UHGV virus genome: UHGV-0077431
Length of the DNA stretch: 41,329 nt
Source of the DNA: a virus
Strand: one strand, 5' to 3'
In this document: one piece after another, positions 1-41,329 of the stretch
Layout: each line of letters starts with the position of its first letter
How positions within the stretch are numbered: the stretch's first letter is position 1
The notes under the pieces: generated by a model
What the model saw: the letters and a program-made list of their open reading frames with translations, nothing else
The model's database searches: none
Told to the model about the DNA's origin: nothing
Position numbers and translations under genes: made by a program

Positions 1-27
1 GACTATCACTTATTTAAGTGATATTGG

Positions 28-2442
28 TTGTCTGGAGATTCAGGGGGCCAGTCTAAATTTGGTGTAAGTAGTAATACTGAAATTAAAGGAGGGTATCAGT
101 ACATTGAAATGAATGGTACCGCAGAATACTCAGTATTAAATGACGGTTATCAAATTGTTCAAATGGGTGGCGCGGCAAACCAGACTACCCTCAATAATGG
201 TGTGCTACAGGTTTATGGCGCAGCGAATGATCCCACGATTAAAGGCGGGCGCTTAATCGTTGAAAAAGATGGGATTACCGTCCTTGCCGCTATCGAAAAG
301 GGAGGATTACTGGAGGTTAAAGAGGGGGGATTAGCGATTGCGGTAGATCAGAAAGCAGGCGGTGCTATTAAAGCAAGCACGCGGGTCATGGAGGCATTCG
401 GAACAAACCGTCTCGGTCAGTTCGAAATCAAGAATGGTATTGCTAACAATATGCTGTTGGAAAACGGCGGAAGTTTGCGAGTTGAAGAAAATGACTTCGC
501 TTATAATACTACTGTAGATAGTGGCGGCTTACTGGAGGTTATGGATGGCGGGACTGTAACTGGCGTTGATAAAAAAGCAGGCGGAAAATTAATTGTCTCA
601 ACGAATGTGCTGGAAGTGAGTGGTACAAACAGTAAAGGCCAATTTAGTATAAAAGATGGTGTGTCAAAAAATTATGAACTGGATGATGGTTCCGGGCTCA
701 TTGTTATGGAGGACACGCAGGCCATTGATACTATCCTTGATGAGCATGCCACTATGCAATCGCTGGGAAAGGATACTGGTACGAAAGTGCAGGCAAATGC
801 GGTATATGATCTCGGTCGATCAGACCAGAATGGAAGTATCACGTATTCCTCTAAAGCCATCTCTGAAAATATGGTTATCAACAATGGCCGCGCTAATGTC
901 TGGGCTGGCACAATGGTTAACGTGTCAGTCAGAGGGAATGATGGCATTCTTGAGGTCATGAAGCCGCAAATAAATTATGCACCCGCTATGTTGGTGGGTA
1001 AGGTAGTGGTTTCTGAGGGCGCTTCTTTTAGAACGCATGGTGCCGTGGATACCAGCAAAGCGGACGTTTCGCTCGAAAATAGCGTATGGACCATCATTGC
1101 CGATATCACTACGACGAACCAAAACACCCTCCTCAACTTAGCCAACCTTGCGATGTCTGACGCAAATGTGATTATGATGGATGAGCCAGTGACTCGTTCA
1201 TCAGTGACGGCAAGTGCGGAAAATTTCATTACGTTGACCACCAATACCCTGTCGGGAAACGGCAATTTTTATATGCGTACCGATATGGCTAATCATCAGA
1301 GCGATCAGCTCAACGTCACCGGTCAGGCAACAGGTGATTTCAAAATATTCGTGACGGACACCGGTGCCAGCCCGGCAGCAGGAGATAGCCTTACACTGGT
1401 AACAACGGGCGGCGGTGATGCTGCATTTACGTTGGGCAATGCCGGAGGCGTTGTTGATATCGGTACGTATGAATATACCTTGCTGGATAATGGCAACCAT
1501 AGCTGGAGTCTGGCAGAGAATCGCGCGCAAATTACCCCTTCAACCACTGATGTGCTGAATATGGCGGCCGCACAACCGCTGGTATTTGATGCAGAACTGG
1601 ACACCGTGCGTGAGCGTCTTGGTAGCGTAAAAGGCGTTAGTTACGATACGGCGATGTGGAGTTCGGCAATTAACACCCGCAACAACGTGACCACTGATGC
1701 GGGAGCTGGTTTTGAGCAAACATTGACGGGCCTGACGCTCGGTATCGATAGCCGTTTCTCCCGTGAAGAAAGCAGTACAATTCGCGGCTTGTTCTTTGGT
1801 TACTCTCATTCTGATATTGGTTTTGATCGCGGCGGAAAAGGTAATATCGATAGCTATACCCTGGGGGCTTATGCCGGTTGGGAGCATCAGAACGGTGCCT
1901 ATGTTGATGGGGTGGTGAAAGTTGACCGTTTTGCCAACACCATCCATGGCAAGATGAGTAATGGGGCAACAGCGTTTGGCGATTACAATAGTAACGGCGC
2001 GGGTGCTCATGTTGAGAGCGGGTTCCGTTGGGTTGACGGATTGTGGAGTGTTAGACCCTATCTGGCCTTTACCGGCTTTACCACAGATGGTCAGGACTAC
2101 ACGTTATCAAACGGCATGCGCGCTGATGTGGGAAATACCCGGATATTACGCGCTGAAGTGGGAACGGCGGTAAGCTATCACATGGACCTGCAAAACGGTA
2201 CGACGCTGGAACCCTGGCTGAAAGCCGCCGTGCGTCAGGAATACGCCGATTCTAACCAGGTGAAAGTTAATGACGATGGCAAATTTAATAATGATGTGGC
2301 TGGAACCCGTGGCGTTTATCAGGCTGGGATAAGGTCATCGTTTACCCCGACGTTAAGCGGTCATTTGTCAGTCAGCTATGGCAATGGCGCAGGGGTAGAA
2401 TCGCCGTGGAATACCCAGGCGGGTGTGGTCTGGACGTTCTGA
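28..2442 (+). CDS. Autotransporter adhesin (AIDA-I/Ag43/YejO-like), C-terminal ~800 aa; N-terminal signal peptide region not present in this frame
   Basis: Passenger-type degenerate repeats rich in G/N/T/V; C-terminal beta-barrel-like region ending in aromatic residues (VWTF) before stop at 2440-2442. Frame has a TGA at 19-21 and the track start at 28 is TTG, so the gene is 5'-partial or disrupted. Confidence 0.8.
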   Translation: MSGDSGGQSKFGVSSNTEIKGGYQYIEMNGTAEYSVLNDGYQIVQMGGAANQTTLNNGVLQVYGAANDPTIKGGRLIVEKDGITVLAAIEKGGLLEVKEGGLAIAVDQKAGGAIKASTRVMEAFGTNRLGQFEIKNGIANNMLLENGGSLRVEENDFAYNTTVDSGGLLEVMDGGTVTGVDKKAGGKLIVSTNVLEVSGTNSKGQFSIKDGVSKNYELDDGSGLIVMEDTQAIDTILDEHATMQSLGKDTGTKVQANAVYDLGRSDQNGSITYSSKAISENMVINNGRANVWAGTMVNVSVRGNDGILEVMKPQINYAPAMLVGKVVVSEGASFRTHGAVDTSKADVSLENSVWTIIADITTTNQNTLLNLANLAMSDANVIMMDEPVTRSSVTASAENFITLTTNTLSGNGNFYMRTDMANHQSDQLNVTGQATGDFKIFVTDTGASPAAGDSLTLVTTGGGDAAFTLGNAGGVVDIGTYEYTLLDNGNHSWSLAENRAQITPSTTDVLNMAAAQPLVFDAELDTVRERLGSVKGVSYDTAMWSSAINTRNNVTTDAGAGFEQTLTGLTLGIDSRFSREESSTIRGLFFGYSHSDIGFDRGGKGNIDSYTLGAYAGWEHQNGAYVDGVVKVDRFANTIHGKMSNGATAFGDYNSNGAGAHVESGFRWVDGLWSVRPYLAFTGFTTDGQDYTLSNGMRADVGNTRILRAEVGTAVSYHMDLQNGTTLEPWLKAAVRQEYADSNQVKVNDDGKFNNDVAGTRGVYQAGIRSSFTPTLSGHLSVSYGNGAGVESPWNTQAGVVWTF

Positions 2443-2451
2443 TAACAGAAA

Positions 2452-2485
2452 ATAAACAGGCCGTGATGTGTCGCGGTCTGTTTAT
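2452..2485 (+). terminator. Hairpin downstream of autotransporter stop (about 12 bp stem with one G-U, U-rich 3' side)
   Basis: Inverted repeat ATAAACAGGCCG / CGGTCTGTTTAT immediately 3' of the CDS. Confidence 0.4.
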
Positions 2486-2503
2486 CGAATTAAATGCAGA
2501 TAT

Positions 2504-2534
2504 AAAAAAACCAACCTTTACGGTTGGTTTTCTT
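2504..2534. terminator. Bidirectional intrinsic terminator; on the minus strand it follows the tRNA-Pro 3' end
   Basis: Perfect 10 bp palindrome AAAACCAACC-tttac-GGTTGGTTTT flanked by A-run on one side and T-run on the other. Confidence 0.6.
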
Positions 2535-2543
2535 GGGATTTTT

Positions 2544-2588
2544 GGTCGGCACGAGAGGATTTGAACCTCCGACCCCCGACACCCCATG
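2544..2588 (-). other. 3' 45 nt fragment of a tRNA-Pro gene (anticodon loop to CCA end): att core copy of the prophage (P-core-B' junction)
   Basis: Reverse complement reads CATGGGGTGTCGGGGGTCGGAGGTTCAAATCCTCTCGTGCCGACCA, matching the 3' part of enterobacterial tRNA-Pro(GGG) as I recall it; the 5' half of the tRNA is absent upstream. Confidence 0.75.
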
Positions 2589-2790
2589 TCACTGCGATAA
2601 ATCCGCTGTAACCCTTGTAAATACTGGTGTTGCGACACATTGGACTGTATATGCAAACAGTGCATTTTTTGCAAAATCCGCACTATACACATCAATGGGT
2701 TACAGCTGGTTTTTCCCCATACTTCTTCACACGACCTACGTCTCAATCAACACGAGACTGAAGATTCGTAAACGAATCGACATGAAAGAA

Positions 2791-2810
2791 ATCAACAAAA
2801 TTCTGTTGAT
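2791..2810. promoter_or_regulatory. Inverted repeat ATCAACA-n6-TGTTGAT upstream of the HTH gene (candidate operator)
   Basis: Perfect 7 bp arms; an extra ATCAACA copy at 2747-2753. Confidence 0.3.
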
Positions 2811-2885
2811 TTTCTGTCGGGAGCGTGTTAACTTAAAATGAGACCCAAGAGTAATGGGGGTCTTGGACACACTGGAGATACAACT

Positions 2886-3245
2886 ATGTTAACGCCGTTT
2901 GGTAAGACAGTAAGAAAAATGCGCATAGACCTGGGGCTTACGCTTAAAAGCATGGCTGAGGCTATGGGTATGACCTCGTCTTATCTTTCAGCAATCGAAA
3001 CTGGTAAAAGGGCGGTCACTAAACCCGTGCTTGATAGCATCATTGGCTATCTGAATGCGGATGAAAAACAAAAAGAAAAGCTTATCAGTGCAGCTCGTGA
3101 CTCTCAGCAATCAGTAGAGATCAGCTTGTCAGGTAAGAACGACCATGCTCGTGAAGTCGCAATTGCGTTCGCTCGTAGTTTTGATGAGTTAAATGAAGAA
3201 GACTTCCGGAATTTACGACAGATTTTGAATCGAAAACAGCAGTAG
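2886..3245 (+). CDS. XRE-family helix-turn-helix transcriptional regulator
   Basis: HTH signature (LGLTLKSMAEAMGMTSSYLSAIETGKR); ATG at 2886 has GGAG 9 nt upstream (track ORF starts at 2838). Confidence 0.7.
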   Translation: MLTPFGKTVRKMRIDLGLTLKSMAEAMGMTSSYLSAIETGKRAVTKPVLDSIIGYLNADEKQKEKLISAARDSQQSVEISLSGKNDHAREVAIAFARSFDELNEEDFRNLRQILNRKQQ

Positions 3246-3253
3246 GAGGCATT

Positions 3254-3775
3254 TTGAGCGGACAAGATTATCGTGTACCCCCGCAGAACCGCGAATCAAT
3301 ACGTTCTATCGTCAGATCTCTGCGGAGCACCTTCGGTATTACAGGTCTGATGTTTCCTGTTATGGAGGTGATCGAGTTCGCATTGCCTCAGTTGATCCCA
3401 GATTTTGAACTCCATATCGGTGGGATGAAGGAAATGGGGGAGACGCACGGTCTCACCTACCCACAGGAACATTTATTGATTCTTCGTGAAGACATTTACG
3501 AGGGTGCTTTGAATGGGGTAGGGCGTGACAGGATGACTGCCGCACATGAACTGGGTCATCTTCTCATGCACAGGAACATTGCTTTCGCGCGTTCTGCTCC
3601 AGGGGTAAAAATCCGCCCTTTTGAGAGTAGTGAGTGGCAAGCCAAATGTTTCAGTGGTGAGCTATTAGTACCAGCTATTCATGCCAATGTTCTGAAAGGT
3701 ATGAGTGCTGAAAATGTAGCTGAGGCATGCGGAGTATCATTAGTGGCCGCACGATATCAGTTAGACAAAATGTAA
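3254..3775 (+). CDS. ImmA/IrrE-family (M78) zinc metallopeptidase
   Basis: HEXXH motif (AAHELGHLLMH); AGGAGG 4-5 nt upstream of a TTG start at 3254, directly after the HTH stop. Confidence 0.7.
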   Translation: MSGQDYRVPPQNRESIRSIVRSLRSTFGITGLMFPVMEVIEFALPQLIPDFELHIGGMKEMGETHGLTYPQEHLLILREDIYEGALNGVGRDRMTAAHELGHLLMHRNIAFARSAPGVKIRPFESSEWQAKCFSGELLVPAIHANVLKGMSAENVAEACGVSLVAARYQLDKM

Positions 3776-3933
3776 AAACCCCCTGCTTGGCGCCAACCAA
3801 TGCAAGGGGTCTTAAGGTGATGAATCCGAGAGGCGTCACCACCGTGAACAGCTTCAATAGACAGCCTGAAACTAACACCTTCAGGGAAGATGTTCAAGGG
3901 AAAAATCTCTCTTGGTAAGGAGGTGTTACATGA

Positions 3934-4083
3934 ATGAGTTTGAAATCTATCGCTTCGAAAGCGGCACCAAAAGGGTTCCGTTGGGTTTTCTGCCGTTACC
4001 GCAAGGTACGTGGGAAATCCGCAAAAGTCCTTGATGCTCATGATTATGGGTATGAGGCGTGGGCGTTCTTAGTTCGTTGCTAA
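3934..4083 (+). CDS. Small basic hypothetical protein (49 aa); alternative reading 3930..4034 (34 aa)
   Basis: Consensus SD AAGGAGGT at 3917-3924 followed by two ATGs in different frames; not in ORF track (under 60 aa). Confidence 0.3.
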   Translation: MSLKSIASKAAPKGFRWVFCRYRKVRGKSAKVLDAHDYGYEAWAFLVRC

Positions 4084-4130
4084 GAGAACCACTTAAGGCA
4101 CCTTCGGGTGTCTTATTCAAGACTTTATTC

Positions 4131-4155
4131 AAGGCACCATCAGGTGCCTTTTTCT
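4131..4155 (+). terminator. Intrinsic terminator (AAGGCACC-atca-GGTGCCTT + T-run); weaker related hairpin at 4094-4113
   Basis: Perfect 8 bp stem with T tract on plus strand, abutting the int stop codon. Confidence 0.6.
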
Positions 4156-5335
4156 ATGCCATTTTTATTTCTGCATGCGGTACTTCAACCCATTCAACAT
4201 GATTCTGGGTATAAATTTTTGTCGATTTTGCATCACTATGGGCCATCCTTGCCTGCGGATCGATACCTTGTCTTTCGAAAATATGAGCCGCCAGCGCTCT
4301 AATCTCGTGGAAAGTTGGCCTTTCTTTGATAGGTAATTCTGCCGCTACACCTATCCGGTCCCGCAGCTCTGAAAATGCCCTGCTCAAATAGTCAGGGGCC
4401 ACCTGTGTTGGGTGGTTAACTTCCTTGCTTATCGGATTGCTTCTCTTTTCCAGAAGCCGGTGAACAACATAAGGACTGGCCACATTGTCTCTGCTGTTGT
4501 CGATGATCTCTTTCAGGGCCCTGCCGATCGGAATAGCGACGTGTGAAGCCTCTTTGTGCTGCACTTTTTGCCGGTGAATGTAAAGCGTTCCGAATATGCC
4601 AGCCTCCTCCTGATCGAACCATACACAGCCGCAAACCCCTTCTTGAGGTTCCTTGATCGAGTACCGGATCCGGGAAACTTCCAGGCGCGCTTGCGTAGTT
4701 TGTATGGCAAGGTCCATTGCAGTCTTCAGCCAAGGTTCAGCAGCTGCATGTATGGCCAAGAACTGTTCCAAAGTGAGTCGCCGGCGGACCTTTTTATCGA
4801 CACGCCGCATTTTTTTCCGTGTTGCAGGGTTATCCATCATTAGCGATTCATCAACAGCATAAGAGAATAGCTTTTTCAGGAAGCTAACTTTTCGGTTCTG
4901 AACATTGGCCGACGATTCAGAATGGTAATTTCGTATGTAGGCATTTACGTGCTCAAGCTCAATATCGCATGCGGGTATGTTATTAAAAAATTCTTTAACC
5001 CTGATGGCATCATTATTCCAATCGTCAAGTGTGCTTTTAGACGGCTGCTCATCTTTGATCGCTCTCTCCATAATGCGATCAACATGTTCAGAAAACGGGT
5101 GGGCTTCACCATTCAGCCCTCCCGATTCCCGAATTAATGAATCTATCGATGGTGTATTTTCAGGGCGCATCCTCAGGTTATATTCTCGGGCGATGGCGAT
5201 AGCCATTACTCGATCCGAACCGAGAGTTTTCTTTTTCCCAGTTATAAGCGTGAACTTATACACGCCACGATCTTTATCAAAAAAAAGATAATCAGGAAGG
5301 TGGCGGTATTCTTTTTTTCGTGGCCTTGCTGCCAT
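4154..5335 (-). CDS. int: Tyrosine integrase (lambda Int family)
   Basis: C-terminal catalytic region with H-x-x-R (FHEIRALAAH) and Y (KIYTQ); ATG at 5335 has GAGGG 6 nt upstream (track start at 5341 is TTG). Confidence 0.9.
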   Translation of the reverse strand: MAARPRKKEYRHLPDYLFFDKDRGVYKFTLITGKKKTLGSDRVMAIAIAREYNLRMRPENTPSIDSLIRESGGLNGEAHPFSEHVDRIMERAIKDEQPSKSTLDDWNNDAIRVKEFFNNIPACDIELEHVNAYIRNYHSESSANVQNRKVSFLKKLFSYAVDESLMMDNPATRKKMRRVDKKVRRRLTLEQFLAIHAAAEPWLKTAMDLAIQTTQARLEVSRIRYSIKEPQEGVCGCVWFDQEEAGIFGTLYIHRQKVQHKEASHVAIPIGRALKEIIDNSRDNVASPYVVHRLLEKRSNPISKEVNHPTQVAPDYLSRAFSELRDRIGVAAELPIKERPTFHEIRALAAHIFERQGIDPQARMAHSDAKSTKIYTQNHVEWVEVPHAEIKMA

Positions 5336-5337
5336 GG

Positions 5338-5547
5338 TCAACCCTCAATTATTAACTGACGTACCGCCTGATTAACAATTGAGTCAACTCCCCACTTTTC
5401 GGTTTCATAGACAAAAACTGAACCATCTACAATCCTTCCCATGAGTAATCCGTTTTCGACCCAACGTTTAATTGTACGGTTGTCAGGAATGGAGTCTTTG
5501 GTAAATTCGCGCTTACTCCAGAGACTCGCTTTCATTAGCTTTGCCAT
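5338..5547 (-). CDS. xis: Excisionase (lambda Xis-like)
   Basis: Motifs RTIKRWVENG and DGSVFVYETEKW resemble lambda Xis; ATG at 5547 has AAGGA 4 nt upstream; stop adjoins int start. Confidence 0.7.
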   Translation of the reverse strand: MAKLMKASLWSKREFTKDSIPDNRTIKRWVENGLLMGRIVDGSVFVYETEKWGVDSIVNQAVRQLIIEG

Positions 5548-5591
5548 GGTTTCCTTCTCCATAAAGCCCGGCTGCACCCGGGCTGAGTGGT

Positions 5592-6164
5592 TTACTCGTT
5601 GGTGCTGGTGGCAGGGATAATTTTCTGCCAAATTGCTGACACATATTTTGCCTGATGGCGCGCATCAGCCAGGGCGTTATGAACATCGCCAATGAAAGGC
5701 ATGTCACGCTTCGGATCGAAACCAACACTGCGACCGAGGGTAACAATCGTGCGTACATCATGATCGTTCCAAAATTCCCACGGGCAAATGCGTCCGGCGC
5801 GTTCGTAAGCTCCGCGCAGAATCACATTGTCAAAGGTGGCCCCGTTACCCCAGACCTTCATGTATTTGAGATTATATGCATGCCGGTGAATGAAATGGCT
5901 AAGTTCCGACAGTGCATCAGTGATAGGCATCGCATCATCAACGCAAATAGCTGAGCGCGCCTCAGGGCTTTGTTTTAGCCACCAAAGAATTGTATCTCCA
6001 TCCGGTACCGCGCCTTGAGCCATTGCGCTTTCAAGCGAGACGGCCGTGTAGAATTCTTGGCCAAGTTCACCTGTTTGAGGGTTAAAAAAGACGGCACCAA
6101 TTGAGACGATCGGCGCGTTTGGCTTTTTCCCCATTGATTCGAGGTCAATCATTAAATCGTTCAT
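5592..6164 (-). CDS. DEDDh 3'-5' exonuclease (DnaQ-like fold, prophage type)
   Basis: Acidic motifs (MIDLESMG, WGNGATFDN, HNALADARH) typical of DEDDh exonucleases. Confidence 0.7.
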   Translation of the reverse strand: MNDLMIDLESMGKKPNAPIVSIGAVFFNPQTGELGQEFYTAVSLESAMAQGAVPDGDTILWWLKQSPEARSAICVDDAMPITDALSELSHFIHRHAYNLKYMKVWGNGATFDNVILRGAYERAGRICPWEFWNDHDVRTIVTLGRSVGFDPKRDMPFIGDVHNALADARHQAKYVSAIWQKIIPATSTNE

Positions 6165-6166
6165 CG

Positions 6167-6343
6167 TTAGCTCTCAAATTTCCATGAATGGTTTATTACT
6201 TCAGTGGCATCGCCACGGCAGGGGTTATCTAATTTTTGTCCACCACACTGCCCGTACTCGACGTCTACCCAATCTGATATGTCGCTATCGGTAGCGTGAT
6301 CCGGAACATCAATTTCGATGGTTATGATGATTGTCTTAGGCAT
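6167..6343 (-). CDS. Small acidic hypothetical protein (58 aa)
   Basis: ATG overlaps the stop of the upstream gene (TGATG); not in ORF track. Confidence 0.45.
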   Translation of the reverse strand: MPKTIIITIEIDVPDHATDSDISDWVDVEYGQCGGQKLDNPCRGDATEVINHSWKFES

Positions 6344-6582
6344 CAGGCCTCATCCTCTTTATGGAAATTTACCCATTCAGTGTCCTCAGGTATTCCAGGG
6401 GATAGTAAAGGGTTTGTTGCAGCCAGCATTTCACCGGCTGCACCACTCCGCTGGATTCGGCGAAGCACTTCATAAATCTCGAACATCTCTATTCGTTCAT
6501 CGCCTATGTCCAGCTCACAGGCCAACTTATGGCATTCACCGGCCAGCACCGCTACCTTCTGGAGGAATTCTGATTTAGTCAC
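6343..6582 (-). CDS. Hypothetical protein (79 aa)
   Basis: GTG start at 6582 preceded by AGGAGG at spacing 6 and overlapping the upstream stop (GTGA); track ORF extends to 6687. Confidence 0.5.
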   Translation of the reverse strand: MTKSEFLQKVAVLAGECHKLACELDIGDERIEMFEIYEVLRRIQRSGAAGEMLAATNPLLSPGIPEDTEWVNFHKEDEA

Positions 6583-7007
6583 AGCTTCACCTCCTGTTGT
6601 GGTGCTGCTGAGATCATCGCTGCCCAGCATAACTTGGCCCGATGCGCCGCTTGTTCGCAGCCACTCATTTTCTGATACGCCTCCCACACTTCAGATTTAC
6701 TGAAGAATTCGTCTGGCTCCGACTCGAAGCCTTCGATAACCATCTTCTCCGTCGGCACAATCGGTACCAGTTTCCAACCATCCGGAATCACCGGAGAGTT
6801 GCTGCAGCGCGAATCGGCATTTGAGGGCAAAGAATCTAATGCTGACGCGGGCTGCATGGTGCAGCGCGACTCGGTGTTTTCGGCACCCAGATGCATGGCG
6901 GTGCGGCAGGCGTTCCAGATTTTCTGTGCCAAAAATTTATCCCCGATGTTATGCGCCAGAAGACTGACAATCTGACCAGCCAGACCTTTTGGCATTTCTT
7001 CTGGCAC
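6579..7007 (-). CDS. Hypothetical protein
   Basis: ORF in coupled leftward operon; start is GTG at 7007 or ATG at 6995. Confidence 0.5.
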   Translation of the reverse strand: MPEEMPKGLAGQIVSLLAHNIGDKFLAQKIWNACRTAMHLGAENTESRCTMQPASALDSLPSNADSRCSNSPVIPDGWKLVPIVPTEKMVIEGFESEPDEFFSKSEVWEAYQKMSGCEQAAHRAKLCWAAMISAAPQQEVKL

Positions 7008-7276
7008 TACCGGCGTTGGCGGTGCGGATCAGCAAATTTATTGGCCTCACCACCAATAGCAAACAGATAGCCGCTGCCTCCATTCTTTACATCACGCAAT
7101 TCATCCGCATCAGTCCACGCCACAGGCTCCACTTCAAGTGACGCCAGCACACGCTTAGCCAGACAGCATTTCTCTTCGTCACCGTATGGATTGTCCGCTA
7201 TTTCTTTGAGGCGGCCAGTGCTTATATCGCCGCCGTCAGCGCGAAAAGGTTTAGGTGTTGATGGGCAGTTAGTCAT
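7007..7276 (-). CDS. Hypothetical protein
   Basis: ATG start overlaps upstream stop (ATGACTAA). Confidence 0.5.
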   Translation of the reverse strand: MTNCPSTPKPFRADGGDISTGRLKEIADNPYGDEEKCCLAKRVLASLEVEPVAWTDADELRDVKNGGSGYLFAIGGEANKFADPHRQRR

Positions 7277-7625
7277 TCCAGGCCTCCAGCTCGTTCTGAA
7301 TCTCTTCGTCTATTTCGTCGTTGCTGGCCTCTTCATTGAGGTAGCTCAGTGCTTCTTTCCTGTACTGCTCACGACGGCTGCTGTCGTACCAAACTGAGAA
7401 TTCTGGAGACCAGCCACGGTCATCGCCGTTTTCAGCAAAAAAATCATGCATTGCGTTGTTATAGGCCAGGCTCTCTACCATGCATTCAGCAGTTGTCAGG
7501 GCGCATTCACGGATATAGCCGCGGAGATCGCGCTTATTCCACCACGGACTCACCTTCGAATCACAAAGGCCTTTGAACTCAACTTCCCAGCGGCGGATAC
7601 AGCGTGCATTTAATGATTTGCTCAT
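7269..7625 (-). CDS. Hypothetical protein with acidic C-terminus
   Basis: ATGA start/stop overlap with neighbour. Confidence 0.55.
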   Translation of the reverse strand: MSKSLNARCIRRWEVEFKGLCDSKVSPWWNKRDLRGYIRECALTTAECMVESLAYNNAMHDFFAENGDDRGWSPEFSVWYDSSRREQYRKEALSYLNEEASNDEIDEEIQNELEAWND

Positions 7626-7939
7626 GCTGCACCGCCTTCAACGTTACGTAACCAGATGCATACCGCGCCATCTTCGGTGTTGTGAATTGAACCGACAAAC
7701 CAACCTTCACCGGCTGGCGATTCTGGCTGCCAGGCTGAAATATCGTAACCATCAACTTCAGGATCGATGTCTTCTTCATCCCGGTAAACTACCGTCCATT
7801 CGAGGCCGTTTTTATCCAGCCAGGCGTTGAACTCATCAGGTGAGATAAATTCACGACCATCGCAAAATTGCTCATAGACGGGGTGAGTCCAGTAGCCGTA
7901 TTGGTCGCGTTCTACTGGTAATGCCGTAAATTTGCTCAT
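7622..7939 (-). CDS. Hypothetical protein
   Basis: ATGA start/stop overlap on both sides. Confidence 0.55.
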   Translation of the reverse strand: MSKFTALPVERDQYGYWTHPVYEQFCDGREFISPDEFNAWLDKNGLEWTVVYRDEEDIDPEVDGYDISAWQPESPAGEGWFVGSIHNTEDGAVCIWLRNVEGGAA

Positions 7940-8190
7940 TGGGCTGCTCCTTTGCGGACGTTTCGCAGAAGCTGGTTAAATATCAGCGTTAAGTTATTGC
8001 TGCATCCAAACGGCAGATCATTGACGCGGTATGTCGGTATCCCACCGCGTGCGCCAGACTTAACAATTCTCCCTGTTGCATAAAGCTGAGATAGTGCGCT
8101 GGCTACGGCTGGCGTCTTTTTACCCATCGCCCTTGCGATTTCACCGCTGGTGGCGTTCGGGTGGCCCTGGAGATATTCAAATACGGTCAT
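7936..8190 (-). CDS. Small winged-helix DNA-binding protein
   Basis: HTH-like segment TSGEIARAMGKKTPAVASALSQL. Confidence 0.5.
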   Translation of the reverse strand: MTVFEYLQGHPNATSGEIARAMGKKTPAVASALSQLYATGRIVKSGARGGIPTYRVNDLPFGCSNNLTLIFNQLLRNVRKGAAQ

Positions 8191-8354
8191 TGCGTTTTAC
8201 CTTTACGTTCCTGTTCCAGTTGCGCCAATGATTCGGTTAATGCTGCGAACGTAGCTTCAAGCCTGGTAGCGACTTCGCGCATAAGCGATGCATGCTTTGG
8301 TGGCAATTCAGCCACGGAGGCAAACGCCTCCGCCACGAGTTCTTTTACCTTCAT
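8187..8354 (-). CDS. Small hypothetical protein (55 aa)
   Basis: ATGA overlaps at both ends; not in ORF track. Confidence 0.4.
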   Translation of the reverse strand: MKVKELVAEAFASVAELPPKHASLMREVATRLEATFAALTESLAQLEQERKGKTQ

Positions 8355-8890
8355 GCGGCGCATTGACGCTGCTCCATCAACTCATTAAAGCGATTTATGA
8401 ACATGCCGTATGACTGGCCTGGACGAACTGGATTGATGATGAATAGGTCCGTCGGGACAACGCCATCGAGGCATGGCCACACGGAACCTTCGTCAATCTC
8501 AAAATCGCGGCGTTCGCTGGCGAGCATCACCAGATCGGCATATTTCACTGTTGGGTGTTGCTCCGTCGGTAGGCCAAATTTCTGGCGAATAGCAGCGTCT
8601 ACGCGAGCTTCGATCACCTGGTAATCCGGTAACAGGCGCTTAAGCGGTGAGGGAATATCTTGCAGGTAGGCTTCGGCGGCATCATGAAGCAGTGCTTCTA
8701 AGGCAAACTCCTGCGGAACGAGATGGCTGGTTAAAACGCTATGCTGGCCGACGCTGTAAAACTCAGGAAGATGCCCAGCAAAACGGCAGATATGAGACAG
8801 CGCAGTAGCAATATCCTCGATGACGATATCGTCCTGTTGGATATCGAGGTAATTAAAGTGTTTGCCGGATAATGTCTGAATGTAGCTCAT
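8351..8890 (-). CDS. HD-domain phosphohydrolase-like protein
   Basis: H...HD...D pattern (SHICRFAGH, LLHDAAEAYLQD); ATG at 8890 has GGAG 7 nt upstream (track start 8917). Confidence 0.6.
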   Translation of the reverse strand: MSYIQTLSGKHFNYLDIQQDDIVIEDIATALSHICRFAGHLPEFYSVGQHSVLTSHLVPQEFALEALLHDAAEAYLQDIPSPLKRLLPDYQVIEARVDAAIRQKFGLPTEQHPTVKYADLVMLASERRDFEIDEGSVWPCLDGVVPTDLFIINPVRPGQSYGMFINRFNELMEQRQCAA

Positions 8891-8998
8891 GGTTTTCTCC
8901 ATATTGGCGCGCTGCACCGCGCCATTAAATTAATGAATTGCTGAATTTAGCGTGCAGCAACCCAACCCATGCTTATGGGGGTAATTGTTGCCTGGTGT

Positions 8999-9916
8999 TT
9001 ATCGCTTGGCTTCGCCGCCGAGAGAGGTTGTTAATCCGTTAATGAGAGAGATAAGCTCGCCGGTCATCAGAACAAAGTCAGCGTCGAACCGCTGAGCCGC
9101 ATCCTCACGGTCGATATCGTCGTTTTGTTCTGTAATCTCATTAGAGAACTTAAGGCGTTTGATGCTGCCGTCATCGCAAAGAACGAACTGAATGCGCTGT
9201 TGCCAGTCGATAGACAGCTTTGTAACTACTTTGCCAGCTTCCAGATGCACATGAATTTCGTCACTGACCAGAGTCTGTTTTTTAAAGCGTCCAATACCGC
9301 CATCTTCAAGAATAGCTTTCAGTTCGGCTTCATCACCCAGGCCAAAGCCAGCAGGCGCACTACCGGAACGAACCCAGTCGGTCATAGTTAGTTCGATCGG
9401 CGTTTCCATAGTCAGCGGTACCACCGGGAGAGAACCGAGAGTTTTACGAAGCAGGGCCAGTGAGTCTTCGGCACGTTTAGCGCTGGCTGCATCAACCATG
9501 ATCAGACCGTCGGTGACGTTGATCCACAAACCAACAGTCGAGTTTTTGGAGAACGCCCGAGGAAGCAGGGAGTGCAACACTTCATCACGCAGCGAATCTT
9601 TCTCAGTTTTTTTGAGGCGACGCCCCTGATCGGATTCCAGACGCGACACACGCTTGCGCAGTTCTTCAGTAATGACAGGAGATGGCAGTATTTTTTCTTC
9701 CCGGCGAATAACCAACAACACTTGATTATTGACAGTGTGATGCAAGCGATCTGACAGCTGACCAAGTGGTGATACCCAACCGGTTTTTGCCATATCCTGG
9801 CTACCGCATGGAGTGAAGCGAAATAGTTCAAGCTGCTGTTCCAGCTCTTCCTGGTTGATGGTGAAATCGCGACTAATGCGATACACCAACATATTTTTGA
9901 AAAACGGATTATTCAT
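8999..9916 (-). CDS. rdgC: Recombination-associated protein RdgC homologue
   Basis: Near full-length similarity to E. coli RdgC as recalled ([42 protein letters not shown]). Confidence 0.85.
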
Positions 9917-10228
9917 TCTCGGTTCCTCAGCGCATCTGCACAGACGCTAAAAAGTTAGTTTCTCCATACACAACAGAGAAGGGCACCTGCATTGGTCGGC
10001 GGCTTGCAGAGACCGCTTTCTTTTTGCCCGGGTGGATTGGGTTATGAGCCCGTCGCCCGGTGATGCCCTTTTCTGTTGTGCCCTGAAAAAGGCTGGCGGT
10101 TACCGGAAATACACGGGAAAACACCGGGCCGCCAGAACAGGGAGTTACTTGTTATTGCTTTAGCCTGCTTTTAACCACATCAGGCGCGGTGGTATCTTGG
10201 TGTTCTCACACAACCAAGAGGGATGTTT

Positions 10229-10426
10229 ATGGGCGCTTTTGATAACCAGGAAATTACGTTACCCGCATGCCCTAAGTGCGGCACTAAGACGAAGAAGAAA
10301 ATCGCTTGGCTCAAGTCGAACAAAAGTTTCACTTGTCGATGTGGAGCTACTATCAATGTCAACAGCAGCCAGCTTACTTCCGAAATCAGGAAGGTTGAGG
10401 ACAAGCTGAAGAAGCTCTTTAAATAG
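10229..10426 (+). CDS. Small C4 zinc-ribbon protein (65 aa)
   Basis: GAGGG 6 nt before ATG; CPKCG...CRCG; followed by intrinsic terminator. Overlaps antisense with 10259..10624. Confidence 0.45.
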   Translation: MGAFDNQEITLPACPKCGTKTKKKIAWLKSNKSFTCRCGATINVNSSQLTSEIRKVEDKLKKLFK

Positions 10427-10624
10427 TTTTTTATCGACTGATATTATTTCGTTATCAGAGGTTGGTTTTTCAGCCTCTGATTTTTTAGTCAGGATCATTT
10501 TTTCTACACATGTGACTACGCATTCCGAACAGATGGCAGGTTCGTCCTTACCACCTTTTGCGACGATCTTTATCGCTCCCAGTTCGGTTGCTCCGCAAAA
10601 TGAGCATGTGAATAAATGATTCAT
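10259..10624 (-). CDS. Small protein with ClpX-type N-terminal zinc-binding domain
   Basis: CSFCG-x7-KIVA-x8-ICSECV-x2-C matches the ClpX ZBD pattern; GAGG 5 nt before ATG at 10624; C-terminal third is antisense to 10229..10426. Confidence 0.5.
   Translation of the reverse strand: MNHLFTCSFCGATELGAIKIVAKGGKDEPAICSECVVTCVEKMILTKKSEAEKPTSDNEIISVDKKLFKELLQLVLNLPDFGSKLAAVDIDSSSTSTSETFVRLEPSDFLLRLSAALRACG
10454..10486 (+). terminator. Intrinsic terminator (ATCAGAGG stem, T6 tract), plus-strand only
   Basis: 8-9 bp stem followed by TTTTTT on plus; A-rich on minus. Confidence 0.7.
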
Positions 10625-10729
10625 GTAAACCTCTACCCCCAACCTAAGTTTTCTGTCAGCGAATCATCCGGTTATTCATATGCCACCGGCGGCTACTTCG
10701 TGGGCGTCCTGCCTGTTCGCTGTTGATGA

Positions 10730-10810
10730 ATACATAATTAACCAATGGCTAATATTTGTAAACAACCAATAGTTAATTTTTGAGTGTTTAGGAATTAACT
10801 CAATGATTTT
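10730..10810. promoter_or_regulatory. oL-like operator/promoter region
   Basis: AT-rich intergenic region with repeated GTTAAT/ATTAAC motifs also present at oR (GTTAATTTTTG at about 10772 versus GTTAATTTTG at 12524). Confidence 0.45.
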
Positions 10811-10880
10811 TAATAAAATACATTTTGTTGTTAAGTGATGACGTGCTTAAAAAAAACACCATCTACAAAAGAGGAGTGTT

Positions 10881-11087
10881 ATGGAACGTGATGATCTGGA
10901 AGAAGACCGCGCAGCGTTCATTGCTGGCGAGATAGGCGGAGTGGTGATTCAGTTAATCATCGAAGGGATCGAAATCAACCGTGATAATATCGTTGAGTAT
11001 CTGGAGGCAAAGCGTCGCGCGGTTGGTAACGTGATCCACAAAGGCTTGCTGAGAGATGCTGCGGAATTTGTGAGGAAAGGGCAATAA
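10881..11087 (+). CDS. Hypothetical protein (68 aa)
   Basis: AGAGGAG 5 nt upstream of ATG; ends at a shared terminator. Confidence 0.55.
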   Translation: MERDDLEEDRAAFIAGEIGGVVIQLIIEGIEINRDNIVEYLEAKRRAVGNVIHKGLLRDAAEFVRKGQ

Positions 11088-11112
11088 AAACCCGACGCGG
11101 TGGTCGGGTTAG
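11088..11112 (-). terminator. Terminator ending the cI operon (CCCGAC stem, U5 tail on minus strand); possibly bidirectional
   Basis: Hairpin cccgac-gcggtg-gtcggg with TTTTT on minus-strand RNA directly after the stop of 11109..11300. Confidence 0.6.
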
Positions 11113-11300
11113 AACAGGAGTTTAACTGCGGCTAGGGTCAGACCTGTGATTGTAAAGATCGCACCAACTATCGACCAAGTCTGAATCCTGAGTTCCTTTT
11201 GTAGGTCTTCTCGTGTCGCGTAATTAGACTTGATAACAGCAACATCAGTCTTAATGGACGCGATATCTACCTCAAGCTGCCTAACTCTTGCTTCAAGCAT
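11109..11300 (-). CDS. Small coiled-coil protein with C-terminal transmembrane helix (63 aa)
   Basis: GGAGGTGA 5 nt before ATG at 11300; heptad-like [23 protein letters not shown] then hydrophobic [22 protein letters not shown]. Track ORF extends to 11423. Confidence 0.55.
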
Positions 11301-11367
11301 ATCATCACCTCCGCCATCTCCGCCTCGTCGTGTTATTGCAGGTAGTTCACTATTAAATGGTACTACA

Positions 11368-11715
11368 TTATTTTGCGGCGTCGGCATTTTTTTCATCTTC
11401 CGTTTTTGCCGGGAATTTTTCATTTACCCAGTTAAGAACTGAAAACGCATTTATATGTGTTTCATTTCCACAATTGTTGCATATTAGTGAAAAGTAATAC
11501 TGGTTAGCAGTATCGGAATAAATGCTTTTTTCAGTAAAAACATTTACATAACTACCAAGCGCCATAGTGCATGGCATTCCAACACTCGCACTGACTTGAG
11601 GCACCGTTAACCTGTCATGCCCACATAGCGTGCATTTTAGATATATATTCTTTTCTGAGAAGTAAGAGACTAACATGTCCATGTTGATCCTTTCGAACCC
11701 CTGTTCACTCGCCAT
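11368..11715 (-). CDS. Cys-rich putative zinc-binding protein (115 aa), first gene downstream of cI
   Basis: CTLCGH ... CNNCGN motifs; GAGGA 8 nt before ATG. Confidence 0.55.
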
Positions 11716-11731
11716 TCACATATCCTCAGAG

Positions 11732-12466
11732 TTAAAGTCGATTATATTTAATTGACTCATGAATCAATGCCTTACCCATGACATAAAGCTGATCCTGATT
11801 CGCCTCATTGATGTACCACTTTTCATATGCAGAGTTATCAGACAGAACAGCGAGCTTGTCACCTTGCATCTGTAGGCGCTTAACATGAAACGTCTTACCG
11901 TATACGAAAGAGTAAACACCGTCGGTCTGGAAGTGACGAACTGAGATGTCGACGAATAGTCGATCACCAGAAACGAGGGTTGGTGACATACTGTCGCCGT
12001 TAACAGTCATGACCTTCACATCTTCTGGATCGCGATTTCCAAAAAGCACTCGGGCATGTTCAGTCGTGAACTCAATGGCGTACAAGACTTCAACATAGTC
12101 AGAAAGCATGTAGGTGCCAGGTCCAGCACTGACAGATAAATCCAGAACTTCAACGCGATAAACATCCTGCTCTGGCTTATTAACCATGCGTTTCACTTCC
12201 CCTGTATCTGTTGGCTCACCAACACCGTATTCCAGCCATTCGGCACGTACACCAAGTACTTTACTGAGAGCCACTATTTTCTGACTGTCCGGTATGGCCT
12301 GGGCGTTGAACCACTTCCAAACTCCAGGTGTAGTGATCTCCACCCCGGCTTTATTAAGCAGGTCTGCAAGGTTTTTGTTTCGTCCCCGACCAGTTAATCC
12401 AGCAAGTTGACAAACTTGCAGCAGCCTAGTCGTGAAACCTTCTTTCGTTTCGTCTCTCTTAACCAT
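11732..12466 (-). CDS. cI: CI-type prophage repressor (HTH + LexA-like S24 peptidase domain)
   Basis: C-terminal VNGDSMSPT...HVKRL (Ser/Lys dyad context); divergent from cro across an operator-rich spacer. Confidence 0.9.
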   Translation of the reverse strand: MVKRDETKEGFTTRLLQVCQLAGLTGRGRNKNLADLLNKAGVEITTPGVWKWFNAQAIPDSQKIVALSKVLGVRAEWLEYGVGEPTDTGEVKRMVNKPEQDVYRVEVLDLSVSAGPGTYMLSDYVEVLYAIEFTTEHARVLFGNRDPEDVKVMTVNGDSMSPTLVSGDRLFVDISVRHFQTDGVYSFVYGKTFHVKRLQMQGDKLAVLSDNSAYEKWYINEANQDQLYVMGKALIHESIKYNRL

Positions 12467-12549
12467 TAGTTAAATATCCGGGAACTTGACTTTGCTGTCA
12501 GTTAATATTTATTATTAACTTGTGGTTAATTTTGTAATCAGGAGAGTCA
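12467..12549. promoter_or_regulatory. oR/pR/pRM-like divergent control region
   Basis: TTGACT (12485-12490) with TTATTA about 17 nt downstream; palindromic GTTAATAtttattATTAAC and GGTTAATTTTG. Confidence 0.6.
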
Positions 12550-12798
12550 ATGAACGCTGTAGAAATTGCAGTAGAAGCTGTCGGTGGACAAACAGCAGCC
12601 GCAAAAATTTGTGGTTTATCCCCGGTAGCTGTTCACCGCTGGGTTAAAAACGCCTGTCTTCCTCGTACCGAATACACAAAAAAAACGGAATACGCGGAGT
12701 TACTTGCTTCTAAATCAGCAGGTCAGTTCACTGCTGACTGGTTGCTGGAAAATGCTAATCCTGATCGTCCAGGAAAGGTTAACGATCCATCAGCTTAA
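12550..12798 (+). CDS. cro: Cro-like repressor (Cro/YdaS family HTH)
   Basis: HTH GGQTAAAKICGLSPVAVHRW; GGAGAG SD; position opposite cI. Confidence 0.75.
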   Translation: MNAVEIAVEAVGGQTAAAKICGLSPVAVHRWVKNACLPRTEYTKKTEYAELLASKSAGQFTADWLLENANPDRPGKVNDPSA

Positions 12799-12826
12799 AC
12801 GTAACCACAGAAATTAGGGGATAACC

Positions 12827-13390
12827 GTGGATAAACAACACTGGAAAGTAGAGCGCCAACCTGCATGGCTGGTGGCTGCAATCAAAAGAACTATTGCCGA
12901 AATGCCAGGCGGTTATACAGAAGCTGCTGAATGGCTTGGCCTGTATCGCGCTGGAAAACTCTCAACGGATGCGCTCTACAACAGACTGCGTAACGAAGGA
13001 GATCAAATTTTCCCGCTTGAGTGGGCGATGGTGCTTCAGGATGCAAGTGGTACTAAGTATGTCACCGATGCGATAGCCCGCCGTAGTGGTGGCGTCTTCG
13101 TTCCGCTGGTGGAGGTTGATGATCTTGATAACGGCGATATCAACCAGCGCCTGATGGAGTCCATCGAATGGATTGGTAAACACTCGCAGTACCTGCGTAA
13201 GGCAACCGCTGACGGGGTTATTGATCCGGCAGAACGTGAGCAGATTGAAGAGAACAGCTATCAGGTGATGGCTAAGTGGCAGGAACATTTGACGCTGCTT
13301 TTCCGTGTGTTTTGTGCGCCGGAAAAAGGTGACGCCCGCGAGTGTGCAGCTCCGGGCGTCGTGGCAGACAAATCTTGTATGGAGAAGTAA
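12827..13390 (+). CDS. CII-like regulatory protein (YdaT-like)
   Basis: Position after cro; GTG start with GGGGA SD; family call from memory only. Confidence 0.55.
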   Translation: MDKQHWKVERQPAWLVAAIKRTIAEMPGGYTEAAEWLGLYRAGKLSTDALYNRLRNEGDQIFPLEWAMVLQDASGTKYVTDAIARRSGGVFVPLVEVDDLDNGDINQRLMESIEWIGKHSQYLRKATADGVIDPAEREQIEENSYQVMAKWQEHLTLLFRVFCAPEKGDARECAAPGVVADKSCMEK

Positions 13391-13562
13391 TCCGCATGAC
13401 CAGTTTAACGGCTTTTAACCGTTTACCGCAACTCAGGATGATCCCGGTACCGGGCGCTCCGTTGTTTCGGTATGAACGCAGAATAGCAAACCGCTGGGTG
13501 CCATGTAACCACAGTCGGGCGGTCGCAATTGTGGGGGTTTACTACAGGAAGGCGAAACGCTT

Positions 13563-13736
13563 ATGCGCGAAGTTAACCGAAGGTTCAAAGACCACAGAGG
13601 GATCCCCGTTCGGGTTATCCGGTGGGAGCCTGAAACGCGGCGTGTTATCTACCTGCGAGCAGGGTATGAGCACGAATGCTTCAGCCCACTTGAGCATTTC
13701 AGGCAAAAGTTCAGGGAGATAGAGGATGAGAGCTAA
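13563..13736 (+). CDS. Small hypothetical protein (57 aa, MREVNRRFKDHRGIPVRVIRWEPETRRVIY...)
   Basis: ATG with AGGAAGG upstream; protein-like composition; not in ORF track. Confidence 0.45.
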   Translation: MREVNRRFKDHRGIPVRVIRWEPETRRVIYLRAGYEHECFSPLEHFRQKFREIEDES

Positions 13737-13764
13737 CCCAATGAAAAAAAACTTAACTGAGAAT

Positions 13765-14145
13765 TTATCCTGCCAGGGCATTAATCCTCAATTTGATAGC
13801 CTTTTCTTCAACTTTGAACCTCTTTTTCAGGTCTTCGAGTTCTTTGGCGAGAGCAATGTATTGATCCGCAACTCCATATTGAGCAATCAGTCCGGTTGCC
13901 AGTTTAGCATCGGCGTTTTCTGGATCATCAACATCGATGATTTTTCCATATTTTCCGGTAATAACGGCAATACGGTGCTTGCACATCGTGCCCATTTCAC
14001 CAGCAATGCAAGTGCATTCTATTTCGAGGTTACCGCTCTGATCGCTGATGGTTACATCGTAAAAACCATCACCGCTGCTGCTGTTAGCCAAAAGTTGGTA
14101 GATCACGTTGTATCTCCTTATTTTTTTGTAGCGGTTAACGCTCAT
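13765..14145 (-). CDS. SWIM-type zinc-finger protein (126 aa) with C-terminal coiled coil
   Basis: CxCx(n)CxH motif (ECTCIAGEMGTMCKHR); GAGGT 5 nt before ATG at 14145; opposite orientation to flanking genes. Confidence 0.6.
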   Translation of the reverse strand: MSVNRYKKIRRYNVIYQLLANSSSGDGFYDVTISDQSGNLEIECTCIAGEMGTMCKHRIAVITGKYGKIIDVDDPENADAKLATGLIAQYGVADQYIALAKELEDLKKRFKVEEKAIKLRINALAG

Positions 14146-14436
14146 CCCAACCTCATTATTGATCATGCTTTATTCCAGGTATACACTGTCTCGGCAGCGG
14201 CAAAATCCGTTGCCGGGATTGGCGTCCTGGAATTGATTAAAGAGCACAACCGCGCTCTGGCGGTTTTTTTGTGCGAAATGCATTGCTACACCCTGATTAT
14301 GGTGGGGCGTGCAGGGGCATCGAAAGATGCGCCGGCTTCTTTAGTCACCGGTTACGCCAACCCTGCACGTCTCACCACCAATGAGATTGGCGTCTCTTGT
14401 GGTGAGTTGTTAAAACTGACTAAAGAGGCAGCCATC

Positions 14437-14982
14437 ATGGCTACGATCCCAACCCTCGTTCAACCTGAAATTTCCGTAATTAACGGTCAGGCCGTTACCT
14501 CCTCTCTGGCTATTGCCGACTTCTTCACTAAGCGTCACGATGACGTACTGAAAAAAATCCGCGCTCTGGAGTGTTCGCTAGAATTCACTGCCCGCAATTT
14601 TGCGGTGAGTGAATACACCGACGCTACAGGCCGCAAACTTCCCTGCTATCAAATCACCCGCGATGGCTTCGCGTTCCTCGCTATGGGCTTCACTGGTAAG
14701 CGAGCAGCACAGTTCAAAGAGGCATACATCACAGCCTTCAACAGGATGGAAAATGCGCTTCACGGGGCAAGTGATAATTTCTGCGCAGCGCACAATGCCC
14801 ACGTTGTTTACCTCTACATGTCTGAAATTCACCGCGTCTGGTTAGAACAACTTTATCCGATGTTGGTTTCTGTTCAGTCTCCGCTAGCTTCATCACTCTA
14901 CGACTACATCAACGATGGTGTATTCGTTGCTGGGTTGGTGGACTCGGAACTGAACAAAAAGCACAAGGAGGTGCGAAAGTGA
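14437..14982 (+). CDS. Rha-family phage regulatory protein
   Basis: N-terminal motif NGQAVTSSLAIADFFTKRHDDVLKKI; AAAGAGG 8 nt before ATG. Confidence 0.7.
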   Translation: MATIPTLVQPEISVINGQAVTSSLAIADFFTKRHDDVLKKIRALECSLEFTARNFAVSEYTDATGRKLPCYQITRDGFAFLAMGFTGKRAAQFKEAYITAFNRMENALHGASDNFCAAHNAHVVYLYMSEIHRVWLEQLYPMLVSVQSPLASSLYDYINDGVFVAGLVDSELNKKHKEVRK

Positions 14983-15845
14983 GCACTAAATTAACCGGCT
15001 ACGTATGGGATGGTTGCGCGGCGTCGGGCATGAAGTTGTCTAGTGTCGCGATCATGGCTCGCCTCGCTGATTTCAGCAGCGATGAGGGCGTGTGCTGGCC
15101 GTCCATTGAAACTATTGCTCGCCAGCTTGGCGCAGGGCCTAGCACGATCAGAACGGCAATCGCAAAGCTTGAAAAAGATGGCTGGCTCACGCGTACACAG
15201 CGCCGTAATGGTAACCGTAATGCGTCGAACGTGTACCGCCTGAATGTAGCGAAACTTCAGGCTGCCGCATTTTCTCAACTGTCAGATTCTGACACGTCAA
15301 AATCTGACGCATCAAAATTTGACGCCTCAAAAACTGACCCGTCGAAATCCGTCAAAAACGGCGGTTTTGACCCGTCAGAATCTGGCGGGGATCCGTCAGT
15401 AAAATCAAAACAAGATCCACAAGTAACTTCAAAACCCTCTTGTCCGGTTGCTGCGCAACCAGACCCTGAGGTTGTGATTACTGATCAGGCCAGACAGGTC
15501 TTGTCTTACCTGAACCAGACAACTGGCTCACGCTACCAGGTATGCAGTACGTCGCTGGAGAATATTCGCGCCCGTCTTCGGGAACAATTCACGGTTGATG
15601 ACCTGTGCCTGGTAGTGGATTACAAAAATGCCGATTGGCGTGATAGCGAGCAGGCGCAATACCTCCGCCCGGCAACTCTGTTCATTCCAAAAAACTTCCC
15701 TGGTTACCTGCAAAGCGCGACCAAATGGTCCAGTGCTGGCCGGCCTGAACGCGTTAACGGCAAATGGGAGACTAACTCAGCCAGCCGCGCAAACTTCCAG
15801 AGTGTTGATTACTCACTGCCAGAAAATTCGGGGTTCCGTTCATGA
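14979..15845 (+). CDS. Replication initiation protein (O-like; N-terminal winged helix, acidic Ser-rich linker, conserved phage C-terminal domain)
   Basis: GTG start with AAGGAGGTG at spacing 5, overlapping Rha stop; iterons inside the coding sequence. Confidence 0.75.
   Translation: MSTKLTGYVWDGCAASGMKLSSVAIMARLADFSSDEGVCWPSIETIARQLGAGPSTIRTAIAKLEKDGWLTRTQRRNGNRNASNVYRLNVAKLQAAAFSQLSDSDTSKSDASKFDASKTDPSKSVKNGGFDPSESGGDPSVKSKQDPQVTSKPSCPVAAQPDPEVVITDQARQVLSYLNQTTGSRYQVCSTSLENIRARLREQFTVDDLCLVVDYKNADWRDSEQAQYLRPATLFIPKNFPGYLQSATKWSSAGRPERVNGKWETNSASRANFQSVDYSLPENSGFRS
15290..15381. repeat. Iteron array (about six 13-mers TGACnCnTCAAAA at 15 bp periodicity) with adjacent A/T-rich tract: candidate origin
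   Basis: Direct repeats tgacacgtcaaaa, tgacgcatcaaaa, tgacgcctcaaaa, tgacccgtcgaaa, tgacccgtcagaa; A-rich 15395-15440. Confidence 0.6.
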
Positions 15846-16069
15846 TGACCAATAAATATTGCCAGGCGCTGGCGGCACTGCGTAGCAAACCAGCTCACGA
15901 ATTGAAAGAAGTTGGCGATCAGTGGCGGACACCGGATCTGCTTTTTTGGGGGATCAACGCGCTATTTGGTCCATTAGTTCTGAACTTGTTCGCAATATGC
16001 GGGGAGAGGCCGCGTGAAACTGGTCCTGCCTTTTCCTCCGAGCGTGAACACTTACTGGCGCGCCCCTAA
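15842..16069 (+). CDS. Short ORF (75 aa), possibly a truncated remnant (N-terminal WRTPDLLF motif reminiscent of phage Dam-family methyltransferases)
   Basis: ATGA overlap with replication gene stop; 3' end overlaps rusA by 56 nt. Confidence 0.3.
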   Translation: MMTNKYCQALAALRSKPAHELKEVGDQWRTPDLLFWGINALFGPLVLNLFAICGERPRETGPAFSSEREHLLARP

Positions 16070-16400
16070 CAAGGGGCCGCTGGCCGGTCGTCACCTCATT
16101 AGCGCTGATGGTCGTAAATACCAGAGCGCTGCCTGCGTGGCGATCATTGAGCAATTACGACGTCTCCCGAAGCCATCGACTGAACTGGCAGCGGTAGAAA
16201 TCACTCTGTACCCGCCGGATGCGCGCCATCGGGATATCGATAATTACAACAAAGCCCTGTTTGACGCGCTGACGCATGCGGGTGTCTGGGAAGACGACAG
16301 CCAGATTAAGCGCATGCTGGTGGAATGGGGGCCAGTGGTGCCGAAAGGAAAGGTTGAAATAACGATCAGCATTTACGAACCGGCGGGTGCAGCCGCCTGA
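16014..16400 (+). CDS. rusA: Holliday-junction resolvase RusA
   Basis: RusA pattern (LPFPPSVNTYW, RHRDIDNYNKALFDALTHAGVWEDDSQI); GTG start with GGAGAGG SD. Confidence 0.8.
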   Translation: MKLVLPFPPSVNTYWRAPNKGPLAGRHLISADGRKYQSAACVAIIEQLRRLPKPSTELAAVEITLYPPDARHRDIDNYNKALFDALTHAGVWEDDSQIKRMLVEWGPVVPKGKVEITISIYEPAGAAA

Positions 16401-16414
16401 TATGGAGAAATAGC

Positions 16415-17107
16415 ATGAATCAGTTAACCGCAAAGGGTGTTGTGACAATGTCCAGCCGTGAAATTGCCAGGCTGGTGCAGAGCAAACATGGTGATGTGAA
16501 GCGCTCAGCTGAGCGCCTTGAATCTGCTGGTATTTTAACCGCGCCGTTGGCGCACACCCCCTACGAACACCCGCAAAATGGGCAAACATACGAGGAGTAT
16601 TGGTTCAACAAACGTGATTCTCTGGTGATCGTTGCCAGGATGTCGCCAGAATTTACCGCCGCCGTTGTCGATCGCTGGCAGGAGCTGGAGAACAGTCAGG
16701 CCGTCAGTGTGCCACAAACATTGCCGGAGGCATTACGCCTCGCGGCTGATCTGGCCGAGCAGAAAGAACAACTCAGCCAGCAGTTAGCCGCTGCTGCACC
16801 GAAAGTTGAATTTGTCGATCGGTACTGTACTGCCAAAGGCTCAATGTCATTCCGCCAGGTAGCAAAGCTATTGCAGGCTAAAGAAACAGATTTCCGCTTG
16901 TTCCTCATTGAGAGCGACATCTTGTACCGGCTAGGCGGAGTGCTGACACCGCGGCACCAGCATATTGCGGCCGGGCGGTTTGAAGTGAAAACCGGCACTA
17001 CGAGTGAAACAAACTACGCATTCAGCCAGGCGCGTTTTACGCCCAAAGGCATCGAGTGGATCGGCGGCCTGTGGACGGCACACATCGCTAAGGGGCATGC
17101 CGCGTGA
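16415..17107 (+). CDS. Phage antirepressor (AntA/Rha-like N-terminus, KilA-C/ANT-like C-terminus)
   Basis: N-terminal VVTMSSREIARLVQSKHGDVKR; C-terminal FRQVAKLLQAKETDFRLFLIESDILY. Confidence 0.65.
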   Translation: MNQLTAKGVVTMSSREIARLVQSKHGDVKRSAERLESAGILTAPLAHTPYEHPQNGQTYEEYWFNKRDSLVIVARMSPEFTAAVVDRWQELENSQAVSVPQTLPEALRLAADLAEQKEQLSQQLAAAAPKVEFVDRYCTAKGSMSFRQVAKLLQAKETDFRLFLIESDILYRLGGVLTPRHQHIAAGRFEVKTGTTSETNYAFSQARFTPKGIEWIGGLWTAHIAKGHAA

Positions 17108-18165
17108 GAGGACTGTTTACAGCCGAGACTGTTCCGCGCCTGGGGCTTGTGCTGTTAAAGCCAGGTAGCGATCTGATGTCTCTGTTCCAGCAGGGGCGTG
17201 TGCTGGTGGAGCCTCAGCCAAAAAGTATGGCTGGGCTTCCGTCGGGGCTGGTCCCTGATGCGAGGCAGCCGCTGGCAGAAGATAAATCCCTCGAGGAATT
17301 CTTCACCGACGAGAGGGTTATCCGCGCCGCAGGCGGTTTATCCGCGTTGGACTCATGGTTAGAGCGCAACGTTAAGGAATGCCAGTACCCGCACGCTGAC
17401 TACCACCATCGCGAGCTGGTAACAATGCGCCACCCCCCAGGGTCAATGCTGCTCTGCTGGCATTGCGATAACCAGCTGCGCGAGCAGACCACCGCGGCGC
17501 TGGCAGAACTGGCCCGGCGAAATCTCATCAACTGGCTGATCAATTCGATCCTGTCTGCGCTTGGCTACAACACCGAGCGCGAACTATCCCTCGGTGAATT
17601 GTGCTGGTGGGCCGTTTATTCAGGCATTGCTGATGCAATCACGGAAAGGATGGCCCAGCATGCGCTTCGCTTACCGGATGAGCCGTTTTTATCCGTATAT
17701 CGAGAAAGTGACATTGTGCCGATGCCCCCTGCAAAAAGCATTTTGCAGAAGAAGGCCACCCCTGCGGTCACGGCTGCGAAATTAAAGCATGGAGCAAATC
17801 AGGAAGTGGCCTATGACCAGCCAAAGGTTCTGGCTCTGCATGCGGATCCTGAATCCCCTGAATCATTCATGTTGCGTCCAAAACACCGCAGGTGGGTGAA
17901 TGAGGACTATACCCGGTGGGTTAAAACCCAGCCCTGTGAAGGTTGCCGGCGGCCAGCGGATGATCCACACCATGTCATTGGTCACGGCATGGGCGGTACC
18001 GCCACTAAAGCCCACGATTTGTTCGTGATCCCTCTGTGCAGAGAGTGTCACGACAAATTACATGCTGATGTTGCAGCGTTCGAGAAAAAACACGGTACCC
18101 AGCTGGAGCTGCTATTCCGGTTTATGAATCGAGCGGTGGCGATCGGCGTAATAACAAAAGCGTAA
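17104..18165 (+). CDS. DUF968-like prophage protein with HNH-like C-terminal Cys/His motif
   Basis: C-terminal HHVIGHGMGGTATKAHDLFVIPLCRECHDKLH; GTGA overlap with upstream gene. Confidence 0.55.
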   Translation: MRGLFTAETVPRLGLVLLKPGSDLMSLFQQGRVLVEPQPKSMAGLPSGLVPDARQPLAEDKSLEEFFTDERVIRAAGGLSALDSWLERNVKECQYPHADYHHRELVTMRHPPGSMLLCWHCDNQLREQTTAALAELARRNLINWLINSILSALGYNTERELSLGELCWWAVYSGIADAITERMAQHALRLPDEPFLSVYRESDIVPMPPAKSILQKKATPAVTAAKLKHGANQEVAYDQPKVLALHADPESPESFMLRPKHRRWVNEDYTRWVKTQPCEGCRRPADDPHHVIGHGMGGTATKAHDLFVIPLCRECHDKLHADVAAFEKKHGTQLELLFRFMNRAVAIGVITKA

Positions 18166-18186
18166 TTGTATGGAGCGCTGAGCATA

Positions 18187-18879
18187 ATGAATTTACAAGA
18201 ACTGGAATTTACGCGGATTGAACTGCGCCGCGCGCTGGCGGATTTATCAGGCTCGACAAAAGGACAGCTGCAGGCGTTCAGTGAGCATCCACCAGCAGAT
18301 AAGAATAAATACCCCCGGCACCATCCTGAAATCGTCATGGAGGGTGGGGAAGGTTGTGGGTCAAAGGTTGTAACAACGCTGGCCACTCCATTTTATGTTC
18401 TTGAGACAAGGAGCCGTCGTCGACCTTTGCCGCCTATTAAAGATACGGAGTTCGCTTGTTCAGCATGGCGTCGTTCGGTCAATGGTCTGGGTGAGCATTT
18501 GCAGGCATGGGTGCGGTACTGCTATGGGTATGACCTTACTTTCCGGTACCAGACATTGATGTGCCAGCACGTGTGGGAACAGTTTCAGCGTCAGCATAGC
18601 GGCAAAAAAATACAGGGCCGCGTCACTAAAAAACTGGTAGGGCTTGTCTGGCTGGCGGCGCAAGAAGTTGCTGCCTCGCGTAATAACGATACCTATCAGG
18701 AGTATGCTGGTGCAGCTCTGGCGCGCATGGTCAGCGTTGAGCGTTCCACCTGGCTCAGAGTGTATTCAGGCCACTGGGCGGCTTTCAAAGCGTCGTTTGC
18801 TGAAATGGATAGCCAGGCACTAAGCGAAATTTTGTCACGGTACGAAGAGTACCAAGAACTGAAAGTGGCGGAAATGTGA
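18187..18879 (+). CDS. Putative late-gene antiterminator (Q-like)
   Basis: Last gene before the late promoter/terminator and lysis cassette; family call is positional. Track start is TTG at 18166. Confidence 0.5.
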   Translation: MNLQELEFTRIELRRALADLSGSTKGQLQAFSEHPPADKNKYPRHHPEIVMEGGEGCGSKVVTTLATPFYVLETRSRRRPLPPIKDTEFACSAWRRSVNGLGEHLQAWVRYCYGYDLTFRYQTLMCQHVWEQFQRQHSGKKIQGRVTKKLVGLVWLAAQEVAASRNNDTYQEYAGAALARMVSVERSTWLRVYSGHWAAFKASFAEMDSQALSEILSRYEEYQELKVAEM

Positions 18880-18904
18880 GGTAACTTTCACTAACTCCCT
18901 CAAA

Positions 18905-18970
18905 TGGGCTTGCAAAATGCAACAAAATGAGCCATATTTGAAGCTAATTTTATATTTTGTCATAATTATA
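18905..18970 (+). promoter_or_regulatory. Late promoter region (pR'-like) with candidate qut sequence
   Basis: TTGCAA (18910-18915) and CATATT about 17 nt later; alternative TTGAAG/CATAAT. Confidence 0.4.
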
Positions 18971-18975
18971 TCTAA

Positions 18976-18998
18976 CCTCGCCTCGGCGGGGTTTTTTT
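18976..18998 (+). terminator. Intrinsic terminator (tR'-like)
   Basis: CCTCGC-ctcg-GCGGGG stem followed by T7. Confidence 0.7.
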
Positions 18999-19077
18999 AT
19001 GCCTTTTGTATCTAAAGCTTGATGCAAAAATGAACCAGAGTTATCTGTGTGTCACACGATAAAAAAGGGGAAAAGGC

Positions 19078-19269
19078 ATGCAAAATCAACCTTATATGAC
19101 AGAAGAAGCAAAAGCGGTTTTTAACGAACTCAGCGCTTCACCAGCGACAGCTGGGGAAATTGCACAGAATACGCACCTAAGCCGAGAGAAATGCCAGCTC
19201 ATCCTGACGCAGCTGGTTATGGCGGGGTTATCAGATTACCAGTTTGGATGTTACAAACGCCTCCACTGA
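19078..19269 (+). CDS. Small winged-helix-like protein (63 aa)
   Basis: AAGGGGAAAAGG upstream of ATG. Confidence 0.5.
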   Translation: MQNQPYMTEEAKAVFNELSASPATAGEIAQNTHLSREKCQLILTQLVMAGLSDYQFGCYKRLH

Positions 19270-19419
19270 AGGGGGCATTCTGCTGTGGAAATGGGCGGCT
19301 GGTGGGTGTTGTAGCACCCAACCAGCCATTAGCTCATGCTTTCAGGTCACAAGCTAACCAAGGCCCACTGCTTTAGCGCAAAAGCATAGTGAGCCTATCA
19401 GAGTTACGCTTACGGATCT

Positions 19420-20472
19420 ATGAAAAATACTGTAAATATAAACAGTGTTGAGCTTATCAACGCTGACTGCCTGCAATACCTCGCTACCCTCCCAGATAAC
19501 ACCATCGACCTTATTGTTACGGATCCGCCTTATTTTAAGGTGAAGCCGAACGGCTGGGATAATCAGTGGAACGGTGACGCCGACTATCTTCGATGGCTTG
19601 ATATGTGTCTTGCCCAGTTCTGGCGAGTGCTTAAGCCTGCCGGCAGCCTGTATTTGTTTTCAGGTCACCGACTTGCATCCGATATTGAGATCATGATGCG
19701 TGAACGCTTCAACGTTATGAACCACATTATCTGGGCGAAGCCATCAGGGCGTTGGAACGGTTGTAATAAAGAAAGCCTGCGCTCTTACTTCCCCGCGACG
19801 GAACGCATCCTTTTCGCTGAGCATTATCAGGGGCCATATAATCCGAAAAGCGACGGATTTGCTGAGAAAAGCAACGAGGTCAAACAGCACGTCATGGCTC
19901 CGTTAATCACCTACTTTCGTGATGCACGAGCCGAACTGGGGGTCACGTCCAGGCAAATAGCTGACGCCACCGGAAAGAAAAATATGGCGTCTCACTGGTT
20001 CGGTACCAGTCAGTGGCAACTACCAAACGAGCAGGATTACGAAAAGCTGCAGGAATTGTTCACTCAGATCGCCATTGAGAAGCACCGCGCCTCTGAACTC
20101 AAAGCACCGCATCACCAGCTGGTGGCCACATGGCATTCGTTGAACCGGAAATACCTTGATCTGCTGGAAGAGTACAAATCTCTTCGGCGGCATTTCTCTG
20201 TGACAGTAGCCGTGCCCTATACAGACGTCTGGACACATAAACCCGTCCAGTTCTATCCAGGCAAACACCCGTGCGAAAAGCCCGCTGATATGTTGCGGCA
20301 AATCATCAACGCCAGCAGCAGGCCCGGCGATGTGGTAGCTGATTTCTTTATGGGCTCGGGATCAACTGTTAAAGCAGCCATTGAACTGGGCCGCCAGGCT
20401 ATCGGCGTAGAACTGGAAGAGGAACGTTTCAACCAGACGGTAAGTGAGGTAAGGCAGCTGGCAGGGGAATAA
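19420..20472 (+). CDS. DNA methyltransferase, beta-class amino-MTase (N6-adenine or N4-cytosine), orphan
   Basis: N-terminal DPPY motif (IVTDPPYF), C-terminal FxGxG AdoMet motif (FFMGSGST); no endonuclease gene adjacent. Confidence 0.85.
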   Translation: MKNTVNINSVELINADCLQYLATLPDNTIDLIVTDPPYFKVKPNGWDNQWNGDADYLRWLDMCLAQFWRVLKPAGSLYLFSGHRLASDIEIMMRERFNVMNHIIWAKPSGRWNGCNKESLRSYFPATERILFAEHYQGPYNPKSDGFAEKSNEVKQHVMAPLITYFRDARAELGVTSRQIADATGKKNMASHWFGTSQWQLPNEQDYEKLQELFTQIAIEKHRASELKAPHHQLVATWHSLNRKYLDLLEEYKSLRRHFSVTVAVPYTDVWTHKPVQFYPGKHPCEKPADMLRQIINASSRPGDVVADFFMGSGSTVKAAIELGRQAIGVELEEERFNQTVSEVRQLAGE

Positions 20473-20542
20473 AAGCTTGGGTCGCTATCGCGGCCCTTTT
20501 TATTACCTCAACTGGACACCCGCAACGTAGCGAGGTGAGAGC

Positions 20543-20758
20543 ATGTATCGAATGGAAAAAATCACGACGGGTATTGCATACGGCGCATCGGGTGGGGGGA
20601 CCGGATACTGGTTGCTTCAGCTCCTCGATAAAGTCTCCCCATCTCAATGGGCGGCCATTGGTGTGCTCGGTAGCCTCATGTTTGGTTTGCTGACGTGGTT
20701 AACGAGTCTGTACTTCCAAATCAAAGCGGATCGCCGCAAAGCTGCGCGAGGTGAATGA
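20543..20758 (+). CDS. Holin (phage 21 S-type pinholin), dual-start motif
   Basis: Similarity to S21 as recalled ([30 protein letters not shown]); Met1 and Met4 starts. Confidence 0.85.
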
Positions 20759-21294
20759 TGTCGAACAAAGCAAAGCTCAGCGTAGCAGTGCTGGCGCTAA
20801 TCGCGTCAGGGGCTTCTGCTCCACTCATTTTTGACCAATTCATCAGCGAGAAAGAAGGCAATGCGCTGGTGGCCGTTGTTGATCCGGGTGGGGTCTGGTC
20901 TTTATGTCACGGCGTGACCGTTATCGATGGCAGGCGTGTTGTTAAAGGCATGACGGCCACTGAGGAACAATGCCGGAAGGTTAACGCTATTGAACGCGAT
21001 AAGGCATTAGCCTGGGTTGATCGCAATATCAAAGTGCCTCTGACAGAGCCTCAGAAGGTGGGTATCGCATCCTTCTGCCCGTATAACATCGGCCCCGGTA
21101 AATGCTTCCCATCGACCTTCTATAAGCGCATCAACGCAGGTGACCGCATCGGTGCATGCGAGGCAATCCGCTGGTGGATTAAAGACGGTGGCCGTGATTG
21201 TCGTCTAACCAAAGGCCAGAAGAATGGCTGCTATGGCCAGGTTGAGCGACGGGACCAGGAAAGCGCGCTGGCGTGCTGGGGGCTGGACCAATGA
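20755..21294 (+). CDS. SAR endolysin (T4-lysozyme-type muramidase with N-terminal signal-anchor-release domain)
   Basis: Hydrophobic Gly/Ala-rich N-terminus; E-x8-D-x5-T catalytic pattern ([22 protein letters not shown]); ATGA overlap with holin. Confidence 0.9.
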
Positions 21295-21806
21295 AAATTA
21301 ATCCGGGTCTTATCGGCGTTGTCGTTATTGCTGGCCTTTCCGTCGCTCTCGTTAAGAGCTGCTCCGACGCCAGTAGCCTACAGAGCGATAACGACGTTCT
21401 GCGAAGTGACAACTCTATGCAGGGGCAGGTGATCGCCACCCAGGCATTCAACTTCAATCGATTCAATCAGGTTGCAGAACATGCCAACAGGCTTAACTCC
21501 CTGATCGACACCAGCACCGAAGAAACCGTAATTGAATACCGGGAGATACTCCGCCGTGAAAAAACCTGTGATCTGCCTGTTCCTGCTGACATTGCTGGTG
21601 GGCTGCTCGAATACGCGTACCGTTTACGTTCCAGCGCAATGCACGCCGATACCGACGGAATTAACGCAGCCGATGATAGTACCGCTGCCGCCGGCTCAAT
21701 AACGTACTGCCAGGCTGTGCTCTGGATTAAGCCGCTGCTGGCCGTGATTGAAAAGGGCAATAACAATTTCGCTGGAATTCGTCAAATAGAGAGCGAGCGT
21801 CAATAG
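21291..21806 (+). CDS. Rz i-spanin
   Basis: N-terminal TM helix, ATGA overlap with endolysin stop, embedded +1-frame lipoprotein ORF. Confidence 0.8.
   Translation: MKINPGLIGVVVIAGLSVALVKSCSDASSLQSDNDVLRSDNSMQGQVIATQAFNFNRFNQVAEHANRLNSLIDTSTEETVIEYREILRREKTCDLPVPADIAGGLLEYAYRLRSSAMHADTDGINAADDSTAAAGSITYCQAVLWIKPLLAVIEKGNNNFAGIRQIESERQ
21556..21702 (+). CDS. Rz1 o-spanin lipoprotein embedded within Rz
   Basis: MKKPVICLFLLTLLVGCSN (lipobox LVGC) then Pro-rich; GTG start; not in ORF track. Confidence 0.65.
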   Translation: MKKPVICLFLLTLLVGCSNTRTVYVPAQCTPIPTELTQPMIVPLPPAQ

Positions 21807-21807
21807 T

Positions 21808-21856
21808 CTTTATCCCTAGCAAGGGATAAAGCAACCATTATCCCCGCTAAGGGATA
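21808..21856. promoter_or_regulatory. Pair of inverted repeats sharing TATCCC/GGGATA half-sites (candidate operator)
   Basis: CTTTATCCCT-agca-AGGGATAAAG (21808-21831) and TATCCC-n6-GGGATA (21839-21856); no flanking T tract. Confidence 0.3.
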
Positions 21857-21913
21857 GGCGTTACAGCAGACACTCACCTAATGCCTGTTGCCATTCAGCC
21901 AAGGAGCCAGCCT

Positions 21914-22159
21914 ATGAAAAAAGTTAAAGTTACAATTGCTCACCTTGAAGAGCACTACGAGGGTATTGTTCGAGCCGCAAACGTCACATTCCAGGTTATT
22001 CAGAATGAAAGTGTGATAGTGAAGGATTCTTTATCCGGTAAAGCTTCCCATCCCTTCACTAAAATTTACGCTGTCGATGTTGATGAATCAGCTGTACATG
22101 TGATGCATGATCGGCCTGATTTGAGCTGGTTAACAATTACAGCAGAGCTTGTTGAATAG
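21914..22159 (+). CDS. Hypothetical protein (81 aa)
   Basis: AGGAG 8 nt before ATG; track ORF starts at 21881. Confidence 0.55.
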   Translation: MKKVKVTIAHLEEHYEGIVRAANVTFQVIQNESVIVKDSLSGKASHPFTKIYAVDVDESAVHVMHDRPDLSWLTITAELVE

Positions 22160-22218
22160 TATTTATTTTGCAGCTTCAATTGCTTAGCATTATCTCCGGG
22201 TACCCAAAGGAGATAAAT

Positions 22219-22440
22219 ATGTTTGTTGCAGAAGGCTTGAAGCCTGACCTTGATAATATAGGTTGGGTTATGGGGTGGGGGGTTGTAAGGAATGCCCCGT
22301 GGCATTTAGTCGGTGTTTACGCCACCAAAGATGTGGCCGAAACTAAGGCAGCCTCACTAGGTGAGGGCTATGAAGCCCATTATGGCTCACATCGGTTAGG
22401 CTCTGACGACTTCATCCACCACAACTTCACGCGCAGTTAA
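22219..22440 (+). CDS. Hypothetical protein (73 aa)
   Basis: AAAGGAG SD; followed by terminator. Confidence 0.55.
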   Translation: MFVAEGLKPDLDNIGWVMGWGVVRNAPWHLVGVYATKDVAETKAASLGEGYEAHYGSHRLGSDDFIHHNFTRS

Positions 22441-22462
22441 CAAAAGAAGTTGTTCGATATTT

Positions 22463-22488
22463 AGCCTCGCTTATGCGGGGCTTTTTTA
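22463..22488 (+). terminator. Intrinsic terminator
   Basis: AGCCTCGC-ttat-GCGGGGCT stem followed by T6. Confidence 0.7.
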
Positions 22489-22600
22489 TGCGCATCGCAC
22501 GCGCACACCGTAGAAAGTCTTTCAGTTGTGAGCCTGGGCAAACCGTTAACTTTCGGCGGCTTTGCCGTGCGACAGGCTCACGCCTAAAAGGAAATAAATC

Positions 22601-23068
22601 ATGGGTCATAAAATTATCACGTTGTCCGGCGCGGCGACGGATGTTCTGTATGCGCTGTTTTTCCGTGGCGCGCTTCAGTCTGGTGATCTGCCAGCCAAAT
22701 CTGGTGCTGCTGAGCTTCTAGAGCTGGGATTCGCTGAAACACGCCATACCGCGACGGAGTATCAAAAGGAAAATTATTACACCTTCCTGACCGCTGAAGG
22801 GCAGGAGTTCGCCATTAAGCACCTGGTGAATACGCGCTTTGGTGTTCCTGCTGGTGGTTATATTGGTGGCTCTGTAAATATTCAGTTTGGCCGGATAGAG
22901 AACGACCCACGAAAAGGCTATGCCATCAATGTTGGCATCTGTCCCGAAATTAAGACCGGCGTGAAGCTATCCCCTGAAATGGTAAAAGCGATCTCAGATG
23001 TTGTGTCCGAGGAACTGAAGAAGAGTCTTCGGCCAGGTGGCACGATATGGTCAGCGCTGTCGCGATGA
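22601..23068 (+). CDS. Hypothetical protein (155 aa), last gene before cos
   Basis: AAAAGGA SD; nested inverted repeats in the 5' leader (22530-22581). Confidence 0.55.
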   Translation: MGHKIITLSGAATDVLYALFFRGALQSGDLPAKSGAAELLELGFAETRHTATEYQKENYYTFLTAEGQEFAIKHLVNTRFGVPAGGYIGGSVNIQFGRIENDPRKGYAINVGICPEIKTGVKLSPEMVKAISDVVSEELKKSLRPGGTIWSALSR

Positions 23069-23139
23069 ATGGACGTTTAGACGTCCAAATGGGTGCGAAT
23101 CAAGTCGCATTCCCGCAAATGATAATCATTATCATTTGC

Positions 23140-23356
23140 GGGTCCTTTCCGGCGATCCGCCTTGTTACGGGGCGGCGTCCGCGCAGATTCTCGCTATTTA
23201 TGAAAATTTTCTGGTTTATGCCATTTCCGTTCTTCTTCTTGTTTACTCATTGTTTTTGTTAAAAACGTCCTCTCTCCAGAAAGGAAATGCTGAGCAAGGA
23301 AAACGGAAGTTTACCGTTGATTGTTTCCTTTCTCTGTTTTTTGCCAGGAGTAAGCC
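23140..23356. other. cos packaging site (cosN around 23170-23181 plus cosB)
   Basis: Strong identity to my recollection of lambda cos (GGGCGGCG..., CTCGCTATTTATGAAAATTTTC, TTTCCGTTCTTCTTC) directly upstream of the Nu1 homologue. Confidence 0.8.
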
Positions 23357-23902
23357 ATGGAGGTTAACAAAAAACGCTTATCCGAAATTTTCGGGGTAAG
23401 CGTCCGAACGATTCAGAACTGGCAGGAGCAAGGTATGCCGGTTGTCCGCGGTGGTGGCAAAGGTAATGAGGTTCTCTTTGAATCTGCTGCTGCAATCGAA
23501 TGGTACAGTGCGCGCGATGCAGCTATAGAAAATGAAAAGTTGCGGAAGGAAGTTGAAGATCTCCGTATCGCTTCTGAGTCCGATCTTCAACCTGGCACGA
23601 TTGAATATGAGCGACACCGACTTACGCGAGCTCAGGCTGACGCTCAGGAATTAAAAAATGCAAAAGAGTCCGCTGAAGTGGTGGAGACCGCATTCTGCAC
23701 GTTCGTGCTGTCGCGGGTAGCCGGAGAAATCGCCAGCATTCTCGATGGAATACCTCTGTCGGTTCAGCGGCGCTTCCCGGAGCTGGAGAACCGACATATT
23801 GATTTCCTCAAGAAGGACATCATTAAGGCCATGAACAAGGCAGCTGCGCTGGATGAAATGATACCGGGGTTGCTGAGTGAATATATCGAACAGTCAGGTT
23901 AA
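23357..23902 (+). CDS. nu1: Terminase small subunit
   Basis: Near-identity to lambda Nu1 N-terminus as recalled (MEVNKK..., TIQNWQEQGMPV, GGGKGNEV). Confidence 0.9.
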   Translation: MEVNKKRLSEIFGVSVRTIQNWQEQGMPVVRGGGKGNEVLFESAAAIEWYSARDAAIENEKLRKEVEDLRIASESDLQPGTIEYERHRLTRAQADAQELKNAKESAEVVETAFCTFVLSRVAGEIASILDGIPLSVQRRFPELENRHIDFLKKDIIKAMNKAAALDEMIPGLLSEYIEQSG

Positions 23903-25799
23903 GGGGCTGCAGCACTCTGCGCGGGCGGGGTTACGTTCGCTGTACCGGCCGCAACCGCAAACAGCAGTTGAATGGGCAGATGAGAATTATTATCTCCCGA
24001 AAGAGTCTGCCTACCAGGAAGGGCGCTGGGAAACACTGCCATTTCAGCGTGCAATTATGAATGCGATGGGTAATGACTATATTCGCGAGGTGAATGTCGT
24101 TAAATCGGCTCGTGTCGGCTACTCAAAAATGTTGCTCGGCGTTTACGCATATTTCATCCAACATAAACAGCGTAACTCCCTAATATGGTTACCAACCGAC
24201 GGTGATGCTGAAAACTTCATGAAGTCTCATGTAGAACCGACCATTCGTGATATTCCGACGTTGCTGGCGCTTGCTCCCTGGTACGGTAAAAAACACCGGG
24301 ACAATACGCTGAGCATGAAGCGTTTCTCGAATGGTCGTGGTTTCTGGTGCCTGGGCGGTAAGGCTGCAAAAAACTACCGTGAAAAATCAGTTGATGTGGC
24401 TGGCTACGACGAGCTCGCCGCTTTCGATGATGACATCGAGAAAGAAGGTTCTCCCACCTTTCTGGGTGATAAGCGTATTGAGGGTTCTGTATGGCCGAAA
24501 TCCATTCGCGGATCTACACCGAAAGTCAAAGGTATGTGCCAGATAGAAAGAGCTGCTAAGGAGTCTGAACATTTTCTTCGGTTCCATGTTCCATGCCCAC
24601 ACTGTGGGGAAGAGCAGTATCTGAAATTCGGTGATAAAGAGACACCATTTGGCTTCAAATGGTCTCCGGGAGAACCTGCCAGCGTTTACTACCTCTGTGA
24701 ACACAATGCCTGTGTGATTAAACAACAGGAGCTGGAATTTCTGGAGGCCAGGTATATTTGTGATGAAACAGGTATCTGGACACGAGACGGCCTTAACTGG
24801 TTTTCTTCATCCGGTACCGAAATTGAACCTCCTGACAGCGTTACATTCCACATCTGGACCGCATATAGCCCGTTCACAACCTGGGTGCAGATCGTCAAGG
24901 ACTGGATAAAAACAAAAGGTGATACGGGTAAGCGAAAAACTTTCGTTAACACGACCCTGGGCGAAACGTGGGAACCGAAAATAGGTGAACGACCCGATGC
25001 TGAAGTTTTAGCGGAACGAAAAGAGCACTTTGAAGCGTCTGTGCCGGAGCGAGTGGCATATCTGACAGCGGGTATTGACTCCCAGCTTGACCGTTACGAA
25101 ATGCGTGTTTGGGGATGGGGGCCGGGAGAGGAAAGCTGGCTTATCGACAAAATTATCATTATGGGTCGTCATGATGATGAGTCGACTCTCGCTCGAGTTG
25201 ATGAAGCGATCAACAGGACGTATAAGCGCCAGAACGGTCTCGAAATGGTTATATCCCGCACTTGCTGGGATATTGGCGGCATTGATCCCACCATCGTCTA
25301 CAACCGCTCAAAAAAACACGGTCTGTTTCGTGTGATCCCTATAAAGGGGGCGTCGGTTTATGGAAAGCCAGTGGCGAACATGCCACGCAAGCGTAACAAG
25401 AATGGTGTTTACCTCACAGAGGTAGGAACAGACACCGCAAAAGAGCAGATTTATAACCGTTTCACGCTGGTGGCGCAAAGAGACGAGCCGCTGGCGGGAG
25501 CGGTTCATTTCCCGAATAACCCAGAAATCTACGATCTAACAGAGGCCCAACAACTAACAGCTGAAGAGCAGGTGGAAAAATGGGTAGACGGAAAGAAAAA
25601 GATCGTCTGGGACAGCAAAAAACGACGAAATGAGGCGCTCGATTGCTTTGTTTATGCACTGGCGGCGCTGCGTATAAGCATATCCCGCTGGCAGCTAAAT
25701 CTTGATTCACTTCTGGCCAGCCTGCTGGAGGAAGAAGGCAGCCGTAACAATAACAAGACCCTGGCGGATTACGCGCGGGCATTATCTGGAGATGAATAA
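23877..25799 (+). CDS. A: Terminase large subunit
   Basis: Full-length similarity to lambda gpA as recalled; overlaps Nu1 3' end. Confidence 0.95.
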
Positions 25800-26005
25800 T
25801 GGCAACACAGACTGAACTGGATGCCGCGCGCGCTGCGTTACATGACCTGATGATGGGAAAGCGCGTGGCGACGGTACAGAAAGACGGTCGAAGAGTGGAA
25901 TTTACAGCCACTTCAGTCAGCGATCTCAAAAAATATATTGCTGACCTTGAATCTCAGGTTGGCACCACATCACGACGCCGGGGGCCAGCAGGGTTTTACG
26001 TATGA
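25799..26005 (+). CDS. W: Head-tail joining protein W
   Basis: Lambda gpW-like sequence ([35 protein letters not shown]). Confidence 0.9.
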
Positions 26006-27594
26006 AAATACCATCTTTGGTGGGACCTGACGGGAAAACATCCCTTCGGGAATACGCAGGATATCATGGCGGTGGAGGCGGGTTTGGTGGGCAGCTGCGA
26101 GGCTGGAATCCGCCGAGTGAAAGTGCAGATGCCGCACTCCTACCCAACTATTCTCGCGGAAATGCCCGCGCTGACGATCTGGTGCGAAATAATGGCTACG
26201 CGGCAAACGCCGTGCAGCTCCACCAGGACCACATCGTCGGGTCATTTTTCAGACTAAGTTATCGACCAAGCTGGCGTTATCTGGGAATAAATGAGGAGGA
26301 TTCACGGGCATTCTCGCGGGATGTGGAAGCTGCATGGAATGAGTATGCCGAGGACGACTTTTGCGGGATTGATGCCGAGCGTAAGCGAACGTTTACGATG
26401 ATGATCCGAGAAGGTGTGGCCATGCACGCGTTTAACGGTGAATTATGCACGCAGGCGACCTGGGACAGCGATTCAACGCGTCTTTTCCGTACTCAGTTCA
26501 AAATGGTCAGTCCGAAGCGCGTCAGCAATCCGAATAATATCGGTGATACCCGGAACTGTCGCGCCGGTGTGAAAATAAATGATAGCGGTGCTGCGCTGGG
26601 ATATTACGTCAGCGACGATGGTTATCCCGGCTGGATGGCGCAGAACTGGACCTACATTCCTCGCGAACTACCCGGCGGTCGACCTTCATTTATCCATGTA
26701 TTCGAACCGATGGAGGATGGACAGACCCGTGGGGCCAATGCGTTTTACAGCGTGATGGAGCAGATGAAAATGCTCGATACCCTGCAAAATACCCAGCTCC
26801 AGAGCGCGATAGTGAAGGCTATGTATGCCGCTACCATCGAGAGTGAACTGGATACCCAATCGGCGATGGACTTTATTCTCGGCGCGGATAATAAAGAGCA
26901 GCAGAGCAAACTTACGGGCTGGCTCGGTGAAATGGCGTCCTATTACTCAGCTGCGCCTGTTCGCCTGGGTGGGGCAAGGGTTCCACACCTGTTGCCGGGT
27001 GATTCTCTCAACCTTCAGTCGGCGCAGGATACCGATAACGGCTACTCGACTTTTGAACAGTCCCTGCTGCGTTATATTGCCGCTGGGCTTGGTGTGTCGT
27101 ATGAGCAGCTTTCGCGAAACTATTCGCAGATGAGCTACTCGACCGCACGCGCAAGTGCTAACGAGTCCTGGGCGTACTTTATGGGGCGTCGCAAGTTTGT
27201 GGCATCCCGACAGGCCTGTCAGATGTTTCTTTGCTGGCTTGAAGAGGCGATTGTCCGCCGCGTGGTCACGCTTCCTTCGAAAGCCCGGTTCAGTTTCCAG
27301 GAGGCGAGAACAGCCTGGGGGAATGCCAACTGGATTGGCTCTGGTCGAATGGCAATTGACGGGCTGAAAGAGGTACAGGAGGCCGTCATGCTCATTGAGG
27401 CAGGTCTCAGCACGTATGAAAAAGAGTGCGCCAAACGCGGTGATGATTATCAGGAGATTTTTGCCCAGCAGGTCCGGGAAACCATGGAGCGTCGTGCTGC
27501 GGGTCTGAAACCACCGGCATGGGCCGCTGCAGCTTTTGAGGCCGGAGTGAAAAAATCAAACGAGGAGGAGCAAGATGGCGCACGAGCTGCGTAA
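26002..27594 (+). CDS. B: Portal protein
   Basis: Full-length similarity to lambda gpB as recalled; ATGA overlap with W. Confidence 0.95.
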
Positions 27595-28918
27595 TCTTCC
27601 GCATATTGCCAGTATGGCCTTTAATGAGCCGCTGATGCTTGAACCCGCCTATGCGCGGGTTTTCTTTTGCGCGCTGGCTGGCCAGTTGGGCATCACCCGG
27701 CTGACAGATACCGTCTCTGGCATCACGCTTGATGCCGGACAAATAGCCGAACCGCTGGCGCTGTTTGGTGAGGATGATGACATGGATCCCCGTCCATCAC
27801 GCAGCTATCAGGTGGCAAATGGTATCGCGGTCTTGCCGGTTTCCGGCACGCTGGTCAGTAAAACCCGTGCGCTTCAGCCTTATTCCGGCATGACGGGTTA
27901 CAACGGGATCATTGCTCGCCTGCAGCAGGCAATCAGTGACCCCGGCGTTGACGGCATTCTTCTGGATATGGATACGCCGGGTGGAATGGTGTCCGGGGCG
28001 TTTGACTGCGCCGACATTATAGCCCGTATGCGCGATATCAAACCCATCTGGGCGCTGGCCAATGACATGAACTGCAGTGCAGGGCAGCTTATAGCCAGTT
28101 CGGCATCGCGACGGCTGGTCACACAAACGGCCAGAACCGGCTCCATTGGGGTCATGATGGCGCACAGCAACTATGGCGCTGCGCTCAAAACTAACGGCGT
28201 TGAGGTCACGCTGATTTACAGCGGCGATCGCAAGGTCGACGGCAACCCTTACGAAAAGCTTCCGAAAGATGTGCGTGCTGATTTCCAGACGCGTATCGAT
28301 GCCACTCGTCAGATGTTTGCCGAAAAGGTTTCCGCTTATACCGGCATGTCTGTTCAGGACGTGCTGGACACCGAAGCGGCAGTATTCTCCGGCCAGGAGT
28401 CTTTGGATAACGGACTGGCGGATGAACTTGTTAACAATACCGATGCGCTCGGCGTGATGCGCGAAGCACTCGACAGACGCAAAAAAACAACCCTTGGAGG
28501 AACTATGCCATCACCTTCTGCTTCAGCTGTGACCACTAAGCCAGTTGACCAGGCAGCAACTCAGACAACTGCCTCAGCTGAACAGGTCACTACCGTTGAC
28601 ACGACCATTGCTTCCGTAGCGGCCCCTGTAGATGTCAGTGCGCAGGTTACTGCAGCAGTAGCTGCAGAGAATAGCCGCATCATGGGCATCCTGAACTGCG
28701 ATGAGGCTAAAGGGCGTGAGTCACAGGCGCGAGCACTGGCCGAAACGCCGGGTATGACGGTAGAGAGCGCACAGCGCATTCTGGCTGCTGCACCGCAAAG
28801 TGCCCAGGCGCGTACCGATACGGCGCTGGATCGTTTGATGGAAACAGCACCCGGTGCACTCCCAGCAGGTAGCGCATCTTCTGATGCCGCTGACGATTTG
28901 TTAAACACCCCCGTTTAA
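27575..28918 (+). CDS. C: Head maturation protease / scaffold (gpC, S49 family; nested Nu3-type scaffold expected)
   Basis: Similarity to lambda gpC as recalled. Confidence 0.9.
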   Translation: MAHELRNLPHIASMAFNEPLMLEPAYARVFFCALAGQLGITRLTDTVSGITLDAGQIAEPLALFGEDDDMDPRPSRSYQVANGIAVLPVSGTLVSKTRALQPYSGMTGYNGIIARLQQAISDPGVDGILLDMDTPGGMVSGAFDCADIIARMRDIKPIWALANDMNCSAGQLIASSASRRLVTQTARTGSIGVMMAHSNYGAALKTNGVEVTLIYSGDRKVDGNPYEKLPKDVRADFQTRIDATRQMFAEKVSAYTGMSVQDVLDTEAAVFSGQESLDNGLADELVNNTDALGVMREALDRRKKTTLGGTMPSPSASAVTTKPVDQAATQTTASAEQVTTVDTTIASVAAPVDVSAQVTAAVAAENSRIMGILNCDEAKGRESQARALAETPGMTVESAQRILAAAPQSAQARTDTALDRLMETAPGALPAGSASSDAADDLLNTPV

Positions 28919-28927
28919 GAGGCTATC

Positions 28928-29260
28928 ATGGCAATTACTGAAGTTTTCACACATAACCAGCCGCTCGGTAACAGCGACCCGGCGCACACTGCGTATGGTC
29001 CTTGCGAACTGACGGCTTCCACTCCAGCCATGACGCCGCTCATGCTGGATGCCACTTCTGGCAAGCTGACCGTCTGGGATGGTGCTCATGCTGGCGCGGC
29101 AATGGGCATCCTGGCTGTAACCGCAGACCAGAACAGCGCGGAACTGGCATATTACAAATCTGGCTCTTTCCGTATTGAAGATGTCCTCTGGCCATCTGCC
29201 GTCACCGACGACAACATTAAACGTAACGCGTTCGCCGGTACTGCAATCAGCATCGTTTAA
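28928..29260 (+). CDS. D: Head decoration protein D
   Basis: Lambda gpD-like ([17 protein letters not shown] end). Confidence 0.9.
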
Positions 29261-29292
29261 TCCGCATTTCTACAACCATCATCATTCATAAA

Positions 29293-29314
29293 AGCCGCTT
29301 GCGCGGCTTTTTTT
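29293..29314 (+). terminator. Terminator-like hairpin between D and E (possible attenuator)
   Basis: AGCCGC-ttgc-GCGGCT followed by T7. Confidence 0.45.
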
Positions 29315-29327
29315 ACGGGAAAAATCT

Positions 29328-30353
29328 ATGTCCGTTTACACCACTGCCCAACTGCTGGCGGTCAATGAGAAGAAATTCAAATTCGATCCGCTTTTCCTGC
29401 GTATCTTTTTCCGCGAAACCTATCCCTTCAGTACAGAGAAGGTTTACCTGTCGCAAATTCCTGGCCTGGTCAATATGGCGCTTTACGTCTCGCCGATTGT
29501 CTCCGGCAAAGTGATCCGCTCCCGTGGCGGCAGCACGTCTGAATTCACGCCGGGTTATGTGAAGCCGAAACACGAAGTTAACCCACTGATGACTCTCCGC
29601 CGCCTGCCGGATGAGGATCCGCAGAATCTCGCTGACCCGGTCTATCGCCGTCGCCGCATTATCCTTCAGAACATGAAGGATGAAGAGCTGGCGATTGCTC
29701 AGGTCGAAGAGAAACAGGCTGTTTCGGCGGTGCTCAGCGGTAAATACACCATGACCGGGGAAGCGTTCGAGCCTGTTGAAGTCGATATGGGCCGCAGCGC
29801 TGGTAACAACATTGTCCAGGCCGGTGCGGCTGCATGGTCAACCCGCGACAAAGAAACGTATGACCCGACCGATGACATTGAAGCCTACGCGCTCAACGCC
29901 AGCGGTGTGGTCAACATCATTGTGTTCGATCCGAAAGGCTGGGCGCTGTTCCGTTCCTTCAAGGCTGTTGAGAAGAAGCTGGATACGCGTCGTGGTTCTA
30001 ACTCTGAGCTGGAAACTGCCGTGAAAGACCTGGGTATGGCTGTTTCATACAAGGGGATGTTTGGCGATGTGGCCATCGTGGTGTACTCCGGCCAGTACGT
30101 CGAAAACGACGTCAAAAAGAATTATCTGCCGGACCTGACAATGGTGCTGGGGAATACCCAGGCTCGTGGCCTGCGTACCTATGGCTGCATTCTTGATGCT
30201 GATGCCCAGCGCGAAGGTATCAATGCCTCGACACGCTACCCGAAAAACTGGGTGCAGTCGGGGGATCCGGCGCGCGAATTCACCATGATTCAGTCAGCTC
30301 CGCTGATGCTGCTGCCAGACCCTGACGCATTCGTCTCCGTCAAACTGGCATAA
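29328..30353 (+). CDS. E: Major capsid protein E
   Basis: Full-length similarity to lambda gpE as recalled. Confidence 0.95.
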   Translation: MSVYTTAQLLAVNEKKFKFDPLFLRIFFRETYPFSTEKVYLSQIPGLVNMALYVSPIVSGKVIRSRGGSTSEFTPGYVKPKHEVNPLMTLRRLPDEDPQNLADPVYRRRRIILQNMKDEELAIAQVEEKQAVSAVLSGKYTMTGEAFEPVEVDMGRSAGNNIVQAGAAAWSTRDKETYDPTDDIEAYALNASGVVNIIVFDPKGWALFRSFKAVEKKLDTRRGSNSELETAVKDLGMAVSYKGMFGDVAIVVYSGQYVENDVKKNYLPDLTMVLGNTQARGLRTYGCILDADAQREGINASTRYPKNWVQSGDPAREFTMIQSAPLMLLPDPDAFVSVKLA

Positions 30354-30398
30354 CTTCCCCCAGTGGCCCTGTCGGGCCACCTTTCTGGAGTATTTCCC

Positions 30399-30824
30399 AT
30401 GACAGAAAAAGAAAAGCTGGTCGCCCGCCTGAATGAACTTGGGACCCAGCTTAACCGCGAGGTCAGTACCAGCGGCACCATTCAGGAACTGACGATGCGT
30501 ATTGCTGAGCTTGAAGAGGAACTGGATGGCAATGCCGGGTCAGTTGACGGTGAAAACGGCGTGCAGAATGCTTCCGACAGCACCGACAGCACCGACAGCA
30601 CCGACAGCACCGACAGCAATGTTGCTAACGTGGCAAAAGTAAAAACGGAATCGGCCACAACGGGTGACCTGGTATCAGTAGAAACGCTGGCCACCCTGCA
30701 TATTGACGCTCTGCATGCCACGCGTAACGAGCCGGTATCTATCGTAGAGCCTGGTGTGATTATCCGCGTATCTGAACAGGATGCCGACGACTTGATCGCA
30801 AAGGGGCTGGCTTTCGAAGTCTGA
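30399..30824 (+). CDS. FI: DNA packaging / head completion protein FI
   Basis: Lambda FI-like N and C termini; internal Ser/Asp/Thr repeat linker; GGAG SD. Confidence 0.8.
   Translation: MTEKEKLVARLNELGTQLNREVSTSGTIQELTMRIAELEEELDGNAGSVDGENGVQNASDSTDSTDSTDSTDSNVANVAKVKTESATTGDLVSVETLATLHIDALHATRNEPVSIVEPGVIIRVSEQDADDLIAKGLAFEV
30573..30617 (+). repeat. Five tandem copies of a 9 bp unit (nCCGACAGC) inside FI, encoding (S/T-D-S)5
   Basis: Direct reading of tccgacagc accgacagc accgacagc accgacagc accgacagc. Confidence 0.85.
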
Positions 30825-30834
30825 AGGGGGCCAC

Positions 30835-31188
30835 ATGGCTGATTTCGATAATCTCTTTGACGAGGCCATGTCGCGAGCTGATAGCGCTATCCGTGGTGTG
30901 ATGGGCACAGAGGCAAAGGTGATGTCAGGCGCTTTGTCAGGTGCCACCCTGGTCGGTGTATTCGATGATCCAGAAAATATCGGATATGCCGGTGCCGGGA
31001 TTCGTGTTGAAGGAACCAGCCCGACCCTGTTTGTGGAAACCGCCACTGTCAGGCAGCTGCAGCGTATGGACACGCTGACGATTAACGGTCGGCAATTCTG
31101 GGTTGAACGTATTGGTCCGGATGACTGTGGCTCCTGTCATATCTGTCTGGGTAACGGCTCTCCACCTGCATCTTCGCGTCGCCGTTAA
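30835..31188 (+). CDS. FII: Head-tail connector protein FII
   Basis: Lambda FII-like (MADFDNLFD, VFDDPENI). Confidence 0.9.
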   Translation: MADFDNLFDEAMSRADSAIRGVMGTEAKVMSGALSGATLVGVFDDPENIGYAGAGIRVEGTSPTLFVETATVRQLQRMDTLTINGRQFWVERIGPDDCGSCHICLGNGSPPASSRRR

Positions 31189-31197
31189 GGAGCGCAT

Positions 31198-31752
31198 ATG
31201 TCCATAAAAGGCCTTGAACAGGCCATAGAAAACCTTAACAGCATCAGCAAAACGGCTGTTCCGCGGGCATCGGCGCAGGCCGTTAACCGCGTGGCAAACC
31301 GGGCCGTCAGCCGCAGCGTGGCAGTCGTATCAAAAGATACGCGCGTACCGCGAAAACTGGTAAAGCAACGCGCCAGGGTGAAGCGTGCGACGGTCAATAG
31401 ACCTCGTGCACTTATCCGGGTAAACCGGGGAAATTTACCGGCCATTAAACTCGGTACCGCAAGCGTGCGACTTTCCCGCAGAAAACGGGACAAGAAAGGG
31501 GCCAACAGCGTTCTGCGCATAGGGCCATTTCGTTTTCCGGGCGGCTTTATCCAGCAACTTAAAAATGGTCGCTGGCATGTCATGAGGCGGACTTCAAAAC
31601 CTCGTTACCCCATTGAAGTGGTCAGCATCCCGCTGGCAGCTCCATTAACTACGGCATTTAAAGAAGAACTGCCGAAGCTCATGGAGTCAGATATGCCCAA
31701 AGAGCTCCGGGCATCCCTTACCAACCAACTCAGGTTAATTCTGACACGATGA
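31198..31752 (+). CDS. Z: Minor tail protein Z
   Basis: Lambda gpZ-like (MSIKGLE, IQQLKNGRWHVM). Confidence 0.9.
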   Translation: MSIKGLEQAIENLNSISKTAVPRASAQAVNRVANRAVSRSVAVVSKDTRVPRKLVKQRARVKRATVNRPRALIRVNRGNLPAIKLGTASVRLSRRKRDKKGANSVLRIGPFRFPGGFIQQLKNGRWHVMRRTSKPRYPIEVVSIPLAAPLTTAFKEELPKLMESDMPKELRASLTNQLRLILTR

Positions 31753-32147
31753 AACACAGCGATATTCGCAAGGTGATTATTGACGCGCTGGAAAGCGCGA
31801 TTGGTACTGATGTCATTTATTTTGACGGCAGACCTGCAGTGCTCGAAGAGGGTGATTTTCCCGCTGTTGCCGTCTACCTGACAGATGCGGAATACACAGG
31901 GGAAGAACTGGACGCCGATAGCTGGCAGGCCATTCTGCATATCGAAGTCTTTCTTGAGGCTCAGGTACCTGATTCTGATCTGGATGACTGGATGGAGACG
32001 AGAGTGTATCCGGTTCTCGCAGAGGTTCCGGGGCTTGAATCTCTTATCACCACAATGGTTCAGCAGGGCTATGACTACCAGCGCGATGACGATATGGCGC
32101 TGTGGAGTTCTGCCGACCTGAAATATTCCATTACTTACGACATGTGA
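31749..32147 (+). CDS. U: Tail terminator protein U
   Basis: Lambda gpU-like ([26 protein letters not shown]). Confidence 0.9.
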
Positions 32148-32154
32148 GGACCCT

Positions 32155-32892
32155 ATGGCCACACCAAACCCGCTGGCACCAACAAAAGGTGCTGGTACCA
32201 CCCTCTGGGTTTACACCGGAACTGGTGATCCATACGCCAATCCGCTTTCAGACGTTGACTGGCTGCGCCTGGCAAAGATTAAAGACCTGCAGCCCGGAGA
32301 ACTGACAGCTGAATCGGAAGATGACACCTACATCGATGATGAGAATGCCGACTGGACATCAACGATGCAGGGGCAGAAATCAGCCGGTGAAACAAACCTG
32401 ACGCTCGCATGGATGCCGGAGGATTCCGGTCAGCAGGACCTGGTGAACTGGTTCGATGAAGGCACCGTGAAGGGGTATAAAATCAAATATCCGAATGGTG
32501 TTGTCGATGTCTTTAAGGGCTGGGTGAGCAGTCTCGGCAAGACCATCTCGTCTAAAGAGGTCATGACCCGCACGGCAAAAATCACCAACAATGGCAAACC
32601 ATCGCTGGCCGAAGACAGTGGTACCGCGCCGATTGCCGTTACGGGGATCAGCCTGGATAAATCCACGGCGGCTGTGGCTGTCGCGGCCACGACGCAACTG
32701 GTTGTTTCTGTCCTGCCAGCAAGTGCTTCAGATAAGTCTTTCCGCGTAGCCAGTTCTGATCCGTCAAAAGCAACGGTCACCGTCAGCGGCAATACCCTGA
32801 CTGTTACCGGCGTGGCGGCAGGCACCGTCGAGATCATCGTAATGAGCAATGACGGTAACTTTGTGGCGATCTGCAAAGTCACTGTTTCCTGA
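32155..32892 (+). CDS. V: Major tail protein V (with C-terminal Ig-like domain)
   Basis: Lambda gpV-like ([23 protein letters not shown]). Confidence 0.9.
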
Positions 32893-32928
32893 TAACCGGG
32901 GCGAAAGCCCCGTTCCCCCGGAGTAATT

Positions 32929-33351
32929 ATGTTTCTAAAGAGCGAGCTGCTTGAAAGTAACGGCAGCAGCGTCACATTGTTCCAGCTGTCGGCGCTGCAG
33001 CGTATTGAATACCTCGAATACCTGAAACAACTTGAGGCGGTTGAAGCTGGTGATTTTCAGGCTGCCATTACCCTTACCGTGAAGAGTGGAGCATATCTGG
33101 TGGCAATGTCACTCTGGCATGGCCACGCGCTTAAAGGATCGCAGGGAGAAAACGCGGCGGCGGAAGTGGAGCAGATTCAGGATGAGGTCATGCAGACATG
33201 GCCGACCGAACTTGTTGCCGAAGCCGAATATAAGGTGAAACTCCTGTCCGGGATGATTGCGCCGGTCACTGATGACCAGGCTGAGCCCGGTGAAGAACGT
33301 AATGAACCCGCTGAACCTGTTACTGCGGAAAAGCCCTCGCCAGTGAGCTGA
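32929..33351 (+). CDS. G: Tail assembly chaperone G
   Basis: Lambda gpG-like (MFLK, LVAMSLWH). Confidence 0.85.
   Translation: MFLKSELLESNGSSVTLFQLSALQRIEYLEYLKQLEAVEAGDFQAAITLTVKSGAYLVAMSLWHGHALKGSQGENAAAEVEQIQDEVMQTWPTELVAEAEYKVKLLSGMIAPVTDDQAEPGEERNEPAEPVTAEKPSPVS
33327..33333 (+). other. Candidate -1 programmed frameshift site GGAAAAG (G to G-T fusion)
   Basis: A AAG A-site slip sequence 6 codons before the G stop; the -1 frame is open from 33315 and continues into T. Confidence 0.55.
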
Positions 33352-33359
33352 AGTTTGCC

Positions 33360-33680
33360 ATGAAACTGGCGCGTGAGTTCGGTCGCCCGGACTGGCGTGC
33401 CATGCTTGCTGGCATGTCCTCAACGGAATACGGCGACTGGAAAATCTTCTACCAGGACAATTACTTTCATGATGCGCAGCTGGATGCTCATTTCTCCGGT
33501 TTGCTCTACACCATCTCAACCCTGTTTTTTGCTGATCCGGAATTAACACCGGACAGTTTCAGCATCCTTTCCCCTGTATCGGAAAGCATCGACGTTGATG
33601 AGCCGGATGACGATACGCTGATGGCGAAGGCTGCAGGTATTTCAGGAGGCGTGCGCTATGGCCCAGACGGCAGTGGGTGA
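33360..33680 (+). CDS. T: Tail assembly protein T (expected to be expressed as a G-T frameshift fusion)
   Basis: Lambda T-like (LAREFGRPDWRAMLAGMSSTEY); lies in the -1 frame relative to G. Confidence 0.8.
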   Translation: MKLAREFGRPDWRAMLAGMSSTEYGDWKIFYQDNYFHDAQLDAHFSGLLYTISTLFFADPELTPDSFSILSPVSESIDVDEPDDDTLMAKAAGISGGVRYGPDGSG

Positions 33681-36174
33681 TCTGGTCGTTAACCTTGACG
33701 TTAACTCGACGAAATTTAACGAGCAGCTTAACTACGTCAAAAAAGAATTAAAGCAGACTGGCAGCGCGGCGAACGACGAAGCGCTACGGATCCAGCAGTC
33801 CTTTAGCCGCCAGGAGAACGCCGCGCGCAAGGCGGGTATTTCAATAGGCCAGTATAACGCAGCAATGCGTATGCTTCCGGCGCAGTTTACCGATATAGCT
33901 ACGCAGCTAGCGGGCGGGCTGAACCCATGGCTGATTCTGCTTCAGCAGGGCGGTCAGGTTAAGGACTCCTTTGGCGGGATAATACCAACATTCCGGGCCT
34001 TACTGGGTACGATCTCACCGTTGATGGTCGGCATCGGTGCGCTGTCCGCCGCAACGGGTGCGCTGTTCTATGCCTGGTACCAGGGCTCATCCACACTATC
34101 TGACTTCAACAAAACGCTGGTACTGTCGGGGAACACGGCCGGATTGACTGCCGATCGTATGTTGGCGCTGGCACGAAACGGCCAGGCAGCGGGGCTGACG
34201 TTCAATCAGACCAGCGAAGCCCTGAGCGAGCTTATCAACGCGGGGGTGGGCGCGAGTTCGCGCTTTGATGAAATGAGCCAGGCGGTGGCGCGATTTACTG
34301 ATGCCTCCGGCGTGCCGGTGGAAAAAGTCGCAGCCGCATACGGCAAGCTCACTACTGACCCTACATCAGGCCTGATCGCGATGGCTCAGCAGTTCCACAA
34401 CGTTACGGCCGAACAGATTGCCCATGTGGCACAGCTGCAGCGTGCCGGTGATGAGGCTGGCGCACTGCAGGCGGCTAATCAGGCTGCTACTGCCGGATTC
34501 AACGATCAGACCAAGGCCATCCGCGACAATATGGGGACGATTGAGTCTTCAGCGGATTCCCTGAAGCGTGCCTTCAAGTCGATGTGGGATGCTGCACTTG
34601 ATATTGGCAGACCTGACACCGCCCAGGAGATGGTGGCAAAAGCCCAGGCCGCGTTTAAAAAGGCTGATGAAATCTGGAACCTGCGTAAAGGTGACCGATA
34701 TGTCAATGATGAGGCTCGCGCCCGATTCTGGAATGACCGCGAAACGGCCAGGCTTGCGCTGGATATGGCGCAGCAGCAGGCGGGAATTGCCAGGGCGAAC
34801 GAAGAGAATGCATCGCGCGAAGCGGCTGCGGAATCGGATCGCCAGAAGTATGCTGCGCAGGCACAGGCAAACTATGCCAAAACGCAGACGGCACTGGAGA
34901 AATACACGGCCAGGCAGAGCGAGCTCAACAAGGCGCTGAAAGAGGGGCGGATCCTCCAGGCTGACTACAACATCAACCTGGCTGCCGCGAAAAAAGAGTA
35001 CGAAGACACCCTTAAAAAGCCGAAGAAGACCCCGGCAATCAGAACCCCCGCAGGTGCCCGTGCCACCGATACGGCCAGTGCCCAGACGCTGGAGCTACAG
35101 ACACAGCTGCGCACCCTGCAGGAGCATAAGAGCATCAATGACACCATCAGCCAGCAGCGTCAGGAGCTGTGGCGTCAGCAGTCCCGCTTTACGGTTCTGG
35201 AAGAGGCCGCGAAGACCCGAACGCTTTCTGCTGAGGAAAAATCCCTGCTGGCCAGTAAAAGTGAGGTGCTTTCCCGTGCGGAGCTGAATGCGAAGCTCGG
35301 CGATCAGATAGTGGCGCAGGAGCGGCTTAATCGCCTGCAGGATACGTCCCAAAAATACGTCACGCAGATCGGCGAGAAAACCCGAGCCCTTGCGGAAAGT
35401 GCTGGTATGAGCAGTCGTGCAGCACAACGTCGCAATGAAGAGGCCCAGCTTCTTCAGGGCTGGAAAAATGGTGGTGGTTCGGAGAACGATGCTGGTTATC
35501 AGAATGAGCTGCAGGCGCTGCAGGCGTATTACGCCGAGCAGGATAAGCTGCGGGACGACTGGCAGTCCGGAGCCAAATCCGCATGGGCAGATTATGTTGA
35601 TTCTGCTTCAGATGCTTATGGCCAGATGAAGTCGGCTGCCACCAGTGCGTTTGATGGCATCGGGCAAAATATGGCTGACATGCTGACGCGCGGAAAGGCT
35701 GACTGGGCTGACTTCACCCGCTCCACGCTCTCCATGCTGACACAGATCCTGCTGAAACAGGCGATGGTAGGCCTGGTGGATTCAGCGACAACCGCGCTGG
35801 GATTTGCAGGTGGCGGTTATACCGGTTCAGGCGGGAAATATGAACCTGCAGGTGTCGTTCACCGTGGTGAATTTGTTTTCACCAAAGAGGCTACCAGCCG
35901 GATCGGCGTCGGCAATCTTTACCGGATGATGAAAGGGTATGCCACGGGTGGGTATGTCGGGGGCGGTGGTACAGGCCCGGCTGCAGCACCTTTCGGTGTC
36001 AGTGTATATGCCCCGGTGACGGTCGAGAATGCTTCCGGTAACGCACAGCAGCAAAACGACGGAGACAGGCTGGGTAAGGCGTATCAGCAGGTGATTAACA
36101 AATCTGTCAACGATGGTATCGCCAGGGCAATCCAGCCCGGTGGGCTTATCTGGAATGCGACCAATCGCAGGTAA
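33658..36174 (+). CDS. H: Tail tape measure protein H
   Basis: Full-length similarity to lambda gpH as recalled (LPAQFTD, GGKYEPAGVVHRGEFVFTKEATSRIGVGNLYR). Confidence 0.95.
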   Translation: MAQTAVGDLVVNLDVNSTKFNEQLNYVKKELKQTGSAANDEALRIQQSFSRQENAARKAGISIGQYNAAMRMLPAQFTDIATQLAGGLNPWLILLQQGGQVKDSFGGIIPTFRALLGTISPLMVGIGALSAATGALFYAWYQGSSTLSDFNKTLVLSGNTAGLTADRMLALARNGQAAGLTFNQTSEALSELINAGVGASSRFDEMSQAVARFTDASGVPVEKVAAAYGKLTTDPTSGLIAMAQQFHNVTAEQIAHVAQLQRAGDEAGALQAANQAATAGFNDQTKAIRDNMGTIESSADSLKRAFKSMWDAALDIGRPDTAQEMVAKAQAAFKKADEIWNLRKGDRYVNDEARARFWNDRETARLALDMAQQQAGIARANEENASREAAAESDRQKYAAQAQANYAKTQTALEKYTARQSELNKALKEGRILQADYNINLAAAKKEYEDTLKKPKKTPAIRTPAGARATDTASAQTLELQTQLRTLQEHKSINDTISQQRQELWRQQSRFTVLEEAAKTRTLSAEEKSLLASKSEVLSRAELNAKLGDQIVAQERLNRLQDTSQKYVTQIGEKTRALAESAGMSSRAAQRRNEEAQLLQGWKNGGGSENDAGYQNELQALQAYYAEQDKLRDDWQSGAKSAWADYVDSASDAYGQMKSAATSAFDGIGQNMADMLTRGKADWADFTRSTLSMLTQILLKQAMVGLVDSATTALGFAGGGYTGSGGKYEPAGVVHRGEFVFTKEATSRIGVGNLYRMMKGYATGGYVGGGGTGPAAAPFGVSVYAPVTVENASGNAQQQNDGDRLGKAYQQVINKSVNDGIARAIQPGGLIWNATNRR

Positions 36175-36179
36175 CAGTT

Positions 36180-36527
36180 ATGACGATAGAAACATTCCCC
36201 TGGGGTATTAAGGTCTCCAGCCAGCCCACAGAGGGAAGCAAAGACACCGTCAGGAAGGTCCAGTTCGGCGACGGTTACGCACAGGTGAGCGGCTCAGGTC
36301 TGAATGATGAAATTCGCACCTATGAATTTTCCTTCTCAGGGGATCCGACTACAGCGAATGAAATTCATGCCTTCCTTCGGCGGCATAAAGTGAAGTCGTT
36401 TATTTTCACTCCGCCTTTCGGCGATACCGCGCTGTGGCGTGTCGAGGCTGACACGCTCAAAAAGGTGGTTAAAAACGTAAAAGTGATAACCGTAACCGCA
36501 ACGTTTGAACAGGCATTTGCACCATGA
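36180..36527 (+). CDS. M: Minor tail protein M
   Basis: Lambda gpM-like (VRKVQFGDGY). Confidence 0.85.
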   Translation: MTIETFPWGIKVSSQPTEGSKDTVRKVQFGDGYAQVSGSGLNDEIRTYEFSFSGDPTTANEIHAFLRRHKVKSFIFTPPFGDTALWRVEADTLKKVVKNVKVITVTATFEQAFAP

Positions 36528-37279
36528 GTCTTAATGCTGATTATCAAAAACTTGAGCCGGGCAATGAAGTCCGGCTTTTTTCTGTCGATGGTACAGCGTT
36601 CGGTATGTCAGATGTGCTCCGCTTCCACGCACACAATATCGCACACACCCCGGAAGAGATTGAAGCCGCAGGCGGGGATGAGAATAAACTTCCGGCGAAG
36701 TCCATATGGTGGCAGGGGGAGGAATATAAAGCCTGGCCATGTCAGGTGGAGGGTATTGAGGCGACCACAGACGGTACCAGCCCACAGCCAAAATTGACGG
36801 TGGCGAACCTGGACAGCTCGATCTCAGCGCTCTGTCTGGCGTATGACGATCTGCTGCAGGCGAAAGTGAGTATCCACGACACGCTGGCACAGTATCTGGA
36901 CGCCAGAAATTTTCCGCAGGGCAATCCCACTGCAGACCCGTCACAGGAAAAGCTGAAGGTCTTTTATATCGATGCCAGAAGCACCGAGACGGATGAATCT
37001 GTTGAATTTACGCTTTCCAGTCCGATGGATTTACAGGGCCAGATGATACCCACGCGGCAGCTGCATTCGTTATGCAGCTGGTGCATCCGGAACAAGTACC
37101 GGACCGGCGACGGCTGCGACTATGCCGGAACGCGCTATTTCGACAAAAACAATAATCCGGTTGACGATCCATCGCTGGATGTCTGCAACGGCACGCTGAC
37201 GGCCTGCAAGCTCCGGCACGGAGACAGCAACGAGCTGCCGTTTGGCGGTTTCCCCGGTACATCTCTTATCAGGAGCTGA
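36524..37279 (+). CDS. L: Minor tail protein L
   Basis: Lambda gpL-like Cys-rich C-terminus. Confidence 0.85.
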   Translation: MSLNADYQKLEPGNEVRLFSVDGTAFGMSDVLRFHAHNIAHTPEEIEAAGGDENKLPAKSIWWQGEEYKAWPCQVEGIEATTDGTSPQPKLTVANLDSSISALCLAYDDLLQAKVSIHDTLAQYLDARNFPQGNPTADPSQEKLKVFYIDARSTETDESVEFTLSSPMDLQGQMIPTRQLHSLCSWCIRNKYRTGDGCDYAGTRYFDKNNNPVDDPSLDVCNGTLTACKLRHGDSNELPFGGFPGTSLIRS

Positions 37280-37280
37280 T

Positions 37281-38012
37281 ATGCGCCAGAAAACCATTGA
37301 TGCCATCATGGCACACGCTGCAGCGGAATATCCGCGAGAGTGCTGCGGCGTGGTGGCACAGAAAAGCCGGGTTGAGCGCTATTTTCCCTGTCGTAATCTC
37401 GCAGCAGAGCCGACTGAACATTTTCACCTGTCCCCCGAAGATTACGCAGCGGCAGAAGACTGGGGGACGGTGGTGGCCATTGTTCACAGCCATCCTGATG
37501 CGACGACGCAGGCCAGCGAGCTGGATAAGGCGCAGTGTGATGCAACGCTGCTGCCCTGGCATATTGTGAGCTGGCCAGAGGGGGATTTACGTACCATTCA
37601 GCCACGCGGGGAGCTGCCATTGCTGGAGCGTCCGTTCGTGCTTGGCCACTTCGATTGCTGGGGTCTGGTAATGAGCTATTTCCGGCAGACCCACTGTATC
37701 GAGCTCCACGATTACCGGGTGGATTATCCCTGGTGGGAAAACGACTACCCGGACAATTTCTATCAGGAGTGCTGGTACGAGTGCGGATTCAGGGAGTTTG
37801 ATGGTCCGCCTCAGGAAGGGGACCTCGTCATCATGCAGGTGCAGGCCGATAAGTGGAATCATGCCGGGATTTTACTGGAGGGTAACATGCTGCTGCACCA
37901 TCTTTACGGGCATCTGAGTCAACGTGTTCCTTATGGCGGATACTGGCAGGAGCGCACAATGAAGATCGTTCGCTATAAAGATGTAATGGCAGGTGAAACA
38001 TGCAGGAAGTAA
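37281..38012 (+). CDS. K: Tail assembly protein K (JAB/MPN + NlpC/P60-like)
   Basis: Metal-site motif VHSHPD and Cys/His hydrolase region; GGAG SD (track start 37242). Confidence 0.85.
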   Translation: MRQKTIDAIMAHAAAEYPRECCGVVAQKSRVERYFPCRNLAAEPTEHFHLSPEDYAAAEDWGTVVAIVHSHPDATTQASELDKAQCDATLLPWHIVSWPEGDLRTIQPRGELPLLERPFVLGHFDCWGLVMSYFRQTHCIELHDYRVDYPWWENDYPDNFYQECWYECGFREFDGPPQEGDLVIMQVQADKWNHAGILLEGNMLLHHLYGHLSQRVPYGGYWQERTMKIVRYKDVMAGETCRK

Positions 38013-38590
38013 TGACCCGCATTGAGCTTGGCGGCGTGCTCGGGAAAACATTCGGTAAAGTTCACCATCGCCTGATTTCCCGCGTGAACGAAGCGAGTGT
38101 TGCGCTGGCAAAGACTATACCGGGCTTTGAGCAGTTTATGATTTCCAGCCAACGCCGTGGTCTCACTTATTCAGTATTCAAAGGGAAAAAGAATATTGGT
38201 GTTGATGACCTGGGTTACCCGGTCACCGGCGATGTCATTCGCATTGTCCCGGTGATTATCGGGAGCAAAAAGGCCGGATTACTCCAGACAATACTTGGTG
38301 CAGTTCTGGTTGCCGTTGGGGCGGTGCTTAATTTCACACCCTGGGCTGCGGCATCACCATTCTTATACAAATTCGGTGCCGCAATGATGATTGGCGGGGT
38401 TGTTCAGATGCTTTCCCCTCAACCAGCGGGGCTGGCCAGCAAACAGAGTTCAGATAACCGCGCCTCATACGCGTTCGGTGGAGTCACCAACACCGCCGCG
38501 CAGGGCTATCCGGTACCGCTTCTTTATGGTCGTCGGCAAATCGGCGGTGCGATTATTTCTGCCGGGATTTATGTCGAAGACCAGCAATAA
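38000..38590 (+). CDS. I: Tail assembly protein I
   Basis: Lambda gpI-like; hydrophobic C-terminal half. Confidence 0.85.
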   Translation: MQEVMTRIELGGVLGKTFGKVHHRLISRVNEASVALAKTIPGFEQFMISSQRRGLTYSVFKGKKNIGVDDLGYPVTGDVIRIVPVIIGSKKAGLLQTILGAVLVAVGAVLNFTPWAAASPFLYKFGAAMMIGGVVQMLSPQPAGLASKQSSDNRASYAFGGVTNTAAQGYPVPLLYGRRQIGGAIISAGIYVEDQQ

Positions 38591-38606
38591 ATAAAAACCT
38601 CCTTTC

Positions 38607-38631
38607 AGGCCACCTCAGGGTGGCCTTTTTT
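38607..38631 (+). terminator. Intrinsic terminator between I and J
   Basis: AGGCCACC-tcag-GGTGGCCT followed by T6. Confidence 0.65.
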
Positions 38632-38642
38632 ATGGGCGCAAT

Positions 38643-41329
38643 ATGGCTACATCTACTCCGATTAGAGGCCGCAAGGGCGGCAGCTCCAGTTCACGCACCC
38701 CGACTGAACAACCAGACGATCTCCAGTCCGTAGCGAAAGCCAAAATTCTTGTTGCACTGGGAGAGGGCGAATTTGCAGGGCAGTTGACGGCGAAGGATAT
38801 CTATCTCGATGGCACGCCACTGGAGAATGCAGACGGATCGCAAAACTTCAGTGGCGTGGCGTGGGAATTTCGTCCGGGGACTCAGGCACAAAAATATATT
38901 CAGGGTATCCCCGGCACAGAAAATGAAATCAGCGTGGGCACCGAAGTGTCAAGCACCACCGGCTGGACACATACCTTTACCAACACGCAACTGTCAGCCG
39001 TTCGCCTGCGCCTCAAGTGGCCATCGCTTTTTAAACAGGAGGATGATGGCGATCTGGTTGGCTATTCAATTAACTACGCTATTGATCTGCAGACCGATGG
39101 CGGCACCTGGCAGACGGTACTTAATACCAGCGTAACCGGCAAGACAACTTCCGGCTACGAACGCAGCCATCGTATCGATTTACCACAGGCAGGCAGTACA
39201 TGGACGGTGCGCCTGCGTAAGCTTACGGCGGATGCCAACAGCGCGAAAATTGGCGACACGATGACGCTGCAGAGCTACACAGAGGTTATTGACGCCAAAC
39301 TGCGTTATCCAAATACCGCGCTGCTGTACATCGAATTCGACTCAAGCCAGTTTAACGGCTCTATCCCGCAAATATCCTGCGAACCGCGAGGGCGTGTAAT
39401 CCGCGTTCCGGATACGTATGACCCGGAGACCCGCACCTACAGCGGCACATGGACAGGGGCGTTTAAGTGGGCGTGGACGGATAATCCAGCCTGGATTTTT
39501 TACGATCTGGTGGTGAGCGACCGCTTTGGGCTGGGCAATCGCCTGACGGCGGCCAATATTGATAAATGGACGCTTTATCAGGTCGCGCAATATTGCGATC
39601 AGCCGGTTCCTGATGGTAAAGGCGGTAGCGGCACTGAGCCTCGCTATACCTGTAACGTGTACGTGCAGGAGAGGAATGACGCCTATACCGTGTTACGTGA
39701 TTTTGCGGCGATATTCCGGGGCATGACGTACTGGGGTGGCGATCAAATCGTTGCGCTGGCGGATATGCCCCGCGATGTGGATTACAGCTACACGCGTGCA
39801 AACGTGGTTAATGGGCGCTTTACCTATTCGGGCAGCACCACCAAAACCCGCTATACCACGGCACTGGTTTCCTGGTCCGATCCGGGTAATGCCTACGCGG
39901 ATGCGATGGAGCCTGTATTTGAGCAGGATCTCGTTGCTCGCTTTGGCACAAATCAGCTCGAAATGACAGCCATTGGTTGTACCCGGCAGTCAGAGGCAAA
40001 CCGCAAAGGACGTTGGGGTATCCTGACCAATAACAAGGATCGCATCGTGTCGTTCGATGTTGGTCTTGACGGTAAGATCCCACAGCCTGGTTATATCATC
40101 GCGGTTGCCGATGAGCTGCTTTCCGGAAAAGTGATGGGAGGGCGCATCAGCGCGGTTAACGGTCGCGTTATCACGCTTGATCGTGATTCGGCAGCCGCTC
40201 CCGGAAGCCGTCTGATGGTTAACCTTCCGTCCGGCGCATCGCAGAGCAGGACGATACAGAGCGTAAACGGGCGGGCCGTCACTGTGACAACGGCATACAG
40301 CGAAACACCTGCAGTGGAATCGGTGTGGATTGTCGAGTCTGAAGAGCTTTACGCGCAGCAATATCGCGTTATCAGCGTTACGGATAATAATGACGGAACG
40401 TATTCGATTGCTGGCGCTTTGCACGATCCGGATAAATATGCGCGTATCGATACCGGTGCCATTATCGACCAGCGGCCAATAAGTGTAATTCCGCCCGGTA
40501 ATCAGTCCCCGCCAGCTAATATCGCGATCAGTTCGTTTTCTGTCGTTCAGCAGAATATCAGCGTTGAGACCATGCGCGTCAGCTGGGACCAGGCGAAAAA
40601 TGCTATCGCGTATGAGGCACAGTGGCGTCGCAATGACGGGAACTGGGTGAATGTGCCGCGCAGCTCCACCACGTCATTCGATGTTCCGGGGATTTATGCA
40701 GGACGCTACCTGGTTCGCGTGCGTGCCATCAATGCCGCCGAAATTTCATCTGGGTGGGGCTATTCAGAAGAGAAAACGTTGACGGGTAAAGTGGGAAACC
40801 CACCGAAGCCGGTTGGCTTCATCGCTTCTGAAAACGTGGTATTCGGTATCGAGCTGAACTGGGGATTCCCGGCGAATACCGAAGACACGCTGAAGACGGA
40901 AATTCAGTACAGCCTGACCGGTAGCGAAGATGATGCAATGCTGCTGGCCGATGTGCCTTATCCGCAGCGCAAATATCAGCAGATGGGTCTTAAGGCAGGG
41001 CAGATTTTCTGGTATCGCGCGCAACTGGTCGACAGAACGGGAAACGAGTCCGGGTATACCGACTGGGTGCGAGGTCAGGCCAGCATCGATGTTTCCGATA
41101 TCACCGATGTGATCCTGGAGGAGATCAAAGACTCCGCTACGTTTAAAGATCTGATTGAGAGCGCAGTGGACAGCAATGAAAAAATTGCTGGCATGGCTGA
41201 CGAAATCAAAAACCATGCAGACGAGCTGGAGCAGCAGGCGAAAGATATACAGGAAAACGCTGACGGGCTGGCGCAGGCGGCGGTCGTGGTCCCAACTGGT
41301 TTTATCACCGCGCAGTCGGGTATTGATAA
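38643..41329 (+). CDS. J: Host-specificity / central tail fibre protein J (3'-partial, runs off the window)
   Basis: Frame 3 is open from ATG 38643 to the window end (absent from track because no stop); translation resembles lambda gpJ (YSGTWTGAFKWAWTDNPAWIFYDLV, fibronectin-type repeats). Confidence 0.9.
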   Translation, partial: MATSTPIRGRKGGSSSSRTPTEQPDDLQSVAKAKILVALGEGEFAGQLTAKDIYLDGTPLENADGSQNFSGVAWEFRPGTQAQKYIQGIPGTENEISVGTEVSSTTGWTHTFTNTQLSAVRLRLKWPSLFKQEDDGDLVGYSINYAIDLQTDGGTWQTVLNTSVTGKTTSGYERSHRIDLPQAGSTWTVRLRKLTADANSAKIGDTMTLQSYTEVIDAKLRYPNTALLYIEFDSSQFNGSIPQISCEPRGRVIRVPDTYDPETRTYSGTWTGAFKWAWTDNPAWIFYDLVVSDRFGLGNRLTAANIDKWTLYQVAQYCDQPVPDGKGGSGTEPRYTCNVYVQERNDAYTVLRDFAAIFRGMTYWGGDQIVALADMPRDVDYSYTRANVVNGRFTYSGSTTKTRYTTALVSWSDPGNAYADAMEPVFEQDLVARFGTNQLEMTAIGCTRQSEANRKGRWGILTNNKDRIVSFDVGLDGKIPQPGYIIAVADELLSGKVMGGRISAVNGRVITLDRDSAAAPGSRLMVNLPSGASQSRTIQSVNGRAVTVTTAYSETPAVESVWIVESEELYAQQYRVISVTDNNDGTYSIAGALHDPDKYARIDTGAIIDQRPISVIPPGNQSPPANIAISSFSVVQQNISVETMRVSWDQAKNAIAYEAQWRRNDGNWVNVPRSSTTSFDVPGIYAGRYLVRVRAINAAEISSGWGYSEEKTLTGKVGNPPKPVGFIASENVVFGIELNWGFPANTEDTLKTEIQYSLTGSEDDAMLLADVPYPQRKYQQMGLKAGQIFWYRAQLVDRTGNESGYTDWVRGQASIDVSDITDVILEEIKDSATFKDLIESAVDSNEKIAGMADEIKNHADELEQQAKDIQENADGLAQAAVVVPTGFITAQSGID

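Follow-up and report, generated by a model that had tools for sequence, protein, structure and literature searches.

The integrase-proximal junction of a lambdoid prophage in the 3′ part of proL, next to a yejO gene interrupted by IS2

The DNA analysed here (the window) is a stretch of 41,329 nucleotides from the virus genome UHGV-0077431. Its left side is the narP-yejO-proL-yejM locus, as found by searching positions 1-2900 against 5426 complete E. coli genomes, and phage DNA follows from an attachment-site arm and an integrase gene onwards (Table 1). The two sides meet at a piece of the tRNA-Pro(GGG) gene proL. On the minus strand, this piece corresponds to nucleotides 32-77 of the gene and is identical at 46 of 46 positions to the intact 77-nt copy of an empty-site strain. 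The intact genes used in the alignment were those of loci L002 and L004. It contains the last base of the 5′ strand of the anticodon stem, the anticodon loop, the variable loop, the T arm, the 3′ strand of the acceptor and the CCA. Its 5′ start is located three nucleotides 5′ of the GGG anticodon, which ARAGORN places at position 35 of the gene. A reading made earlier from the letters of the window (the sequence-only reading) had described the 3′ 45 nt of tRNA-Pro; the copy is an exact 3′ part of proL, and its length is 46 nt. This 3′ end of tRNA-Pro is matched a single time in the window; 100 shuffles gave an expectation of zero. No complete tRNA was detected by ARAGORN in the whole 41.3 kb, and the Rfam search yielded nothing above threshold, its one tRNA signal being weak and partial. 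The tRNA-like piece is a non-functional, dead fragment. A 35-nt match (97%) to the tRNA-Pro 3′ end is also located near the end of the Salmonella Gifsy-2 record NC_010393.1 (44300-44334).

Table 1. Features at the left end of the window, with strand and the basis of each assignment
Feature	Position	Strand	Basis
IS2, terminal 55 bp at the end that precedes its transposase gene, truncated by the window edge	1-55	-	Near-identical genomes
AATTT, one copy of the 5-bp IS2 target-site duplication in yejO	56-60		Comparison with CX21 and ECONIH4
yejO remnant, AIDA-I-type autotransporter, codons 53-846 and stop	58-2442	+	Pfam, RefSeq, alignment
Hairpin just past the yejO stop, probable yejO terminator	2452-2485	+	RNA fold
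Native E. coli proL hairpin, predicted terminator	2504-2534	-	RNA fold; identical downstream of intact proL in 2273-PO3
Common core, 46 nt of tRNA and 3-4 trailer T	2539/2540-2588		Four-way att comparison
Displaced proL tRNA-Pro(GGG) 3′ fragment (gene nt 32-77, 46 nt)	2543-2588	-	Exact single match
Phage P′ arm	2589-2725		Collinear with attP of Flotzy, Phi06_2987 S and the CX21 prophage
1.44-kb accessory insert	2726-4166	+	Absent from Flotzy and CX21
XRE-type HTH gene	2886-3245	+	Pfam HTH_3/HTH_31; PADLOC capH
M78 ImmA/IrrE peptidase gene	3254-3775	+	Pfam Peptidase_M78; PADLOC capP
49-aa ORF, conserved	3934-4083	+	PHROG 33859
Lambda-type tyrosine integrase with N-terminal arm-binding domain	4154-5335	-	Pfam, PHROG 1, PDB
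69-aa ORF, excisionase candidate	5338-5547	-	Position only, immediately upstream of int

The proL fragment and yejO are separated by two hairpins. RNA of the minus strand of 2496-2545 folds into a 13-bp hairpin (−16.4 kcal/mol; z = −5.4; equalled by none of 200 shuffles). Its core is CCAACC/GGUUGG, and seven U form a tract after it on the tRNA strand. An 8-nt trailer lies between the fragment and this hairpin on the same strand. The hairpin sequence is 100% identical to that found 3′ of intact proL in strain 2273-PO3. On the plus strand, 2507-2531 form a perfect 10-bp stem between an A-run and a T-run. Since stems fold on both strands, the perfect bidirectional terminator proposed by the sequence-only reading is plausible as a prediction; it would favour the tRNA strand, with its 7 U, over the opposite one, which has UUUUCUU. 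The autotransporter gene is convergent, as had also been proposed, and its ORF stop at 2442 faces the tRNA fragment. A scan of 2300-3000 for consensus terminators and promoters called no site; the proL hairpin was probably missed because the scan extends the stem into the A/T runs. The second hairpin (−21.3 kcal/mol; z = −4.5; equalled by none of 200 shuffles) is identical in empty-site strains and is predicted to be the probable terminator of yejO. This hairpin of yejO itself did not appear in the sequence-only reading.

In strain 2273-PO3, the site is unoccupied and comprises yejO, the same terminator, intact proL and yejM. The window is 100% identical to this unoccupied locus up to 2588 and unrelated to it from 2589, and the 3′ part of proL abuts foreign DNA at 2588/2589. 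The int region was found in three phage records. The attP site is seen in Phi06_2987 S and in Flotzy, whose record is a complete phage genome; it consists of a P arm, TTTT followed by the 46-nt tRNA segment, and a P′ arm. The P′ arm of the free phages is the DNA that follows the junction in the window, and lysogens have the P arm of these phages at their far junction. Both parental sites were located, attB as the empty site of 2273-PO3 and attP in Flotzy and Phi06_2987 S. We compared attB (locus L002), the window junction, the far junctions (L004 and L005) and attP (L026 and L027); a core of 49-50 bp is the sole stretch common to attB, attP and both junctions. Judged by their sequences, these are the full four-site set expected of Campbell-type integration. 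The junction is carried by 52 of the 5426 complete E. coli genomes, and the remainder show the intact gene. The prophage junction of a tRNA-integrating phage, claimed by the sequence-only reading, is borne out: the host side is identical to empty sites, the phage side is the P′ arm, and a lambda-type integrase is located 1.6 kb away. The arrangement given for the junction was also right; its label, P-core-B′, should by lambda convention be attL (BOP′) for an int-proximal junction, which concerns naming only. A literature search for proL as a phage attachment site found nothing relevant.

The P′ arm contains CGATAAATCCGCTGTAA at 2595-2611 and a partial inverted copy at 2697-2715, and the P arm contains the repeat CGATAAATCGCCTGTAA (2874-2890 of L027); the repeats form family D2 and pair I1. 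From their sequences, CGATAAATCCGCTGTAA and CGATAAATCGCCTGTAA are candidate arm-type integrase binding sites. Each att arm has one copy of a 17-nt motif, CGATAAATC(C/G)(G/C)CTGTAA, and the P′ arm has an incomplete inverted copy as well.

The integrase matches the lambda Int structures 1Z1B and 5J0N over its full length (E = 2e-14) and PHROG 1 at 3.7e-31. The Pfam family Arm-DNA-bind_1 is matched at 28.1 bits (cut-off 22); the match to Phage_integrase, at 26.9 bits, is marginally under the curated cut-off of 27.1. In the alignment to residues 3-341 of lambda Int, HEIRAL is located opposite HELRSL and the C-terminal His and Tyr are present. The protein thus has the H-x-x-R, His and Tyr motifs and the arm-binding domain of a lambda-type integrase. 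The 69-aa ORF is kept beside int in all related prophages and in Flotzy. No Xis homology was detected for it in Pfam, PHROG or PDB (its WD40 matches are repeat artefacts); by position only, it is likely to be Xis. From 5.6 to 41.3 kb, the window carries a lambdoid regulatory, lysis, head and tail set. The genes past int include an exonuclease, CI/Cro-type regulators, Q, lysis genes, terminase, portal, capsid, tape measure and J.

The genomes of ECONIH4 and SZQ1 carry the same junction. In both, an intact tRNA-Pro is located beside yejM (45.6 and 46.8 kb away, respectively), and the phage supplies the last 46 nt of this far-end proL along with its trailer and terminator. The far end of the prophage studied here is out of sight because the window ends inside the tail gene J, and no second copy of the core was found within the window. 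By analogy with the arrangement in SZQ1, an intact proL is predicted approximately 6.4 kb past the right edge. We infer a second core copy in this prophage from its relatives, since the far end lies outside the window and database genomes are collinear with parts of the window only. An intact tRNA at the other prophage end, as the sequence-only reading expected, is therefore seen in ECONIH4 and SZQ1 and holds for the present prophage by proxy only.

We are highly confident that 2444-2588 is the int-proximal junction of a lambdoid prophage of about 45 kb in the 3′ part of proL, and that yejO was separately inactivated by IS2. In the mechanism we propose, attP brings in proL sequence that spans the anticodon loop through the CCA, together with its own trailer and terminator. 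A lambda-type Int would exchange strands inside the 49-50-bp core, where the exchange must occur. Int would bind core sites around the anticodon loop, and the crossover would most likely fall in the 7-nt anticodon loop (2581-2587), where the identity block has its 5′ boundary. The remainder of the block would serve to rebuild the gene, which fits the general description given in the Islander paper (PMC4383910). The host 5′ part and the phage-borne 3′ part would then make up an intact proL at the far end, beside yejM. The original 3′ 46 nt of the host are left behind here with the native trailer, the native terminator and the convergent yejO. Excision would need Int and probably the 69-aa ORF as Xis, recombining the two direct core copies.

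The alternative that survives best is a stranded element: deletion or rearrangement in this genome would have removed its distal end together with the regenerated tRNA, leaving no partner core and no excision. Such a loss would sit well with a far end outside the window, with the high mosaicism of the element family, with degraded relatives elsewhere (for example, the one at locus L028) and with a host lineage that carries active IS elements (IS2 in yejO). It is nevertheless very unlikely, as the integrase, lysis, terminase, portal, capsid and tail genes are long open frames up to the window end, the far junction is kept in both complete same-junction genomes inspected, and proL was matched in all 5426 complete E. 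coli genomes. The partial state of the gene would also fit a 46-nt piece that arose with no phage integration, by decay of a tRNA gene into a pseudogene or by a chance deletion. This has next to no probability, given a breakpoint that falls on the very base where the attP core of free phages ends and neighbouring DNA that is phage P′ arm and then integrase.

The left edge of the window falls within IS2, where the element interrupts yejO. Position 55 of the window is the exact end of a 1331-bp element that ECONIH4 and 2273-PO3 carry under the annotation 'IS3-like element IS2 family transposase'. The full element at these two loci has the length and termini of IS2, a two-ORF frameshifted transposase and a 5-bp duplication; of this element, the window has no more than the final 55 bp, followed by the AATTT duplication. 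AATTT is single in the intact yejO of CX21 and flanks the 1331-bp insert on both sides in ECONIH4. The insertion point is after nt 159 of yejO, and the same insertion is found in ECONIH4, 2273-PO3 and other strains. It splits codons 1-52 from the remainder, leaving the remnant without promoter, start codon and N-terminus. No uninterrupted yejO with an N-terminal export signal is located in the window; IS2 intervenes. The remnant matches the Pfam families AIDA (6e-49), Pertactin (6e-46) and Autotransporter beta-domain (1.5e-45) and shows the AIDA-I-type architecture of passenger repeats, a pertactin-like domain and a C-terminal beta-barrel. In identical loci, RefSeq annotates 'autotransporter YejO ... 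missing N-terminus' with a pseudogene flag. The autotransporter gene, which the sequence-only reading took to be possibly disrupted, is indeed so, by IS2.

The same reading had proposed a frameshift in the adhesin gene. The two signs it named were both seen: a TGA at 19-21 stands in register with yejO, and frame 2 is the sole open frame at the left edge (until 65-67). The TGA, however, is inside IS2. A frameshift or nonsense mutation near the left edge would explain an in-frame stop and a different frame open there, but it can be dismissed as extremely improbable: the first 55 bases belong to the IS2 terminus, the match to IS-free genomes starts only at base 56, the 5-bp duplication is present, and the remnant aligns with residues 53-846 of intact YejO at 97.2% identity with no gaps and no stops. 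The IS2 terminus, the AATTT duplication and the gap-free frame from codon 53 thus point to IS insertion as the cause of inactivation, and on sequence comparison yejO is a pseudogene through IS2 and not through a frameshift. In E. coli K-12, yejO is interrupted near its start codon by IS5 (PMC11005336; PMC11677980). The two pseudogenes are alike in that the same autotransporter gene was inactivated by an IS near the start codon. They differ in the element and its position, here IS2 (1331 bp, 5-bp duplication) after nt 159, and are independent events.

The accessory insert is located between the P′ arm and int, where Flotzy and CX21 have approximately 17 bp instead. It is bounded by hairpins; a search for a direct repeat flanking it gave only an uninformative 6-mer. 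The PADLOC profiles capH (4.6e-10) and capP (1.1e-10) match its HTH and M78 genes, respectively; no defence effector is adjacent, and the 49-aa ORF follows. The insert is found in 13 of the 5426 complete E. coli genomes, five times at this junction and eight times in a degraded prophage elsewhere (L028). The CapH/CapP-like pair between att and int could be a DNA-damage-sensing switch without a known effector. In ECONIH4, the M78 peptidase gene is annotated with 384 nt (6254-6637 of locus L001), as compared to an ORF of 522 nt in the window and in SZQ1; the shorter gene suggests decay of the insert.

The trailer and terminator carried by the phage form a CCAGCC/GGCTGG hairpin that follows the regenerated proL in lysogens. 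They are the same as at native Enterobacter proL loci for 39-42 bp past the tRNA end, as compared to 3-4 bp for E. coli (stretches compared: L004, 48130-48173; L005, 49308-49350; L026, 2459-2500; L027, 2958-3000; also L029, L030 and L035). The attP/attB identity amounts to about 85-88 bp in Enterobacter versus 49-50 bp in E. coli. Among the Enterobacter loci, those of E. chuandaensis and a MAG are unoccupied and flanked by ordinary chromosomal genes. The E. nematophilus locus has intact proL and no phage P arm within the 239 nt available on the terminator side. The contig of Enterobacter sp. RIT637 carries a true far junction of this phage family. The longer identity with Enterobacter (39-42 bp versus 3-4 bp) and the RIT637 far junction therefore suggest, at the sequence level, an att module derived from Enterobacter. 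The phage-borne hairpin is located downstream of int in the circular phage form only. By analogy with lambda sib, it might cause int expression to differ before and after integration. Taken jointly, an int/att module from Enterobacter with a sib-like hairpin and, separately, a CapH/CapP-like pair acting as an effector-less damage-sensing switch make up a reading that we regard as unlikely in its entirety.

Beyond the junction, the element is mosaic. ECONIH4 has 99.6% identity to the window up to 8922 only, after which a contractile-tail virion module follows. The best of the close non-identical contigs, NCTC contig L023 (99.85%), extends to 10736 only. SZQ1 is collinear in gene order over its 50-kb locus, with DNA identities of 92.5% to window 20000-41329 and 98.5% to 56-2900. 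The structural genes of the window are 98.5-99.8% identical to those of prophages at other sites with other integrases; in strain 97.3, the matching virion module is located at dusA with a different integrase. Mosaicism is extreme over 8922-41329, the same int/att module being joined to a contractile tail in ECONIH4 and to a lambda-like tail in the window and SZQ1.

The closest known systems are Flotzy (PP925827), Eeyore (PP925821), Phi06_2987 S (KM389287) and the proL prophages of ECONIH4, SZQ1 and CX21, with int at 97-99.6% DNA identity. The P′ arm and the 49-50-bp proL core of those phages and proL prophages are the same as in the window. Phi06_2987 S shares the HTH/M78 insert with the window; Flotzy, Eeyore and CX21, in contrast, lack the 1.44-kb insert, and the remaining genome is mosaic. 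As in lambda, a tyrosine recombinase with an arm-binding domain is encoded beside attP by an int gene pointing towards attP, a small ORF occupies the xis position, and the gene order runs from CI/Cro through Q, lysis and terminase to J. The attB of lambda lies between gal and bio and has a 15-bp core. Unlike in lambda, attB here falls within a tRNA gene that the phage has to restore, hence the core of 49-50 bp.

Classic tRNA-gene integrators include P22 (at thrW) and P4 (at leuX). As in these phages and in the elements catalogued in Islander, the tRNA gene is split and its 3′ part is supplied by the element; nothing is different in kind. Williams is said to have described, in 2002, an anticodon-loop sublocation class of tRNA-targeting integrases, and the identity block starting at the anticodon loop would correspond to that class. 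According to the Islander paper, tyrosine integrases split tRNA genes that the island sequence restores, and the regenerated gene and the displaced fragment are located at the two ends (PMC4383910). The tyrosine integrase gene is likewise within the element here, and it adjoins the displaced fragment, not the regenerated gene.

The junction is a textbook feature of a known kind, already present in annotated genomes and phage records, and brings no new principle for site-specific recombination. Its value is mainly for annotation. The prophage boundary is set to the base (2588/2589), and a location is predicted for the other boundary and for the functional proL. The yejO pseudogene is explained by IS2, and not by a sequencing error or a frameshift.

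Follow-up and report, generated by a model that had tools for sequence, protein, structure and literature searches.

Few gene pairs are as common on mobile elements as those of an HTH regulator and an ImmA/IrrE peptidase, and they are usually annotated as orphan regulators or antitoxin halves. Cleavage of the partner repressor has precedents in ImmA acting on ImmR, CapP on CapH and IrrE on DdrO. CapP consists of a peptidase domain, a central HTH and a C-terminal GAF domain that forms an ssDNA groove; the GAF domain and a cysteine switch are used in ssDNA sensing, and the cysteine-switch loop is found in many, but not all, CapP proteins. In the c4 antisense logic of phages P1 and P7, a loop pairs with sequence around the ribosome-binding site (RBS) of a small ORF within the same transcript. 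In the type I toxin mRNAs hok, tisB, zorO, dinQ and aapA1, the Shine-Dalgarno (SD) sequence is sequestered by an upstream anti-SD, the 5' leader is elaborate, and extra devices keep translation low. A three-component COG2856-Xre-toxin system has also been predicted (Makarova 2009). Our literature search for a triad of HTH, peptidase and small ORF returned only general work on ImmA, CapP, IrrE and COG2856.

The locus analyzed here lies between att and int of a lambdoid E. coli prophage, UHGV-0077431; the window, that is, the whole stretch of DNA analyzed, is 41,329 nt long. Its anatomy is that of one operon, with a promoter in a palindrome, an XRE repressor, a peptidase without a GAF domain, a hairpin (P1), a leader, a 49-aa gene and terminators. 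The features outside the spacer between peptidase and small ORF are as follows:

2543..2588, minus strand: 3' half of a tRNA gene forming the att core on the attL side, read from the sequence; outside the cassette, marks the integration site beside yejO
2589..2725, no strand: phage attachment-arm DNA, aligned with CX21 (L003) and common to this cassette-less sister phage; outside the cassette
2746..2765, plus strand: partial second operator palindrome with 2 mismatches, 45 bp upstream of the perfect palindrome
2789..2812, plus strand: operator candidate AAATCAACA-N6-TGTTGATTT, a perfect inverted repeat whose right half holds the -35 box TTGATT (2806-2811)
2806..2834, plus strand: putative sigma-70 promoter of the operon, read from the sequence; -35 TTGATT, 17-nt spacer, -10 TAACTT (2829-2834) after TG
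2886..3245, plus strand: XRE-family HTH repressor, 119 aa, Pfam HTH_31 and HTH_3 (E about 1e-10), RefSeq WP_001515622.1
3254..3775, plus strand: ImmA/IrrE-type M78 zinc metallopeptidase (PF06114), 173 aa, TTG start, 8 nt after the HTH ORF
3934..4083, plus strand: small basic beta-rich protein of 49 aa, the cassette's third gene, phrog_33859 family
4095..4114, plus strand: T1, a weak terminator-like hairpin inside the segment common to the second E. coli copy (which ends at 4117)
4131..4153, plus strand: T2, an intrinsic terminator with an 8-bp stem (hairpin 4131-4150) and a T-run, abutting the int stop codon

All elements listed in a first-pass annotation of this DNA are present where it placed them. 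It had described a 1.5 kb insert between the att core and the int stop; cargo does sit at this junction, but 2589-2725 is attachment-arm DNA, and comparison with the sister E. coli prophage CX21, integrated at the same att/int site, narrows the inserted unit to about 2726..4153. The whole cassette is missing from CX21 at this site, and we therefore regard it as mobile cargo. A second, independent copy in E. coli IPCEC31 shares 2712-4117 as one unit at 89.5% identity, and the distribution is patchy, with the cassette present in 13 of 5426 complete E. coli genomes. Judged by these comparisons, 2726-4153 forms a self-contained cassette of four parts that is horizontally mobile and travels as att-int cargo. 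Upstream of it the window holds the att arm, with a LexA-box-like CTGTATATGCAAACAG at 2645-2660 found by pattern search, and host yejO. ARAGORN found no whole tRNA in the window, and the tRNA segment 2543..2588, which we take from the yejO neighborhood to be proL (tRNA-Pro), is identical at the junction of the CX21 prophage. The prophage's own switch, a LexA-like cI with cro, lies at 11218..12264.

The two larger genes form the pair that had been proposed for them, an XRE-HTH regulator and an ImmA/IrrE M78 peptidase, as indicated by profiles, residues and fold. Among the profile searches that had been suggested (PF06114/M78 and HTH_XRE), PF06114 Peptidase_M78 matched the peptidase above its cutoff (E 3.6e-9, 36.9 bits vs cutoff 22), and HTH_31 and HTH_3 matched the regulator; both ORFs are identical to the calls of the RefSeq annotators. 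The PADLOC capP profile matched the peptidase (E 1.1e-10) and capH matched the HTH protein across its full length (E 4.6e-10), while the RmrA (Rosmer antitoxin) profiles matched both proteins weakly. The HTH protein carries a C-terminal helical extension like those of CapH, ImmR and DdrO. In the peptidase, the HEXXH motif is followed some 25-30 residues on by Glu as the third zinc ligand, and the zinc-site residues H98, E99, H102 and E127 do not vary among 27 diverse and 41 database homologues, all of which contain PF06114 and are 150-200 aa long. Its AF2 model has a pLDDT of 93, and the best PDB folds found by Foldseek are CapP 7t5t (E 1.7e-5) and IrrE 3dti (E 1.2e-3); the alignment spans about 175 columns of these 243-278-residue chains (the first ~175 of the 278-residue CapP). 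The layout is thus a peptidase domain with a short helical, HTH-like tail. Judging from this alignment and from homologue lengths, the 173-aa protein has no GAF domain, and there is no cysteine-switch loop, with no Cys between H102 and E127. Strain ECONIH4 has a truncated peptidase, and therefore the cassette can decay without obvious harm.

The inverted repeat ATCAACA-N6-TGTTGAT at 2791-2810 is perfect and unique in the window. It had been put forward as a candidate operator and is a good one: in other taxa, palindromes of the same type are conserved and covarying 75-95 nt upstream of the HTH gene, where they overlap the -35 box. A strict consensus promoter scan did not call the putative operon promoter at 2806..2834; relatives have better -10 boxes (TATATT, TACATT, TAATAT) at equal spacing. 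We found no convincing second good operator in the window outside the cassette, and the earlier suggestion that a distant locus is the regulated target therefore gains no support.

The 49-codon ORF is under purifying selection (pN/pS 0.16), and its product matches phrog_33859, a family without assigned function, over residues 1-49 (E 1.5e-26). The first-pass annotation had an SD leading either a 34- or a 49-codon ORF; the SD and the longer ORF are real, whereas the 34-codon frame from ATG 3930 was rejected as a gene, having a pN/pS of 1.7-1.8 and a length that varies from 2 to 41 codons in relatives, with the AUG alone conserved. In about 50 of 66 leaders linked to an HTH/peptidase pair, an ATG of this kind, out of frame, precedes the true start by 2, 4 or 7 nt. 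The tandem terminators reported downstream are both present as hairpins, but only the one at 4131-4150 passes a terminator scan; that at 4095-4114 does not. The family comprises 27 protein clusters and 90 representatives at 50% identity, none of which shows a domain fusion by a Rosetta-stone approach. The small protein is modeled with good AF2 confidence (pLDDT 90), yet it matched no known fold and had no PADLOC, Pfam or NCBIfam match. It lacks the kind of hydrophobic segment that marks type I toxins, and neither an antisense promoter nor an unstable antitoxin is evident.

The 158-nt spacer between the peptidase stop and the small ORF had been read as empty except for the SD. Judged from conservation and covariation, it is a structured RNA whose pseudoknot reaches the ribosome-binding region. 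Its elements, all on the plus strand, are as follows:

3779..3809, plus strand: hairpin P1, directly after the peptidase stop; its loop holds TTGGCGCCAA (3787-3796)
3816..3942, plus strand: structured leader RNA of roughly 125 nt, matched by covariance model R2 (123 bits, E 5e-26) on the plus strand only
3816-3840, plus strand: helix P2, with loop element a' CCGAGAGG at 3826-3833
3842-3855 with 3886-3899, plus strand: leader helix P3
3865-3885, plus strand: P4, with loop ACUAACACC, followed by an A-rich linker
3826-3833 (a') with 3908-3915 (a, UCUCUUGG), plus strand: pseudoknot a':a, joining the P2 loop to the bases just 5' of the SD
3908-3913 with 3918-3923, plus strand: P5, the anti-SD:SD hairpin
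3917..3925, plus strand: SD AAGGAGGTG of the small ORF, sequestered in P5
3930..3932, plus strand: conserved out-of-frame decoy AUG at optimal SD spacing, start of the 34-codon frame

The covariance model found the leader in 44 of 100 non-redundant loci, always on the plus strand and directly upstream of the small ORF, with no matches elsewhere in 919 kb. Leader cells were paired in 88.2% of cases, against 61.6% when shuffled, and 368 of them carried compensatory changes, against 108 +/- 9.5; the covariation score was 0.648, while shuffling gave 0.203 and sliding no more than 0.114. The pseudoknot was left out of the model and scored separately: a':a was 86.5% paired, with compensatory changes at 7 of its 8 pairs. 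Duplexes between cognate loops and anti-SD strands averaged -12.3 kcal/mol, against -9.05 kcal/mol for non-cognate combinations (p = 2e-13). G-U pairs are abundant, one pseudoknot pair being G-U in 31 of 44 sequences, and so the plus strand is the RNA strand. A second pairing, b':b, between the P4 loop and the SD is 75% conserved and shows no compensatory change; in Enterobacterales a second loop, UAACACC, has its complement, GGUGUUA, over the SD. The conserved CACC of the P4 loop could capture the GGUG of the SD once P5 opens, in the manner of a c4-like clamp.

Searched against Rfam at E <= 1, the window segment 2400-4400 had no match, including to C4 (RF01695), IsrK (RF01394) and c4-related motifs, and at gathering thresholds 14 related loci had nothing at their leaders, a true C4 lying elsewhere in one of these prophages (L129). 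The leader RNA is a family absent from Rfam 15. P1 follows the upstream stop codon in all lineages, its loop motif occurring in either orientation depending on the taxon; it was not called by a terminator scan, and it is probably a leaky attenuator because UCUU, rather than a U-tract, comes next. The palindrome TTGGCGCCAA, which had been proposed as an operator, was rejected as such: it is the loop of this hairpin, kept in all lineages. An internal sigma-70 promoter in the spacer (TTGnnn...TAnnnT) was likewise rejected, as the bases concerned covary as P3 and the P4 loop, their spacing is inconsistent and the promoter scan was negative.

A gene-neighborhood comparison, also suggested at the outset, identified the small ORF as the sole conserved partner of the pair. 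The series of HTH gene, peptidase gene, a 140-170 nt gap and small ORF is present in 104-110 of 167 loci (those retrieved with the small protein as query) from Gamma-, Beta- and Alphaproteobacteria. With the peptidase as query, all 11 homologues at 45% identity or more on viral contigs carry the same small ORF, and all 18 inspected homologues at 32-44% identity have another small basic ORF 140-250 nt downstream. On loci with the more distant peptidases, model R2 matched only those with the same small-ORF family, and for this reason we make no claim for the similar-looking leaders noticed by eye at the others. The flanks are unrelated, with 55 clusters among 57 upstream neighbors and 50 among 59 downstream neighbors, and no conserved fourth gene or divergent operon was present among the flanking genes of the compared loci. 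It had been noted that no obvious effector accompanies the pair, and indeed no large effector does. The HEXXH context is that of M78 peptidases, and the pair does not usually lie beside a known effector that has been lost here. The small ORF, named earlier as one possible regulated target, is the likely one because it is the only conserved partner. The leader and small ORF also follow a 188-aa family without Pfam assignment, a ribonucleotide reductase, a TIR protein, an AAA_21 ATPase and a STAND NTPase; the small protein is therefore not strictly dependent on the HTH/peptidase pair. Its family occurs in prophages of Escherichia, Klebsiella, Serratia, Yersinia and Vibrio cholerae. The third gene is usually unannotated, for example in ECONIH4, EC09 and a Vibrio cholerae assembly; RefSeq annotators call the 49-aa ORF in one genome.

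On balance, we favor the interpretation that the cassette is a stress- or infection-triggered prophage module in which protease-gated derepression is combined with RNA-gated translation of a small basic effector. A repressor dimer would bind the palindrome and keep its own operon off. By analogy with ImmA/ImmR, CapP/CapH and IrrE/DdrO, a stress or infection signal would activate the peptidase, which would cut the C-terminal region of the repressor; the peptidase thus probably destroys the repressor of its own operon. Cleavage would release a burst of transcription through the leaky P1 hairpin. The leader would then act as a second gate, in which the SD is locked in P5 and pairing of the P2 loop with the anti-SD strand (a':a) would decide whether the SD is exposed, and the decoy AUG, out of frame at optimal spacing, would lower output further. 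The small protein, as the only conserved output, may be a dose-sensitive, growth-inhibitory or regulatory effector that binds nucleic acids or ribosomes, released only upon strong, sustained activation. The cassette would then be a response module of the abortive-infection or three-component toxin-antitoxin (TA) type. We counted against this interpretation that the peptidase has neither the GAF domain nor the cysteine switch, that the leader and small ORF also follow unrelated genes, that the P4 loop could act as an alternative clamp on the SD, that the small protein matches no fold and has no toxin-like hydrophobic segment, and that the cassette has decayed in ECONIH4.

The small protein may instead be a component of the switch, either a sensor, activator or inhibitor of the GAF-less peptidase or a co-repressor, with outputs in trans, such as the peptidase cutting the XRE repressors of co-resident prophages or the HTH protein acting at other promoters. 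An accessory factor is plausible for a peptidase without the GAF domain and ssDNA groove of CapP and IrrE, and ImmA offers a precedent in being activated by a separate protein, RapI. The small ORF also co-diverges with the peptidase, diverged peptidases being accompanied by diverged small ORFs, and the very low, tightly gated expression predicted from the leader and decoy AUG suits a regulator. Nevertheless, we consider this role rather unlikely, given that the small ORF and leader are also found without any M78 peptidase, that the window has no second good operator and the loci no conserved fourth gene, and that mobile cargo consisting of a switch with no output would be difficult to maintain. 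Nor does the small protein, which is not hydrophobic and has no known toxin fold, readily fit a selfish addiction module, in which it would be a toxin that stabilizes the prophage, with RNA structure and repressor as layers of antidote and no role in defense or stress. The suppression of the small ORF in several layers (SD sequestration, decoy AUG, leaky hairpin) does resemble type I toxin mRNAs, COG2856-Xre pairs have been predicted as parts of three-component TA systems, PADLOC RmrA profiles match both proteins weakly, and the distribution is mobile and patchy (13/5426 complete E. coli genomes). However, no antisense promoter or unstable antitoxin is evident, and the truncated peptidase is tolerated in ECONIH4. 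Pure addiction is thus quite unlikely, and TA and defense functions can coexist.

The covariation data bear on two further explanations. One would have the 5' part of the leader (P2, with or without P3/P4) give rise to a stable small RNA like P1/P7 c4 or Gifsy-1 IsrK, pairing in trans with the small-ORF RBS of its own or an incoming element and conferring RNA immunity or cross-talk. The logic of c4/icd and IsrK/orf45 is matched exactly, in that a hairpin loop has complementarity to sequence around the RBS of a small ORF in its own transcript; a':a is lineage-specific, as immunity specificity would be, and the second loop of Enterobacterales (UAACACC) is complementary over the SD. Covariation alone does not separate cis from trans action. 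Yet the Rfam C4, IsrK and c4-related motifs are unmatched even at E <= 1, the genuine C4 in L129 sits elsewhere in the prophage, the stretch from P4 to the SD shows no evident terminator or processing signal, and the second pairing does not covary, which together make this explanation unlikely. The other, close to the first-pass annotation, treats the spacer features as DNA, with TTGGCGCCAA and a GGTGATG/CGTCACC repeat as operators and TTG...TAnnnT as an internal promoter of the small ORF. Co-evolution between a dimeric protein and its site likewise produces covarying palindromes, the orientation of the P1 loop motif differs between taxa, and the TTG after P2 and the TA-rich P4 loop loosely resemble -35 and -10 boxes. 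Against this, the P2 loop covaries in antiparallel register with a site about 80 nt away, for which a promoter or operator offers no explanation, and TTGnnn covaries with nnnCAA 40-100 nt downstream as helix P3. G-U pairs are numerous and confined to the plus strand, the distance from -35 to -10 varies inconsistently (15-21 nt), and a promoter scan of the spacer found nothing; a role as DNA is very improbable.

A broader proposal, which we regard as quite possible but tentative, is that the cassette stands for a widespread but so far undescribed class of prophage cargo, one where an ImmA-type switch and a new pseudoknotted leader gate a family of basic beta-proteins of ~47 aa. The RNA may itself sense a cellular or phage cue, and the protein may be a new nucleic-acid or ribosome effector. 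The comparison of homologues suggests that related GAF-less ImmA peptidases across bacteria each precede a small ORF of their own, in a general three-component design overlooked so far because annotators seldom call the third gene. In our analysis one large clade of these pairs is always accompanied by a third gene, behind a conserved structured RNA. Orphan HTH-peptidase pairs thereby gain a concrete, testable output. Our analysis also adds a new candidate riboregulator with unusually clear covariation and a pseudoknot onto the ribosome-binding site, and it defines a new small-protein family. Should the small protein turn out to be an effector triggered by infection or damage, the cassette would amount to a compact new defense or stress module, and it would also be useful as a two-key (protease AND RNA) expression switch.

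Compared with described systems, the cassette shares features with several. The three-component COG2856-Xre-toxin systems (Makarova 2009) and RosmerTA, in which RmrT accompanies an HTH-M78 fusion (RmrA), likewise place HTH and M78 beside a putative effector on mobile elements; here, however, HTH and peptidase are separate, the third gene is unrelated to RelE, PIN and RmrT, and a regulatory RNA lies between. As in type I toxin mRNAs, the SD of the small ORF is sequestered by an upstream anti-SD, with a decoy AUG besides, but there is no evident antisense RNA gene, the product is a hydrophilic, basic protein and not a membrane peptide, and transcription is tied to a protease/repressor switch. 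The leader recalls P1/P7 c4 with icd-ant and Gifsy-1 IsrK with orf45-anrP, in which a prophage hairpin loop is complementary to the RBS region of a small ORF and alternative structures set translation. The complementarity of a' to the RBS-flanking sequence speaks to this mode of working rather than to membership of the C4 or IsrK families, from which the leader differs in its lack of Rfam similarity, its architecture (P2, a P3/P4 domain, P5 and a single pairing backed by covariation) and the absence of an antirepressor gene after the small ORF.

The best profile and fold matches are to CapH/CapP and to DdrO/IrrE of Deinococcus. The HTH protein has the same kind of C-terminal extension, and the zinc ligands correspond, H97/E98/H101/E128 in CapP and H98/E99/H102/E127 here. 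Unlike CapP and IrrE, the cassette peptidase has no GAF domain, ssDNA groove or cysteine-switch loop. Moreover, CapH/CapP regulate a divergently transcribed defense operon, whereas the cassette has none: the 57 upstream neighbors are unrelated, and the leader with the small ORF, on the same strand, is the sole conserved element downstream. ImmR/ImmA of Bacillus subtilis ICEBs1 and phage phi105 differ in their setting. The cassette pair is not at its element's excision or lytic switch, the prophage having its own cI/cro elsewhere, a sister phage without the cassette and no divergent operon. Its host is proteobacterial, it is carried as att-int cargo, and its operon continues into a leader RNA and a 49-aa ORF. 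Like the cassette, ImmR/ImmA comprise an XRE repressor followed by a COG2856/M78 peptidase of ~170 aa without a GAF domain in one auto-repressed operon, which would be expected to be relieved of repression through proteolysis of the repressor. That arrangement is found here, with the peptidase gene 8 nt after a co-oriented XRE gene and a conserved palindrome overlapping the -35 box.

The stretch is E. coli chromosome carrying a prophage, and the cassette DNA sits between the att core and the integrase stop codon, in the following setting:

ends 2442: host autotransporter gene yejO
2543-2588, minus strand: 3' half of a tRNA gene, which forms the att core
4154..5341, minus strand: integrase, facing the att site
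11218..11937: LexA-family S24 repressor of the prophage immunity switch
12007..12264: cro-like gene of the prophage immunity switch

To the right of the att core, the prophage extends for ~40 kb and is lambdoid/Mu-tail-like. A sister prophage in strain CX21 has an identical yejO-att-int arrangement, shares window 2440 to ~2725 and then continues directly into int. Among 5426 complete E. coli genomes, the full window junction was present in only 5; in 8 others, window 2712-4117 occurs at 89.5% identity within a different prophage that is degraded. The CX21 junction and these second copies define a mobile unit of ~2726-4117/4153 that contains the promoter, both genes, the spacer, the small ORF and a terminator, and the genome comparisons indicate that the cassette is mobile cargo. 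In ECONIH4, the closest complete genome (L013, 99.5% identity), the annotation shows a truncated peptidase gene (3254..3637, 127 aa), suggesting that the cassette can decay in some strains. A RefSeq 125-aa 'hypothetical protein' in EC09 (L001, 4067..4444, equivalent to window ~2466-2843), which spans the tRNA fragment and the att arm and reaches the cassette promoter, is probably a spurious call. LexA-box-like CTGT-N8-ACAG sequences occur three times in the window, against 0.48 expected by chance: at 2645-2660 (CTGTATATGCAAACAG), inside the att arm common to the cassette-less CX21 phage; at 11991-12006, exactly between the cI-like and cro-like genes of the prophage; and at 19430-19445.

All features listed by the first-pass annotation were found in the window. 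Its HTH regulator (2886..3245) matched HTH_31 and HTH_3 (E ~1e-10), and its HEXXH peptidase, a TTG-start ORF at 3254..3775, scored over the Pfam threshold for Peptidase_M78; the same two genes are called by RefSeq annotators. Alignments of 27 diverse and of 41 database homologues show no variation at residues H98, E99, H102 and E127, and CapP has the same zinc-ligand set (H97, E98, H101, E128). The AlphaFold model of the peptidase (pLDDT 93) best matched CapP (7t5t, E 1.7e-5) and IrrE (3dti), and spans just the peptidase-plus-HTH part of these proteins. Since the peptidase, like all its relatives, comprises 150-200 aa, it is without the C-terminal GAF domain that contributes one half of the groove with which CapP and IrrE sense ssDNA. 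Inspection of the sequence and alignment also found no cysteine-switch loop. A single peptidase homologue (P0227, 303 aa) is an M78-HTH_31 fusion resembling RmrA or IrrE-type fusions, which supports functional coupling of the HTH protein and the peptidase.

The small ORF had been left at either 34 or 49 codons. The 49-codon frame (3934..4083) matched phrog_33859 (E 1.5e-26) and the 34-codon frame gave zero matches in the same profile search; across 458 sequence pairs, pN/pS was 0.16 in the 49-codon frame versus 1.7-1.8 in the other two, so that the longer reading stands, under purifying selection, and the shorter one is discarded. Homologues fall into 27 clusters, with 90 representatives at 50% identity that range from 41 to 128 aa, none of them fused to another domain. 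The predicted structure is a small beta-rich fold (AlphaFold pLDDT 90) with no match in PDB or BFVD. We fetched 160 small-protein loci from genomes and viral contigs, and 104-110 of 167 loci carry, on one strand, the HTH gene, the M78 peptidase gene, a ~140-170-nt gap and the small ORF. These triads range over Enterobacterales, Vibrio, Acinetobacter, Pseudomonas, Xanthomonadales and Beta- and Alphaproteobacteria. Genes 5' of the HTH gene and 3' of the small ORF are unrelated between loci, the downstream neighbour often being a convergent integrase; the four-part cassette is conserved as a unit, independently of its neighbours. In the reverse search from the peptidase, the same small ORF followed in 11 of 11 viral-contig homologues at at least 45% identity, and another small basic ORF, of a related motif or phrog_21154 type, lay 140-250 nt downstream in all 18 inspected homologues at 32-44% identity. 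Gene callers usually overlook the small ORF, which is unannotated in ECONIH4 and EC09 and was recovered by translation from a Vibrio cholerae assembly. There (L253/L254, 3640-4900), the cassette lies at the edge of a prophage, flanked by host fur and a phage S24 repressor, and the ORF missed by the gene finder is VSLKKLGNKPAPAGFKWIFCRFRKVRGNSQKVLDAHKYGYQAWAFLVRCKK. Taken together, these comparative data indicate that the 49-codon ORF is a genuine gene that forms the conserved third member of the cassette.

Between the peptidase gene and this ORF, leaders of distant taxa differ in sequence and fold alike. The window leader (fold z = -2.49) has the following architecture:

3779-3809, plus strand: P1 hairpin, directly 3' of the upstream stop codon
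3816-3840, plus strand: P2 hairpin with an 11-nt loop
3842-3855 with 3886-3899, plus strand: P3, a long helix enclosing P4
3865-3885, plus strand: P4 hairpin, loop ACUAACACC
3908-3913 (UCUCUU) with 3918-3923 (AGGAGG of the SD), plus strand: P5 hairpin, after an A-rich linker
3826-3833 (a', CCGAGAGG, in the P2 loop) with 3908-3915 (a, UCUCUUGG), plus strand: pseudoknot

Element a combines the anti-SD strand and the P5 loop and ends 1-2 nt 5' of the SD, and most taxa have an invariant TTG...CAAG in P3. The bases immediately 3' of P1 are UCUU in the window and U-tracts in some lineages, so this hairpin probably attenuates read-through. The palindrome TTGGCGCCAA, previously proposed as an operator, proved to lie in the P1 hairpin loop. 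This loop (window 3787-3796 and related loci) contains a conserved motif whose orientation depends on the taxon, as TTGGCG (L149, L053, L129), CGCCAAC (L135, L078, L080) or GGCAAC (L054, L146, L007), a pattern explained neither by a plain terminator nor by a one-strand RNA motif.

The a':a complementarity is retained, with differing sequences, in ~80 of 91 non-redundant leaders. Lineage-specific a'/a pairs include CCAAGAGG/CUCUCUUGG, ACCGGGAGGAC/CUCCUCCCGGA, GUGGAGCC/GGCUCCAG, CACUCGGGA/CUCCCGAGU and UGGGAUGG/UCAUCCCA. Cognate duplexes reach -12.3 kcal/mol versus -9.05 for non-cognate ones, and are better in 86% of loci (p = 2e-13). A covariance model, built from 8 enterobacterial leaders and rebuilt once, matched 44 of 100 non-redundant loci. 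Every match is on the plus strand and directly 5' of the small ORF, and there is none elsewhere in 919 kb. In the resulting 44-sequence alignment, P2, P3, P4 and the pseudoknot have 88.2% paired cells versus 61.6% in shuffles; 368 cells are changed on both sides versus 108 +/- 9.5, and the covariation score is 0.648 versus 0.203 when shuffled and at most 0.114 with slid partners. The pseudoknot was left out of the model, so the alignment was not fitted to it; it is nonetheless 86.5% paired, with compensatory changes in 7 of 8 pairs. One of its pairs is G-U in 31 of 44 sequences, and the frequency of such pairs identifies the plus strand as the RNA strand. A variant 'type B' leader, outside the reach of the covariance model, follows the same a':a logic. 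Antiparallel covariation over a long range, together with G-U pairs specific to one strand, makes it very unlikely that the spacer instead works at the DNA level; by sequence covariation, the spacer is a structured RNA. No Rfam 15 family lies at the leader.

Upstream, the promoter region contains one candidate operator:

2789-2812: palindrome AAATCAACA-N6-TGTTGATTT, 75-95 nt 5' of the HTH start codon

The -35 box TTGATT falls within the right half of the palindrome, and a -10 box follows 17 nt on; in relatives the promoter is laid out identically and the -10 boxes are better. Both arms of the palindrome are altered in distant taxa, for example to TCAACC..GGTTGA, ATAAACCAA..TTGGTTTAT or GATTAGCA..TGCUAATC (written as DNA, GATTAGCA..TGCTAATC), and in the window its only other occurrence is a copy with 2 mismatches, 45 bp upstream. 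A hairpin, GAGACCC...GGGGTCT (2841-2866), also lies in the HTH gene's 5' UTR, and its 5' side in the window contains CCAAGAG, which is complementary to element a; the hairpins of relatives at this position differ (AGACCTG/CAGGTCT in L117, GACCCATA/TATGGGTC in L017). By analogy with ImmR/ImmA, CapH/CapP and DdrO/IrrE, the HTH repressor would silence the operon that encodes it and, once activated, the peptidase would cleave this repressor. The RNA geometry suggests that P5 would hide the SD and that a':a pairing would compete for the anti-SD strand, so that the leader could switch translation. Once P5 is open, the conserved CACC in the loop of P4 could act as a clamp on the GGUG of the SD, as in c4-icd; no compensatory change was seen for this CACC:GGUG pairing. 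Moreover, ~50 of 66 HTH/peptidase-linked leaders have an out-of-frame AUG at optimal SD distance, 2, 4 or 7 nt before the true start (ATG, GTG or TTG); its predicted peptide is not conserved, and it looks like a decoy start.

The small protein is best read as the only conserved output of the cassette, and the stacked restraints on its synthesis argue for potency at low dose. For these two reasons, we favor an effector that stress or infection would trigger and that would be of the abortive-infection or three-component toxin-antitoxin (TA) type; Makarova et al. predicted COG2856-Xre pairs in three-component TA-type systems. Against an effector stands the missing GAF/ssDNA sensor of the peptidase, and the leader and ORF also occur as a unit behind other genes, often downstream of cI or RnlAB/HipA-type morons, indicating that the small protein is not strictly tied to the M78 protease. 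It might instead be part of a more general operon-end module, or it might be a regulator, such as the missing activator of the peptidase. The leader RNA, for its part, might be processed and then work in trans, in the manner of c4 or IsrK. Genes directly preceding the leader and small ORF include a CAP12/PCTIR TIR-domain protein, an AAA_21 (AbiEii-like) ATPase, a STAND NTPase and the large subunit of class I ribonucleotide reductase (L005/L006 4748-6141; L140 3469-5150; L028 3626-5040; L072/L073/L079). Elsewhere (L033, L037, L045, L052, L062, L155, L166 and others), a 175-210-aa family without Pfam match (188 aa in one example) replaces the HTH and peptidase genes ~600 nt 5' of the small ORF; behind it come a leader variant and the same small ORF. 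The N-terminus of this family is similar to an integrase SAM-like domain and the C-terminus bears the motif LPxDLTxxEAERIAxIIKAYA, with cI (S24), RnlB, HipA, DUF4145 or YebC genes lying upstream.

We found no paper describing the triad, the leader or the small protein; the RNA and the small protein each stand a good chance of being a new family that merits experimental study. The leader RNA works like c4 and IsrK, yet falls outside both families. A genuine C4 antisense RNA (RF01695, 80.9 bits) lies ~1.3 kb upstream of the cassette leader in one prophage (L129, 3498-3584, minus strand), where the two distinct RNA types coexist. The cassette proteins belong to the M78/XRE anti-repression kind. 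By profile and fold they are closest to CapH/CapP, although the GAF domain that defines CapP is missing; by size and gene order they are closest to ImmR/ImmA, the peptidase being like ImmA in both, whereas control of its own element's switch, which defines ImmA, does not apply to the cassette.

Follow-up and report, generated by a model that had tools for sequence, protein, structure and literature searches.

Organization of the locus

The window, which is the whole 41,329-nt stretch of viral DNA that we analyzed (UHGV virus genome UHGV-0077431), contains the immunity and early left region of a lambdoid prophage, and positions 10150-10700 within it are 100% identical to a prophage of E. coli Nissle 1917. 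Two ORFs converge in this region, one on the plus strand that we refer to as ZR (zinc ribbon) and one on the minus strand (Table 1). They share 165 nt at their convergent 3' ends. As 10229 and 10259 are both 2 mod 3, the two frames are in exact antisense codon register, with position 2 facing position 2 and position 1 facing position 3. All of the features that an earlier note had described for this DNA (both ORFs and their motifs, the Shine-Dalgarno (SD) sequence, the terminator and the oL-like operators) were found where it had placed them. RefSeq (PGAP) annotates the minus ORF, under the name "ClpX C4-type zinc finger protein", and omits ZR in at least 41 E. coli genomes, so that ZR is hidden there; in the GenBank record for Nissle, ZR is ECOLIN_10270, a hypothetical protein. 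Part of what we describe is already annotated, and ZR is a real, overlooked gene.

Table 1. Coordinates of the convergent gene pair, its control elements and the early left promoter region (positions in the window).
Feature	Position	Strand	Description
ZR leader, portable and conserved	10163..10222	+	Ends in the ZR RBS; GCCTG..CAGGC, CCAC..GTGG, GTGGTATCTTGG, CTTGG..CCAAG, GAGGG
ZR (zinc ribbon) ORF	10229..10426	+	65 aa
ZR intrinsic terminator	10454..10487	+ only	12-bp stem 10454-10481, then TTTTTT; inside the minus-ORF linker
Minus ORF	10259..10624 (from ATG); 10259..10642 (from TTG)	-	121 aa from ATG
ClpX-type C4 zinc-binding domain (ZBD)	10490..10624	-	Residues 1-45; N-terminal module, first PL gene
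Linker and tail	10259..10489	-	Residues 46-121 and stop; ZR terminator, then in-register antisense of ZR codons 65-12
Structured PL leader RNA	10658..10725	-	~68 nt; between PL and the ZBD gene
PL-like promoter	10762..10734	-	-35 TTTACA, -10 AATTAT; promoter scan
Two oL operators	10738-10752, 10763-10777		TTAACC-N3-GGTTAA type; overlap PL

The two operators overlap the -35 and -10 elements of the minus-strand promoter, and their motif repeats at 12459 and 12515 in the oR region, next to the gene for a CI-like S24 repressor. This arrangement makes the minus ORF the first gene past oL/PL, as the earlier note had claimed, and it is always the first one to follow the S24 repressor. No N-like gene was recognized in the region; the ZBD gene occupies the position of N. 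The leader RNA that follows PL was 85-97% identical in about 50 phage records belonging to at least 11 genus-level name groups and was present in most of the loci that we fetched, including E. coli K-12 e14. Its hairpin, CCGGU..ACCGG, showed compensatory double changes at three of its five pairs; folding of the single sequence was not better than that of shuffled sequences (z = +1.0). Like HK022 putL (PMC9378689), this RNA lies directly downstream of PL, but we rejected its identity as a put homologue: its sequence does not evidently resemble the HK022 PL leader, and its helices are arranged differently, with two hairpins predicted to lie within an outer stem where putL has two stem-loops in tandem.

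The plus-strand ORF encodes a member of a zinc ribbon family

ZR begins at the ATG at 10229, which is 7-8 nt past the SD sequence GAGGG. A rival ATG at 10223 is too near to the SD, and in other clades the gene begins at the equivalent of 10229. The protein has the motif CPKCG-x18-CRCG (CPxCG-x18-CxCG), an invariant Trp27 and a C-terminal amphipathic helix. An SD of its own, a CPKCG...CRCG zinc ribbon and a strong plus-only terminator had all been attributed to this ORF in the earlier note, and each was borne out.

An exhaustive HMMER search of 1.84 billion representatives identified 331 clusters matching ZR at E ≤ 1e-3, nine of them at E ≤ 1e-10. Nearly all of these matches were stand-alone proteins of 62-76 aa that aligned end to end (query residues ~2-63), with the consensus M..FD...I.IPC..CG.KT.K.I.W.K.N..F.C.CG..I..DS followed by the amphipathic helix, and with C17, W27, C36 and C38 invariant. 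This un-named family was defined in our analysis by a length of 60-76 aa, CxxC-x18-CxCG with a Trp between the knuckles, a C-terminal helix and a full-length HMMER match, all of which ZR has. AF2 modeling with the family alignment predicted a zinc ribbon and a helix at 47-64 with a pLDDT of 76.7, compared to 57.5 for the minus-strand protein. No counterpart of ZR was found in Pfam, NCBIfam, PDB, BFVD or PADLOC; scores against Lar (17.8, cutoff 28.6), YnfU (16.9, cutoff 36) and other generic Pfam zinc ribbons were also below threshold. A word-indexed protein search returned one near-identical cluster only. We considered whether the absence of ZR from protein databases was a sign of preference for the minus frame and rejected this, as HMMER found the family; the absence arises because gene callers pick the longer ORF.

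Comparison of 22 distinct DNA versions of the locus, from Escherichia, Kluyvera, Serratia, Shimwellia, Ewingella and metagenomes, revealed that the ZR ORF, its ATG and SD, its 65-codon length, and the four Cys and the Trp are kept down to 63% protein identity. Both frames are open in all of these versions; the exceptions are a contig with a frameshift (L043) and a variant with C36Y (L037). The start, SD and first 11 codons of ZR lie outside the minus ORF, yet they are conserved. The ZR module was also observed at another location, between lysis and terminase genes, again with an antisense ORF.

The leader of ZR is not specific to this gene. Its core pattern was found in 100 IMG/VR contigs, in front of at least 20 unrelated small genes and 11-15 nt from their ATG, and two of its helices covary. 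Helix 1 is GCCTG/CAGGC in 54 sequences, GCCCG/CGGGC in eight and GCCGG/CCGGC in three (T-A, C-G and G-C at one pair), and helix 2 is CTTGG/CCAAG here versus GCTGG/CCAGC in e14. No match to the leader was found in Rfam, with nothing credible in 9880-10900 at E ≤ 5. A sigma-70 promoter scan had no match within the leader, and an extended -10-like TGgTATCTT was seen by eye only. Past the gene, a GC-rich hairpin followed by a U-run, as expected of an intrinsic terminator, is present on the plus strand, and no such site occurs on the minus strand. The hairpin is located at a constant distance past the ZR stop in every clade with differing stem sequences, and the T-run after it is clear only in the E. 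coli group.

The minus-strand ORF joins a ClpX-type zinc-binding domain to an antisense tail

The earlier note had proposed that the minus ORF opens with a motif like that of the N-terminal ZBD of ClpX. This domain covers residues 1-45 and none of the remaining residues up to 121. Within the N-terminus (MNHLFTCSFCG...ICSECVVTC) the resemblance is real, as C6, C9, C31 and C34 align in register with Cys14/17/36/39 of E. coli ClpX (structures 2DS5, 1OVX and 6VFS). The profile search that the earlier note had suggested as a check produced a match to Pfam zf-C4_ClpX (PF06689) at residues 6-41 with an E of 7.6e-6, although its 26.2 bits are just below the gathering cutoff of 27. We treat the protein as a divergent member of this domain family, 0.8 bit short of the cutoff. 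The ZBD matched phrog_5259, a 70-aa stand-alone family, at an E of 2.8e-20; the N-terminal module of a related first PL gene (L142) scored 34.1 bits against PF06689, which is above the cutoff; and the homologues P0001, P0012 and P0013 carry precomputed PF06689 matches.

In comparison to the ClpX ZBD (PF06689; PDB 1OVX, 2DS5-2DS8), the minus-strand protein shares the CxxC...CxxC treble-clef, CSFCG, K-(I/L)-(V/I)-A and IC(S/D)ECV..C. It differs in having a 3-residue insertion (KGGKDEP versus GPSV) and no AAA+ module, and in being phage-encoded, by the first early gene, with a 76-residue antisense-encoded tail; for this protein, zinc binding, dimerization and the binding of SspB or substrates are putative. 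It is not the ClpX unfoldase proper, as the NCBIfam ClpX equivalog models matched in the first ~70 positions with 15-21 bits, against cutoffs of >350. Salmonella prophages have a 66-aa stand-alone orthologue of the ZBD at the same genome position, first after the repressor and followed by convergent morons such as bssS. We found no paper in the literature on stand-alone phage ClpX-type zinc fingers. The role in mimicking or titrating ClpX that the earlier note had raised is a homology-based guess. Most likely, the ZBD would not be a bare decoy but a module that dimerizes or, in a ClpX-related way, binds peptides, and its recurrent fusion to cargo-linked domains would fit a dimerizing or ClpX-interfacing role at least as well as ligand titration.

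The C-terminal ~60 residues of the minus-strand protein follow the pattern ..DKxLFKxLLQLVLNLPDxGS...LEPSDFLLRLSAALRACG, and the tail includes the stretches LFKELLQLVLNLPDFGSK and LEPSDFLLR. The stop codon of the ORF is the antisense of the ZR Leu11 codon (TTA in 19 versions, CTA in three). Homologues of the tail are confined to the C-terminal ends of proteins that have unrelated N-termini, namely an AlpA-type HTH (two versions), PF27050/phrog_1273, phrog_1744, a 226-aa protein, two others and a 30-aa stub. At least seven unrelated N-terminal modules are represented, each joined in the single frame that reads the whole tail, and elsewhere such modules form stand-alone phage families: phrog_5259 (70 aa, the ZBD), phrog_1744 (68 aa) and phrog_1273 (103 aa). 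As the tail is found behind these unrelated modules wherever ZR occurs, it comes with the ZR cassette and does not belong to the zinc finger. In none of the 22 versions did the upstream gene have a stop before ZR, and no ZR locus with an upstream gene ending before ZR was present among the loci found, including those from a pattern scan of viral contigs. With no stop ahead of it, the tail would almost certainly be translated. The AF2 model of the 121-aa protein had poor confidence in the tail, which is too low to judge it. As judged by its coding sequence, what is called the "ClpX zinc finger protein" is chimeric, with a real ZBD fused to an antisense image of ZR.

Selection in the overlap

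Parsimony analysis of the 22 sequences identified 218 events, distributed over ZR codon positions 1/2/3 as 76/34/108. That only the minus frame is real can be excluded because variation is greatest at position 3 of the ZR frame. Among codon columns of the overlap, 13 were invariant in ZR and variable in the tail, versus a single column with the opposite pattern. Where ZR has its Cys codons, which are fixed, the facing tail residues flip between Thr and Ala; the central segment of the tail varies freely opposite fixed ZR Cys and Gly. The NS/SN ratio was 0.48, which reflects constraint on the ZR frame. From these substitution patterns, ZR is clearly the dominant constrained frame in the overlap, and, although it is absent from RefSeq, ZR is by the same comparative evidence the evolutionarily primary gene of the pair.

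Evidence for additional constraint on the tail frame was less pronounced. Changes synonymous in both frames were 3.2 times faster than those that were synonymous in ZR and altered the tail (SS/SN = 3.2), and the ratio of changes non-synonymous in both frames to tail-silent ones (NN/NS) was 0.74. As controls, ~17 gene families from the same loci were each compared with their own in-register antisense frame, and these had SS/SN of 0.3-2.3 (typically ~1.1, with small genes at 2.0-2.3) and NN/NS of 0.74-2.15. The SS/SN of ZR was the highest of all genes tested, a figure drawn from 18 events spread over a handful of sites, and its NN/NS tied with the lowest. As ZR is extreme on the first ratio but with few sites involved, selection on the tail frame is suggestive and not decisive.

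Avoidance of stop codons was rejected as proof of selection on the tail: 0-1 stop-creating, ZR-synonymous events were observed versus 5.1-5.2 expected, but the controls behaved alike. RdgC, for example, had two such events versus 12.4 expected, and most families were at ~0.2-1.1 of expectation, typically ~0.6. This deficit occurs in ordinary genes because codon bias disfavors TTA, CTA and TCA. In a distant stand-alone homologue of ZR that has no convergent gene, the in-register antisense frame is also fully open. Overall, we consider it about equally likely that selection maintains the tail as a "partner" polypeptide of the cassette and that it is a neutral run-on.

Antisense overlapping gene pairs have been reported in bacteria and phages, and many of them are disputed. 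The pair described here shares with those reports two long ORFs, with position 2 facing position 2, both of which are conserved. It differs in that the short ORF, ZR, is demonstrably the older, family-level gene, and in that the overlap of the long ORF is a C-terminal extension on interchangeable N-terminal modules for which selection on the second frame is suggestive.

Related cassettes and e14

A leader of the ZR type also precedes ymfI in e14 of E. coli K-12, where ymfI is convergent with and overlaps ymfJ, the first gene after the repressor ymfK (cohE). The two loci share a layout of S24 repressor, PL with the same leader RNA, first early gene and convergent, leader-preceded cargo. They differ in that the 3' ends of ymfJ and ymfI overlap by 63 nt, whereas the ZR overlap spans nearly the whole cargo, and in that YmfI (113 aa) and YmfJ (102 aa) have no sequence relationship to ZR and the ZBD protein. 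YmfJ, the positional equivalent in e14 of the minus ORF, is induced late in the SOS response and was detected as a protein (PMC11002266). In the literature, mentions of ymfI and ymfJ were found only in expression tables.

In nearly all of the leader cassettes that we identified, the convergent first PL gene ends within the 3' part of the cargo gene, and the overlap measures 1-200 nt. The first PL gene changes its C-terminal part together with the cargo, while its N-terminal module varies independently: this module may be a ClpX-type ZBD (in at least four versions, including the one with 34.1 bits), phrog_1744-like, AlpA, or absent. In one cargo family, the part linked to the cargo is a genuine domain without overlap (variable sites 29/25/54), and a free-standing 79-aa version of it exists as well. 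The presence of such a partner domain in a sister cassette raises the prior that the ZR tail is likewise a "partner", overprinted on ZR. By this parallel, the tail may be the partner of its own cassette, which is an analogy and not a proof. The cargo families tested had no match in PADLOC, and the sole Pfam match among them was a domain of unknown function.

Phage morons, such as lambda bor and lom, are autonomous promoter-gene-terminator units in lambdoid prophages. Like them, the ZR cassette consists of a small accessory gene, a control region of its own ahead of the gene and an intrinsic terminator; it sits within an operon and is exchangeable among phages. It differs from them in that ZR is antisense to the early operon and inside another ORF, that many unrelated cargos are found under one conserved, covarying leader, and that its own promoter activity and its expression in the lysogen are putative. 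The kinds of element involved, a moron-like cassette and an antisense overlap, are known; the cassette system seen alongside appears to be undescribed.

Discussion

The earlier note had left it as a choice between a true convergent overlap and an antisense shadow. Our data mostly favor a true overlap: ZR is a real gene, and the C-terminal two thirds of the annotated minus-strand protein, for which a function is putative, are its antisense image. We consider it probable that the locus contains two real convergent genes with 165 bp in common, the autonomous ZR cassette and the first gene of the PL operon, the latter being composed of a ZBD and a cassette-derived tail. ZR would represent a moron-like cassette with a structured portable leader, an RBS, a 65-aa zinc ribbon protein and a plus-only terminator, and would be one of many cargos that alternate at this site, convergent with PL, in e14-like lambdoid prophages. 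As the ZBD module has no stop of its own, ribosomes would run on through the ZR terminator and the antisense of ZR, adding 76 residues. In the lysogen, the CI-like repressor presumably closes PL, so that ZR alone could be expressed. Upon induction, transcription from PL would pass the orientation-specific terminator and cross ZR in antisense, which should silence ZR. The transcripts would start with the 68-nt leader RNA, and the ZBD-tail protein would be the first early protein made.

How the tail is to be understood is the point on which the strongest alternative differs. It may be neutral run-on translation, with ZR and the ZBD functional and the 76 extra residues tolerated as baggage, which we regard as a serious possibility that falls somewhat short of even. 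Cargo exchange by recombination would join the end of the first PL gene to a cassette, and the ORF would then continue to the first antisense stop, which in the Lys/Glu/Asn-rich ZR is reached only at Leu11. Such an origin is consistent with the scatter of overlaps between first PL genes and cargos (1 to 200 nt) and with the fact that the same N-terminal module families end ~10 residues past the domain in other cassettes (58-80 aa; P0013, 66 aa). The 13:1 asymmetry of codon columns in favor of ZR, the poor AF2 confidence for the tail, an antisense frame that is intrinsically open even where a distant ZR gene stands alone, and a codon bias that accounts for stop avoidance all agree with it as well. 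However, all of the at least seven unrelated modules are joined in the frame of the whole tail, and no ZR locus with an early-stopping upstream gene was found. The SS/SN of 3.2, the highest of the genes tested, and the NN/NS of 0.74, which ties for the lowest, also argue against run-on translation, as do the genuine cargo-linked partner domains of other cassettes.

A more tentative proposal, which we rate slightly below run-on translation, is that the ZR cassette is a sense/antisense two-gene module, in which a zinc ribbon made in the lysogen is matched by an in-register "partner" on the C-terminus of the first early protein, and this partner neutralizes or redirects the cargo on induction. 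If so, an N-terminal module of the ClpX-type ZBD could tether the cargo to ClpXP at the same time as antisense transcription silences it. Sister cassettes, with their non-overlapping partner domains, would offer a parallel, and e14-like prophages would harbor a hypervariable slot in which convergent cargo/partner cassettes are driven by a single portable structured leader.

It is improbable that the ZBD protein is effectively short. This would require that the hairpin at 10454-10486, processing, or antisense pairing with the ZR mRNA cuts the transcripts from PL or their translation, so that the tail would seldom be produced; any non-stop products would receive a tmRNA tag. A strong GC hairpin is indeed found in the linker of every clade, and stand-alone ZBD homologues are 66-82 aa in length. 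Yet no U-run follows the hairpin on the minus strand, and rdgC and other downstream genes of the PL operon need read-through. In addition, variation in the minus frame before it reaches ZR is of the coding type (7/7/12, 5/5/11 and 42/33/59 at positions 1/2/3), and the linker codons across and past the hairpin show the same position-3 bias and include conserved residues, e.g., AHDEF. These patterns suggest that translation of the minus ORF really continues into the overlap, provided that transcripts do not end there. Already contradicted, and by far the least credible, is the RefSeq view that the 121-aa minus ORF is the sole gene and the plus ORF its antisense shadow: it has in its favor that PGAP annotates this ORF alone in at least 41 E. 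coli genomes, that it is the longer ORF, and that the word-indexed search gave a single near-identical cluster for ZR, but hundreds of independently called stand-alone proteins match ZR end to end, its start, SD and first 11 codons are conserved beyond the minus ORF, its Cys codons are fixed opposite residues that flip between Thr and Ala, position 3 is most variable in its frame and not in the minus frame, and it has its own leader and terminator.

With two real convergent genes as our preferred reading, two thirds of the 121-aa protein that RefSeq lists for dozens of E. coli genomes, including Nissle 1917, mirror ZR. The pair also provides a test case for antisense overlap in which the older partner, ZR, is certain, whereas age is unclear in most claimed pairs, and its younger tail frame is testable with single ZR-silent mutations. 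The recurrence of ClpX-type ZBDs as N-terminal modules of first early proteins offers a handle on whether phages use this fold to interface with host proteolysis. More broadly, the pattern of a portable leader with cargo and partner would represent a previously uncharted accessory-gene slot, common to e14 (ymfI/ymfJ) and many enterobacterial prophages. We would expect this slot to be the home of defense or exclusion functions expressed in the lysogen, and of countermeasures that act at the time of induction.

Surroundings of the zinc-ribbon ORF

The positions of the features flanking the zinc-ribbon ORF (10229-10426, plus strand) and the convergent 121-aa minus-strand ORF are collected in the table. 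Three ORFs lie between cI and oL and none of them gave a family match; CxxC pairs are present in one of the two at the rexAB position. As E. coli Nissle 1917 itself does not have these ORFs at the same place, the window is a mosaic relative. Further along, the matches to isrK and C4 antisense RNA adjoin each other downstream of the replication/ant region.

Features in the vicinity of the zinc-ribbon ORF
Feature	Position	Strand	Remark
Non-coding stretch, ~240 bp	9957-10194		between rdgC and leader of zinc-ribbon ORF
Lambda boxB-like GCCCTGAAAAAGGC	10080-10093	+	inside the non-coding stretch
Portable leader	10163-10222	+	covarying, ~60-75 nt
Portable leader, e14 copy	NC_000913.3 1201425-1201479		before ymfI (K-12)
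Structured RNA, ~68 nt	10658-10725	-	directly downstream of PL
Small ORF	10881-11087	+	between cI and oL
Terminator	11110-11089	-	ends cI operon
ORF	11109-11423	-	rexAB position, between cI and oL
ORF	11368-11715	-	rexAB position, between cI and oL
isrK	14194-14270	+	Rfam, 74.6 bits
C4 antisense RNA	14295-14382	+	Rfam, 81.2 bits

The non-coding stretch next to rdgC had no match in Rfam; phages phiNP, Flotzy and LLS share it at ~86% identity.

Annotation of the overlapping ORFs is in conflict. PGAP retains only the minus ORF (RefSeq NZ_CP171242.1 2177292-2177657), which is named “Clp protease” in one genome, whereas older GenBank records contain the 65-aa zinc-ribbon ORF (CP007799, ECOLIN_10270). 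Two variants of the latter were observed among related loci: Cys36Tyr in one lineage (L037/L131), with loss of a zinc ligand, and a 1-nt deletion in one contig (L043/L135) that frameshifts it, so that the minus ORF extends to 147 aa. Decay or sequencing error may account for these variants.

Leaders and convergent cargo genes

The structured RNA downstream of PL was found in ~50 phage records at 85-97% identity (ST64B, SfV, SfII, ZF40, YeP1-3, Pantoea and Aeromonas, and partially in T5-like Providencia phages) and in the K-12 prophage e14. In one hairpin, three of five pairs have compensatory changes. This RNA has no similarity to HK022 putL; it may function in antitermination.

In e14-like prophages (loci L053-L152), the same covarying portable leader stands before 20 or more small cargo genes that are unrelated to one another. 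No Rfam match and, in a sigma-70 scan, no promoter were detected for this leader, which may be a promoter/5'UTR platform or else a cassette-exchange boundary.

The first PL gene consists of a variable N-module and a C-terminal domain whose variation tracks that of the convergent cargo (L057, L062, L120, L125, L142, L069, L078), and another cargo follows the same pattern (L091/L052/L105). The coding nature of one of the partner domains (VNGA..NAVAADY..EANxSGxTIxH) is clear, and there is a stand-alone protein version of it as well. These observations point to putative cargo/partner gene pairs, for which Pfam and PADLOC gave no matches.

Follow-up and report, generated by a model that had tools for sequence, protein, structure and literature searches.

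The region around the cI operon of the UHGV virus genome UHGV-0077431 (41,329 bp, hereafter the window) is probably the immunity switch of a lambdoid prophage, as judged from sequence patterns and their conservation in relatives. It would be a specificity variant of the 933W type, in which a gene for a 68-aa protein to the right of oL forms a separate module with its own promoter.

The operator unit is shared by oL and oR

A preliminary description of this DNA had reported GTTAAT/ATTAAC half-sites recurring in both intergenic regions flanking the cI operon, and a motif scan confirmed the recurrence. The sequence GTTAATTTTTG was located at 10772-10782, where it had been placed (about 10772), and the palindrome GTTAAT-ATTTATT-ATTAAC is present at 12501-12519; GTTAATTTTG is also present, but at 12525-12534, one base away from the 12524 given before. 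The genome-wide search that had been suggested showed a mild enrichment of the hexamer itself, with 27 copies of GTTAAT on either strand in 41,329 bp vs 17.6 expected. Six of the 27 fall within the two intergenic stretches of 238 and 83 bp (10737, 10772, 10794, 12501, 12514, and 12525), whose G+C content is 30-36%. The paired arrangement ATTAAC-N5-GTTAAT, with up to two mismatches allowed, was confined to the two control regions: four matches in the whole window, two at oL and two at oR, one of the latter being intergenic and the other centered on the cI start codon. When the local AT-rich sequence was shuffled with its dinucleotides preserved, 0.046 matches were obtained at oL and 0.016 at oR vs two observed at each (P ~0.001 and P ~1.5e-4, respectively). 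The 15-bp core TTAAC-N5-GTTAA, with at most one mismatch, matched six times vs 0.76 expected and was perfect at 12459 and 12515 (O3 and O1), and an independent repeat finder recovered a 24-nt tandem unit at oL together with the O3/O1 arms.

At the level of sequence, the operator unit is the 17-bp ATTAAC-N5-GTTAAT with the 15-bp core TTAAC-N5-GTTAA, to which CI would bind. The proposal of CI operators on both sides of the cI operon held for the operators shared by oL and oR, in view of their conservation in homoimmune loci, their replacement in heteroimmune ones, and their 933W-like layout. It did not hold for the GTTAAT-N7-ATTAAC palindrome, which was rejected as the operator unit and consists of the right half of O2 and the left half of O1; this arrangement has a single intergenic match and no counterpart at oL. 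The operator set comprises three sites at oR (12458, 12490, and 12514) and two at oL (10737 and 10761), and these coincide with predicted PRM, PR, and pL. All promoters named here are consensus matches, and their starts are predicted starts.

The features on the oR side are:
12458-12474, unstranded: operator O3, CTTAACCATTAGTTAAA, with its center on the start codon of cI and its ends reaching into the -10 and start of PRM
12490-12506, unstranded: operator O2, CTTTGCTGTCAGTTAAT, within the PR spacer and covering the PRM -35
12514-12530, unstranded: operator O1, ATTAACTTGTGGTTAAT, a perfect palindrome spanning the last part of the PR -10 and the start site
12473-12501, minus strand: predicted PRM, -35 CTGACA (12501-12496), 17-bp spacer, -10 GATATT (12478-12473)
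12486-12515, plus strand: predicted PR, TTGACT, 18-bp spacer, TATTAT
11732-12466, minus strand: cI repressor, 244 aa, with an N-terminal 933W-like HTH and a C-terminal S24 (LexA-like) autoprotease domain
12550-12798, plus strand: cro-like gene (YdaS/Cro family), from the ORF list and profile searches
11368-11715, minus strand: 115-aa gene 3' of cI, phrog_4293, from the ORF list and a phrog match
11109-11423, minus strand: final gene of the cI operon, a 104-aa ORF, phrog_6324, for which alternative gene calls give 63 or 92 aa
11089-11110, minus strand: intrinsic terminator of the cI operon, a hairpin directly 3' of the 68-aa gene

The distance from O2 is 24 bp to O1 and 32 bp to O3. O2 has three mismatches and a weak left half (3/6); the same position shows two mismatches in the homoimmune relatives L004-L006 and a good palindrome in L007. 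The O3 half-sites are kept in L004-L006 with a variable spacer, and in relatives the sequence conservation ends right after GTTAATTT of O1. PR scored 10/12 in the consensus scan and 12.6 with the position weight matrix (PWM) and is conserved in L004-L006, in which both hexamers of PRM (9/12; PWM score 9.1) are also kept. An alternative PRM, ATTACA-16-AATAAT (12538-12511), was dropped since its -35 is not kept in relatives. The predicted PRM start coincides with the A of the cI ATG (12466) or adjoins it, so the cI mRNA would be leaderless. O2 would then be centered near -32 of this promoter, over its -35, a position unsuited to lambda-style activation, which casts doubt on either the assignment of PRM or the role of O2. 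The 933W repressor is reported to activate its PRM.

The cI product matched Peptidase_S24 (PF00717) with E = 8.5e-17, and GDSM (Ser159), VKRL (Lys196), and S-A-G-P-G (113-117) were invariant in the alignment. The Ser-Lys dyad and an Ala-Gly-type linker site are those of a self-cleaving S24 repressor, and cleavage is predicted. This C-terminal domain belongs to an e14/SfV-like prophage mosaic and is unlike that of 933W. Downstream, the 115-aa gene is 97% identical in heteroimmune E. coli prophages (L002/L003), and the phrog_6324 product has a hydrophobic C-terminal segment. The hairpin at 11089-11110 was scored as a terminator for the minus strand only and lacks a U-tract on the plus strand.

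The features on the oL side are:
10737-10753, unstranded: operator oL1, ATTAACCAATGGCTAAT, one mismatch to the palindrome, overlapping the pL spacer and -10
10761-10777, unstranded: operator oL2, AACAACCAATAGTTAAT, 24 bp from oL1 and overlapping the pL -35
10734-10762, minus strand: predicted pL, -35 TTTACA (10762-10757), 17-bp spacer, -10 AATTAT (10739-10734)
10794-10810, unstranded: lone ATTAAC half-site, ATTAACTCAATGATTTT, three mismatches

The two oL operators form a 24-nt tandem unit whose copies are 79% identical, with the 24-bp spacing shared with 933W/phi24B. oL1 is kept in L004-L006, and its counterpart is 933W OL1 (TGAACCAATAGTTCG). The predicted pL, whose start would be near 10727, scored 9/12 in the consensus scan and 9.3 with the PWM, and both of its hexamers are kept in L004-L006. 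A third operator of the lambda type was not found at oL, where only the lone half-site at 10794 occurs. That half-site is absent from the homoimmune L004-L006; it was dropped as a third operator on this ground and is doubtful in that role.

Half-sites follow the repressor DNA-binding domain

In L004-L006, whose cI proteins are 72-95% identical to that of the window, every half-site is kept while spacer bases and flanks vary, and the spacings are identical to those in the window (32 and 24 bp at oR, 24 bp at oL). L007 (cI 60% identical) has three sites at the same positions, but with GTTCA/GTAC half-sites, and E. coli CX12 and GB089, which have unrelated cI N-domains, carry a different motif at both oL and oR. 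Half-site changes across the relatives thus follow the DNA-binding domain of the repressor: homoimmune relatives keep the half-sites, and heteroimmune ones substitute others at the same positions. The operator pattern predicts which prophages are homoimmune.

A conserved, covariation-supported RNA at the start of the predicted pL transcript

On the other side of oL, covariation revealed one further feature:
10659-10720, minus strand: structured RNA of 62 nt at the 5' end of the predicted pL transcript

This RNA has a GGC/GCC stem of 3 bp, with an outer stem of 5 bp and an inner hairpin, also of 5 bp. In 19 distinct sequences its 13 pairs were 99.6% paired, with compensatory changes at eight of them, and slid controls gave 18-51% pairing. 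A covariance model matched 10647-10730 with 101.8 bits, and a search of the window with it found no second copy. Rfam yielded no match for the leader RNA, a literature search for its sequence returned no paper containing it, and by eye it bears no resemblance to HK639 putL. Its single-sequence folding energy was not better than that of shuffles (z = +1.0), so the proposed structure comes from covariation only.

The leader RNA is present in about one-third of complete E. coli genomes, including K-12, whose e14 copy is at ~1202101-1202185 of NC_000913.3. It occupies the place where nutL would be, and the first gene to the left of pL encodes a ClpX-type zinc-finger protein, not an Arg-rich peptide; in our non-exhaustive look, this fits the previous remark that an N-like antiterminator ORF was not found. 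Widespread, unannotated, and carried by E. coli K-12 as well, the RNA is maybe the most useful lead from this region.

The 68-aa gene and its predicted fold

A plus-strand gene with a strong Shine-Dalgarno sequence had been proposed between oL and the cI-operon terminator, and this gene is real:
10881-11087, plus strand: 68-aa gene, phrog_3975 (E = 7e-35)
10871-10876, plus strand: its Shine-Dalgarno sequence, GAGGAG, read from the sequence

We found 598 homologues, nearly all of 68-74 aa, and dN/dS values of 0.05-0.12 show that the gene is under purifying selection. The identical protein occurs on 68 contigs and is indexed in 162 blocks of the collection. In UniRef an identical phage protein bears the name 'Biofilm development protein'.

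The AF2 model of the protein (pLDDT 93.8) was compared with known structures using Foldseek. The top PDB match was 2OXL_A (YmgB/AriR), with probability 1.00, TM 0.77/0.84, and an rmsd of 0.7 A over 54 columns, the next PDB match having E = 0.87; the modeled fold is an AriR/YmgB-like three-helix fold. A fold search of BFVD gave nothing informative. AriR (annotated as a putative two-component-system connector) is likewise a small all-helical protein, the two falling within 62-88 aa, but it is only 20-23% identical to the 68-aa protein, and the phage gene stands singly beside a prophage pL and not in a ycgZ-ymgA-ariR-ymgC operon. In sequence searches, Pfam returned no family for the 68-aa protein even at E up to 10, including AriR/YmgB (presumably PF10798), and the PDB returned no match. 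Alignment with K-12 AriR in hhalign covered residues 18-64 with E = 7.8e-4 and a probability of only 25%. The link to AriR is weak at this level, and a small three-helix fold could be convergent.

Its position and orientation are shared by homologues in Salmonella Gifsy-like prophages, HK225, HK639, and phi80, and the gene adjoins pL on its right in many heteroimmune lambdoid phages. Among the relatives of the window, the homoimmune Citrobacter locus L004 carries a frameshifted copy, L005 and L006 lack the gene, and E. coli CX12 and GB089 have only degraded fragments of it. Enterobacteriaceae prophages often carry this uncharacterized gene, as does the classic phage phi80, whose annotation omits it. 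Given its fixed position opposite pL and the AriR-like fold, the product could reasonably be a factor in lysogenic conversion or regulation.

Several known genes were considered as its equivalents and excluded. The Gifsy/Fels antirepressors GfoA, GftA, and FsoA do not fit by position: FsoA belongs to the left operon, and the antirepressor genes of Gifsy are found outside the immunity region, with gfoA listed just before dinI (PMC3121763). STMMW_26411 is an anaerobically induced Gifsy-1 gene of 633 bp beside dinI, the D23580 Gifsy-1 gene list has no gene at the position corresponding to the 68-aa gene, and the sizes of STM14_3218-3220 do not fit.

The predicted promoter of the 68-aa gene

Two sites upstream of the gene bear on its expression:
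10839-10847, plus strand: position of the family extended -10 (TGnTATGCT), which reads TGACGTGCT here
10795-10824, plus strand: candidate rightward promoter, TTAACT, 18-bp spacer, TACATT, PWM score 8.1 vs 12.6 for PR

Upstream sequences of the 68-aa family contain a TGnTATG(C/A)T element, with n variable, and a T-rich -35 region. TGnTAnnnT stands at the extended -10 position in 45 of 63 distinct upstream sequences, with TATGCT found 36 times and TATGAT six times. The start predicted from this family promoter, at about 10854 in the window, lies ~85 bp from the center of oL2 and ~109 bp from that of oL1, and the promoter is kept across immunity types while the operators change. The 68-aa gene thus seems to have an extended -10 of its own, separate from the operators. 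The earlier suggestion of a gene transcribed rightward from the oL region survives as regards the gene; a transcription start inside the operators is not borne out by these 63 sequences. A conserved hairpin (UGAU...AUCA, with an A-rich loop) was also considered upstream of the gene and dropped, as 59-63 distinct sequences lacked consistent compensation; the base that varies in it corresponds to n in TGnTATGCT.

Among the 63 upstream sequences, the lineage of the window stands apart. All eight of its sequences have CGTGCT as the hexamer at the extended -10, hexamer positions 1 and 2 being lost, and the combination that defines an extended -10 for sigma-70 (TG at -15/-14 followed by a TATAAT-like hexamer with A second and T sixth) is missing at this place in the window. 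Because the family -10 is mutated here, independent expression of the gene is suggested by the relatives and not by the sequence of the window. With the hexamer damaged, expression of the 68-aa gene would have to be weak or to start from a substitute promoter, for which 10795-10824 (start at about 10831) is the best candidate in the window; the -10 of this candidate reads TATATT in the sister loci L061 and L062. Given the mutated family -10 and a candidate -35 that overlaps the lone ATTAAC half-site, CI may or may not control the gene in this phage.

We considered that the 68-aa gene might be silent or decaying in this phage, a hitch-hiking remnant whose promoter was knocked out and which plays no part in the switch. 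The uniform loss of TATGCT/TATGAT in the lineage would agree with this, as would the frameshift, fragments, and absences seen in relatives. However, the ORF is intact, follows a strong Shine-Dalgarno sequence, and encodes a protein found unchanged on 68 contigs, and a substitute promoter with a comparable score is found 20 bp upstream, with its better -10 in the sister loci; we regard a silent gene as unlikely.

A second possibility is that the operator is the 19-bp GTTAAT-N7-ATTAAC together with single half-sites and that the 68-aa gene is an early gene, read rightward out of oL and silenced by CI in the lysogen. Several observations lean in this direction. The perfect palindrome at 12501-12519 exists, and the lone ATTAAC at 10794 overlaps the -35 of the best rightward promoter (10795-10824) and is 33 bp away from oL2, a distance that resembles the 32-bp spacing of O2 and O3. 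Also, a third operator-like copy, annotated as an operator in phi80, abuts the -35 region of the 68-aa gene promoter in phi80/HK225, HK639, and L064, so an influence of the repressor on this gene is plausible in some phages. Against it, the N7 arrangement occurs once, with none at oL, whereas the N5 arrangement accounts for five sites and fits 933W; the 10794 half-site is not conserved in homoimmune relatives; and 933W-type systems have neither an OL3 nor cooperativity that could help a half-site (PMC5977221). The promoter of the 68-aa gene also stays constant across immunity types while the operators change. We therefore judge an N7-based operator with a CI-silenced 68-aa gene to be rather improbable and prefer the N5 operators with a separately transcribed 68-aa gene.

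That the repeats arose by chance in AT-rich DNA, or bind another protein (only Cro, or a host factor) and not CI, is very improbable: the low G+C content and the excess of the lone hexamer would agree with it, but local shuffles almost never produce two sites per region, the half-sites change with the repressor DNA-binding domain, the layout fits footprinted 933W sites, and Cro, which is expected to bind CI operator sites in lambdoid phages, would on these sites be no alternative to CI binding.

Proposed operation of the switch

In the switch as we picture it, CI dimers would bind the symmetric 15-17-bp ATTAAC-N5-GTTAAT sites, and occupancy of O1/O2 and of oL1/oL2 would shut PR and pL, respectively. 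Occupancy of O3 would limit cI synthesis from the leaderless PRM transcript, and RecA-stimulated self-cleavage of the S24 domain would lift repression. With an extended -10 promoter of its own, the 68-aa gene looks independent of the operators; it would be an accessory or regulatory module, probably expressed in the lysogen, and by analogy with AriR its product may act on a host signaling or regulatory protein.

A broader and tentative idea, which we think has a small chance of being correct, is that an immunity-specific pL/oL cassette is flanked by two conserved uncharacterized modules that are both parts of the switch, the RNA on the left as a new cis-acting substitute for N/nut and the AriR-like protein on the right as a connector expressed in the lysogen. 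If so, the leader RNA could serve in antitermination, Rho protection, or transcript stabilization, and the 68-aa protein would tie host signaling (Rcs, biofilm, or stress) to prophage carriage.

Comparison with phi80, lambda, and 933W

The unannotated ORF of phi80 (NC_021190, ~33348-33542), HK225 gp41, and HK639_46 are 40-72% identical to the 68-aa protein, and in all three phages the homologue lies to the right of pL/oL with TGnTATGCT upstream. These phages differ from the window in their repressors and operators, in having N/nut (phi80) or a put-like RNA (HK639), and in the third operator-like repeat next to the promoter of the homologue.

As in lambda, divergent PR and PRM lie under three operators, the pL operators cover the -10 and -35, the cI mRNA is predicted to be leaderless, the repressor is SOS-cleavable by prediction, and accessory genes co-transcribed with cI end at a terminator beside oL. 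The window differs from lambda in the lack of OL3 and in its compactness, the predicted PR and PRM starts being ~56 bp apart whereas those of lambda are 82 bp apart. O3 has its center on the ATG, and O2 covers the PRM -35, next to which it lies in lambda. Unlike lambda, the window has a small rightward gene between oL and the cI-operon terminator, and it seems to lack an N gene.

The closest likeness is to 933W/phi24B (GenBank EF517298; Koudelka and co-workers); it was established from sequence for the window, and the 933W sites were footprinted. The five natural 933W sites are symmetric, 15 bp long, and conserved at positions 2-5, with one deviant half-site in OR2 (PMC3317979); 933W has no OL3, and systems of its type show no cooperative binding (PMC5977221). 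In both the window and 933W/phi24B, 5-bp halves surround five central bases in a 15-bp site, the half-sites have AAC at positions 3-5, and many spacers are CCAATAG-like; A and C are fixed at positions 4-5 of the 15-bp core in the window, which is conserved in homoimmune loci. There are three OR sites and two OL sites in each; OL1 and OL2 as annotated in phi24B/933W are 24 bp apart, like oL1 and oL2, the OR1-OR2 distance is 24 bp, and the OR2-OR3 distance is 33 bp there and 32 bp here. OR3 covers the cI ATG and OR2 has one deviant half-site in both. The cI N-domain is 36-38% identical to that of phi24B/933W (tblastn, 38% over 81 residues, E = 3e-11), with a homologous HTH that retains V44, K46, W47, F48, and N49 (V-x-K-W-F-N), and both repressors end in an S24 autoprotease domain.

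The differences concern cargo and specificity. The genes 3' of cI differ from those of 933W, with no stk here and a kinase/phosphatase pair in the relative L004. Half-site position 2 is G in 933W and T in the good half-sites here, and in the recognition helix of the window cI, which is preceded by a 5-residue insertion, K42 and S45 of 933W are replaced by Pro47 and Trp50. A model and mutants tie K42 to the reading of position 2 (PMC3317979), and L007 keeps both this Lys and the G. T at position 2 together with Pro47 in place of Lys42 points to a specificity variant that would be heteroimmune to 933W. The window thus appears to hold a clean natural swap of specificity in the family of 933W repressors, in which half-site position 2 goes from G to T along with Lys42 to Pro and Ser45 to Trp; this swap is directly testable against the published 933W recognition model.

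Organization of the immunity region and the operator unit

The lambdoid immunity region was located at approximately 10.2-13.4 kb of the window, with the genes and predicted promoters listed below.

Table. Genes and predicted promoters of the immunity region.
left of 10643, leftward: ClpX-zinc-finger gene and rdgC
10762-10734: predicted pL, TTTACA-17-AATTAT
11109..11423 and 11368..11715, minus: two small genes downstream of the repressor, function unassigned
11732..12466, minus: repressor (cI), 244 aa, C-terminal Peptidase_S24 domain
12501-12473: predicted PRM, CTGACA-17-GATATT, start at or next to the cI ATG
12486-12515: predicted PR, TTGACT-18-TATTAT
12550..12798, rightward: cro/YdaS-like gene
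12827..13390, rightward: CII/YmfL-like gene

No match to this exact region was found in the phage collection or in complete E. coli genomes. A protein identical to the 68-aa product of the rightward gene next to oL was present in draft NCBI assemblies and metagenomes, each time within the same gene neighbourhood; one of the drafts is E. coli according to one source's protein name.

The preliminary description had read GTTAAT/ATTAAC half-sites in the two intergenic regions, oL and oR, as consistent with CI operators flanking the cI operon. All of the quoted strings were recovered, one of them shifted by 1 base, and the search of the whole window gave 27 copies of GTTAAT on either strand versus 17.6 expected, with 6 copies within the 238-bp and 83-bp intergenic stretches. 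The palindrome GTTAAT-N7-ATTAAC did not hold up as the operator unit: it consisted of the right half of one site (12490) and the left half of the next (12514), and the N7 model had no partner at oL. The half-sites pair as ATTAAC-N5-GTTAAT, which, allowing up to two mismatches, occurred four times in the whole window, at 10737 and 10761 in oL (oL1 and oL2) and at 12458 and 12514 in oR (O3 and O1); dinucleotide-preserving local shuffles yielded 0.046 sites at oL and 0.016 at oR, versus 2 + 2 observed. The 15-bp core was matched six times (0.76 expected window-wide), perfectly at 12459 and 12515, and a fifth operator-like site (O2, 12490) had a weak left half. An independent repeat finder returned a 24-nt tandem unit at oL and two 15-nt arms at oR. 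A near-perfect operator-like site, TTAACCGAAGGTTCA, with one mismatch to the core, was also observed at 13573-13587, inside a small ORF 3' of the cII-like gene; in related loci this ORF is a gene of the DUF4222 family. Given the window-wide expectation, the site could be a chance occurrence.

The operator motif follows the DNA-binding domain

When the repressor was used as query against one genome per species, the same N-terminal domain was found in three prophages, from Citrobacter (95% identical), a record titled Vagococcus sp. (78%), and Phytobacter (72%). All three homoimmune prophages carried the same sites with the same spacings (centres 32 and 24 bp apart at oR and 24 bp apart at oL), with variation in the 5-bp spacers and in the bases outside the outer edges of the sites. 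In a fourth relative (60% identical), three sites occupied these positions, but their half-sites were of the GTTCA/GTAC type. In the E. coli prophages CX12 and GB089, the C-terminal domain, the 115-aa gene that follows, and the flanks are shared with the window; the N-terminal domain is unrelated, and oL and oR alike carry another motif. The motif thus tracks the DNA-binding domain, as the sites are kept with the same N-terminal domain and replaced in CX12, GB089, and the 60%-identical relative.

In the homoimmune prophage of Citrobacter sp. Cu233 (L004, 4306-5786), two ORFs occupied the place of the window's two small post-cI genes. Their sequence motifs suggest a Ser/Thr kinase and a phosphatase of the PP2C type, a pair that recalls stk downstream of cI in 933W and phi24B.

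Predicted promoters of the switch

Promoters were placed using consensus and PWM scans, from which we infer how the operators relate to them. O1 would cover the predicted PR start, O2 the PR spacer, and O3 the PRM -10 and start; at oL, oL1 would cover the predicted pL -10 and oL2 its -35. All PR, PRM, and pL hexamers were conserved in the homoimmune relatives. Unlike in lambda, O2 sits over the predicted PRM -35, with its centre near -32, and from there it may either activate PRM or limit it. The predicted PR and PRM -35 hexamers were 4 bp apart (12486-12501), with predicted starts about 56 bp apart, and simultaneous occupancy of the two promoters is probably impossible. The same close arrangement, with O2 over the PRM -35, was observed in the 60%-identical relative (L007).

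The 68-aa gene

The rightward ORF described at 10881..11087 was confirmed, with a GAGGAG ribosome-binding site, and the hairpin 3' of it scored as a terminator solely in the minus-strand direction. Its product matched phrog_3975 over the full length and had 598 homologues, almost all 68-74 aa long; dN/dS was 0.05-0.12, with synonymous sites near saturation. By these sequence comparisons, it is a genuine gene. Pfam and PDB sequence searches with the protein gave no match. The AlphaFold model (pLDDT 93.8) featured three helices, and its sole strong match among solved structures was E. coli YmgB/AriR (2OXL; probability 1.00, TM 0.77/0.84, rmsd 0.7 A). Profile comparison with K-12 AriR was weakly positive (E = 7.8e-4, probability 25%), and the identical protein is listed as 'Biofilm development protein' in one source. 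The gene belongs to a widespread, unstudied family with a predicted AriR-like fold.

The gene always lay on the strand opposite to pL, between pL/oL and the 3' end of the post-repressor cargo, a placement that also held in HK225, HK639, phi80, and the Gifsy-like prophages of Salmonella, whose repressors are non-cleavable. Two homoimmune relatives lacked it, the third had a frameshifted copy, and CX12 and GB089 had degraded ones. Neither the operator part nor this gene is surprising in kind.

In 63 distinct upstream sequences drawn from 97 loci, the 50 bp 5' of the ribosome-binding site were conserved across immunity types, in the order T-rich block ATTTATTTTT, TGnTATG(C/A)T with n freely varying, and CAAAAAAACAYCA. 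This is the pattern of an extended -10 promoter, one that goes with the gene rather than with the operators. The family pattern thus lends no support to the earlier suggestion that the repressor controls the gene; for this phage, such control may still apply. At the equivalent place the window has TGACGTGCT, in which hexamer positions 1 and 2 are lost, as in all 8 sequences of the window lineage; the predicted start, at about 10854, would be 85 bp from the oL2 centre and 109 bp from that of oL1. The best substitute candidate in the window, TTAACT-18-TACATT (10795-10824, PWM score 8.1), has a -35 overlapping a lone ATTAAC half-site, and sister loci have TATATT where it reads TACATT. A third operator-like repeat lies directly against the -35 region of the promoter in phi80/HK225, in HK639, and in one Salmonella type.

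The phi80 homologue (L070, 2498-2692; about 33348-33542 of NC_021190), 42% identical, is not annotated. It lies directly right of the third CI operator annotated in phi80 and has a perfect TGATATGCT as its extended -10 element, and three direct repeats of TGTTGATTT are found just upstream. In the Salmonella loci L063-L068, a unique palindrome, GTTCATTTTTGAAC, lay about 70 bp upstream of the gene, its centre about 42 bp 5' of the start predicted for the gene's promoter. The palindrome is not one of the operators of its own prophage, where the operator motif is GTAAAG...TTTAC, and may be a site for another regulator.

A structured RNA at the 5' end of the predicted pL transcript

The preliminary description had noted no Arg-rich N-like antiterminator ORF. 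An 84-nt stretch immediately 3' of the predicted pL start was conserved among heteroimmune prophages. Comparison of 19 distinct sequences revealed a three-helix structure of 13 pairs, 99.6% paired, with compensatory changes in 8 of the 13; slid-partner controls were 18-51% paired, and the single-sequence folding energy was unremarkable. A covariance model found a single copy in the window (10647-10730, minus strand, 101.8 bits), copies in 49 of the 97 loci searched, nearly all with the 68-aa gene, and a copy in K-12 e14 between ymfJ and ymfK (74.4 bits; NC_000913.3, about 1202101-1202185). By blastn, the element was present in 1,838 of 5,426 complete E. coli genomes, and no annotated feature lay under the match in any of the 25 matching records listed. 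Neither Rfam nor a literature search gave a match, and by eye the RNA was unlike the HK639 putL-like RNA. It may stand in for N/nut.

Other features in the window

Adjacent Rfam matches to isrK (14194-14270, plus strand, 74.6 bits) and C4 antisense RNA (14295-14382, plus strand, 81.2 bits), both above the gathering score, lay in the upstream part of ORF 13726..14982, inside or ahead of a long ORF whose product has Phage_ASH and Phage_pRha domains in related loci. Together they look like a P1/P7-like antirepressor module under antisense-RNA control, which would be a second immunity-type circuit.

A zinc-ribbon ORF (10223-10426, plus strand, 65-67 aa) had weak Lar/Com-like Pfam matches, its own ribosome-binding site, and a strong plus-strand intrinsic terminator in the hairpin at 10454-10481. 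ORF and hairpin are antisense within the 121-aa ClpX-zinc-finger ORF (10259-10624, minus strand). The shorter family phrog_5259 matches that ORF over its first ~56 aa only; one of these overlapping ORFs may therefore not be real.

Comparison with 933W and phi24B

Within the phage collection, Stx phages had the nearest N-terminal domains (38-49% identity). In the phi24B immunity-region record, whose depositors call the region similar to that of 933W, two OL sites only are annotated, OL1 (TGAACCAATAGTTCG) and OL2 (AAGAACTATTGGTAC), 24 bp apart, and OR3 lies over the cI ATG, with OR2 and OR1 a further 33 and 24 bp along. The 933W site, of which there are five natural examples, has rotational symmetry over 15 bp and is conserved at positions 2-5, and a model together with mutant data links Lys42 to the reading of position 2 and Lys46 to that of position 4 (PMC3317979).

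The window sites matched the 933W-type geometry and even the CCAATAG spacer, whereas half-site position 2 is T in the window and G in 933W. In the alignment, S41-K42-G43-V44-S45-K46 of 933W corresponded to T46-P47-G48-V49-W50-K51 of the window repressor, and the relative with G at position 2 also retains Lys and Ser. Such a paired change in protein and site is the pattern expected of a 933W-family specificity variant; the operator part of the window is probably a further member, of altered specificity, of the known 933W-type switch.

Follow-up and report, generated by a model that had tools for sequence, protein, structure and literature searches.

A reversed SWIM zinc-finger cassette, and an operon-direction reading frame open through its antisense strand, in the early region of a lambdoid prophage

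Why does the rightward early operon of a prophage carry a gene that points the other way, and how could the operon be expressed across it? The question is raised by virus genome UHGV-0077431, analyzed here as one window of 41,329 nucleotides. As originally predicted, a small SWIM zinc-finger gene on its minus strand runs counter to cro, cII, Rha and the replication gene; the ORF map and Pfam agree on this and add DUF4222 to the genes read in the opposite direction. The locus is best read as an accessory cassette of an e14/SfV/ST64B-like lambdoid prophage; it is reversed in the rightward early (PR-type) operon and lies between DUF4222 and the isrK–C4–Rha region (Table 1).

Table 1. Features of the SWIM locus, in window coordinates.
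Feature	Position	Strand	Evidence or detail
DUF4222 gene, upstream neighbour	13563..13736	+	Pfam PF13973, E = 1e-15
'Carrier' ORF, 418 codons	13726..14982	+	antisense to SWIM in codon register, then isrK, C4, Rha
SWIM zinc-finger/C-terminal-helix protein gene	13765..14106	-	starts with GTG; stop codon 13767-13765; product likely 113 aa
Pfam SWIM domain	residues 16-49 (14061-13960)	-	PF04434
SWIM ligand codons (predicted)	Cys 14016-14014, 14010-14008, 13983-13981; His 13977-13975	-	
Shine-Dalgarno AAGGAG	14114..14119	-	7 nt 5' of SWIM GTG (14106)
Candidate SWIM promoter	14155..14183	-	-35 TATACC (14183-14178), 17-nt spacer, -10 AATAAT (14160-14155)
Candidate isrK promoter	14159..14187	+	-35 TTGATC (14159-14164), 17-nt spacer, -10 TACACT (14182-14187)
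isrK-type sRNA (a1/b1-like element)	14194..14270	+	Rfam RF01394, 74.6 bits vs cut-off 50
isrK intrinsic terminator	14248-14270	+	terminator scan
C4 antisense RNA	14295..14382	+	Rfam RF01695, 81.2 bits vs cut-off 45
Rha-family anti-repressor/regulator gene	14437..14982	+	ATG 14437, Shine-Dalgarno AGAGG

Comparison with the otherwise collinear KE40-type prophages (E. coli KE40) revealed that DUF4222 is joined there directly to isrK–C4–Rha, without SWIM. Its neighbours cII, DUF4222, Rha and the replication gene have a G+C content of 0.50–0.53; in SWIM it is 0.44. In every context found, which is the early right operon of enterobacterial lambdoid prophages, the gene is inverted. It is also rare, being represented by nine protein clusters, one GTDB species locus and seven IMG/VR contigs, and a tblastn search of 50,697 GenBank phages found no homologue. 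The variable presence, lower G+C and constant inversion fit the moron-like character first proposed for the gene. Among the marks of a moron, presence or absence between collinear phages and deviant composition are both seen; an own terminator is not, the terminator scan having detected no intrinsic terminator on the minus strand past 13765, where SWIM ends.

The minus-strand ORF spans 13765–14166 and offers several start codons. In all lineages with a complete gene (numbered with the prefix L below), the start codon occupies a common position and is GTG or TTG, or ATG in L102. A purine-rich Shine-Dalgarno sequence is present in every lineage, as AAGGAG or GAGGAG in eight and as AAGGAA in L102/L103. 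Starts that would yield 126 or 133 aa were rejected, the extensions being confined to two lineages and the GTG with its AAGGAG being conserved instead; given the candidate SWIM transcription start, ATG 14145 would be nearly leaderless and ATG 14166 would be excluded. The predicted minus-strand gene therefore stands, and its predicted length of 126 aa does not, since the conserved GTG points to a product that is likely 113 aa long. Variable sites in the SWIM frame concentrate at the third codon position (40, 31 and 91 at positions 1, 2 and 3, respectively), and dN/dS was 0.07–0.18 across seven lineages. The frame is thus under purifying selection, and the gene is genuine. Lineages in which isrK, C4 and Rha have been deleted or are absent (L004/L011, L007 and L010) likewise retain SWIM as an intact gene under purifying selection. 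The copy in E. coli RM8082 is labelled 'SWIM zinc finger family protein' in RefSeq.

The SWIM zinc finger, reportedly a domain of Makarova, Aravind and Koonin from 2002, carries a CxCxnCxH signature that the phage protein shares. A profile search with PF04434, named as a check when the motif was first predicted, returned 26.0–26.3 bits, above the gathering cut-off of 19.6, and the same profile was matched by 33 of 41 diverse family members. The motif, C-x-C-x8-C-x-H, reads ECTCIAGEMGTMCKHR; its predicted zinc ligands C31, C33, C42 and H44 are invariant or nearly so in 111 sequences. AlphaFold2 modeling from the alignment of these 111 sequences reached a pLDDT of 95 and a pTM of 0.80 (pLDDT 53 when 7 sequences were supplied). 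The predicted SWIM core consists of two strands followed by a helix, and a long helix is placed at residues 79–112 (pLDDT 95), where a C-terminal coiled coil had been anticipated. According to the model, the N-terminal part of the protein is a β-sheet with the SWIM zinc finger, and a long helix follows at the C terminus. Its BFVD matches were other phage 'SWIM zinc finger' proteins. The protein is acidic, with a net charge of -4.4 and a pI of 4.9; within the phage clade the pI is 4.6–5.4 in five of six sequences and 6.3 in the remaining one, and the family median is 8.4.

A free-standing small SWIM protein had been regarded as unusual and had been set in the context of helicases and MEKK-type proteins. 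Neither view was borne out: an HMM search retrieved 348 clusters of relatives, mostly 105–125 aa long, and the informative associations proved to be ligA for chromosomal relatives and replication modules for phage relatives. An hhalign comparison of the phage clade with the ligA-linked clade gave a probability of 98.8% (E = 1e-16) over 106 columns. Of 44 chromosomal loci for which 1 kb or more of sequence was available on the upstream side, 39 had ligA there in the same orientation, at a median gap of 51 nt, a statistic that describes mainly one branch (from the subfamily alignment and a metagenome scan) together with four independently sampled members. These four distant members adjoin or lie near ligA. 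The phage proteins and the ligA-downstream family are alike in full-length homology, length and C-terminal helix, and have Y16, C31, C33, A35, G36, C42, K43 and H44 in common. The phage copies differ in that they are acidic rather than mildly basic, are inverted in early operons and do not adjoin ligA; the copy in the window has DUF4222 and isrK as neighbours. All phage copies are located in early-operon or replication modules, and the ORFs that partner the distant homologues L010, L021, L022, L025 and L027 had no Pfam match. Homologue searches found no chromosomal SWIM homologue in enterobacterial hosts. We infer that SWIM is an acidic branch of a large family that, on chromosomes, shares operons with the NAD-dependent DNA ligase gene, the ligase link being one of guilt by association at 20–30% identity. 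The least certain element of our explanation is the function: most likely, SWIM acts on the machinery for replication or nick sealing by binding one of its proteins or DNA intermediates; a role as a classical DNA-binding repressor is less likely.

The features of the cassette (inverted, variably present, lower in G+C, rare) and its small, acidic product would also suit a moron for defence or superinfection exclusion, in which SWIM, expressed from the prophage, blocks incoming phages and its nesting in the operon is incidental. A precedent is found in Pseudomonas phage Fc02, where an exclusion gene is expressed in the lysogen and lies antisense to an early lytic gene (PMC9936078). PADLOC, moreover, returned a weak match of 22.9 bits to the candidate system PDC-S62. 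That match covers profile positions 34–86 only, i.e., the SWIM domain (53 of 566 positions), rather than the whole profile, and NCBIfam gave no defence assignment, so SWIM was not assigned to a defence system. The protein contains no effector, membrane or nuclease domain, and its chromosomal relatives are tied to housekeeping through ligA operons rather than placed in defence islands. An exclusion role is, on this evidence, unlikely.

What drives expression of the reversed gene was sought in the '270 bp divergent spacer' (14146–14436) that had been proposed to hold its promoter. Rfam matches rule out an empty divergent promoter region: the interval is occupied by isrK and C4, together with their candidate promoter. 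Both RNAs were found by Rfam in the window, L001, L008, L009 and KE40. The C4 loop CUUCUUUAGUCA is complementary over 12 bp to UGACUAAAGAGG (14418–14429), in the Shine-Dalgarno region of Rha, and ACGCCAA in C4 is complementary to UUGGCGU, which occurs at 14388–14394 and in the isrK loop (14220–14226). These complementarities were read directly from the sequence; duplexfold, run on whole RNAs, produced unrealistically long duplexes. The downstream gene was matched by Pfam Phage_pRha (E = 6e-31), TIGR02681 and phrog_821, and Pfam reads the isrK/C4 region as 'Phage_ASH', in frame with Rha. The Rfam scores, the ribosome-binding site able to pair with C4 and the Rha gene downstream identify a C4/isrK anti-repressor module, in which isrK and C4 would control the Rha anti-repressor.

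The biology of such a module has been described for Salmonella Gifsy-1, where isrK has its own promoter (PMC4825925). The present module resembles Gifsy-1 isrK–orf45–anrP (PMC4825925) and the c4–icd–ant immI of P1/P7 in its isrK-type RNA with terminator, its C4-type RNA and its anti-repressor gene, with a C4 loop complementary to the ribosome-binding site of that gene. Unlike in those systems, the RNA region is here in frame with Rha, forming one long ORF (Pfam 'Ash'). SWIM lies outside the described module, which occurs without it in KE40.

A stricter consensus promoter scan of the spacer found none, and a looser scan detected a candidate SWIM promoter matching 8 of 12 consensus positions, so the own promoter originally suggested survives as a candidate. 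Its predicted transcription start is near 14148, and its position and spacing are kept in four lineages (the window, L001, L008/L009 and L007). The candidate isrK promoter has its +1 near 14194, where the Rfam isrK model also begins, and a GATC (Dam) site lies within it at 14161–14164. It too agrees with the consensus at 8 of 12 positions and was missed by the stricter scan. The two candidates interdigitate, the pair is conserved, and the shared element carries a conserved palindromic TTGATCAA. SWIM would then be transcribed leftward from a weak promoter interdigitated with that of isrK, and with the elements so arranged the two promoters should compete. Transcription from PR after induction should silence SWIM, which would make it a lysogen-phase gene.

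In phage P22, Mnt is a basic ribbon-helix-helix repressor, and mnt is active in the lysogen and divergent from the anti-repressor promoter Pant. SWIM might similarly be a maintenance regulator that binds the shared promoter region and represses isrK–C4–Rha in the lysogen. It is divergent from the isrK promoter, and overlaps it, in the window, L001, L008/L009 and probably L102; the palindrome in the shared element is consistent with such a role, as is the finding that an unrelated Mu-like phage encodes a distant homologue, again near a Rha-ANT gene. The divergent arrangement in four lineages is nevertheless coupled to a SWIM fold and an acidic rather than basic protein, and SWIM is maintained in the lineages that lack isrK, C4 and Rha. 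Relatives in the family are, furthermore, linked to ligA and not to regulated promoters, and we regard an Mnt-like function as improbable. In lambda, OOP is a 77-nt non-coding RNA, a leftward unit active in the lysogen and situated between cII and the replication genes. SWIM is also a leftward unit in a placement comparable to that of oop and mnt, but its product is an acidic zinc-finger protein, and no terminator was detected for it.

How the operon is read through the insert is suggested by a long frame on the plus strand, here called the carrier ORF. Its ATG overlaps the stop codon of DUF4222, so that the last 11 nt of that gene are shared, and its stop overlaps the GTG of the next gene (GTGA, 14979–14982). 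NTGA or other short overlaps were found at both ends in the window, L001, L004, L007, L008 and L010, and at the 5' end in L102. Across five different genomic contexts, the 5' end of the frame coincides exactly with the stop codon of one neighbour and its 3' end with the start codon of the other. The codon-aligned antisense frame of SWIM is stop-free in eight of nine lineages, one of them with a G+C content of 0.37, compared with 3 of 69 other family members and 1 of 20 GC-matched controls. Fisher's test gave p = 9e-6 for 7/7 versus 1/20 and, conservatively, p = 0.002 for three deep lineages; owing to shared descent, the stop-avoidance statistic varies with the independence assumed, from about 1e-3 to 1e-6, and the minimal parsimony count by itself gives a p of about 0.05. 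Codon choice in SWIM shows the same avoidance: TTA/CTA account for none of 68 Leu codons and TCA for none of 33 Ser codons, against local backgrounds of 15% and 20%. The exception, L103, has two stops in this frame and flanks without recognisable genes. In the high-G+C phage relatives L021 and L027 the antisense frame is stop-free without clean coupling, and we treat these open frames as chance. The open frame through SWIM was not part of the original prediction.

Could the carrier frame itself be a by-product of chance or codon usage, without function, so that early transcription crosses the cassette untranslated? About 10% of the 114-codon windows of ordinary genes at these loci are stop-free in the corresponding antisense frame, the lineages share ancestry, as the parsimony value reflects, and L103 does carry stops. 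Still, the frame has stayed open in the other lineages despite dS values from 0.3 to above 2, it is open in non-homologous flanks too, its ends coincide with the codons of its neighbours in each of the five contexts, and the family controls were so rarely stop-free. A chance origin is accordingly improbable. That the plus-strand ORF is instead a real, N-terminally extended Rha, with SWIM as its chance shadow, is highly improbable: the frame is open and well coupled, and the PGAP annotation of E. coli GXU-23-25-310 has a 499-aa 'Rha family transcriptional regulator' here and lacks SWIM, but the codon-position and dN/dS pattern (0.9–2.2 in the carrier frame over the SWIM segment) rules out a spurious SWIM, the SWIM profile, zinc ligands and 348-cluster family favour the minus frame, and the plus-strand product has no Pfam or PHROG family. 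RefSeq thus annotates the SWIM locus in two contradictory ways, as seen in RM8082 and GXU-23-25-310.

The carrier frame is constrained in another manner than a gene. In a functional antisense gene pair both frames are under purifying selection, and the dN/dS of the carrier frame does not show it; neither Pfam nor PHROG recognised a family in its N-terminal 145 aa. The same distinction applies to olg1/gene 10 of Pseudomonas phage Fc02 (PMC9936078), which likewise combines a lysogen-side gene with an early lytic ORF to which it is antisense: here, SWIM is nested completely inside the other ORF, and the operon-side ORF is constrained only in openness and coupling, not in protein sequence. We infer that translation of the carrier ORF is selected rather than its product, and that the purpose is probably the avoidance of Rho polarity. 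The plus-strand C/G ratio is 1.0–1.9 across the SWIM segment and 0.7 upstream of it. Ribosomes would follow RNA polymerase over some 400 nt of C-rich, otherwise untranslated sequence, and Rho-dependent polarity would not arise. Where isrK is present, carrier translation would also let PR-derived transcripts pass the isrK terminator. The downstream replication genes could then be expressed after induction, and so might the late antiterminator Q, by analogy with the related prophages L005, L008 and L009.

Together, our results are best accounted for by a genuine reversed SWIM cassette, a carrier ORF selected for its translation, competing promoters and a protein linked to replication or ligase, an explanation that, taken whole, we consider a little more probable than its failure in some part. 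A broader and more tentative hypothesis, which we rate as possible but on balance doubtful, is that translated carrier ORFs, free in their amino-acid sequence, are a general device for inverted genes and that SWIM is an acidic, phage-adapted form of a widespread, undescribed LigA partner, with which the prophage manipulates nick sealing or replication. Under this hypothesis, a phage operon that is tightly coupled and lacks N-type antitermination would tolerate an inverted accessory gene, with ribosomes escorting RNA polymerase over the insert's antisense strand and through the isrK terminator; the targets of the altered nick sealing or replication would be the prophage itself or incoming DNA.

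At this locus, selection appears to favour the translation of a frame and not its product, a clean natural example that bears on how operons cope with Rho polarity as well as on the interpretation and annotation of antisense 'shadow' ORFs. SWIM stands back-to-back with the isrK/C4 switch that governs SOS-independent prophage induction, which suggests promoter competition as an extra layer of control. The analysis also brought to light many small SWIM proteins, a large family whose genes share operons with ligA; literature searches on this family, on phage SWIM proteins and on a SWIM–ligA link returned nothing relevant. Should ligase or nicked DNA prove to be what its members bind, ligase, an essential replication enzyme, would have in them a new accessory factor, and the SWIM copy of the phage would be a candidate modulator of ligase.

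The original prediction of a SWIM zinc-finger gene opposed to the operon genes was borne out: every gene flanking the minus-strand ORF at 13765–14166 lies on the opposite strand, which holds essentially all genes from cro through the tail genes. The product, which includes ECTCIAGEMGTMCKHR, scored 26 bits against the Pfam SWIM model (PF04434; curated cut-off 19.6) and was assigned by PHROGs to phrog_13130 (E = 1e-15). Its predicted length of 126 aa had to be shortened, as homologues in other lineages are 113 aa long and start at the position of V14 of the 126-aa version. Translation starts at this codon in 10 of 10 complete-gene loci (GTG or TTG; ATG in locus L102), a few nucleotides after a purine-rich Shine-Dalgarno sequence, AAGGAG or GAGGAG in eight lineages and AAGGAA in loci L102 and L103. 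The in-frame ATGs at 14145 and 14166, restricted to two lineages, were rejected as starts.

Coordinates of features in the window
Feature	Position	Strand	Detail
cro-like gene	12550–12798	+	
cII/CP76-like gene	12827–13390	+	
DUF4222 gene	13563–13736	+	
Carrier ORF	13726–14982	+	418 codons, ATG start
SWIM His codon	13977–13975	-	
SWIM Cys codons	14016–14014, 14010–14008, 13983–13981	-	
SWIM start	14106	-	GTG; AAGGAG at 14119–14114, 7 nt upstream
Leftward promoter candidate	14183–14155	-	-35 TATACC 14183–14178, 17-nt spacer, -10 AATAAT 14160–14155
Rightward promoter candidate	14159–14187	+	-35 TTGATC 14159–14164, 17-nt spacer, -10 TACACT 14182–14187
Phage_ASH match	14182–14466	+	in frame with Rha
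isrK sRNA	14194–14270	+	Rfam 74.6 bits, cut-off 50
UUGGCGU in isrK loop	14220–14226	+	second copy
isrK terminator	14248–14270	+	forms isrK 3' end
C4 antisense RNA	14295–14382	+	Rfam 81.2 bits, cut-off 45
UUGGCGU in leader	14388–14394	+	
UGACUAAAGAGG	14418–14429	+	Rha Shine-Dalgarno region
Rha gene	14437–14982	+	
Phg_2220_C replication protein gene	14979–15845	+	

Across six lineages with 67–90% nucleotide identity, the variable columns at codon positions 1, 2 and 3 of SWIM numbered 40, 31 and 91, and dN/dS was 0.07–0.18 in the SWIM frame versus 0.9–2.2 in the codon-aligned opposite frame. Because both measures favour the SWIM frame, a 499-aa 'Rha' as the sole gene here, implicit in one RefSeq annotation, is excluded. 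AlphaFold2 modeling (111 sequences; pLDDT 95, pTM 0.80) gave strands at residues 2–8, 15–23 and 26–31, helices at 34–37, 43–50 and 67–75, and a long helix at 79–112. The gene encodes a folded, conserved protein of the SWIM zinc-finger superfamily. RefSeq/PGAP annotations of the same locus conflict: the sister genome E. coli RM8082 (L001, 3043–4272) has the SWIM gene annotated, together with a 318-aa Rha that it overlaps by 108 nt, and in E. coli GXU-23-25-310 (L003, 2773–4272) one 499-aa 'Rha family transcriptional regulator' takes up the locus, with SWIM left unannotated.

The region taken originally for a divergent spacer of 270 bp contains two plus-strand RNA genes placed by Rfam, isrK and C4, which are ordinary members of their families. 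The C4 loop CUUCUUUAGUCA is complementary to UGACUAAAGAGG in the Rha Shine-Dalgarno region (12 pairs, one G-U). Direct sequence reading shows that ACGCCAA of C4 is complementary to UUGGCGU, present both in the leader and in the isrK loop, and for this reason isrK looks like a decoy for C4. The pairing logic of isrK–C4–Rha is the same as that of c4/a1b1/a2b2 in the P1 immI region, and the arrangement matches the Gifsy-1 isrK–orf45–anrP locus. In Gifsy-1, isrK is transcribed from a promoter of its own, some transcripts pass its terminator, and the short isrK RNA activates anti-repressor translation, leading to prophage induction (PMC4825925). The isrK–C4 module was found with SWIM (L001, L008, L009) and without it in the otherwise collinear E. 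coli prophage KE40. When translated, its DNA matches 'Phage_ASH' (Pfam PF10554); this 'Ash protein' family may consist largely of conserved RNA genes read as protein, or, alternatively, Ash may be a genuinely translated leader ORF like Gifsy-1 orf45. Some 1.4 kb downstream of Rha, the same early operon carries a second anti-repressor-type gene (16415–17107, plus strand), which combines a Rha N-terminal domain with an ANT/KilAC domain.

A relaxed scan yielded two promoter candidates that share the same 30 bp in opposite orientation, so that RNA polymerase could use just one of them at a time. For the rightward candidate, transcription is predicted to start at ~14194, exactly where the Rfam isrK model begins. 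Position and spacing of both are kept in the window, L001 and L008/L009; in L007, which lacks isrK, the leftward candidate is kept and is nearer to consensus. SWIM is probably expressed in the lysogen: with PR active, convergent transcription would silence it, and with PR repressed, its transcripts would extend antisense into DUF4222 and cII. The shared element also contains a GATC (Dam) site (14161–14164) within the palindrome TTGATCAA; this palindrome supplies the -35 of the isrK promoter candidate and borders on the -10 of its SWIM counterpart. A Dam-type methyltransferase is encoded in the same operon of related prophages (L001, L004). Immediately 3' of the cI-like repressor and on its strand (11109–11715, minus), two small overlapping genes encode a 115-aa protein with two CxxC pairs and a weak, below-cut-off CpXC match, and a 104-aa protein with a hydrophobic segment at the C-terminus; both are possible lysogen-expressed accessory genes.

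The close SWIM clade is rare, with 9 clusters among 5.8 billion proteins, one GTDB locus (in Phytobacter, among 185,579 species representatives) and seven IMG/VR contigs, four of them near-identical to the window; a homologue search of 50,697 GenBank phages gave no match. The Rha/isrK region occurs in about 120 complete E. coli genomes, and among the matches listed only two span the SWIM segment; in KE40-type prophages DUF4222 is joined directly to isrK–C4–Rha. In all contexts found, SWIM is inverted within the early-right operon. Read in operon direction, it follows DUF4222 in the window and L001 (Rha next) and in L004, L005 and L011 (replication gene next, with a Rha remnant present); in L007–L009 it is flanked by a DEAD-box helicase on one side and Rha or primase on the other, and its place is immediately after cro in L010 and after cII in L102. 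Its G+C is 0.44 versus 0.50–0.53 in its neighbours. The SWIM gene is therefore carried as an inverted cassette, and its description as moron-like is apt in most respects, except that no terminator was found 3' of it in the window and its promoter is a candidate.

An exhaustive HMM search retrieved 348 family clusters (50% identity) at E ≤ 1e-3, most of them 105–125 aa long and matching end to end. Pfam SWIM was matched by 33 of 41 sampled members, with no other consistent Pfam match, and Y16, C31, C33, A35, G36, C42, K43 and H44 are conserved. Independent look-ups placed four distant members beside or near the NAD-dependent DNA ligase gene. The two genes are adjacent and convergent in a Kiritimatiellae genome and 2 kb apart in one from Desulfobulbaceae; in one metagenome contig SWIM comes after ligA and a 175-aa ORF, and in another after zipA and ligA, overlapping. 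Scanning metagenomes with one subfamily gave 74 loci, 44 of which extend at least 1 kb upstream; ligA precedes SWIM in the same orientation in 39 of these (median gap 51 nt). A conserved operon of ligA followed by the small SWIM gene recurs in the metagenome loci L028–L100 and in L019, L023, L025 and L026; in one subfamily, a conserved unannotated ORF of ~175 aa lies between the two. The phage clade aligned to the ligA-linked subfamily with 98.8% probability (E = 1e-16, 106 columns), demonstrating homology to the ligA-operon proteins; the window SWIM belongs to this family by homology but differs in location. Phage-borne members reside in early-operon or replication modules, or beside a YqaJ exonuclease and an RNase T-like gene, and one in a Mu-like tail region next to a Rha-ANT gene. 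We found no paper on the small SWIM family or the SWIM–ligA link.

Beyond sequence conservation, we infer mechanism from sequence: the SWIM protein probably acts by binding a protein, or a DNA intermediate, involved in replication or in the sealing of nicks. Its gene's location makes a Mnt-like role at the isrK promoter attractive, but this reading is weakened by the persistence of SWIM where isrK and Rha are deleted. A classical operator-binding repressor is less favoured since the phage clade is acidic (pI 4.6–5.4 in five of six sequences, 6.3 in the sixth; net charge -1 to -7), against a whole-family median pI of 8.4. A defence role is possible, with no specific support.

The plus strand opposite SWIM is open in exact codon register with it, forming a carrier ORF. 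The antisense frame is likewise open in 8 of 9 lineages, one with a G+C of only 0.37, at high dS between them (0.3 to above 2); the exception, L103, has two antisense stops and lies in a 1.1-kb contig with no recognisable genes in its flanks. An open plus frame means that SWIM must never use TTA, CTA or TCA, and these codons serve 0 of 68 Leu and 0 of 33 Ser (local background 15% and 20%). Fisher's test for stop avoidance gave 9e-6, or 0.002 with three deep lineages only, and a minimal-parsimony count of codon switches alone ~0.05. Given the protein sequence, the per-gene probability of a stop-free antisense is 0.05–0.11; about 10% of 114-codon windows from ordinary genes are stop-free in that frame, as are 3 of 69 other SWIM-family members (mean 5.6 stops) and 1 of 20 at matched G+C. 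Two high-G+C phage relatives, stop-free without clean coupling, were treated as chance.

Independently of codon usage, the carrier frame is also open across non-homologous flanks. Its ATG overlaps the upstream gene's stop as ATGA in L001, L007 and L102, and its start overlaps the upstream gene by 8–11 nt in the window, L004 and L010. At the other end, an NTGA overlap joins its stop to the next gene's start in the window (GTGA, 14979–14982), L001, L004, L007, L008 and L010, with Shine-Dalgarno-like purine runs 5' of those starts. The N-terminal 145 residues of the carrier product matched nothing in Pfam or PHROG, and across the insert the plus strand is rich in C and poor in G (C/G 1.0–1.9 vs 0.7 upstream). 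In L004, L005, L011, L017 and L018, the carrier ORF terminates in a Rha-domain fragment, '...LAMGFTGK...', about 100 nt beyond the SWIM start, and its frame ends on the replication-gene start codon; isrK, C4 and most of Rha were apparently lost in a deletion that left the frame open. Upstream of the RM8082 cassette (L001, 2773–3003), the carrier encodes '...LYDRINDAAALAGLINSLLNSSAVRGR', resembling the C-terminus of the same locus's Rha, '...LYDYINDASALACLINLLLNPSEVRGRK', which suggests a partial duplication or recombination scar. L010 (flipped, 2213–2651) has a second inverted gene beside SWIM (96 aa, no Pfam match), largely but incompletely covered by an operon-direction ORF whose start forms a GTGA overlap with the carrier ORF's stop.

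Since the frame is kept open and coupled while its sequence is free, translation itself appears to matter, and we infer that being translated is the selected feature of the carrier ORF. Untranslated bacterial RNA is a substrate for Rho, and farther downstream lie replication genes and, in related prophages, the gene for the late antiterminator Q; no Q gene was recognised in the window. A ribosome-covered bridge over the insert would prevent polarity; where isrK is present, ribosomes would block its terminator hairpin on PR-derived transcripts, and transcripts from the isrK promoter, without the upstream ATG, would fold into the regulatory RNAs. In relatives that lack SWIM, one uninterrupted ORF already leads from the DUF4222 stop via isrK–C4 into Rha, and the cassette thus seems to have been accommodated into an existing coupled-translation chain. 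This locus, where a conserved gene is nested in a coupled ORF of unconstrained sequence, represents a variant of antisense gene overlap. The closest published case found, olg1/gene 10 of Pseudomonas phage Fc02, has two partners that both appear functional (PMC9936078).

Follow-up and report, generated by a model that had tools for sequence, protein, structure and literature searches.

The locus considered here raises the question of why a phage gene with the features of a replication initiator should carry, in the part encoding the linker between its two domains, a run of abutting 15-bp repeats, and whether these repeats are maintained for the sake of the peptide, the transcript or the DNA itself. 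The stretch of DNA analysed (the window) is the whole of the 41,329-nucleotide virus genome UHGV-0077431. The element carrying the repeats is a lambdoid prophage of the Citrobacter/E. coli type, in which the initiator gene lies within the early-right operon. A CI-like repressor (11732–12466, minus strand), a Cro-like gene (12550–12798) and a CII-like gene (12827–13390) are followed by a DUF4222 gene, an inserted RNA/antirepressor module, the initiator gene and a methyltransferase remnant, and after these by RusA, a Rha/KilAC antirepressor, DUF968 and Q. The remnant (15842–16069, plus strand; 75 aa) matches only the first 36 profile positions of Pfam Dam; the intact Dam-family gene, of 439 aa in relatives L001 and L004, is found in relatives directly 3′ of the initiator gene. 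Overall, a methyltransferase 3′ of the initiator gene is of the Dam family in 25 of 82 loci and of other types in 7 more. Domain annotation of the window genes revealed no helicase or loader gene, and no lambda P gene is present in the window phage; most relatives with the same C-terminal domain (Phg_2220_C) are likewise without an encoded helicase or loader.

The initiator gene (14979–15845, plus strand; 288 aa) was delimited and classified from the ORF list, Pfam, TIGR02220 and PHROGs. It has a GTG start, shared with annotated homologues, and an AAGGAGG ribosome-binding site 6 nt upstream, and falls in the PHROGs class 'replication initiation O-like / primosomal protein'. Its best protein matches, 98–99 % identical, come from the Citrobacter freundii complex. 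The only database labels attached to the protein are 'GntR regulator' and 'conserved phage C-terminal domain protein'. The N-terminal winged-helix domain (aa 1–95; 14979–15263, plus strand) contains a Pfam HTH_36 match at aa 23–70 (nt 15045–15188; E 8e-12, 45.2 bits against a curated cut-off of 25) and has 47 residues that are invariant across nine phages; it is presumed to be the iteron-binding domain. The helical Phg_2220_C domain (aa 174–245; 15498–15713, plus strand; Pfam E 1.3e-25) scores 89.7 bits (cut-off 27), and TIGR02220 scores 74.3 bits (cut-off 66.65), both above the curated thresholds. An AlphaFold model of aa 155–274 consists of six helices with a mean pLDDT of 81.7, and no convincing structural relative was obtained; the domain is presumed to recruit the replisome or a helicase. 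Between the two domains, residues 103–162 are modelled as disordered (pLDDT 31–38). The initial annotation had described this linker as acidic, a description that does not hold, given that residues 96–162 contain 10 D+E and 8 K+R (net charge about −2) and are rich in Ser, Asp, Lys and Pro.

Within the linker-coding region, Tandem Repeats Finder identified a single array in 14500–16500, at 15288–15349 (period 15, 4.1 copies, consensus TCTGACGCGTCAAAA). It comprises four head-to-tail 15-bp iterons of the form TCTGAC-NCN-TCAAAA (15289–15348), which are in frame and encode SDxSK pentapeptides, and is followed in the same 15-nt register by a degenerate fifth unit, TCCGTCAAAAACGGC (15349–15363), the weakest of repeat family D1. 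Across the 41 kb of the window, the 13-mer TGACNCNTCAAAA has exact copies at three places (15290, 15305 and 15320), where 0.01 would be expected by chance and 0 of 100 shuffles gave as many. With one mismatch allowed, further copies appear at 15335, in register, and at 15368 (plus strand)/15365 (minus strand), the 15368 copy being 33 bp beyond that at 15335 and consequently 3 bp out of register. The 'about six 13-mers' at 15-bp spacing reported initially are therefore better described as four in strict register, one degenerate unit and one off-register palindromic copy. A reduced core, TGA-N4-TCARA, is found 10 times in the window (3.07 expected), with 8 of the 10 occurrences inside 15288–15379. 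Taken together, the four in-register units and two further copies (15289–15386) fall between HTH_36 (aa 23–70) and Phg_2220_C (aa 174–245). Two readings of the array are possible, one as TCTGAC-NC-GTCAAA palindromes and one as GTCAGA-A-TCTGAC palindromes spanning the unit junctions, the latter with a perfect 13-bp example at 15281–15293. Whichever reading is adopted, neighbouring half-sites are 7–8 bp apart centre to centre. Such a spacing is unusual for a symmetric winged-helix dimer. A promoter-like match at 15289–15318 was discarded, as it is merely iteron sequence resembling TTGACA and the number of such sites is at chance level.

The repeats are only one component of a larger and more complex cis-element than the repeats and tract, both present, that had been described initially. 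Directly after the fifth unit lies a palindromic iteron-like site, element B (TTTTGACCCGTCAGAATCTGG; 15364–15386; inverted repeat I2), which matches on both strands and is 90 % complementary to 15283–15302. Its synonymous sites are near-invariant (TTT 75/75, GAC 42/42, GAA 70/70, TCT 74/76), and in Proteus loci it is multiplied 2.6 times as a 33-bp repeat. Element B is followed by two 24-bp A/T-rich repeats (direct repeat D4; 15390–15411 and 15414–15435), each headed by a GATC (15390 and 15414) that is invariant across the family (GAT 78/78 and 69/69). At least two GATCC sequences are present in 80 of 89 loci, and in Proteus the 24-bp unit occurs in 2.4 copies at 100 % identity. These repeats are presumed to be the unwinding region. 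The A/T-rich tract noted earlier is real but modest: GC content is 36 % at 15400–15449 versus about 52–58 % in the remainder of the gene, and no other 40-mer of the gene is as unstable as 15396–15435 (nearest-neighbour ΔG −46.7; window mean −56.0, SD 3.8), which lies 2.4 SD below the window mean and in the top 1.2 % of the window. Stability is lower still at the operator region near 12500 and in the A/T-rich insert at 13730–14190. Searches of 15200–15500 revealed neither DnaA boxes (TTWTNCACA) nor IHF sites within one mismatch, and the ATCCACA of the second 24-bp repeat is kept in only 17 of 89 loci. A conserved tail (15436–15464) completes the element.

In principle the repeats could serve the protein, with the Ser/Asp/Lys pentapeptides selected as a tether that is flexible or can be phosphorylated, slippage accounting for the DNA periodicity and the likeness to iterons being coincidental. 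The units are indeed in frame as SDxSK, their number changes in steps of five amino acids and the linker is predicted to be disordered. We compared about 85–90 homologous loci, comprising nine phages or prophages from annotated collections and 80 Enterobacterales loci (one genome per species) from genera ranging from Citrobacter to Proteus, Providencia and Morganella. Repeats with a 15-bp period follow the N-domain in all collected loci, with 3 to about 10 units per locus, and the changes in number are of whole units (proteins of 283, 288 and 293 aa among close relatives). For 327 units from 78 distinct linkers, codon use was set against the rest of the same genes: Ser at unit position 1 is TCT in 90 % of cases (9 % elsewhere in these genes) and Ser at unit position 4 is TCA in 90 % (17 % elsewhere), Ser AGY codons are absent from the repeats (0 % versus 48 %), Lys is AAA in 236 of 236 cases (63 % elsewhere) and Asp is GAC in 82 % (43 % elsewhere). 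The most informative base of unit codons 1 and 5 is the third, and residue 1 alternates between S, F, P and T, with the T before GAC remaining fixed. Shared ancestry does not account for these frozen codons, because in the same sequences those N-domain columns in which Ser, Lys, Asp or Glu is invariant have mixed codons (mean share of the top codon 0.50–0.59), some of the invariant Ser columns drawing on all six.

The same pattern extends beyond the repeats proper. In the core at 15363–15425 most of the conserved residues use a single codon in 97–100 % of cases (GAT 78/78, GTA 77/77, TCA 66/66, 71/71 and 59/59, TTT 75/75), and third positions are invariant even where the residue alternates, e.g. 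S/P with A at 100 %. When 59 genes of the Phg_2220_C type are aligned by codon, conservation of third positions comes to about 0.55 over the two folded domains (about 0.58 for the N-domain) and rises to 0.72–0.92 only from 15279 to about 15460, being 0.84 at 15429–15458 before falling to 0.64 and then to about 0.55. Amino-acid identity, in contrast, is 0.77 in 15279–15458 and 0.87 in the N-domain. Since third positions are nearly frozen where the amino acids vary more, the constraint acts on DNA and not on the peptide. Moreover, in a divergent clade whose N-domain is about 60 % identical, IEGSN takes the place of SDxSK in the peptide, yet the units (TTGAGGGGTCAAATA) are still of 15 bp and neither the TGA-N4-TCAAA core nor the period has changed. 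Comparison of the homologous sequences thus indicates that the 'conserved' linker peptide motif FDPSESGGDPSV is largely the translation of a DNA cis-element, and that the linker peptide probably forms a disordered tether and owes most of its sequence to that element. The codon-choice and third-position data largely refute a protein-level purpose for the repeats, to which we would now give very little credence.

Selection on the transcript would likewise conserve synonymous sites, and these genes use TCA and TCT for only a minority of their Ser residues, such that an mRNA structure, or a run of rare codons, in the linker region might be imagined to pace translation or to control mRNA stability. 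No hairpin is maintained, however, because the central four nucleotides of the units vary without keeping complementarity (commonest bases at unit positions 6–9: C 71 %, G 56 %, C 80 %, G 44 %), and no Rfam family matches over the repeats. The strict 15-bp phasing, the palindromic sites on both strands and the GATC pairs are features of a DNA-type element, and we regard a constraint at the mRNA level as highly improbable.

Synonymous constraint proves a function at the nucleic-acid level, not that replication is that function, and it is equally silent on which function of DNA is involved. The conserved DNA could be a protein-binding array with another role, either an operator array through which the winged-helix protein represses transcription or regulates its own, or a site for a host factor or another phage factor, for instance in partition or recombination. 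The side matches of the N-domain to helix–turn–helix proteins of the GntR, MarR and PaaX types (among solved structures, weak matches to MarR) agree with such a role, as does the use by some sources of the name GntR regulator, and one locus has a ParB-HTH gene downstream. Nonetheless, the array lies in mid-gene, is in every case accompanied by the A/T-rich repeat block and is never found 5′ of a promoter, an arrangement that fits an origin better, and its motif is not enriched elsewhere in the window, where one lone site occurs at 32755.

The company kept by the N-domain and the repeats bears more directly on the choice. These two are inherited as one module, which is joined to at least four unrelated types of C-terminal domain (the types were assigned by motif; single-linkage BLAST clustering had merged two of them), and DNA similarity between the window and SfII/SfIV-type phages stops at query position 486 (window position 15464), a mosaic joint at the very end of the conserved tail. 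The C-domain of the SfIV type matches that of lambda O (E 1e-25), and in four loci with the lambda-O form (L084, L086, L088 and L089) a Phage_lambda_P gene follows directly (E down to 1e-54). Of nine loci with C-terminal types 3 and 4, eight have an IstB/DnaC-like loader gene next; an additional helicase gene follows in phiP27, and a toprim protein in EKP1. Because the C-terminal type tracks the adjacent replication gene, the module takes the exact place of the lambda O N-domain and ori-lambda. This placement, before a lambda-O C-domain and P gene or before DnaC-like loaders, argues against an operator or other non-replicative array, which we consider unlikely. Whether the recognition helix of the N-domain changes together with the iteron sequence was also considered by comparing clades, and covariation was too weak to be of use, because the TGA-N4-TCA core is common to all clades and only the flanks differ.

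We accordingly favour, as the probable explanation though not a certain one, an origin of the iteron type that lies inside the initiator gene in a lambda-like layout and would be bound by the N-domain of the initiator itself. The anatomy of the element, selection at the DNA level, inheritance as one module, and the O–P and O–DnaC contexts in relatives are directly supported. The proposal of the initial annotation that origin-type iterons lie inside the initiator gene as they do in lambda is borne out, as far as sequence comparison can take it, by DNA-level selection over 15279–15460, by the modular inheritance and by the gene context in relatives. In lambda, too, iterons and an A/T-rich tract occupy the linker-coding middle of the initiator gene, and at the same relative position (0.39–0.48 of lambda O for the iterons, 0.36–0.53 of the gene for the repeats described here). 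Both initiators have two domains, one N-terminal and DNA-binding and one C-terminal and recruiting (in the window protein, presumably so), with the N-domain and the ori, here a probable one, inherited as one mosaic unit, and there are relatives of the window protein in which the C-domain is genuinely of the lambda-O kind and a lambda-P gene comes next. There are clear differences: lambda has four 18-bp iterons spaced 20–24 bp apart, whereas the present units, 3–10 in number, measure 15 bp each, abut one another, keep codon register and are accompanied by an extra conserved palindromic element (element B) and the two GATC-headed 24-bp repeats; and lambda P serves as a DnaB loader, whereas the window phage has no P gene. 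The label 'O-like' consequently suits the layout and role of the gene and not its descent, in that homology to lambda O is absent in both domains. A BLASTP comparison of the window protein with lambda O gave a best E of 0.62, Pfam Phage_rep_O gave no match at E ≤ 0.01, and these comparisons place the protein outside the lambda O family. An apparent likeness between a window sequence, CGTCAGAATCTGGCG, and the right-hand palindrome of lambda ori, CGTCAGAGAATTCTGGCG, was rejected, the alignment score of 18 being reached by 193 of 500 shuffles.

Pairing of a lambdoid initiator with a private iteron set inside its own gene has precedents. The origin-binding proteins of lambda (O), P22 (gp18) and L (gp18) are described as distant relatives that differ in the iterons lying within their respective genes, with six short, imprecise repeats in the case of phage L (PMC8022706). 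The present case would add one more such pairing to the gene 18 origins of P22 and L, from which it differs in its repeats, which are of 11 bp (TGTCCAACGGA) in L and of about 20 bp in P22, and in gene content, a DnaB-type helicase (gp12) being encoded by P22 and L but neither helicase nor loader by the window phage. A limited literature search by sequence string and phage name, including SfI, SfIV, Stx 'Eru' and phage L, found no description of the present repeats. Replication organisers of the DnaD-like kind, from Firmicutes and their phages, which combine a winged-helix N-domain with a helical C-domain, may also be among the closest systems.

If 15279–15460, within the linker-coding part of the initiator gene, is the origin of vegetative replication of the prophage, initiation might proceed in three steps. 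The initiator's own N-terminal winged-helix domain would bind the 15-bp iterons, with their alternating half-sites TCTGA(C) and TCA(A/G)A, together with element B; the resulting nucleoprotein complex would destabilize the adjacent GATC-bearing A/T-rich 24-bp repeats; and the C-terminal domain would then bring in the replicative helicase. In relatives the last step may pass through the lambda-P-type or DnaC-type loaders encoded next door, and in the window phage, which encodes no loader, presumably through host factors.

GATC-containing A/T-rich repeats are found at P1 oriR and at E. coli oriC, where their methylation state controls opening or sequestration. Here, similarly, two GATC sites head A/T-rich repeats and are invariant across genera; the differences are that no DnaA box within one mismatch is present and that the Dam-like gene of the window is truncated. 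We put forward methylation control of the origin as a hypothesis only; were firing gated in this way, the frequent occurrence of a phage Dam-family gene immediately downstream would be explained. A bolder combination of proposals can be formulated, namely that the locus represents a distinct and very widespread class of origin, that a single initiator gene constitutes the whole replication module of the phage, that Phg_2220_C recruits the host helicase without a phage loader, that methylation of the two GATC sites gates firing and that FDPSESGGDPSV is no more than the translation of the DNA element. Taken as a whole, this combination is tentative and we hold it to be rather doubtful.

That an origin should lie inside the gene for its initiator is textbook lambda biology, and as such the finding is not surprising. 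What is gained is a probable origin, with boundaries at about 15279–15460, for a replication module that is very common in prophages of Enterobacterales, and an instance of overlapping code in which selection on DNA, not on protein, fixes a 'conserved' peptide motif. For those who annotate or engineer such phages, it follows that recoding or deleting the linker would probably kill the origin. The locus also raises the mechanistic question of how helicase is loaded by phages that apparently encode no loader. That the module works in real phages is seen from its presence in plaque-forming or inducible ones (LLS, SfII, SfIV, phiNP and YeP1). Of 5426 complete E. coli genomes, 1848 (about one third) carry it, that of Nissle 1917 among them, as do SfII and SfIV, which convert the serotype of Shigella, and phiP27, an Stx2e phage.

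The region immediately 5' of the initiator gene (14979–15845, plus strand) carries an insert comprising an isrK Hfq-binding RNA (14194–14270; Rfam, 74.6 bits), a C4 antisense RNA (14295–14382; Rfam, 81.2 bits) and, directly after these RNAs, an Ash/Rha-type ORF at about 14350–14979. We conclude that 14194–14979 is a P1/P7 immI-like (c4–ant) or Gifsy isrK-type module. The isrK/C4 insert is positioned with a DUF4222 gene on one side and the initiator gene on the other; the closest E. coli relatives lack it, and there DUF4222 abuts the initiator gene. A 418-aa ORF called at 13726–14982 in the ORF list spans the insert and is probably an artefact. A SWIM zinc-finger ORF of 133 aa, which belongs to a PHROG of unknown function, occupies 13765–14166 on the opposite (minus) strand, within the A/T-rich stretch that separates the isrK/C4 RNAs from DUF4222.

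On the 3' side, the window retains a 75-aa N-terminal remnant (15842–16069) of a Dam-family (PAPS-reductase-like plus Dam) methyltransferase gene, which runs into rusA (16014–16400). Relatives carry an intact gene of this family after the initiator gene, encoding 439 aa at loci L001 and L004, and the shortened copy implies that about 1.1 kb has been lost from the window. A second DNA methylase gene (N6_N4_Mtase) lies at 19420–20472. In about 22 of the homologous loci a small ORF, grouped by BLAST with SfIV_42 as exemplar, is located immediately 3' of the initiator gene; among 82 loci, Pfam confirmed 10 as having a PerC-type domain in this position. In SfIV itself, the small ORF follows the lambda-O-type C-domain, and there is no P gene.

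The origin elements within the initiator gene expand independently in separate lineages, namely Proteus and Providencia. In the Proteus faecis locus L078 (2838–3050 of that locus), the 15-bp iteron units are present in 3.1 copies. The same locus has 2.6 copies of a 33-bp repeat of the palindromic element B, matching at 98%, and 2.4 copies of the 24-bp GATC repeat, matching at 100%. The Providencia locus L070 (2819–2955) has nine units, made from a duplicated 60-bp block. Beyond the origin, the sole iteron-like palindrome of the window is at 32755–32768 (TGATCCGTCAAA / TGACGGATCAGA), inside an ORF (32155–32892) in the late, structural-gene half; since about three such sites are expected per window at random, this palindrome is probably a chance occurrence.

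The module of N-domain plus repeats was also found in five records assigned to non-enterobacterial hosts. In two of these the N-domain is more divergent (65% identity in Elizabethkingia phage EKP1, L009; 63% in Pseudomonas lundensis, L080), and the other three are near-identical, enterobacterial-type cases (92% in Vagococcus sp., L021; 89% in Chryseobacterium sp., L025; 80% in Martelella alba, L052). The sequence identities of these last suggest contamination or mis-assigned hosts, as opposed to true host range. The N-domain further occurs in a locus from which the repeats are deleted: in E. coli ECDA1023 (L077, 2501–2737), N-domain residues 1–79 (86% identity) are fused in-frame to an unrelated 455-aa sequence, an arrangement that appears to resemble the fusion pseudogene of the e14 cryptic prophage of E. 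coli K-12 (ymfN / oweE–aaaE).

At the left end of the window, an AIDA/pertactin-type autotransporter gene (28–2442) is followed by a lambda-type integrase gene on the minus strand (4154–5341), and this end probably represents the left boundary of the prophage.

Follow-up and report, generated by a model that had tools for sequence, protein, structure and literature searches.

Sequence evidence for a methylase gene remnant, left by a repeat-flanked deletion, in an O-only prophage replication module

What lies between the replication initiator gene and rusA in the E. coli prophage genome UHGV-0077431, and was a helicase-loader gene lost there? In the 41,329-nt stretch of DNA that was analyzed (hereafter, the window), the initiator gene is followed by an ORF of only 75 codons and then directly by rusA. 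A first-pass annotation made from the sequence alone took the short ORF for a remnant, proposed a deletion, and suggested that the prophage, which it found to lack a P/DnaC-like or helicase gene, may depend on host factors or be replication-defective. The features at the locus are as follows.

14979-15845, + strand: replication initiator ORF, 288 aa, directly upstream of the remnant ORF
15842-16069, + strand: remnant ORF, 75 codons
15842-15993, + strand: retained 5' part of an N6-adenine methyltransferase gene (alignment to E. coli 1943)
15978-15993: deletion junction, one hybrid copy of the 16-nt direct repeat TTCTGAACTTGTTCGC
15994-16017, + strand: retained last methylase codons (..NMRGEAA*), in the wrong frame (three-way alignment and translation)
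16014-16400, + strand: rusA, Holliday-junction resolvase, GTG start, 128 aa, intact (Pfam RusA)

Methylase origin of the 75-codon ORF

The sequence facts reported for the short ORF were all confirmed. Its ATG (15842-15844) shares the tetranucleotide ATGA with the TGA of the initiator gene (15843-15845), its 3' end covers the first 56 nt of rusA (16069-16014+1), and the motif WRTPDLLF occupies residues 28-35, within the only Pfam match of the ORF. A length of 75 codons is by itself within chance, given that this 8-kb stretch is overlapped by 62 ORFs of 40 aa or more; the ORF is considered real because of homology, its DNA being 97.7%-99% identical to an intact gene in relatives. A promoter and terminator scan of positions 13300-16600 revealed nothing convincing within the remnant ORF. 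The downstream gene encodes a full-length RusA domain (PF05866, profile positions 1-123 of 124, E = 3.3e-15, Pfam), is 86% identical in DNA to ST64B sb45, and keeps a GGAGAGG Shine-Dalgarno-like sequence upstream.

Residues 19-52 of the 75-aa product match positions 3-36 of the 169-position PF05869 Dam profile (E = 5.5e-6). The score, 26.6 bits, is below the gathering cut-off of 28.1 bits, as expected for a fragment of 51 residues. In PHROGs, residues 1-51 match phrog_111, "DNA methyltransferase" (E = 2.5e-14). By BLASTP, the same residues share 98% identity with the E. coli 1943 methylase (439 aa) and 84% with LLS gp45, and no alignment to either protein continues past residue 51. Hence the earlier reading of the short ORF as the remnant of a Dam-type phage methylase N terminus is borne out. 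The intact E. coli 1943 enzyme carries its Dam domain at residues 19-200 (E = 6e-43), and intact relatives have the full domain over the same residues (profile positions 3-168, E about 1e-43); the GNPPYS motif of the intact methylase lies downstream of residue 51. The remnant therefore has the conserved N-terminal W-x-T-P-x-x-L/F block of PF05869 but not the complete catalytic domain (~169 positions with (D/N)PPY), as homology stops at residue 51.

We also compared the remnant with individual PF05869 methylases: WP_096035032.1 of E. coli 1943, WP_001704140.1 of Nissle 1917, LLS gp45, ST64B Sb44 and SfII gp43. They share with it the place directly 3' of the initiator gene, the ATGA coupling and the W-R-T-P-D-L-L-F block. 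In contrast to them, the remnant has lost NPPY and everything downstream, and has 24 foreign residues appended. Judged by its sequence, ORF 15842-16069 is a pseudogene, left from a phage gene for an N6-adenine DNA methyltransferase; it is a gene fragment derived from PF05869 and not a member of the family, and its predicted product cannot have methylase activity. Among the lambdoid phages of E. coli, Citrobacter and Salmonella that make up this group, the methylase gene is normally found between the initiator gene and rusA. Databases already list the 75-aa product as a methyltransferase; the annotation of the ORF should read truncated N6-adenine methyltransferase pseudogene.

In the intact methylases of E. 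coli 1943 and Nissle 1917 (439 aa each), the Dam domain is followed by a C-terminal extension of ~240 aa without a Pfam match. Other relatives encode methylases of 217-297 aa (SfII, LLS, C3728 and ST64B) or about 444 aa (ECONIH4 and Eeyore). With versions of 217-297, 439 and about 444 aa among relatives, the methylase gene is itself modular.

The 1144-bp deletion and its recurrence

When complete E. coli genomes were searched, E. coli 1943 and Nissle 1917 matched window positions 15500-15993 at 98%-99.6% identity. In both, a "phage N-6-adenine-methyltransferase" gene (L003 6343-7662 in the E. coli 1943 locus and L017 6342-7661 in the Nissle 1917 locus; 439 aa) follows that of a "conserved phage C-terminal domain-containing protein," as upstream in the window. 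Window positions 14980-15993 align to L003 5481-6494 with 97.7% identity (99.0% over window 15700-15993), and window positions 15978-16366 align to L003 7623-8011 with 96.4% identity. The left and right alignments share exactly 16 nt in the window and sit 1144 bp apart in L003. E. coli 1943 has direct repeats at these two points, TTCTGGACTTGTTTGC at L003 6479 (left) and TTCTGAACTTGTTCGC at L003 7623 (right); the corresponding TTCTGGACTTGTTTGC and TTCTGAACTTGTTCGC copies of Nissle 1917 are at L017 6478 and 7622, with equal 1144-bp spacing. A deletion, as previously proposed, is thus present: relative to both alleles, which are independent of each other, 1144 bp are missing, with 16-nt repeats at both ends. 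The DNA match to phage phiNP spans the initiator gene and ends at window position 15993, inside the annotated N-6-adenine-methyltransferase gene of phiNP, and the match to ST64B begins at ~15997, just 5' of ST64B rusA.

Because 1144 = 3 x 381 + 1, the reading frame shifts after residue 51. Codons 52-75 of the remnant (ICGERPRETGPAFSSEREHLLARP) result from reading the 3' end of the methylase gene, and then the first 56 nt of rusA, in a shifted frame. The first-pass annotation had allowed that the ORF might instead be a conserved full-length small protein; with its last 24 residues read out of frame, it is not. In the intact alleles, the methylase TGA overlaps the rusA GTG (GTGA coupling). This coupling is lost in the window, and rusA must therefore rely on its own GGAGAGG Shine-Dalgarno sequence.

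The allele arose by a single 1144-bp deletion between the two imperfect 16-nt direct repeats, for which we propose replication slippage or microhomology-mediated recombination as the mechanism. The deletion took away codons 52 to about 432, and with them the NPPY motif, most of the Dam domain and the ~240-aa extension. Translation coupled to the initiator would shift frame past residue 51, add 24 unrelated residues and stop 56 nt into rusA. The stub would be translated to a non-functional peptide, and translation of rusA may be altered. The consequence to be expected is the loss of phage-encoded adenine methylation, and nothing else.

The deletion allele recurs. An identical junction and 75-aa product are present in at least eight other assemblies (ENA, NCBI, Logan and IMG/VR), and 129 blocks of a public assembly index list a protein identical to this product. 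The product was read on contigs from ENA metagenomes, in the NCBI genome GCA_902847425.1 and in Logan; a 35-nt junction string was also found in an IMG/VR contig. In all seven loci fetched, the junction is identical, and from cI through the remnant there are no substitutions relative to the window (100% identity). Differences start inside rusA (L005 and L010) or in DUF968/Q (L006, L008 and L009), and the left arm differs in two of the fetched loci. With the flanks differing from rusA or from DUF968/Q onward, the comparisons show that the module, with a single and evidently recent deletion allele, has passed into several mosaic backgrounds. Since no substitutions separate any of the recovered copies, selection on the remnant (neutral decay versus constraint) cannot be read from them. 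The 90% protein cluster of the 75-aa product has two members, one of which is named a DNA N-6-adenine-methyltransferase fragment by its source. A search for the exact junction in a species-representative genome collection gave no match. The deletion allele was likewise absent from the complete E. coli genomes of the collection, where no place covered at least 80% of the query.

The replication module and its relatives

The initiator has two domains joined by a Ser/Asp/Lys-rich linker: an N-terminal winged-helix HTH_36 domain (E = 8e-12) and a C-terminal Phg_2220_C domain (PF09524, E = 1.3e-25). PHROGs returned "primosomal protein" (E = 3e-81) and "replication initiation protein" (E = 9e-65). 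Over its full length, the initiator is 73% identical to phiNP Rep and 69% identical to LLS gp44. Its residues 1-162 are 82% identical to those of SfIV gp41, and its C-terminal domain is 59% identical to that of the mEp390 initiator. Repeats lie within the linker-encoding part of the gene.

15288-15349: putative origin iterons, four tandem 15-bp units, consensus TCTGACGCGTCAAAA (Tandem Repeats Finder)
15365-15384: inverted iteron copy, in the initiator linker

Tandem Repeats Finder gave a period of 15, 4.1 copies and a score of 75, and the repeats belong to families D1 and I1-I3. The 15-bp iterons (TCTGACGCNTCAAAA) encode the SKSDASKFDASK-type linker of the initiator. The iterons at 15288-15384 are probably the replication origin, with binding of the initiator predicted. 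A DnaA-box scan of positions 14900-16100 found no site, so a DnaA-assisted origin is unsupported.

The module resembles the lambda O/P module in having an N-terminal DNA-binding domain, iterons in the initiator's own linker, and a place after cII. It differs in that the initiator has no match to the lambda O family in Pfam, has Phg_2220_C as its C-terminal domain and draws weaker "replication initiation O-like" families in PHROGs, and in that no P gene comes next, either in the window or in intact relatives. Hence, of the marks of an O+P-type module, an initiator with internal iterons is found and an adjacent loader or helicase gene is not. A Pfam scan of the larger ORFs from the integrase to the lysis genes, plus four late genes, revealed no helicase, DnaC/P-type loader or primase, in agreement with the first-pass annotation. 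The gene order after the initiator in relatives is as follows.

E. coli 1943, C3728 and Nissle 1917: methylase, rusA, antirepressor (an ORF6N protein in 1943), DUF968, Q
E. coli ECONIH4 (same site, next to yejO): methylase, second methylase (frameshifted), Ant, DUF968, Q
phiNP (Citrobacter phage): two methylases, Q; no loader
LLS: putative methylase, antirepressor, HNH protein, Q; no loader

None of the four intact E. coli relatives has a loader or helicase gene, and the ECONIH4 module has no rusA either. In E. coli 1943 and Nissle 1917, with flanks 98%-99% identical to those of the window, the methylase alone stands between the initiator and rusA. mEp390 and Eeyore, with the same initiator C-terminal domain as the window, also have no loader; nor do SfII, SfIV, PhiR49_1 and ST64B, with which the N-terminal HTH domain is shared. 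Since intact relatives and isolated phages alike are without a loader, its absence is a family trait and not a lesion.

Modules of this kind have been described. Zheng, Casjens, Davidson, Amundsen and Smith (2025, PMC12315714) found only an O homologue in 34 of 314 enterobacterial lambdoid phages, and stated that the replication of O-only phages "is not yet understood," the helicase-loading step included. The window has an initiator homologous to those of experimentally grown O-only phages (LLS gp44 and phiNP Rep). As in the O-only module of LLS (PMC12315714), a single initiator is followed by a methylase, an antirepressor, DUF968/HNH and Q, with no helicase or loader and with many Chi sites in the correct orientation. 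Unlike LLS, the window has rusA and a Rha/Ash gene, absent from LLS at these positions, and its methylase is truncated. By sequence comparison, the window module belongs to the published O-only class and not to the O+P type; it is nothing new in kind, this module type being already in the literature (PMC12315714).

By analogy with LLS, the initiator would bind its own internal iterons, and host proteins would supply the helicase and its loading; an O-only module would have to depend on host DnaB and its loading machinery. We tentatively consider two routes, which taken together we hold to be possible but not probable. The Phg_2220_C domain, possibly DnaD-like, might recruit host DnaB (with DnaC) to the iterons on its own, replacing lambda P, or late replication might use host helicase loading at RecBCD/Chi-generated D-loops. 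The latter would fit the Chi-rich genome. A DnaD_N match (E = 2.4e-4, Pfam) and a phrog_186 match (E = 9e-7), both weak, fall in the N-terminal domain. An AlphaFold2 model of the initiator, built on a shallow alignment (12 sequences, 82%-93% identical), had a mean pLDDT of 47 and a pTM of 0.33. As this model is too poor for a fold search, the DnaD-like idea stems only from the weak DnaD_N and phrog_186 matches. PDB sequence searches (protein and profile) returned only MarR/PaaX-type winged helices for the N-terminal domain and no match for the C-terminal domain.

The initiators of SfII, SfIV and PhiR49_1 (L012-L014) have their first 162 residues and the linker part with the iterons in common with the window, and ST64B Sb42 (L002) shares the HTH_36 domain type only. 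The C-terminal regions of these four initiators are unrelated, without a Phg_2220_C match. Comparison of initiator sequences suggests domain swapping within one-gene replication modules.

We conclude, with a probability of about 93%, that the short ORF is a methylase remnant left by a 1144-bp repeat-flanked deletion, that no replication gene was lost, and that the module is of the O-only type. Of this reading, observation establishes the homology, where the deletion begins and ends, the frameshift, the gene order of the relatives and the recurrence of the junction. That the deletion instead removed a P/DnaC-like loader or a helicase, leaving a prophage that is replication-defective or helper-dependent, is very unlikely. 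A genuine deletion does sit directly after the initiator, and no helicase or loader family was detected among the scanned ORFs. However, a single methylase ORF accounts for the full 1144 bp in the relatives with near-identical flanks, so a loader is not what the deletion removed. Moreover, plaque-forming phiNP, LLS and mEp390 have the same initiator type and no loader, and SfIV, with which only the N-terminal domain is shared, has no loader in its annotated replication region either; the O-only count cited above points the same way. Plaques of phiNP form on E. coli K-12, and its spontaneous release amounts to 1e6-1e8 PFU/ml (PMC6456863); SfIV has been induced by UV and propagated through plaques (PMC3851460). 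The label "replication-defective" is therefore unsupported. The first-pass annotation had itself named a shared gene order in related functional phages as evidence against its suggestion, and such a loader-less order is what they have. For Nissle 1917, no induction was reported for "prophage 3" (PMC5987069), which is not established as the prophage that holds the intact allele and so carries no weight here.

We give as little credence to a functional 75-aa product, whether a neo-functionalised methylase fragment or a read-through over the rusA start selected to throttle RusA. Its ATGA coupling to the initiator is kept, so that it is probably translated, and the allele is widespread, in several mosaic backgrounds. 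Yet residues 52-75 come from reading, in the +1 frame, DNA that in relatives codes for other proteins, and there is no family of full-length homologues beyond the two-member cluster, itself part-named methyltransferase. The copies are identical over ~4 kb of flanks, and their spread is that of a young hitch-hiking allele, not conservation. An assembly collapse between the 16-nt repeats is almost certainly not the source of the missing 1.1 kb: the junction does lie within a short direct repeat, but an imperfect repeat of 16 nt is far too short for collapse, and the same junction occurs in independent assemblies (the ENA metagenomes, GCA_902847425.1, Logan and IMG/VR).

A missing P/DnaC-like gene should hence not be scored as a defect when such prophages are judged for intactness. 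One-gene modules are a recognised lambdoid class, about 11% of the 314-phage panel, and the question of how they replicate belongs to the class and not to the deletion. The naturally methylase-less allele offers a minimal module for studying one-gene replication.

Dispensability of the methylase and other prophage features

In mEp390, the initiator gene is followed by a small repressor-like gene and rusA, with no methylase, and SfIV lacks the methylase that the SfII/SfV module has (PMC3851460). Both mEp390 (NC_019721) and SfIV (NC_022749) have been isolated as phages, and in both the single initiator gene is not followed by a Dam-type methylase gene. They differ from the window in that no remnant ORF marks the absence of the methylase, whose place is taken by a small LexA-like repressor gene; SfIV differs further in its initiator C-terminal domain. 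The deletion in the window has reached a state that is functionally like that of mEp390 and SfIV. As the junction occurs in at least eight other assemblies and in several mosaics, the deletion probably cost a dispensable methylase and not replication. The methylase between the initiator and rusA thus appears dispensable, for this prophage by extension from its relatives, and the deletion is one more natural example of this.

The prophage is not methylase-less after the deletion, because a second methyltransferase gene is intact.

19420-20472: second DNA methyltransferase, PF01555 N6_N4_Mtase, 350 aa, intact, flanked by the Q antiterminator gene and the lysis genes

Hosts of the species E. coli are Dam+, and such a host should tolerate the loss of phage-encoded methylation. 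Were the missing enzyme specific for GATC, as other PF05869 members are, a Dam+ host would mask its absence.

Other features of the prophage were recorded. An ORF of 418 codons (13726-14982, + strand) matches Phage_ASH at residues 153-247 and Phage_pRha at residues 258-343. Its first ~150 codons have no match, and opposite them lies an ORF of 133 aa (13765-14166, - strand) with a SWIM zinc-finger match (E = 7e-6). The true ash/rha start probably lies within ORF 13726-14982, and the SWIM ORF on the other strand may have been inserted as a gene of its own. At 2838-3775, the host autotransporter gene yejO is separated from the phage integrase gene by a gene pair encoding an XRE-type HTH protein and an ImmA/IrrE M78 metallopeptidase; E. 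coli ECONIH4 has this pair at the same site.

The Chi octamer GCTGGTGG occurs 15 times at window positions 5604-25473, compared with 1.55 occurrences expected from shuffles. Fourteen of the 15 sites are on the + strand, and 12 lie between 12868 and 25473, in a cluster that extends from the early-right operon to slightly beyond the cos/terminase region. This richness in Chi fits the "no Rec module, Chi-rich, O-only" lambdoid class of LLS (PMC12315714).
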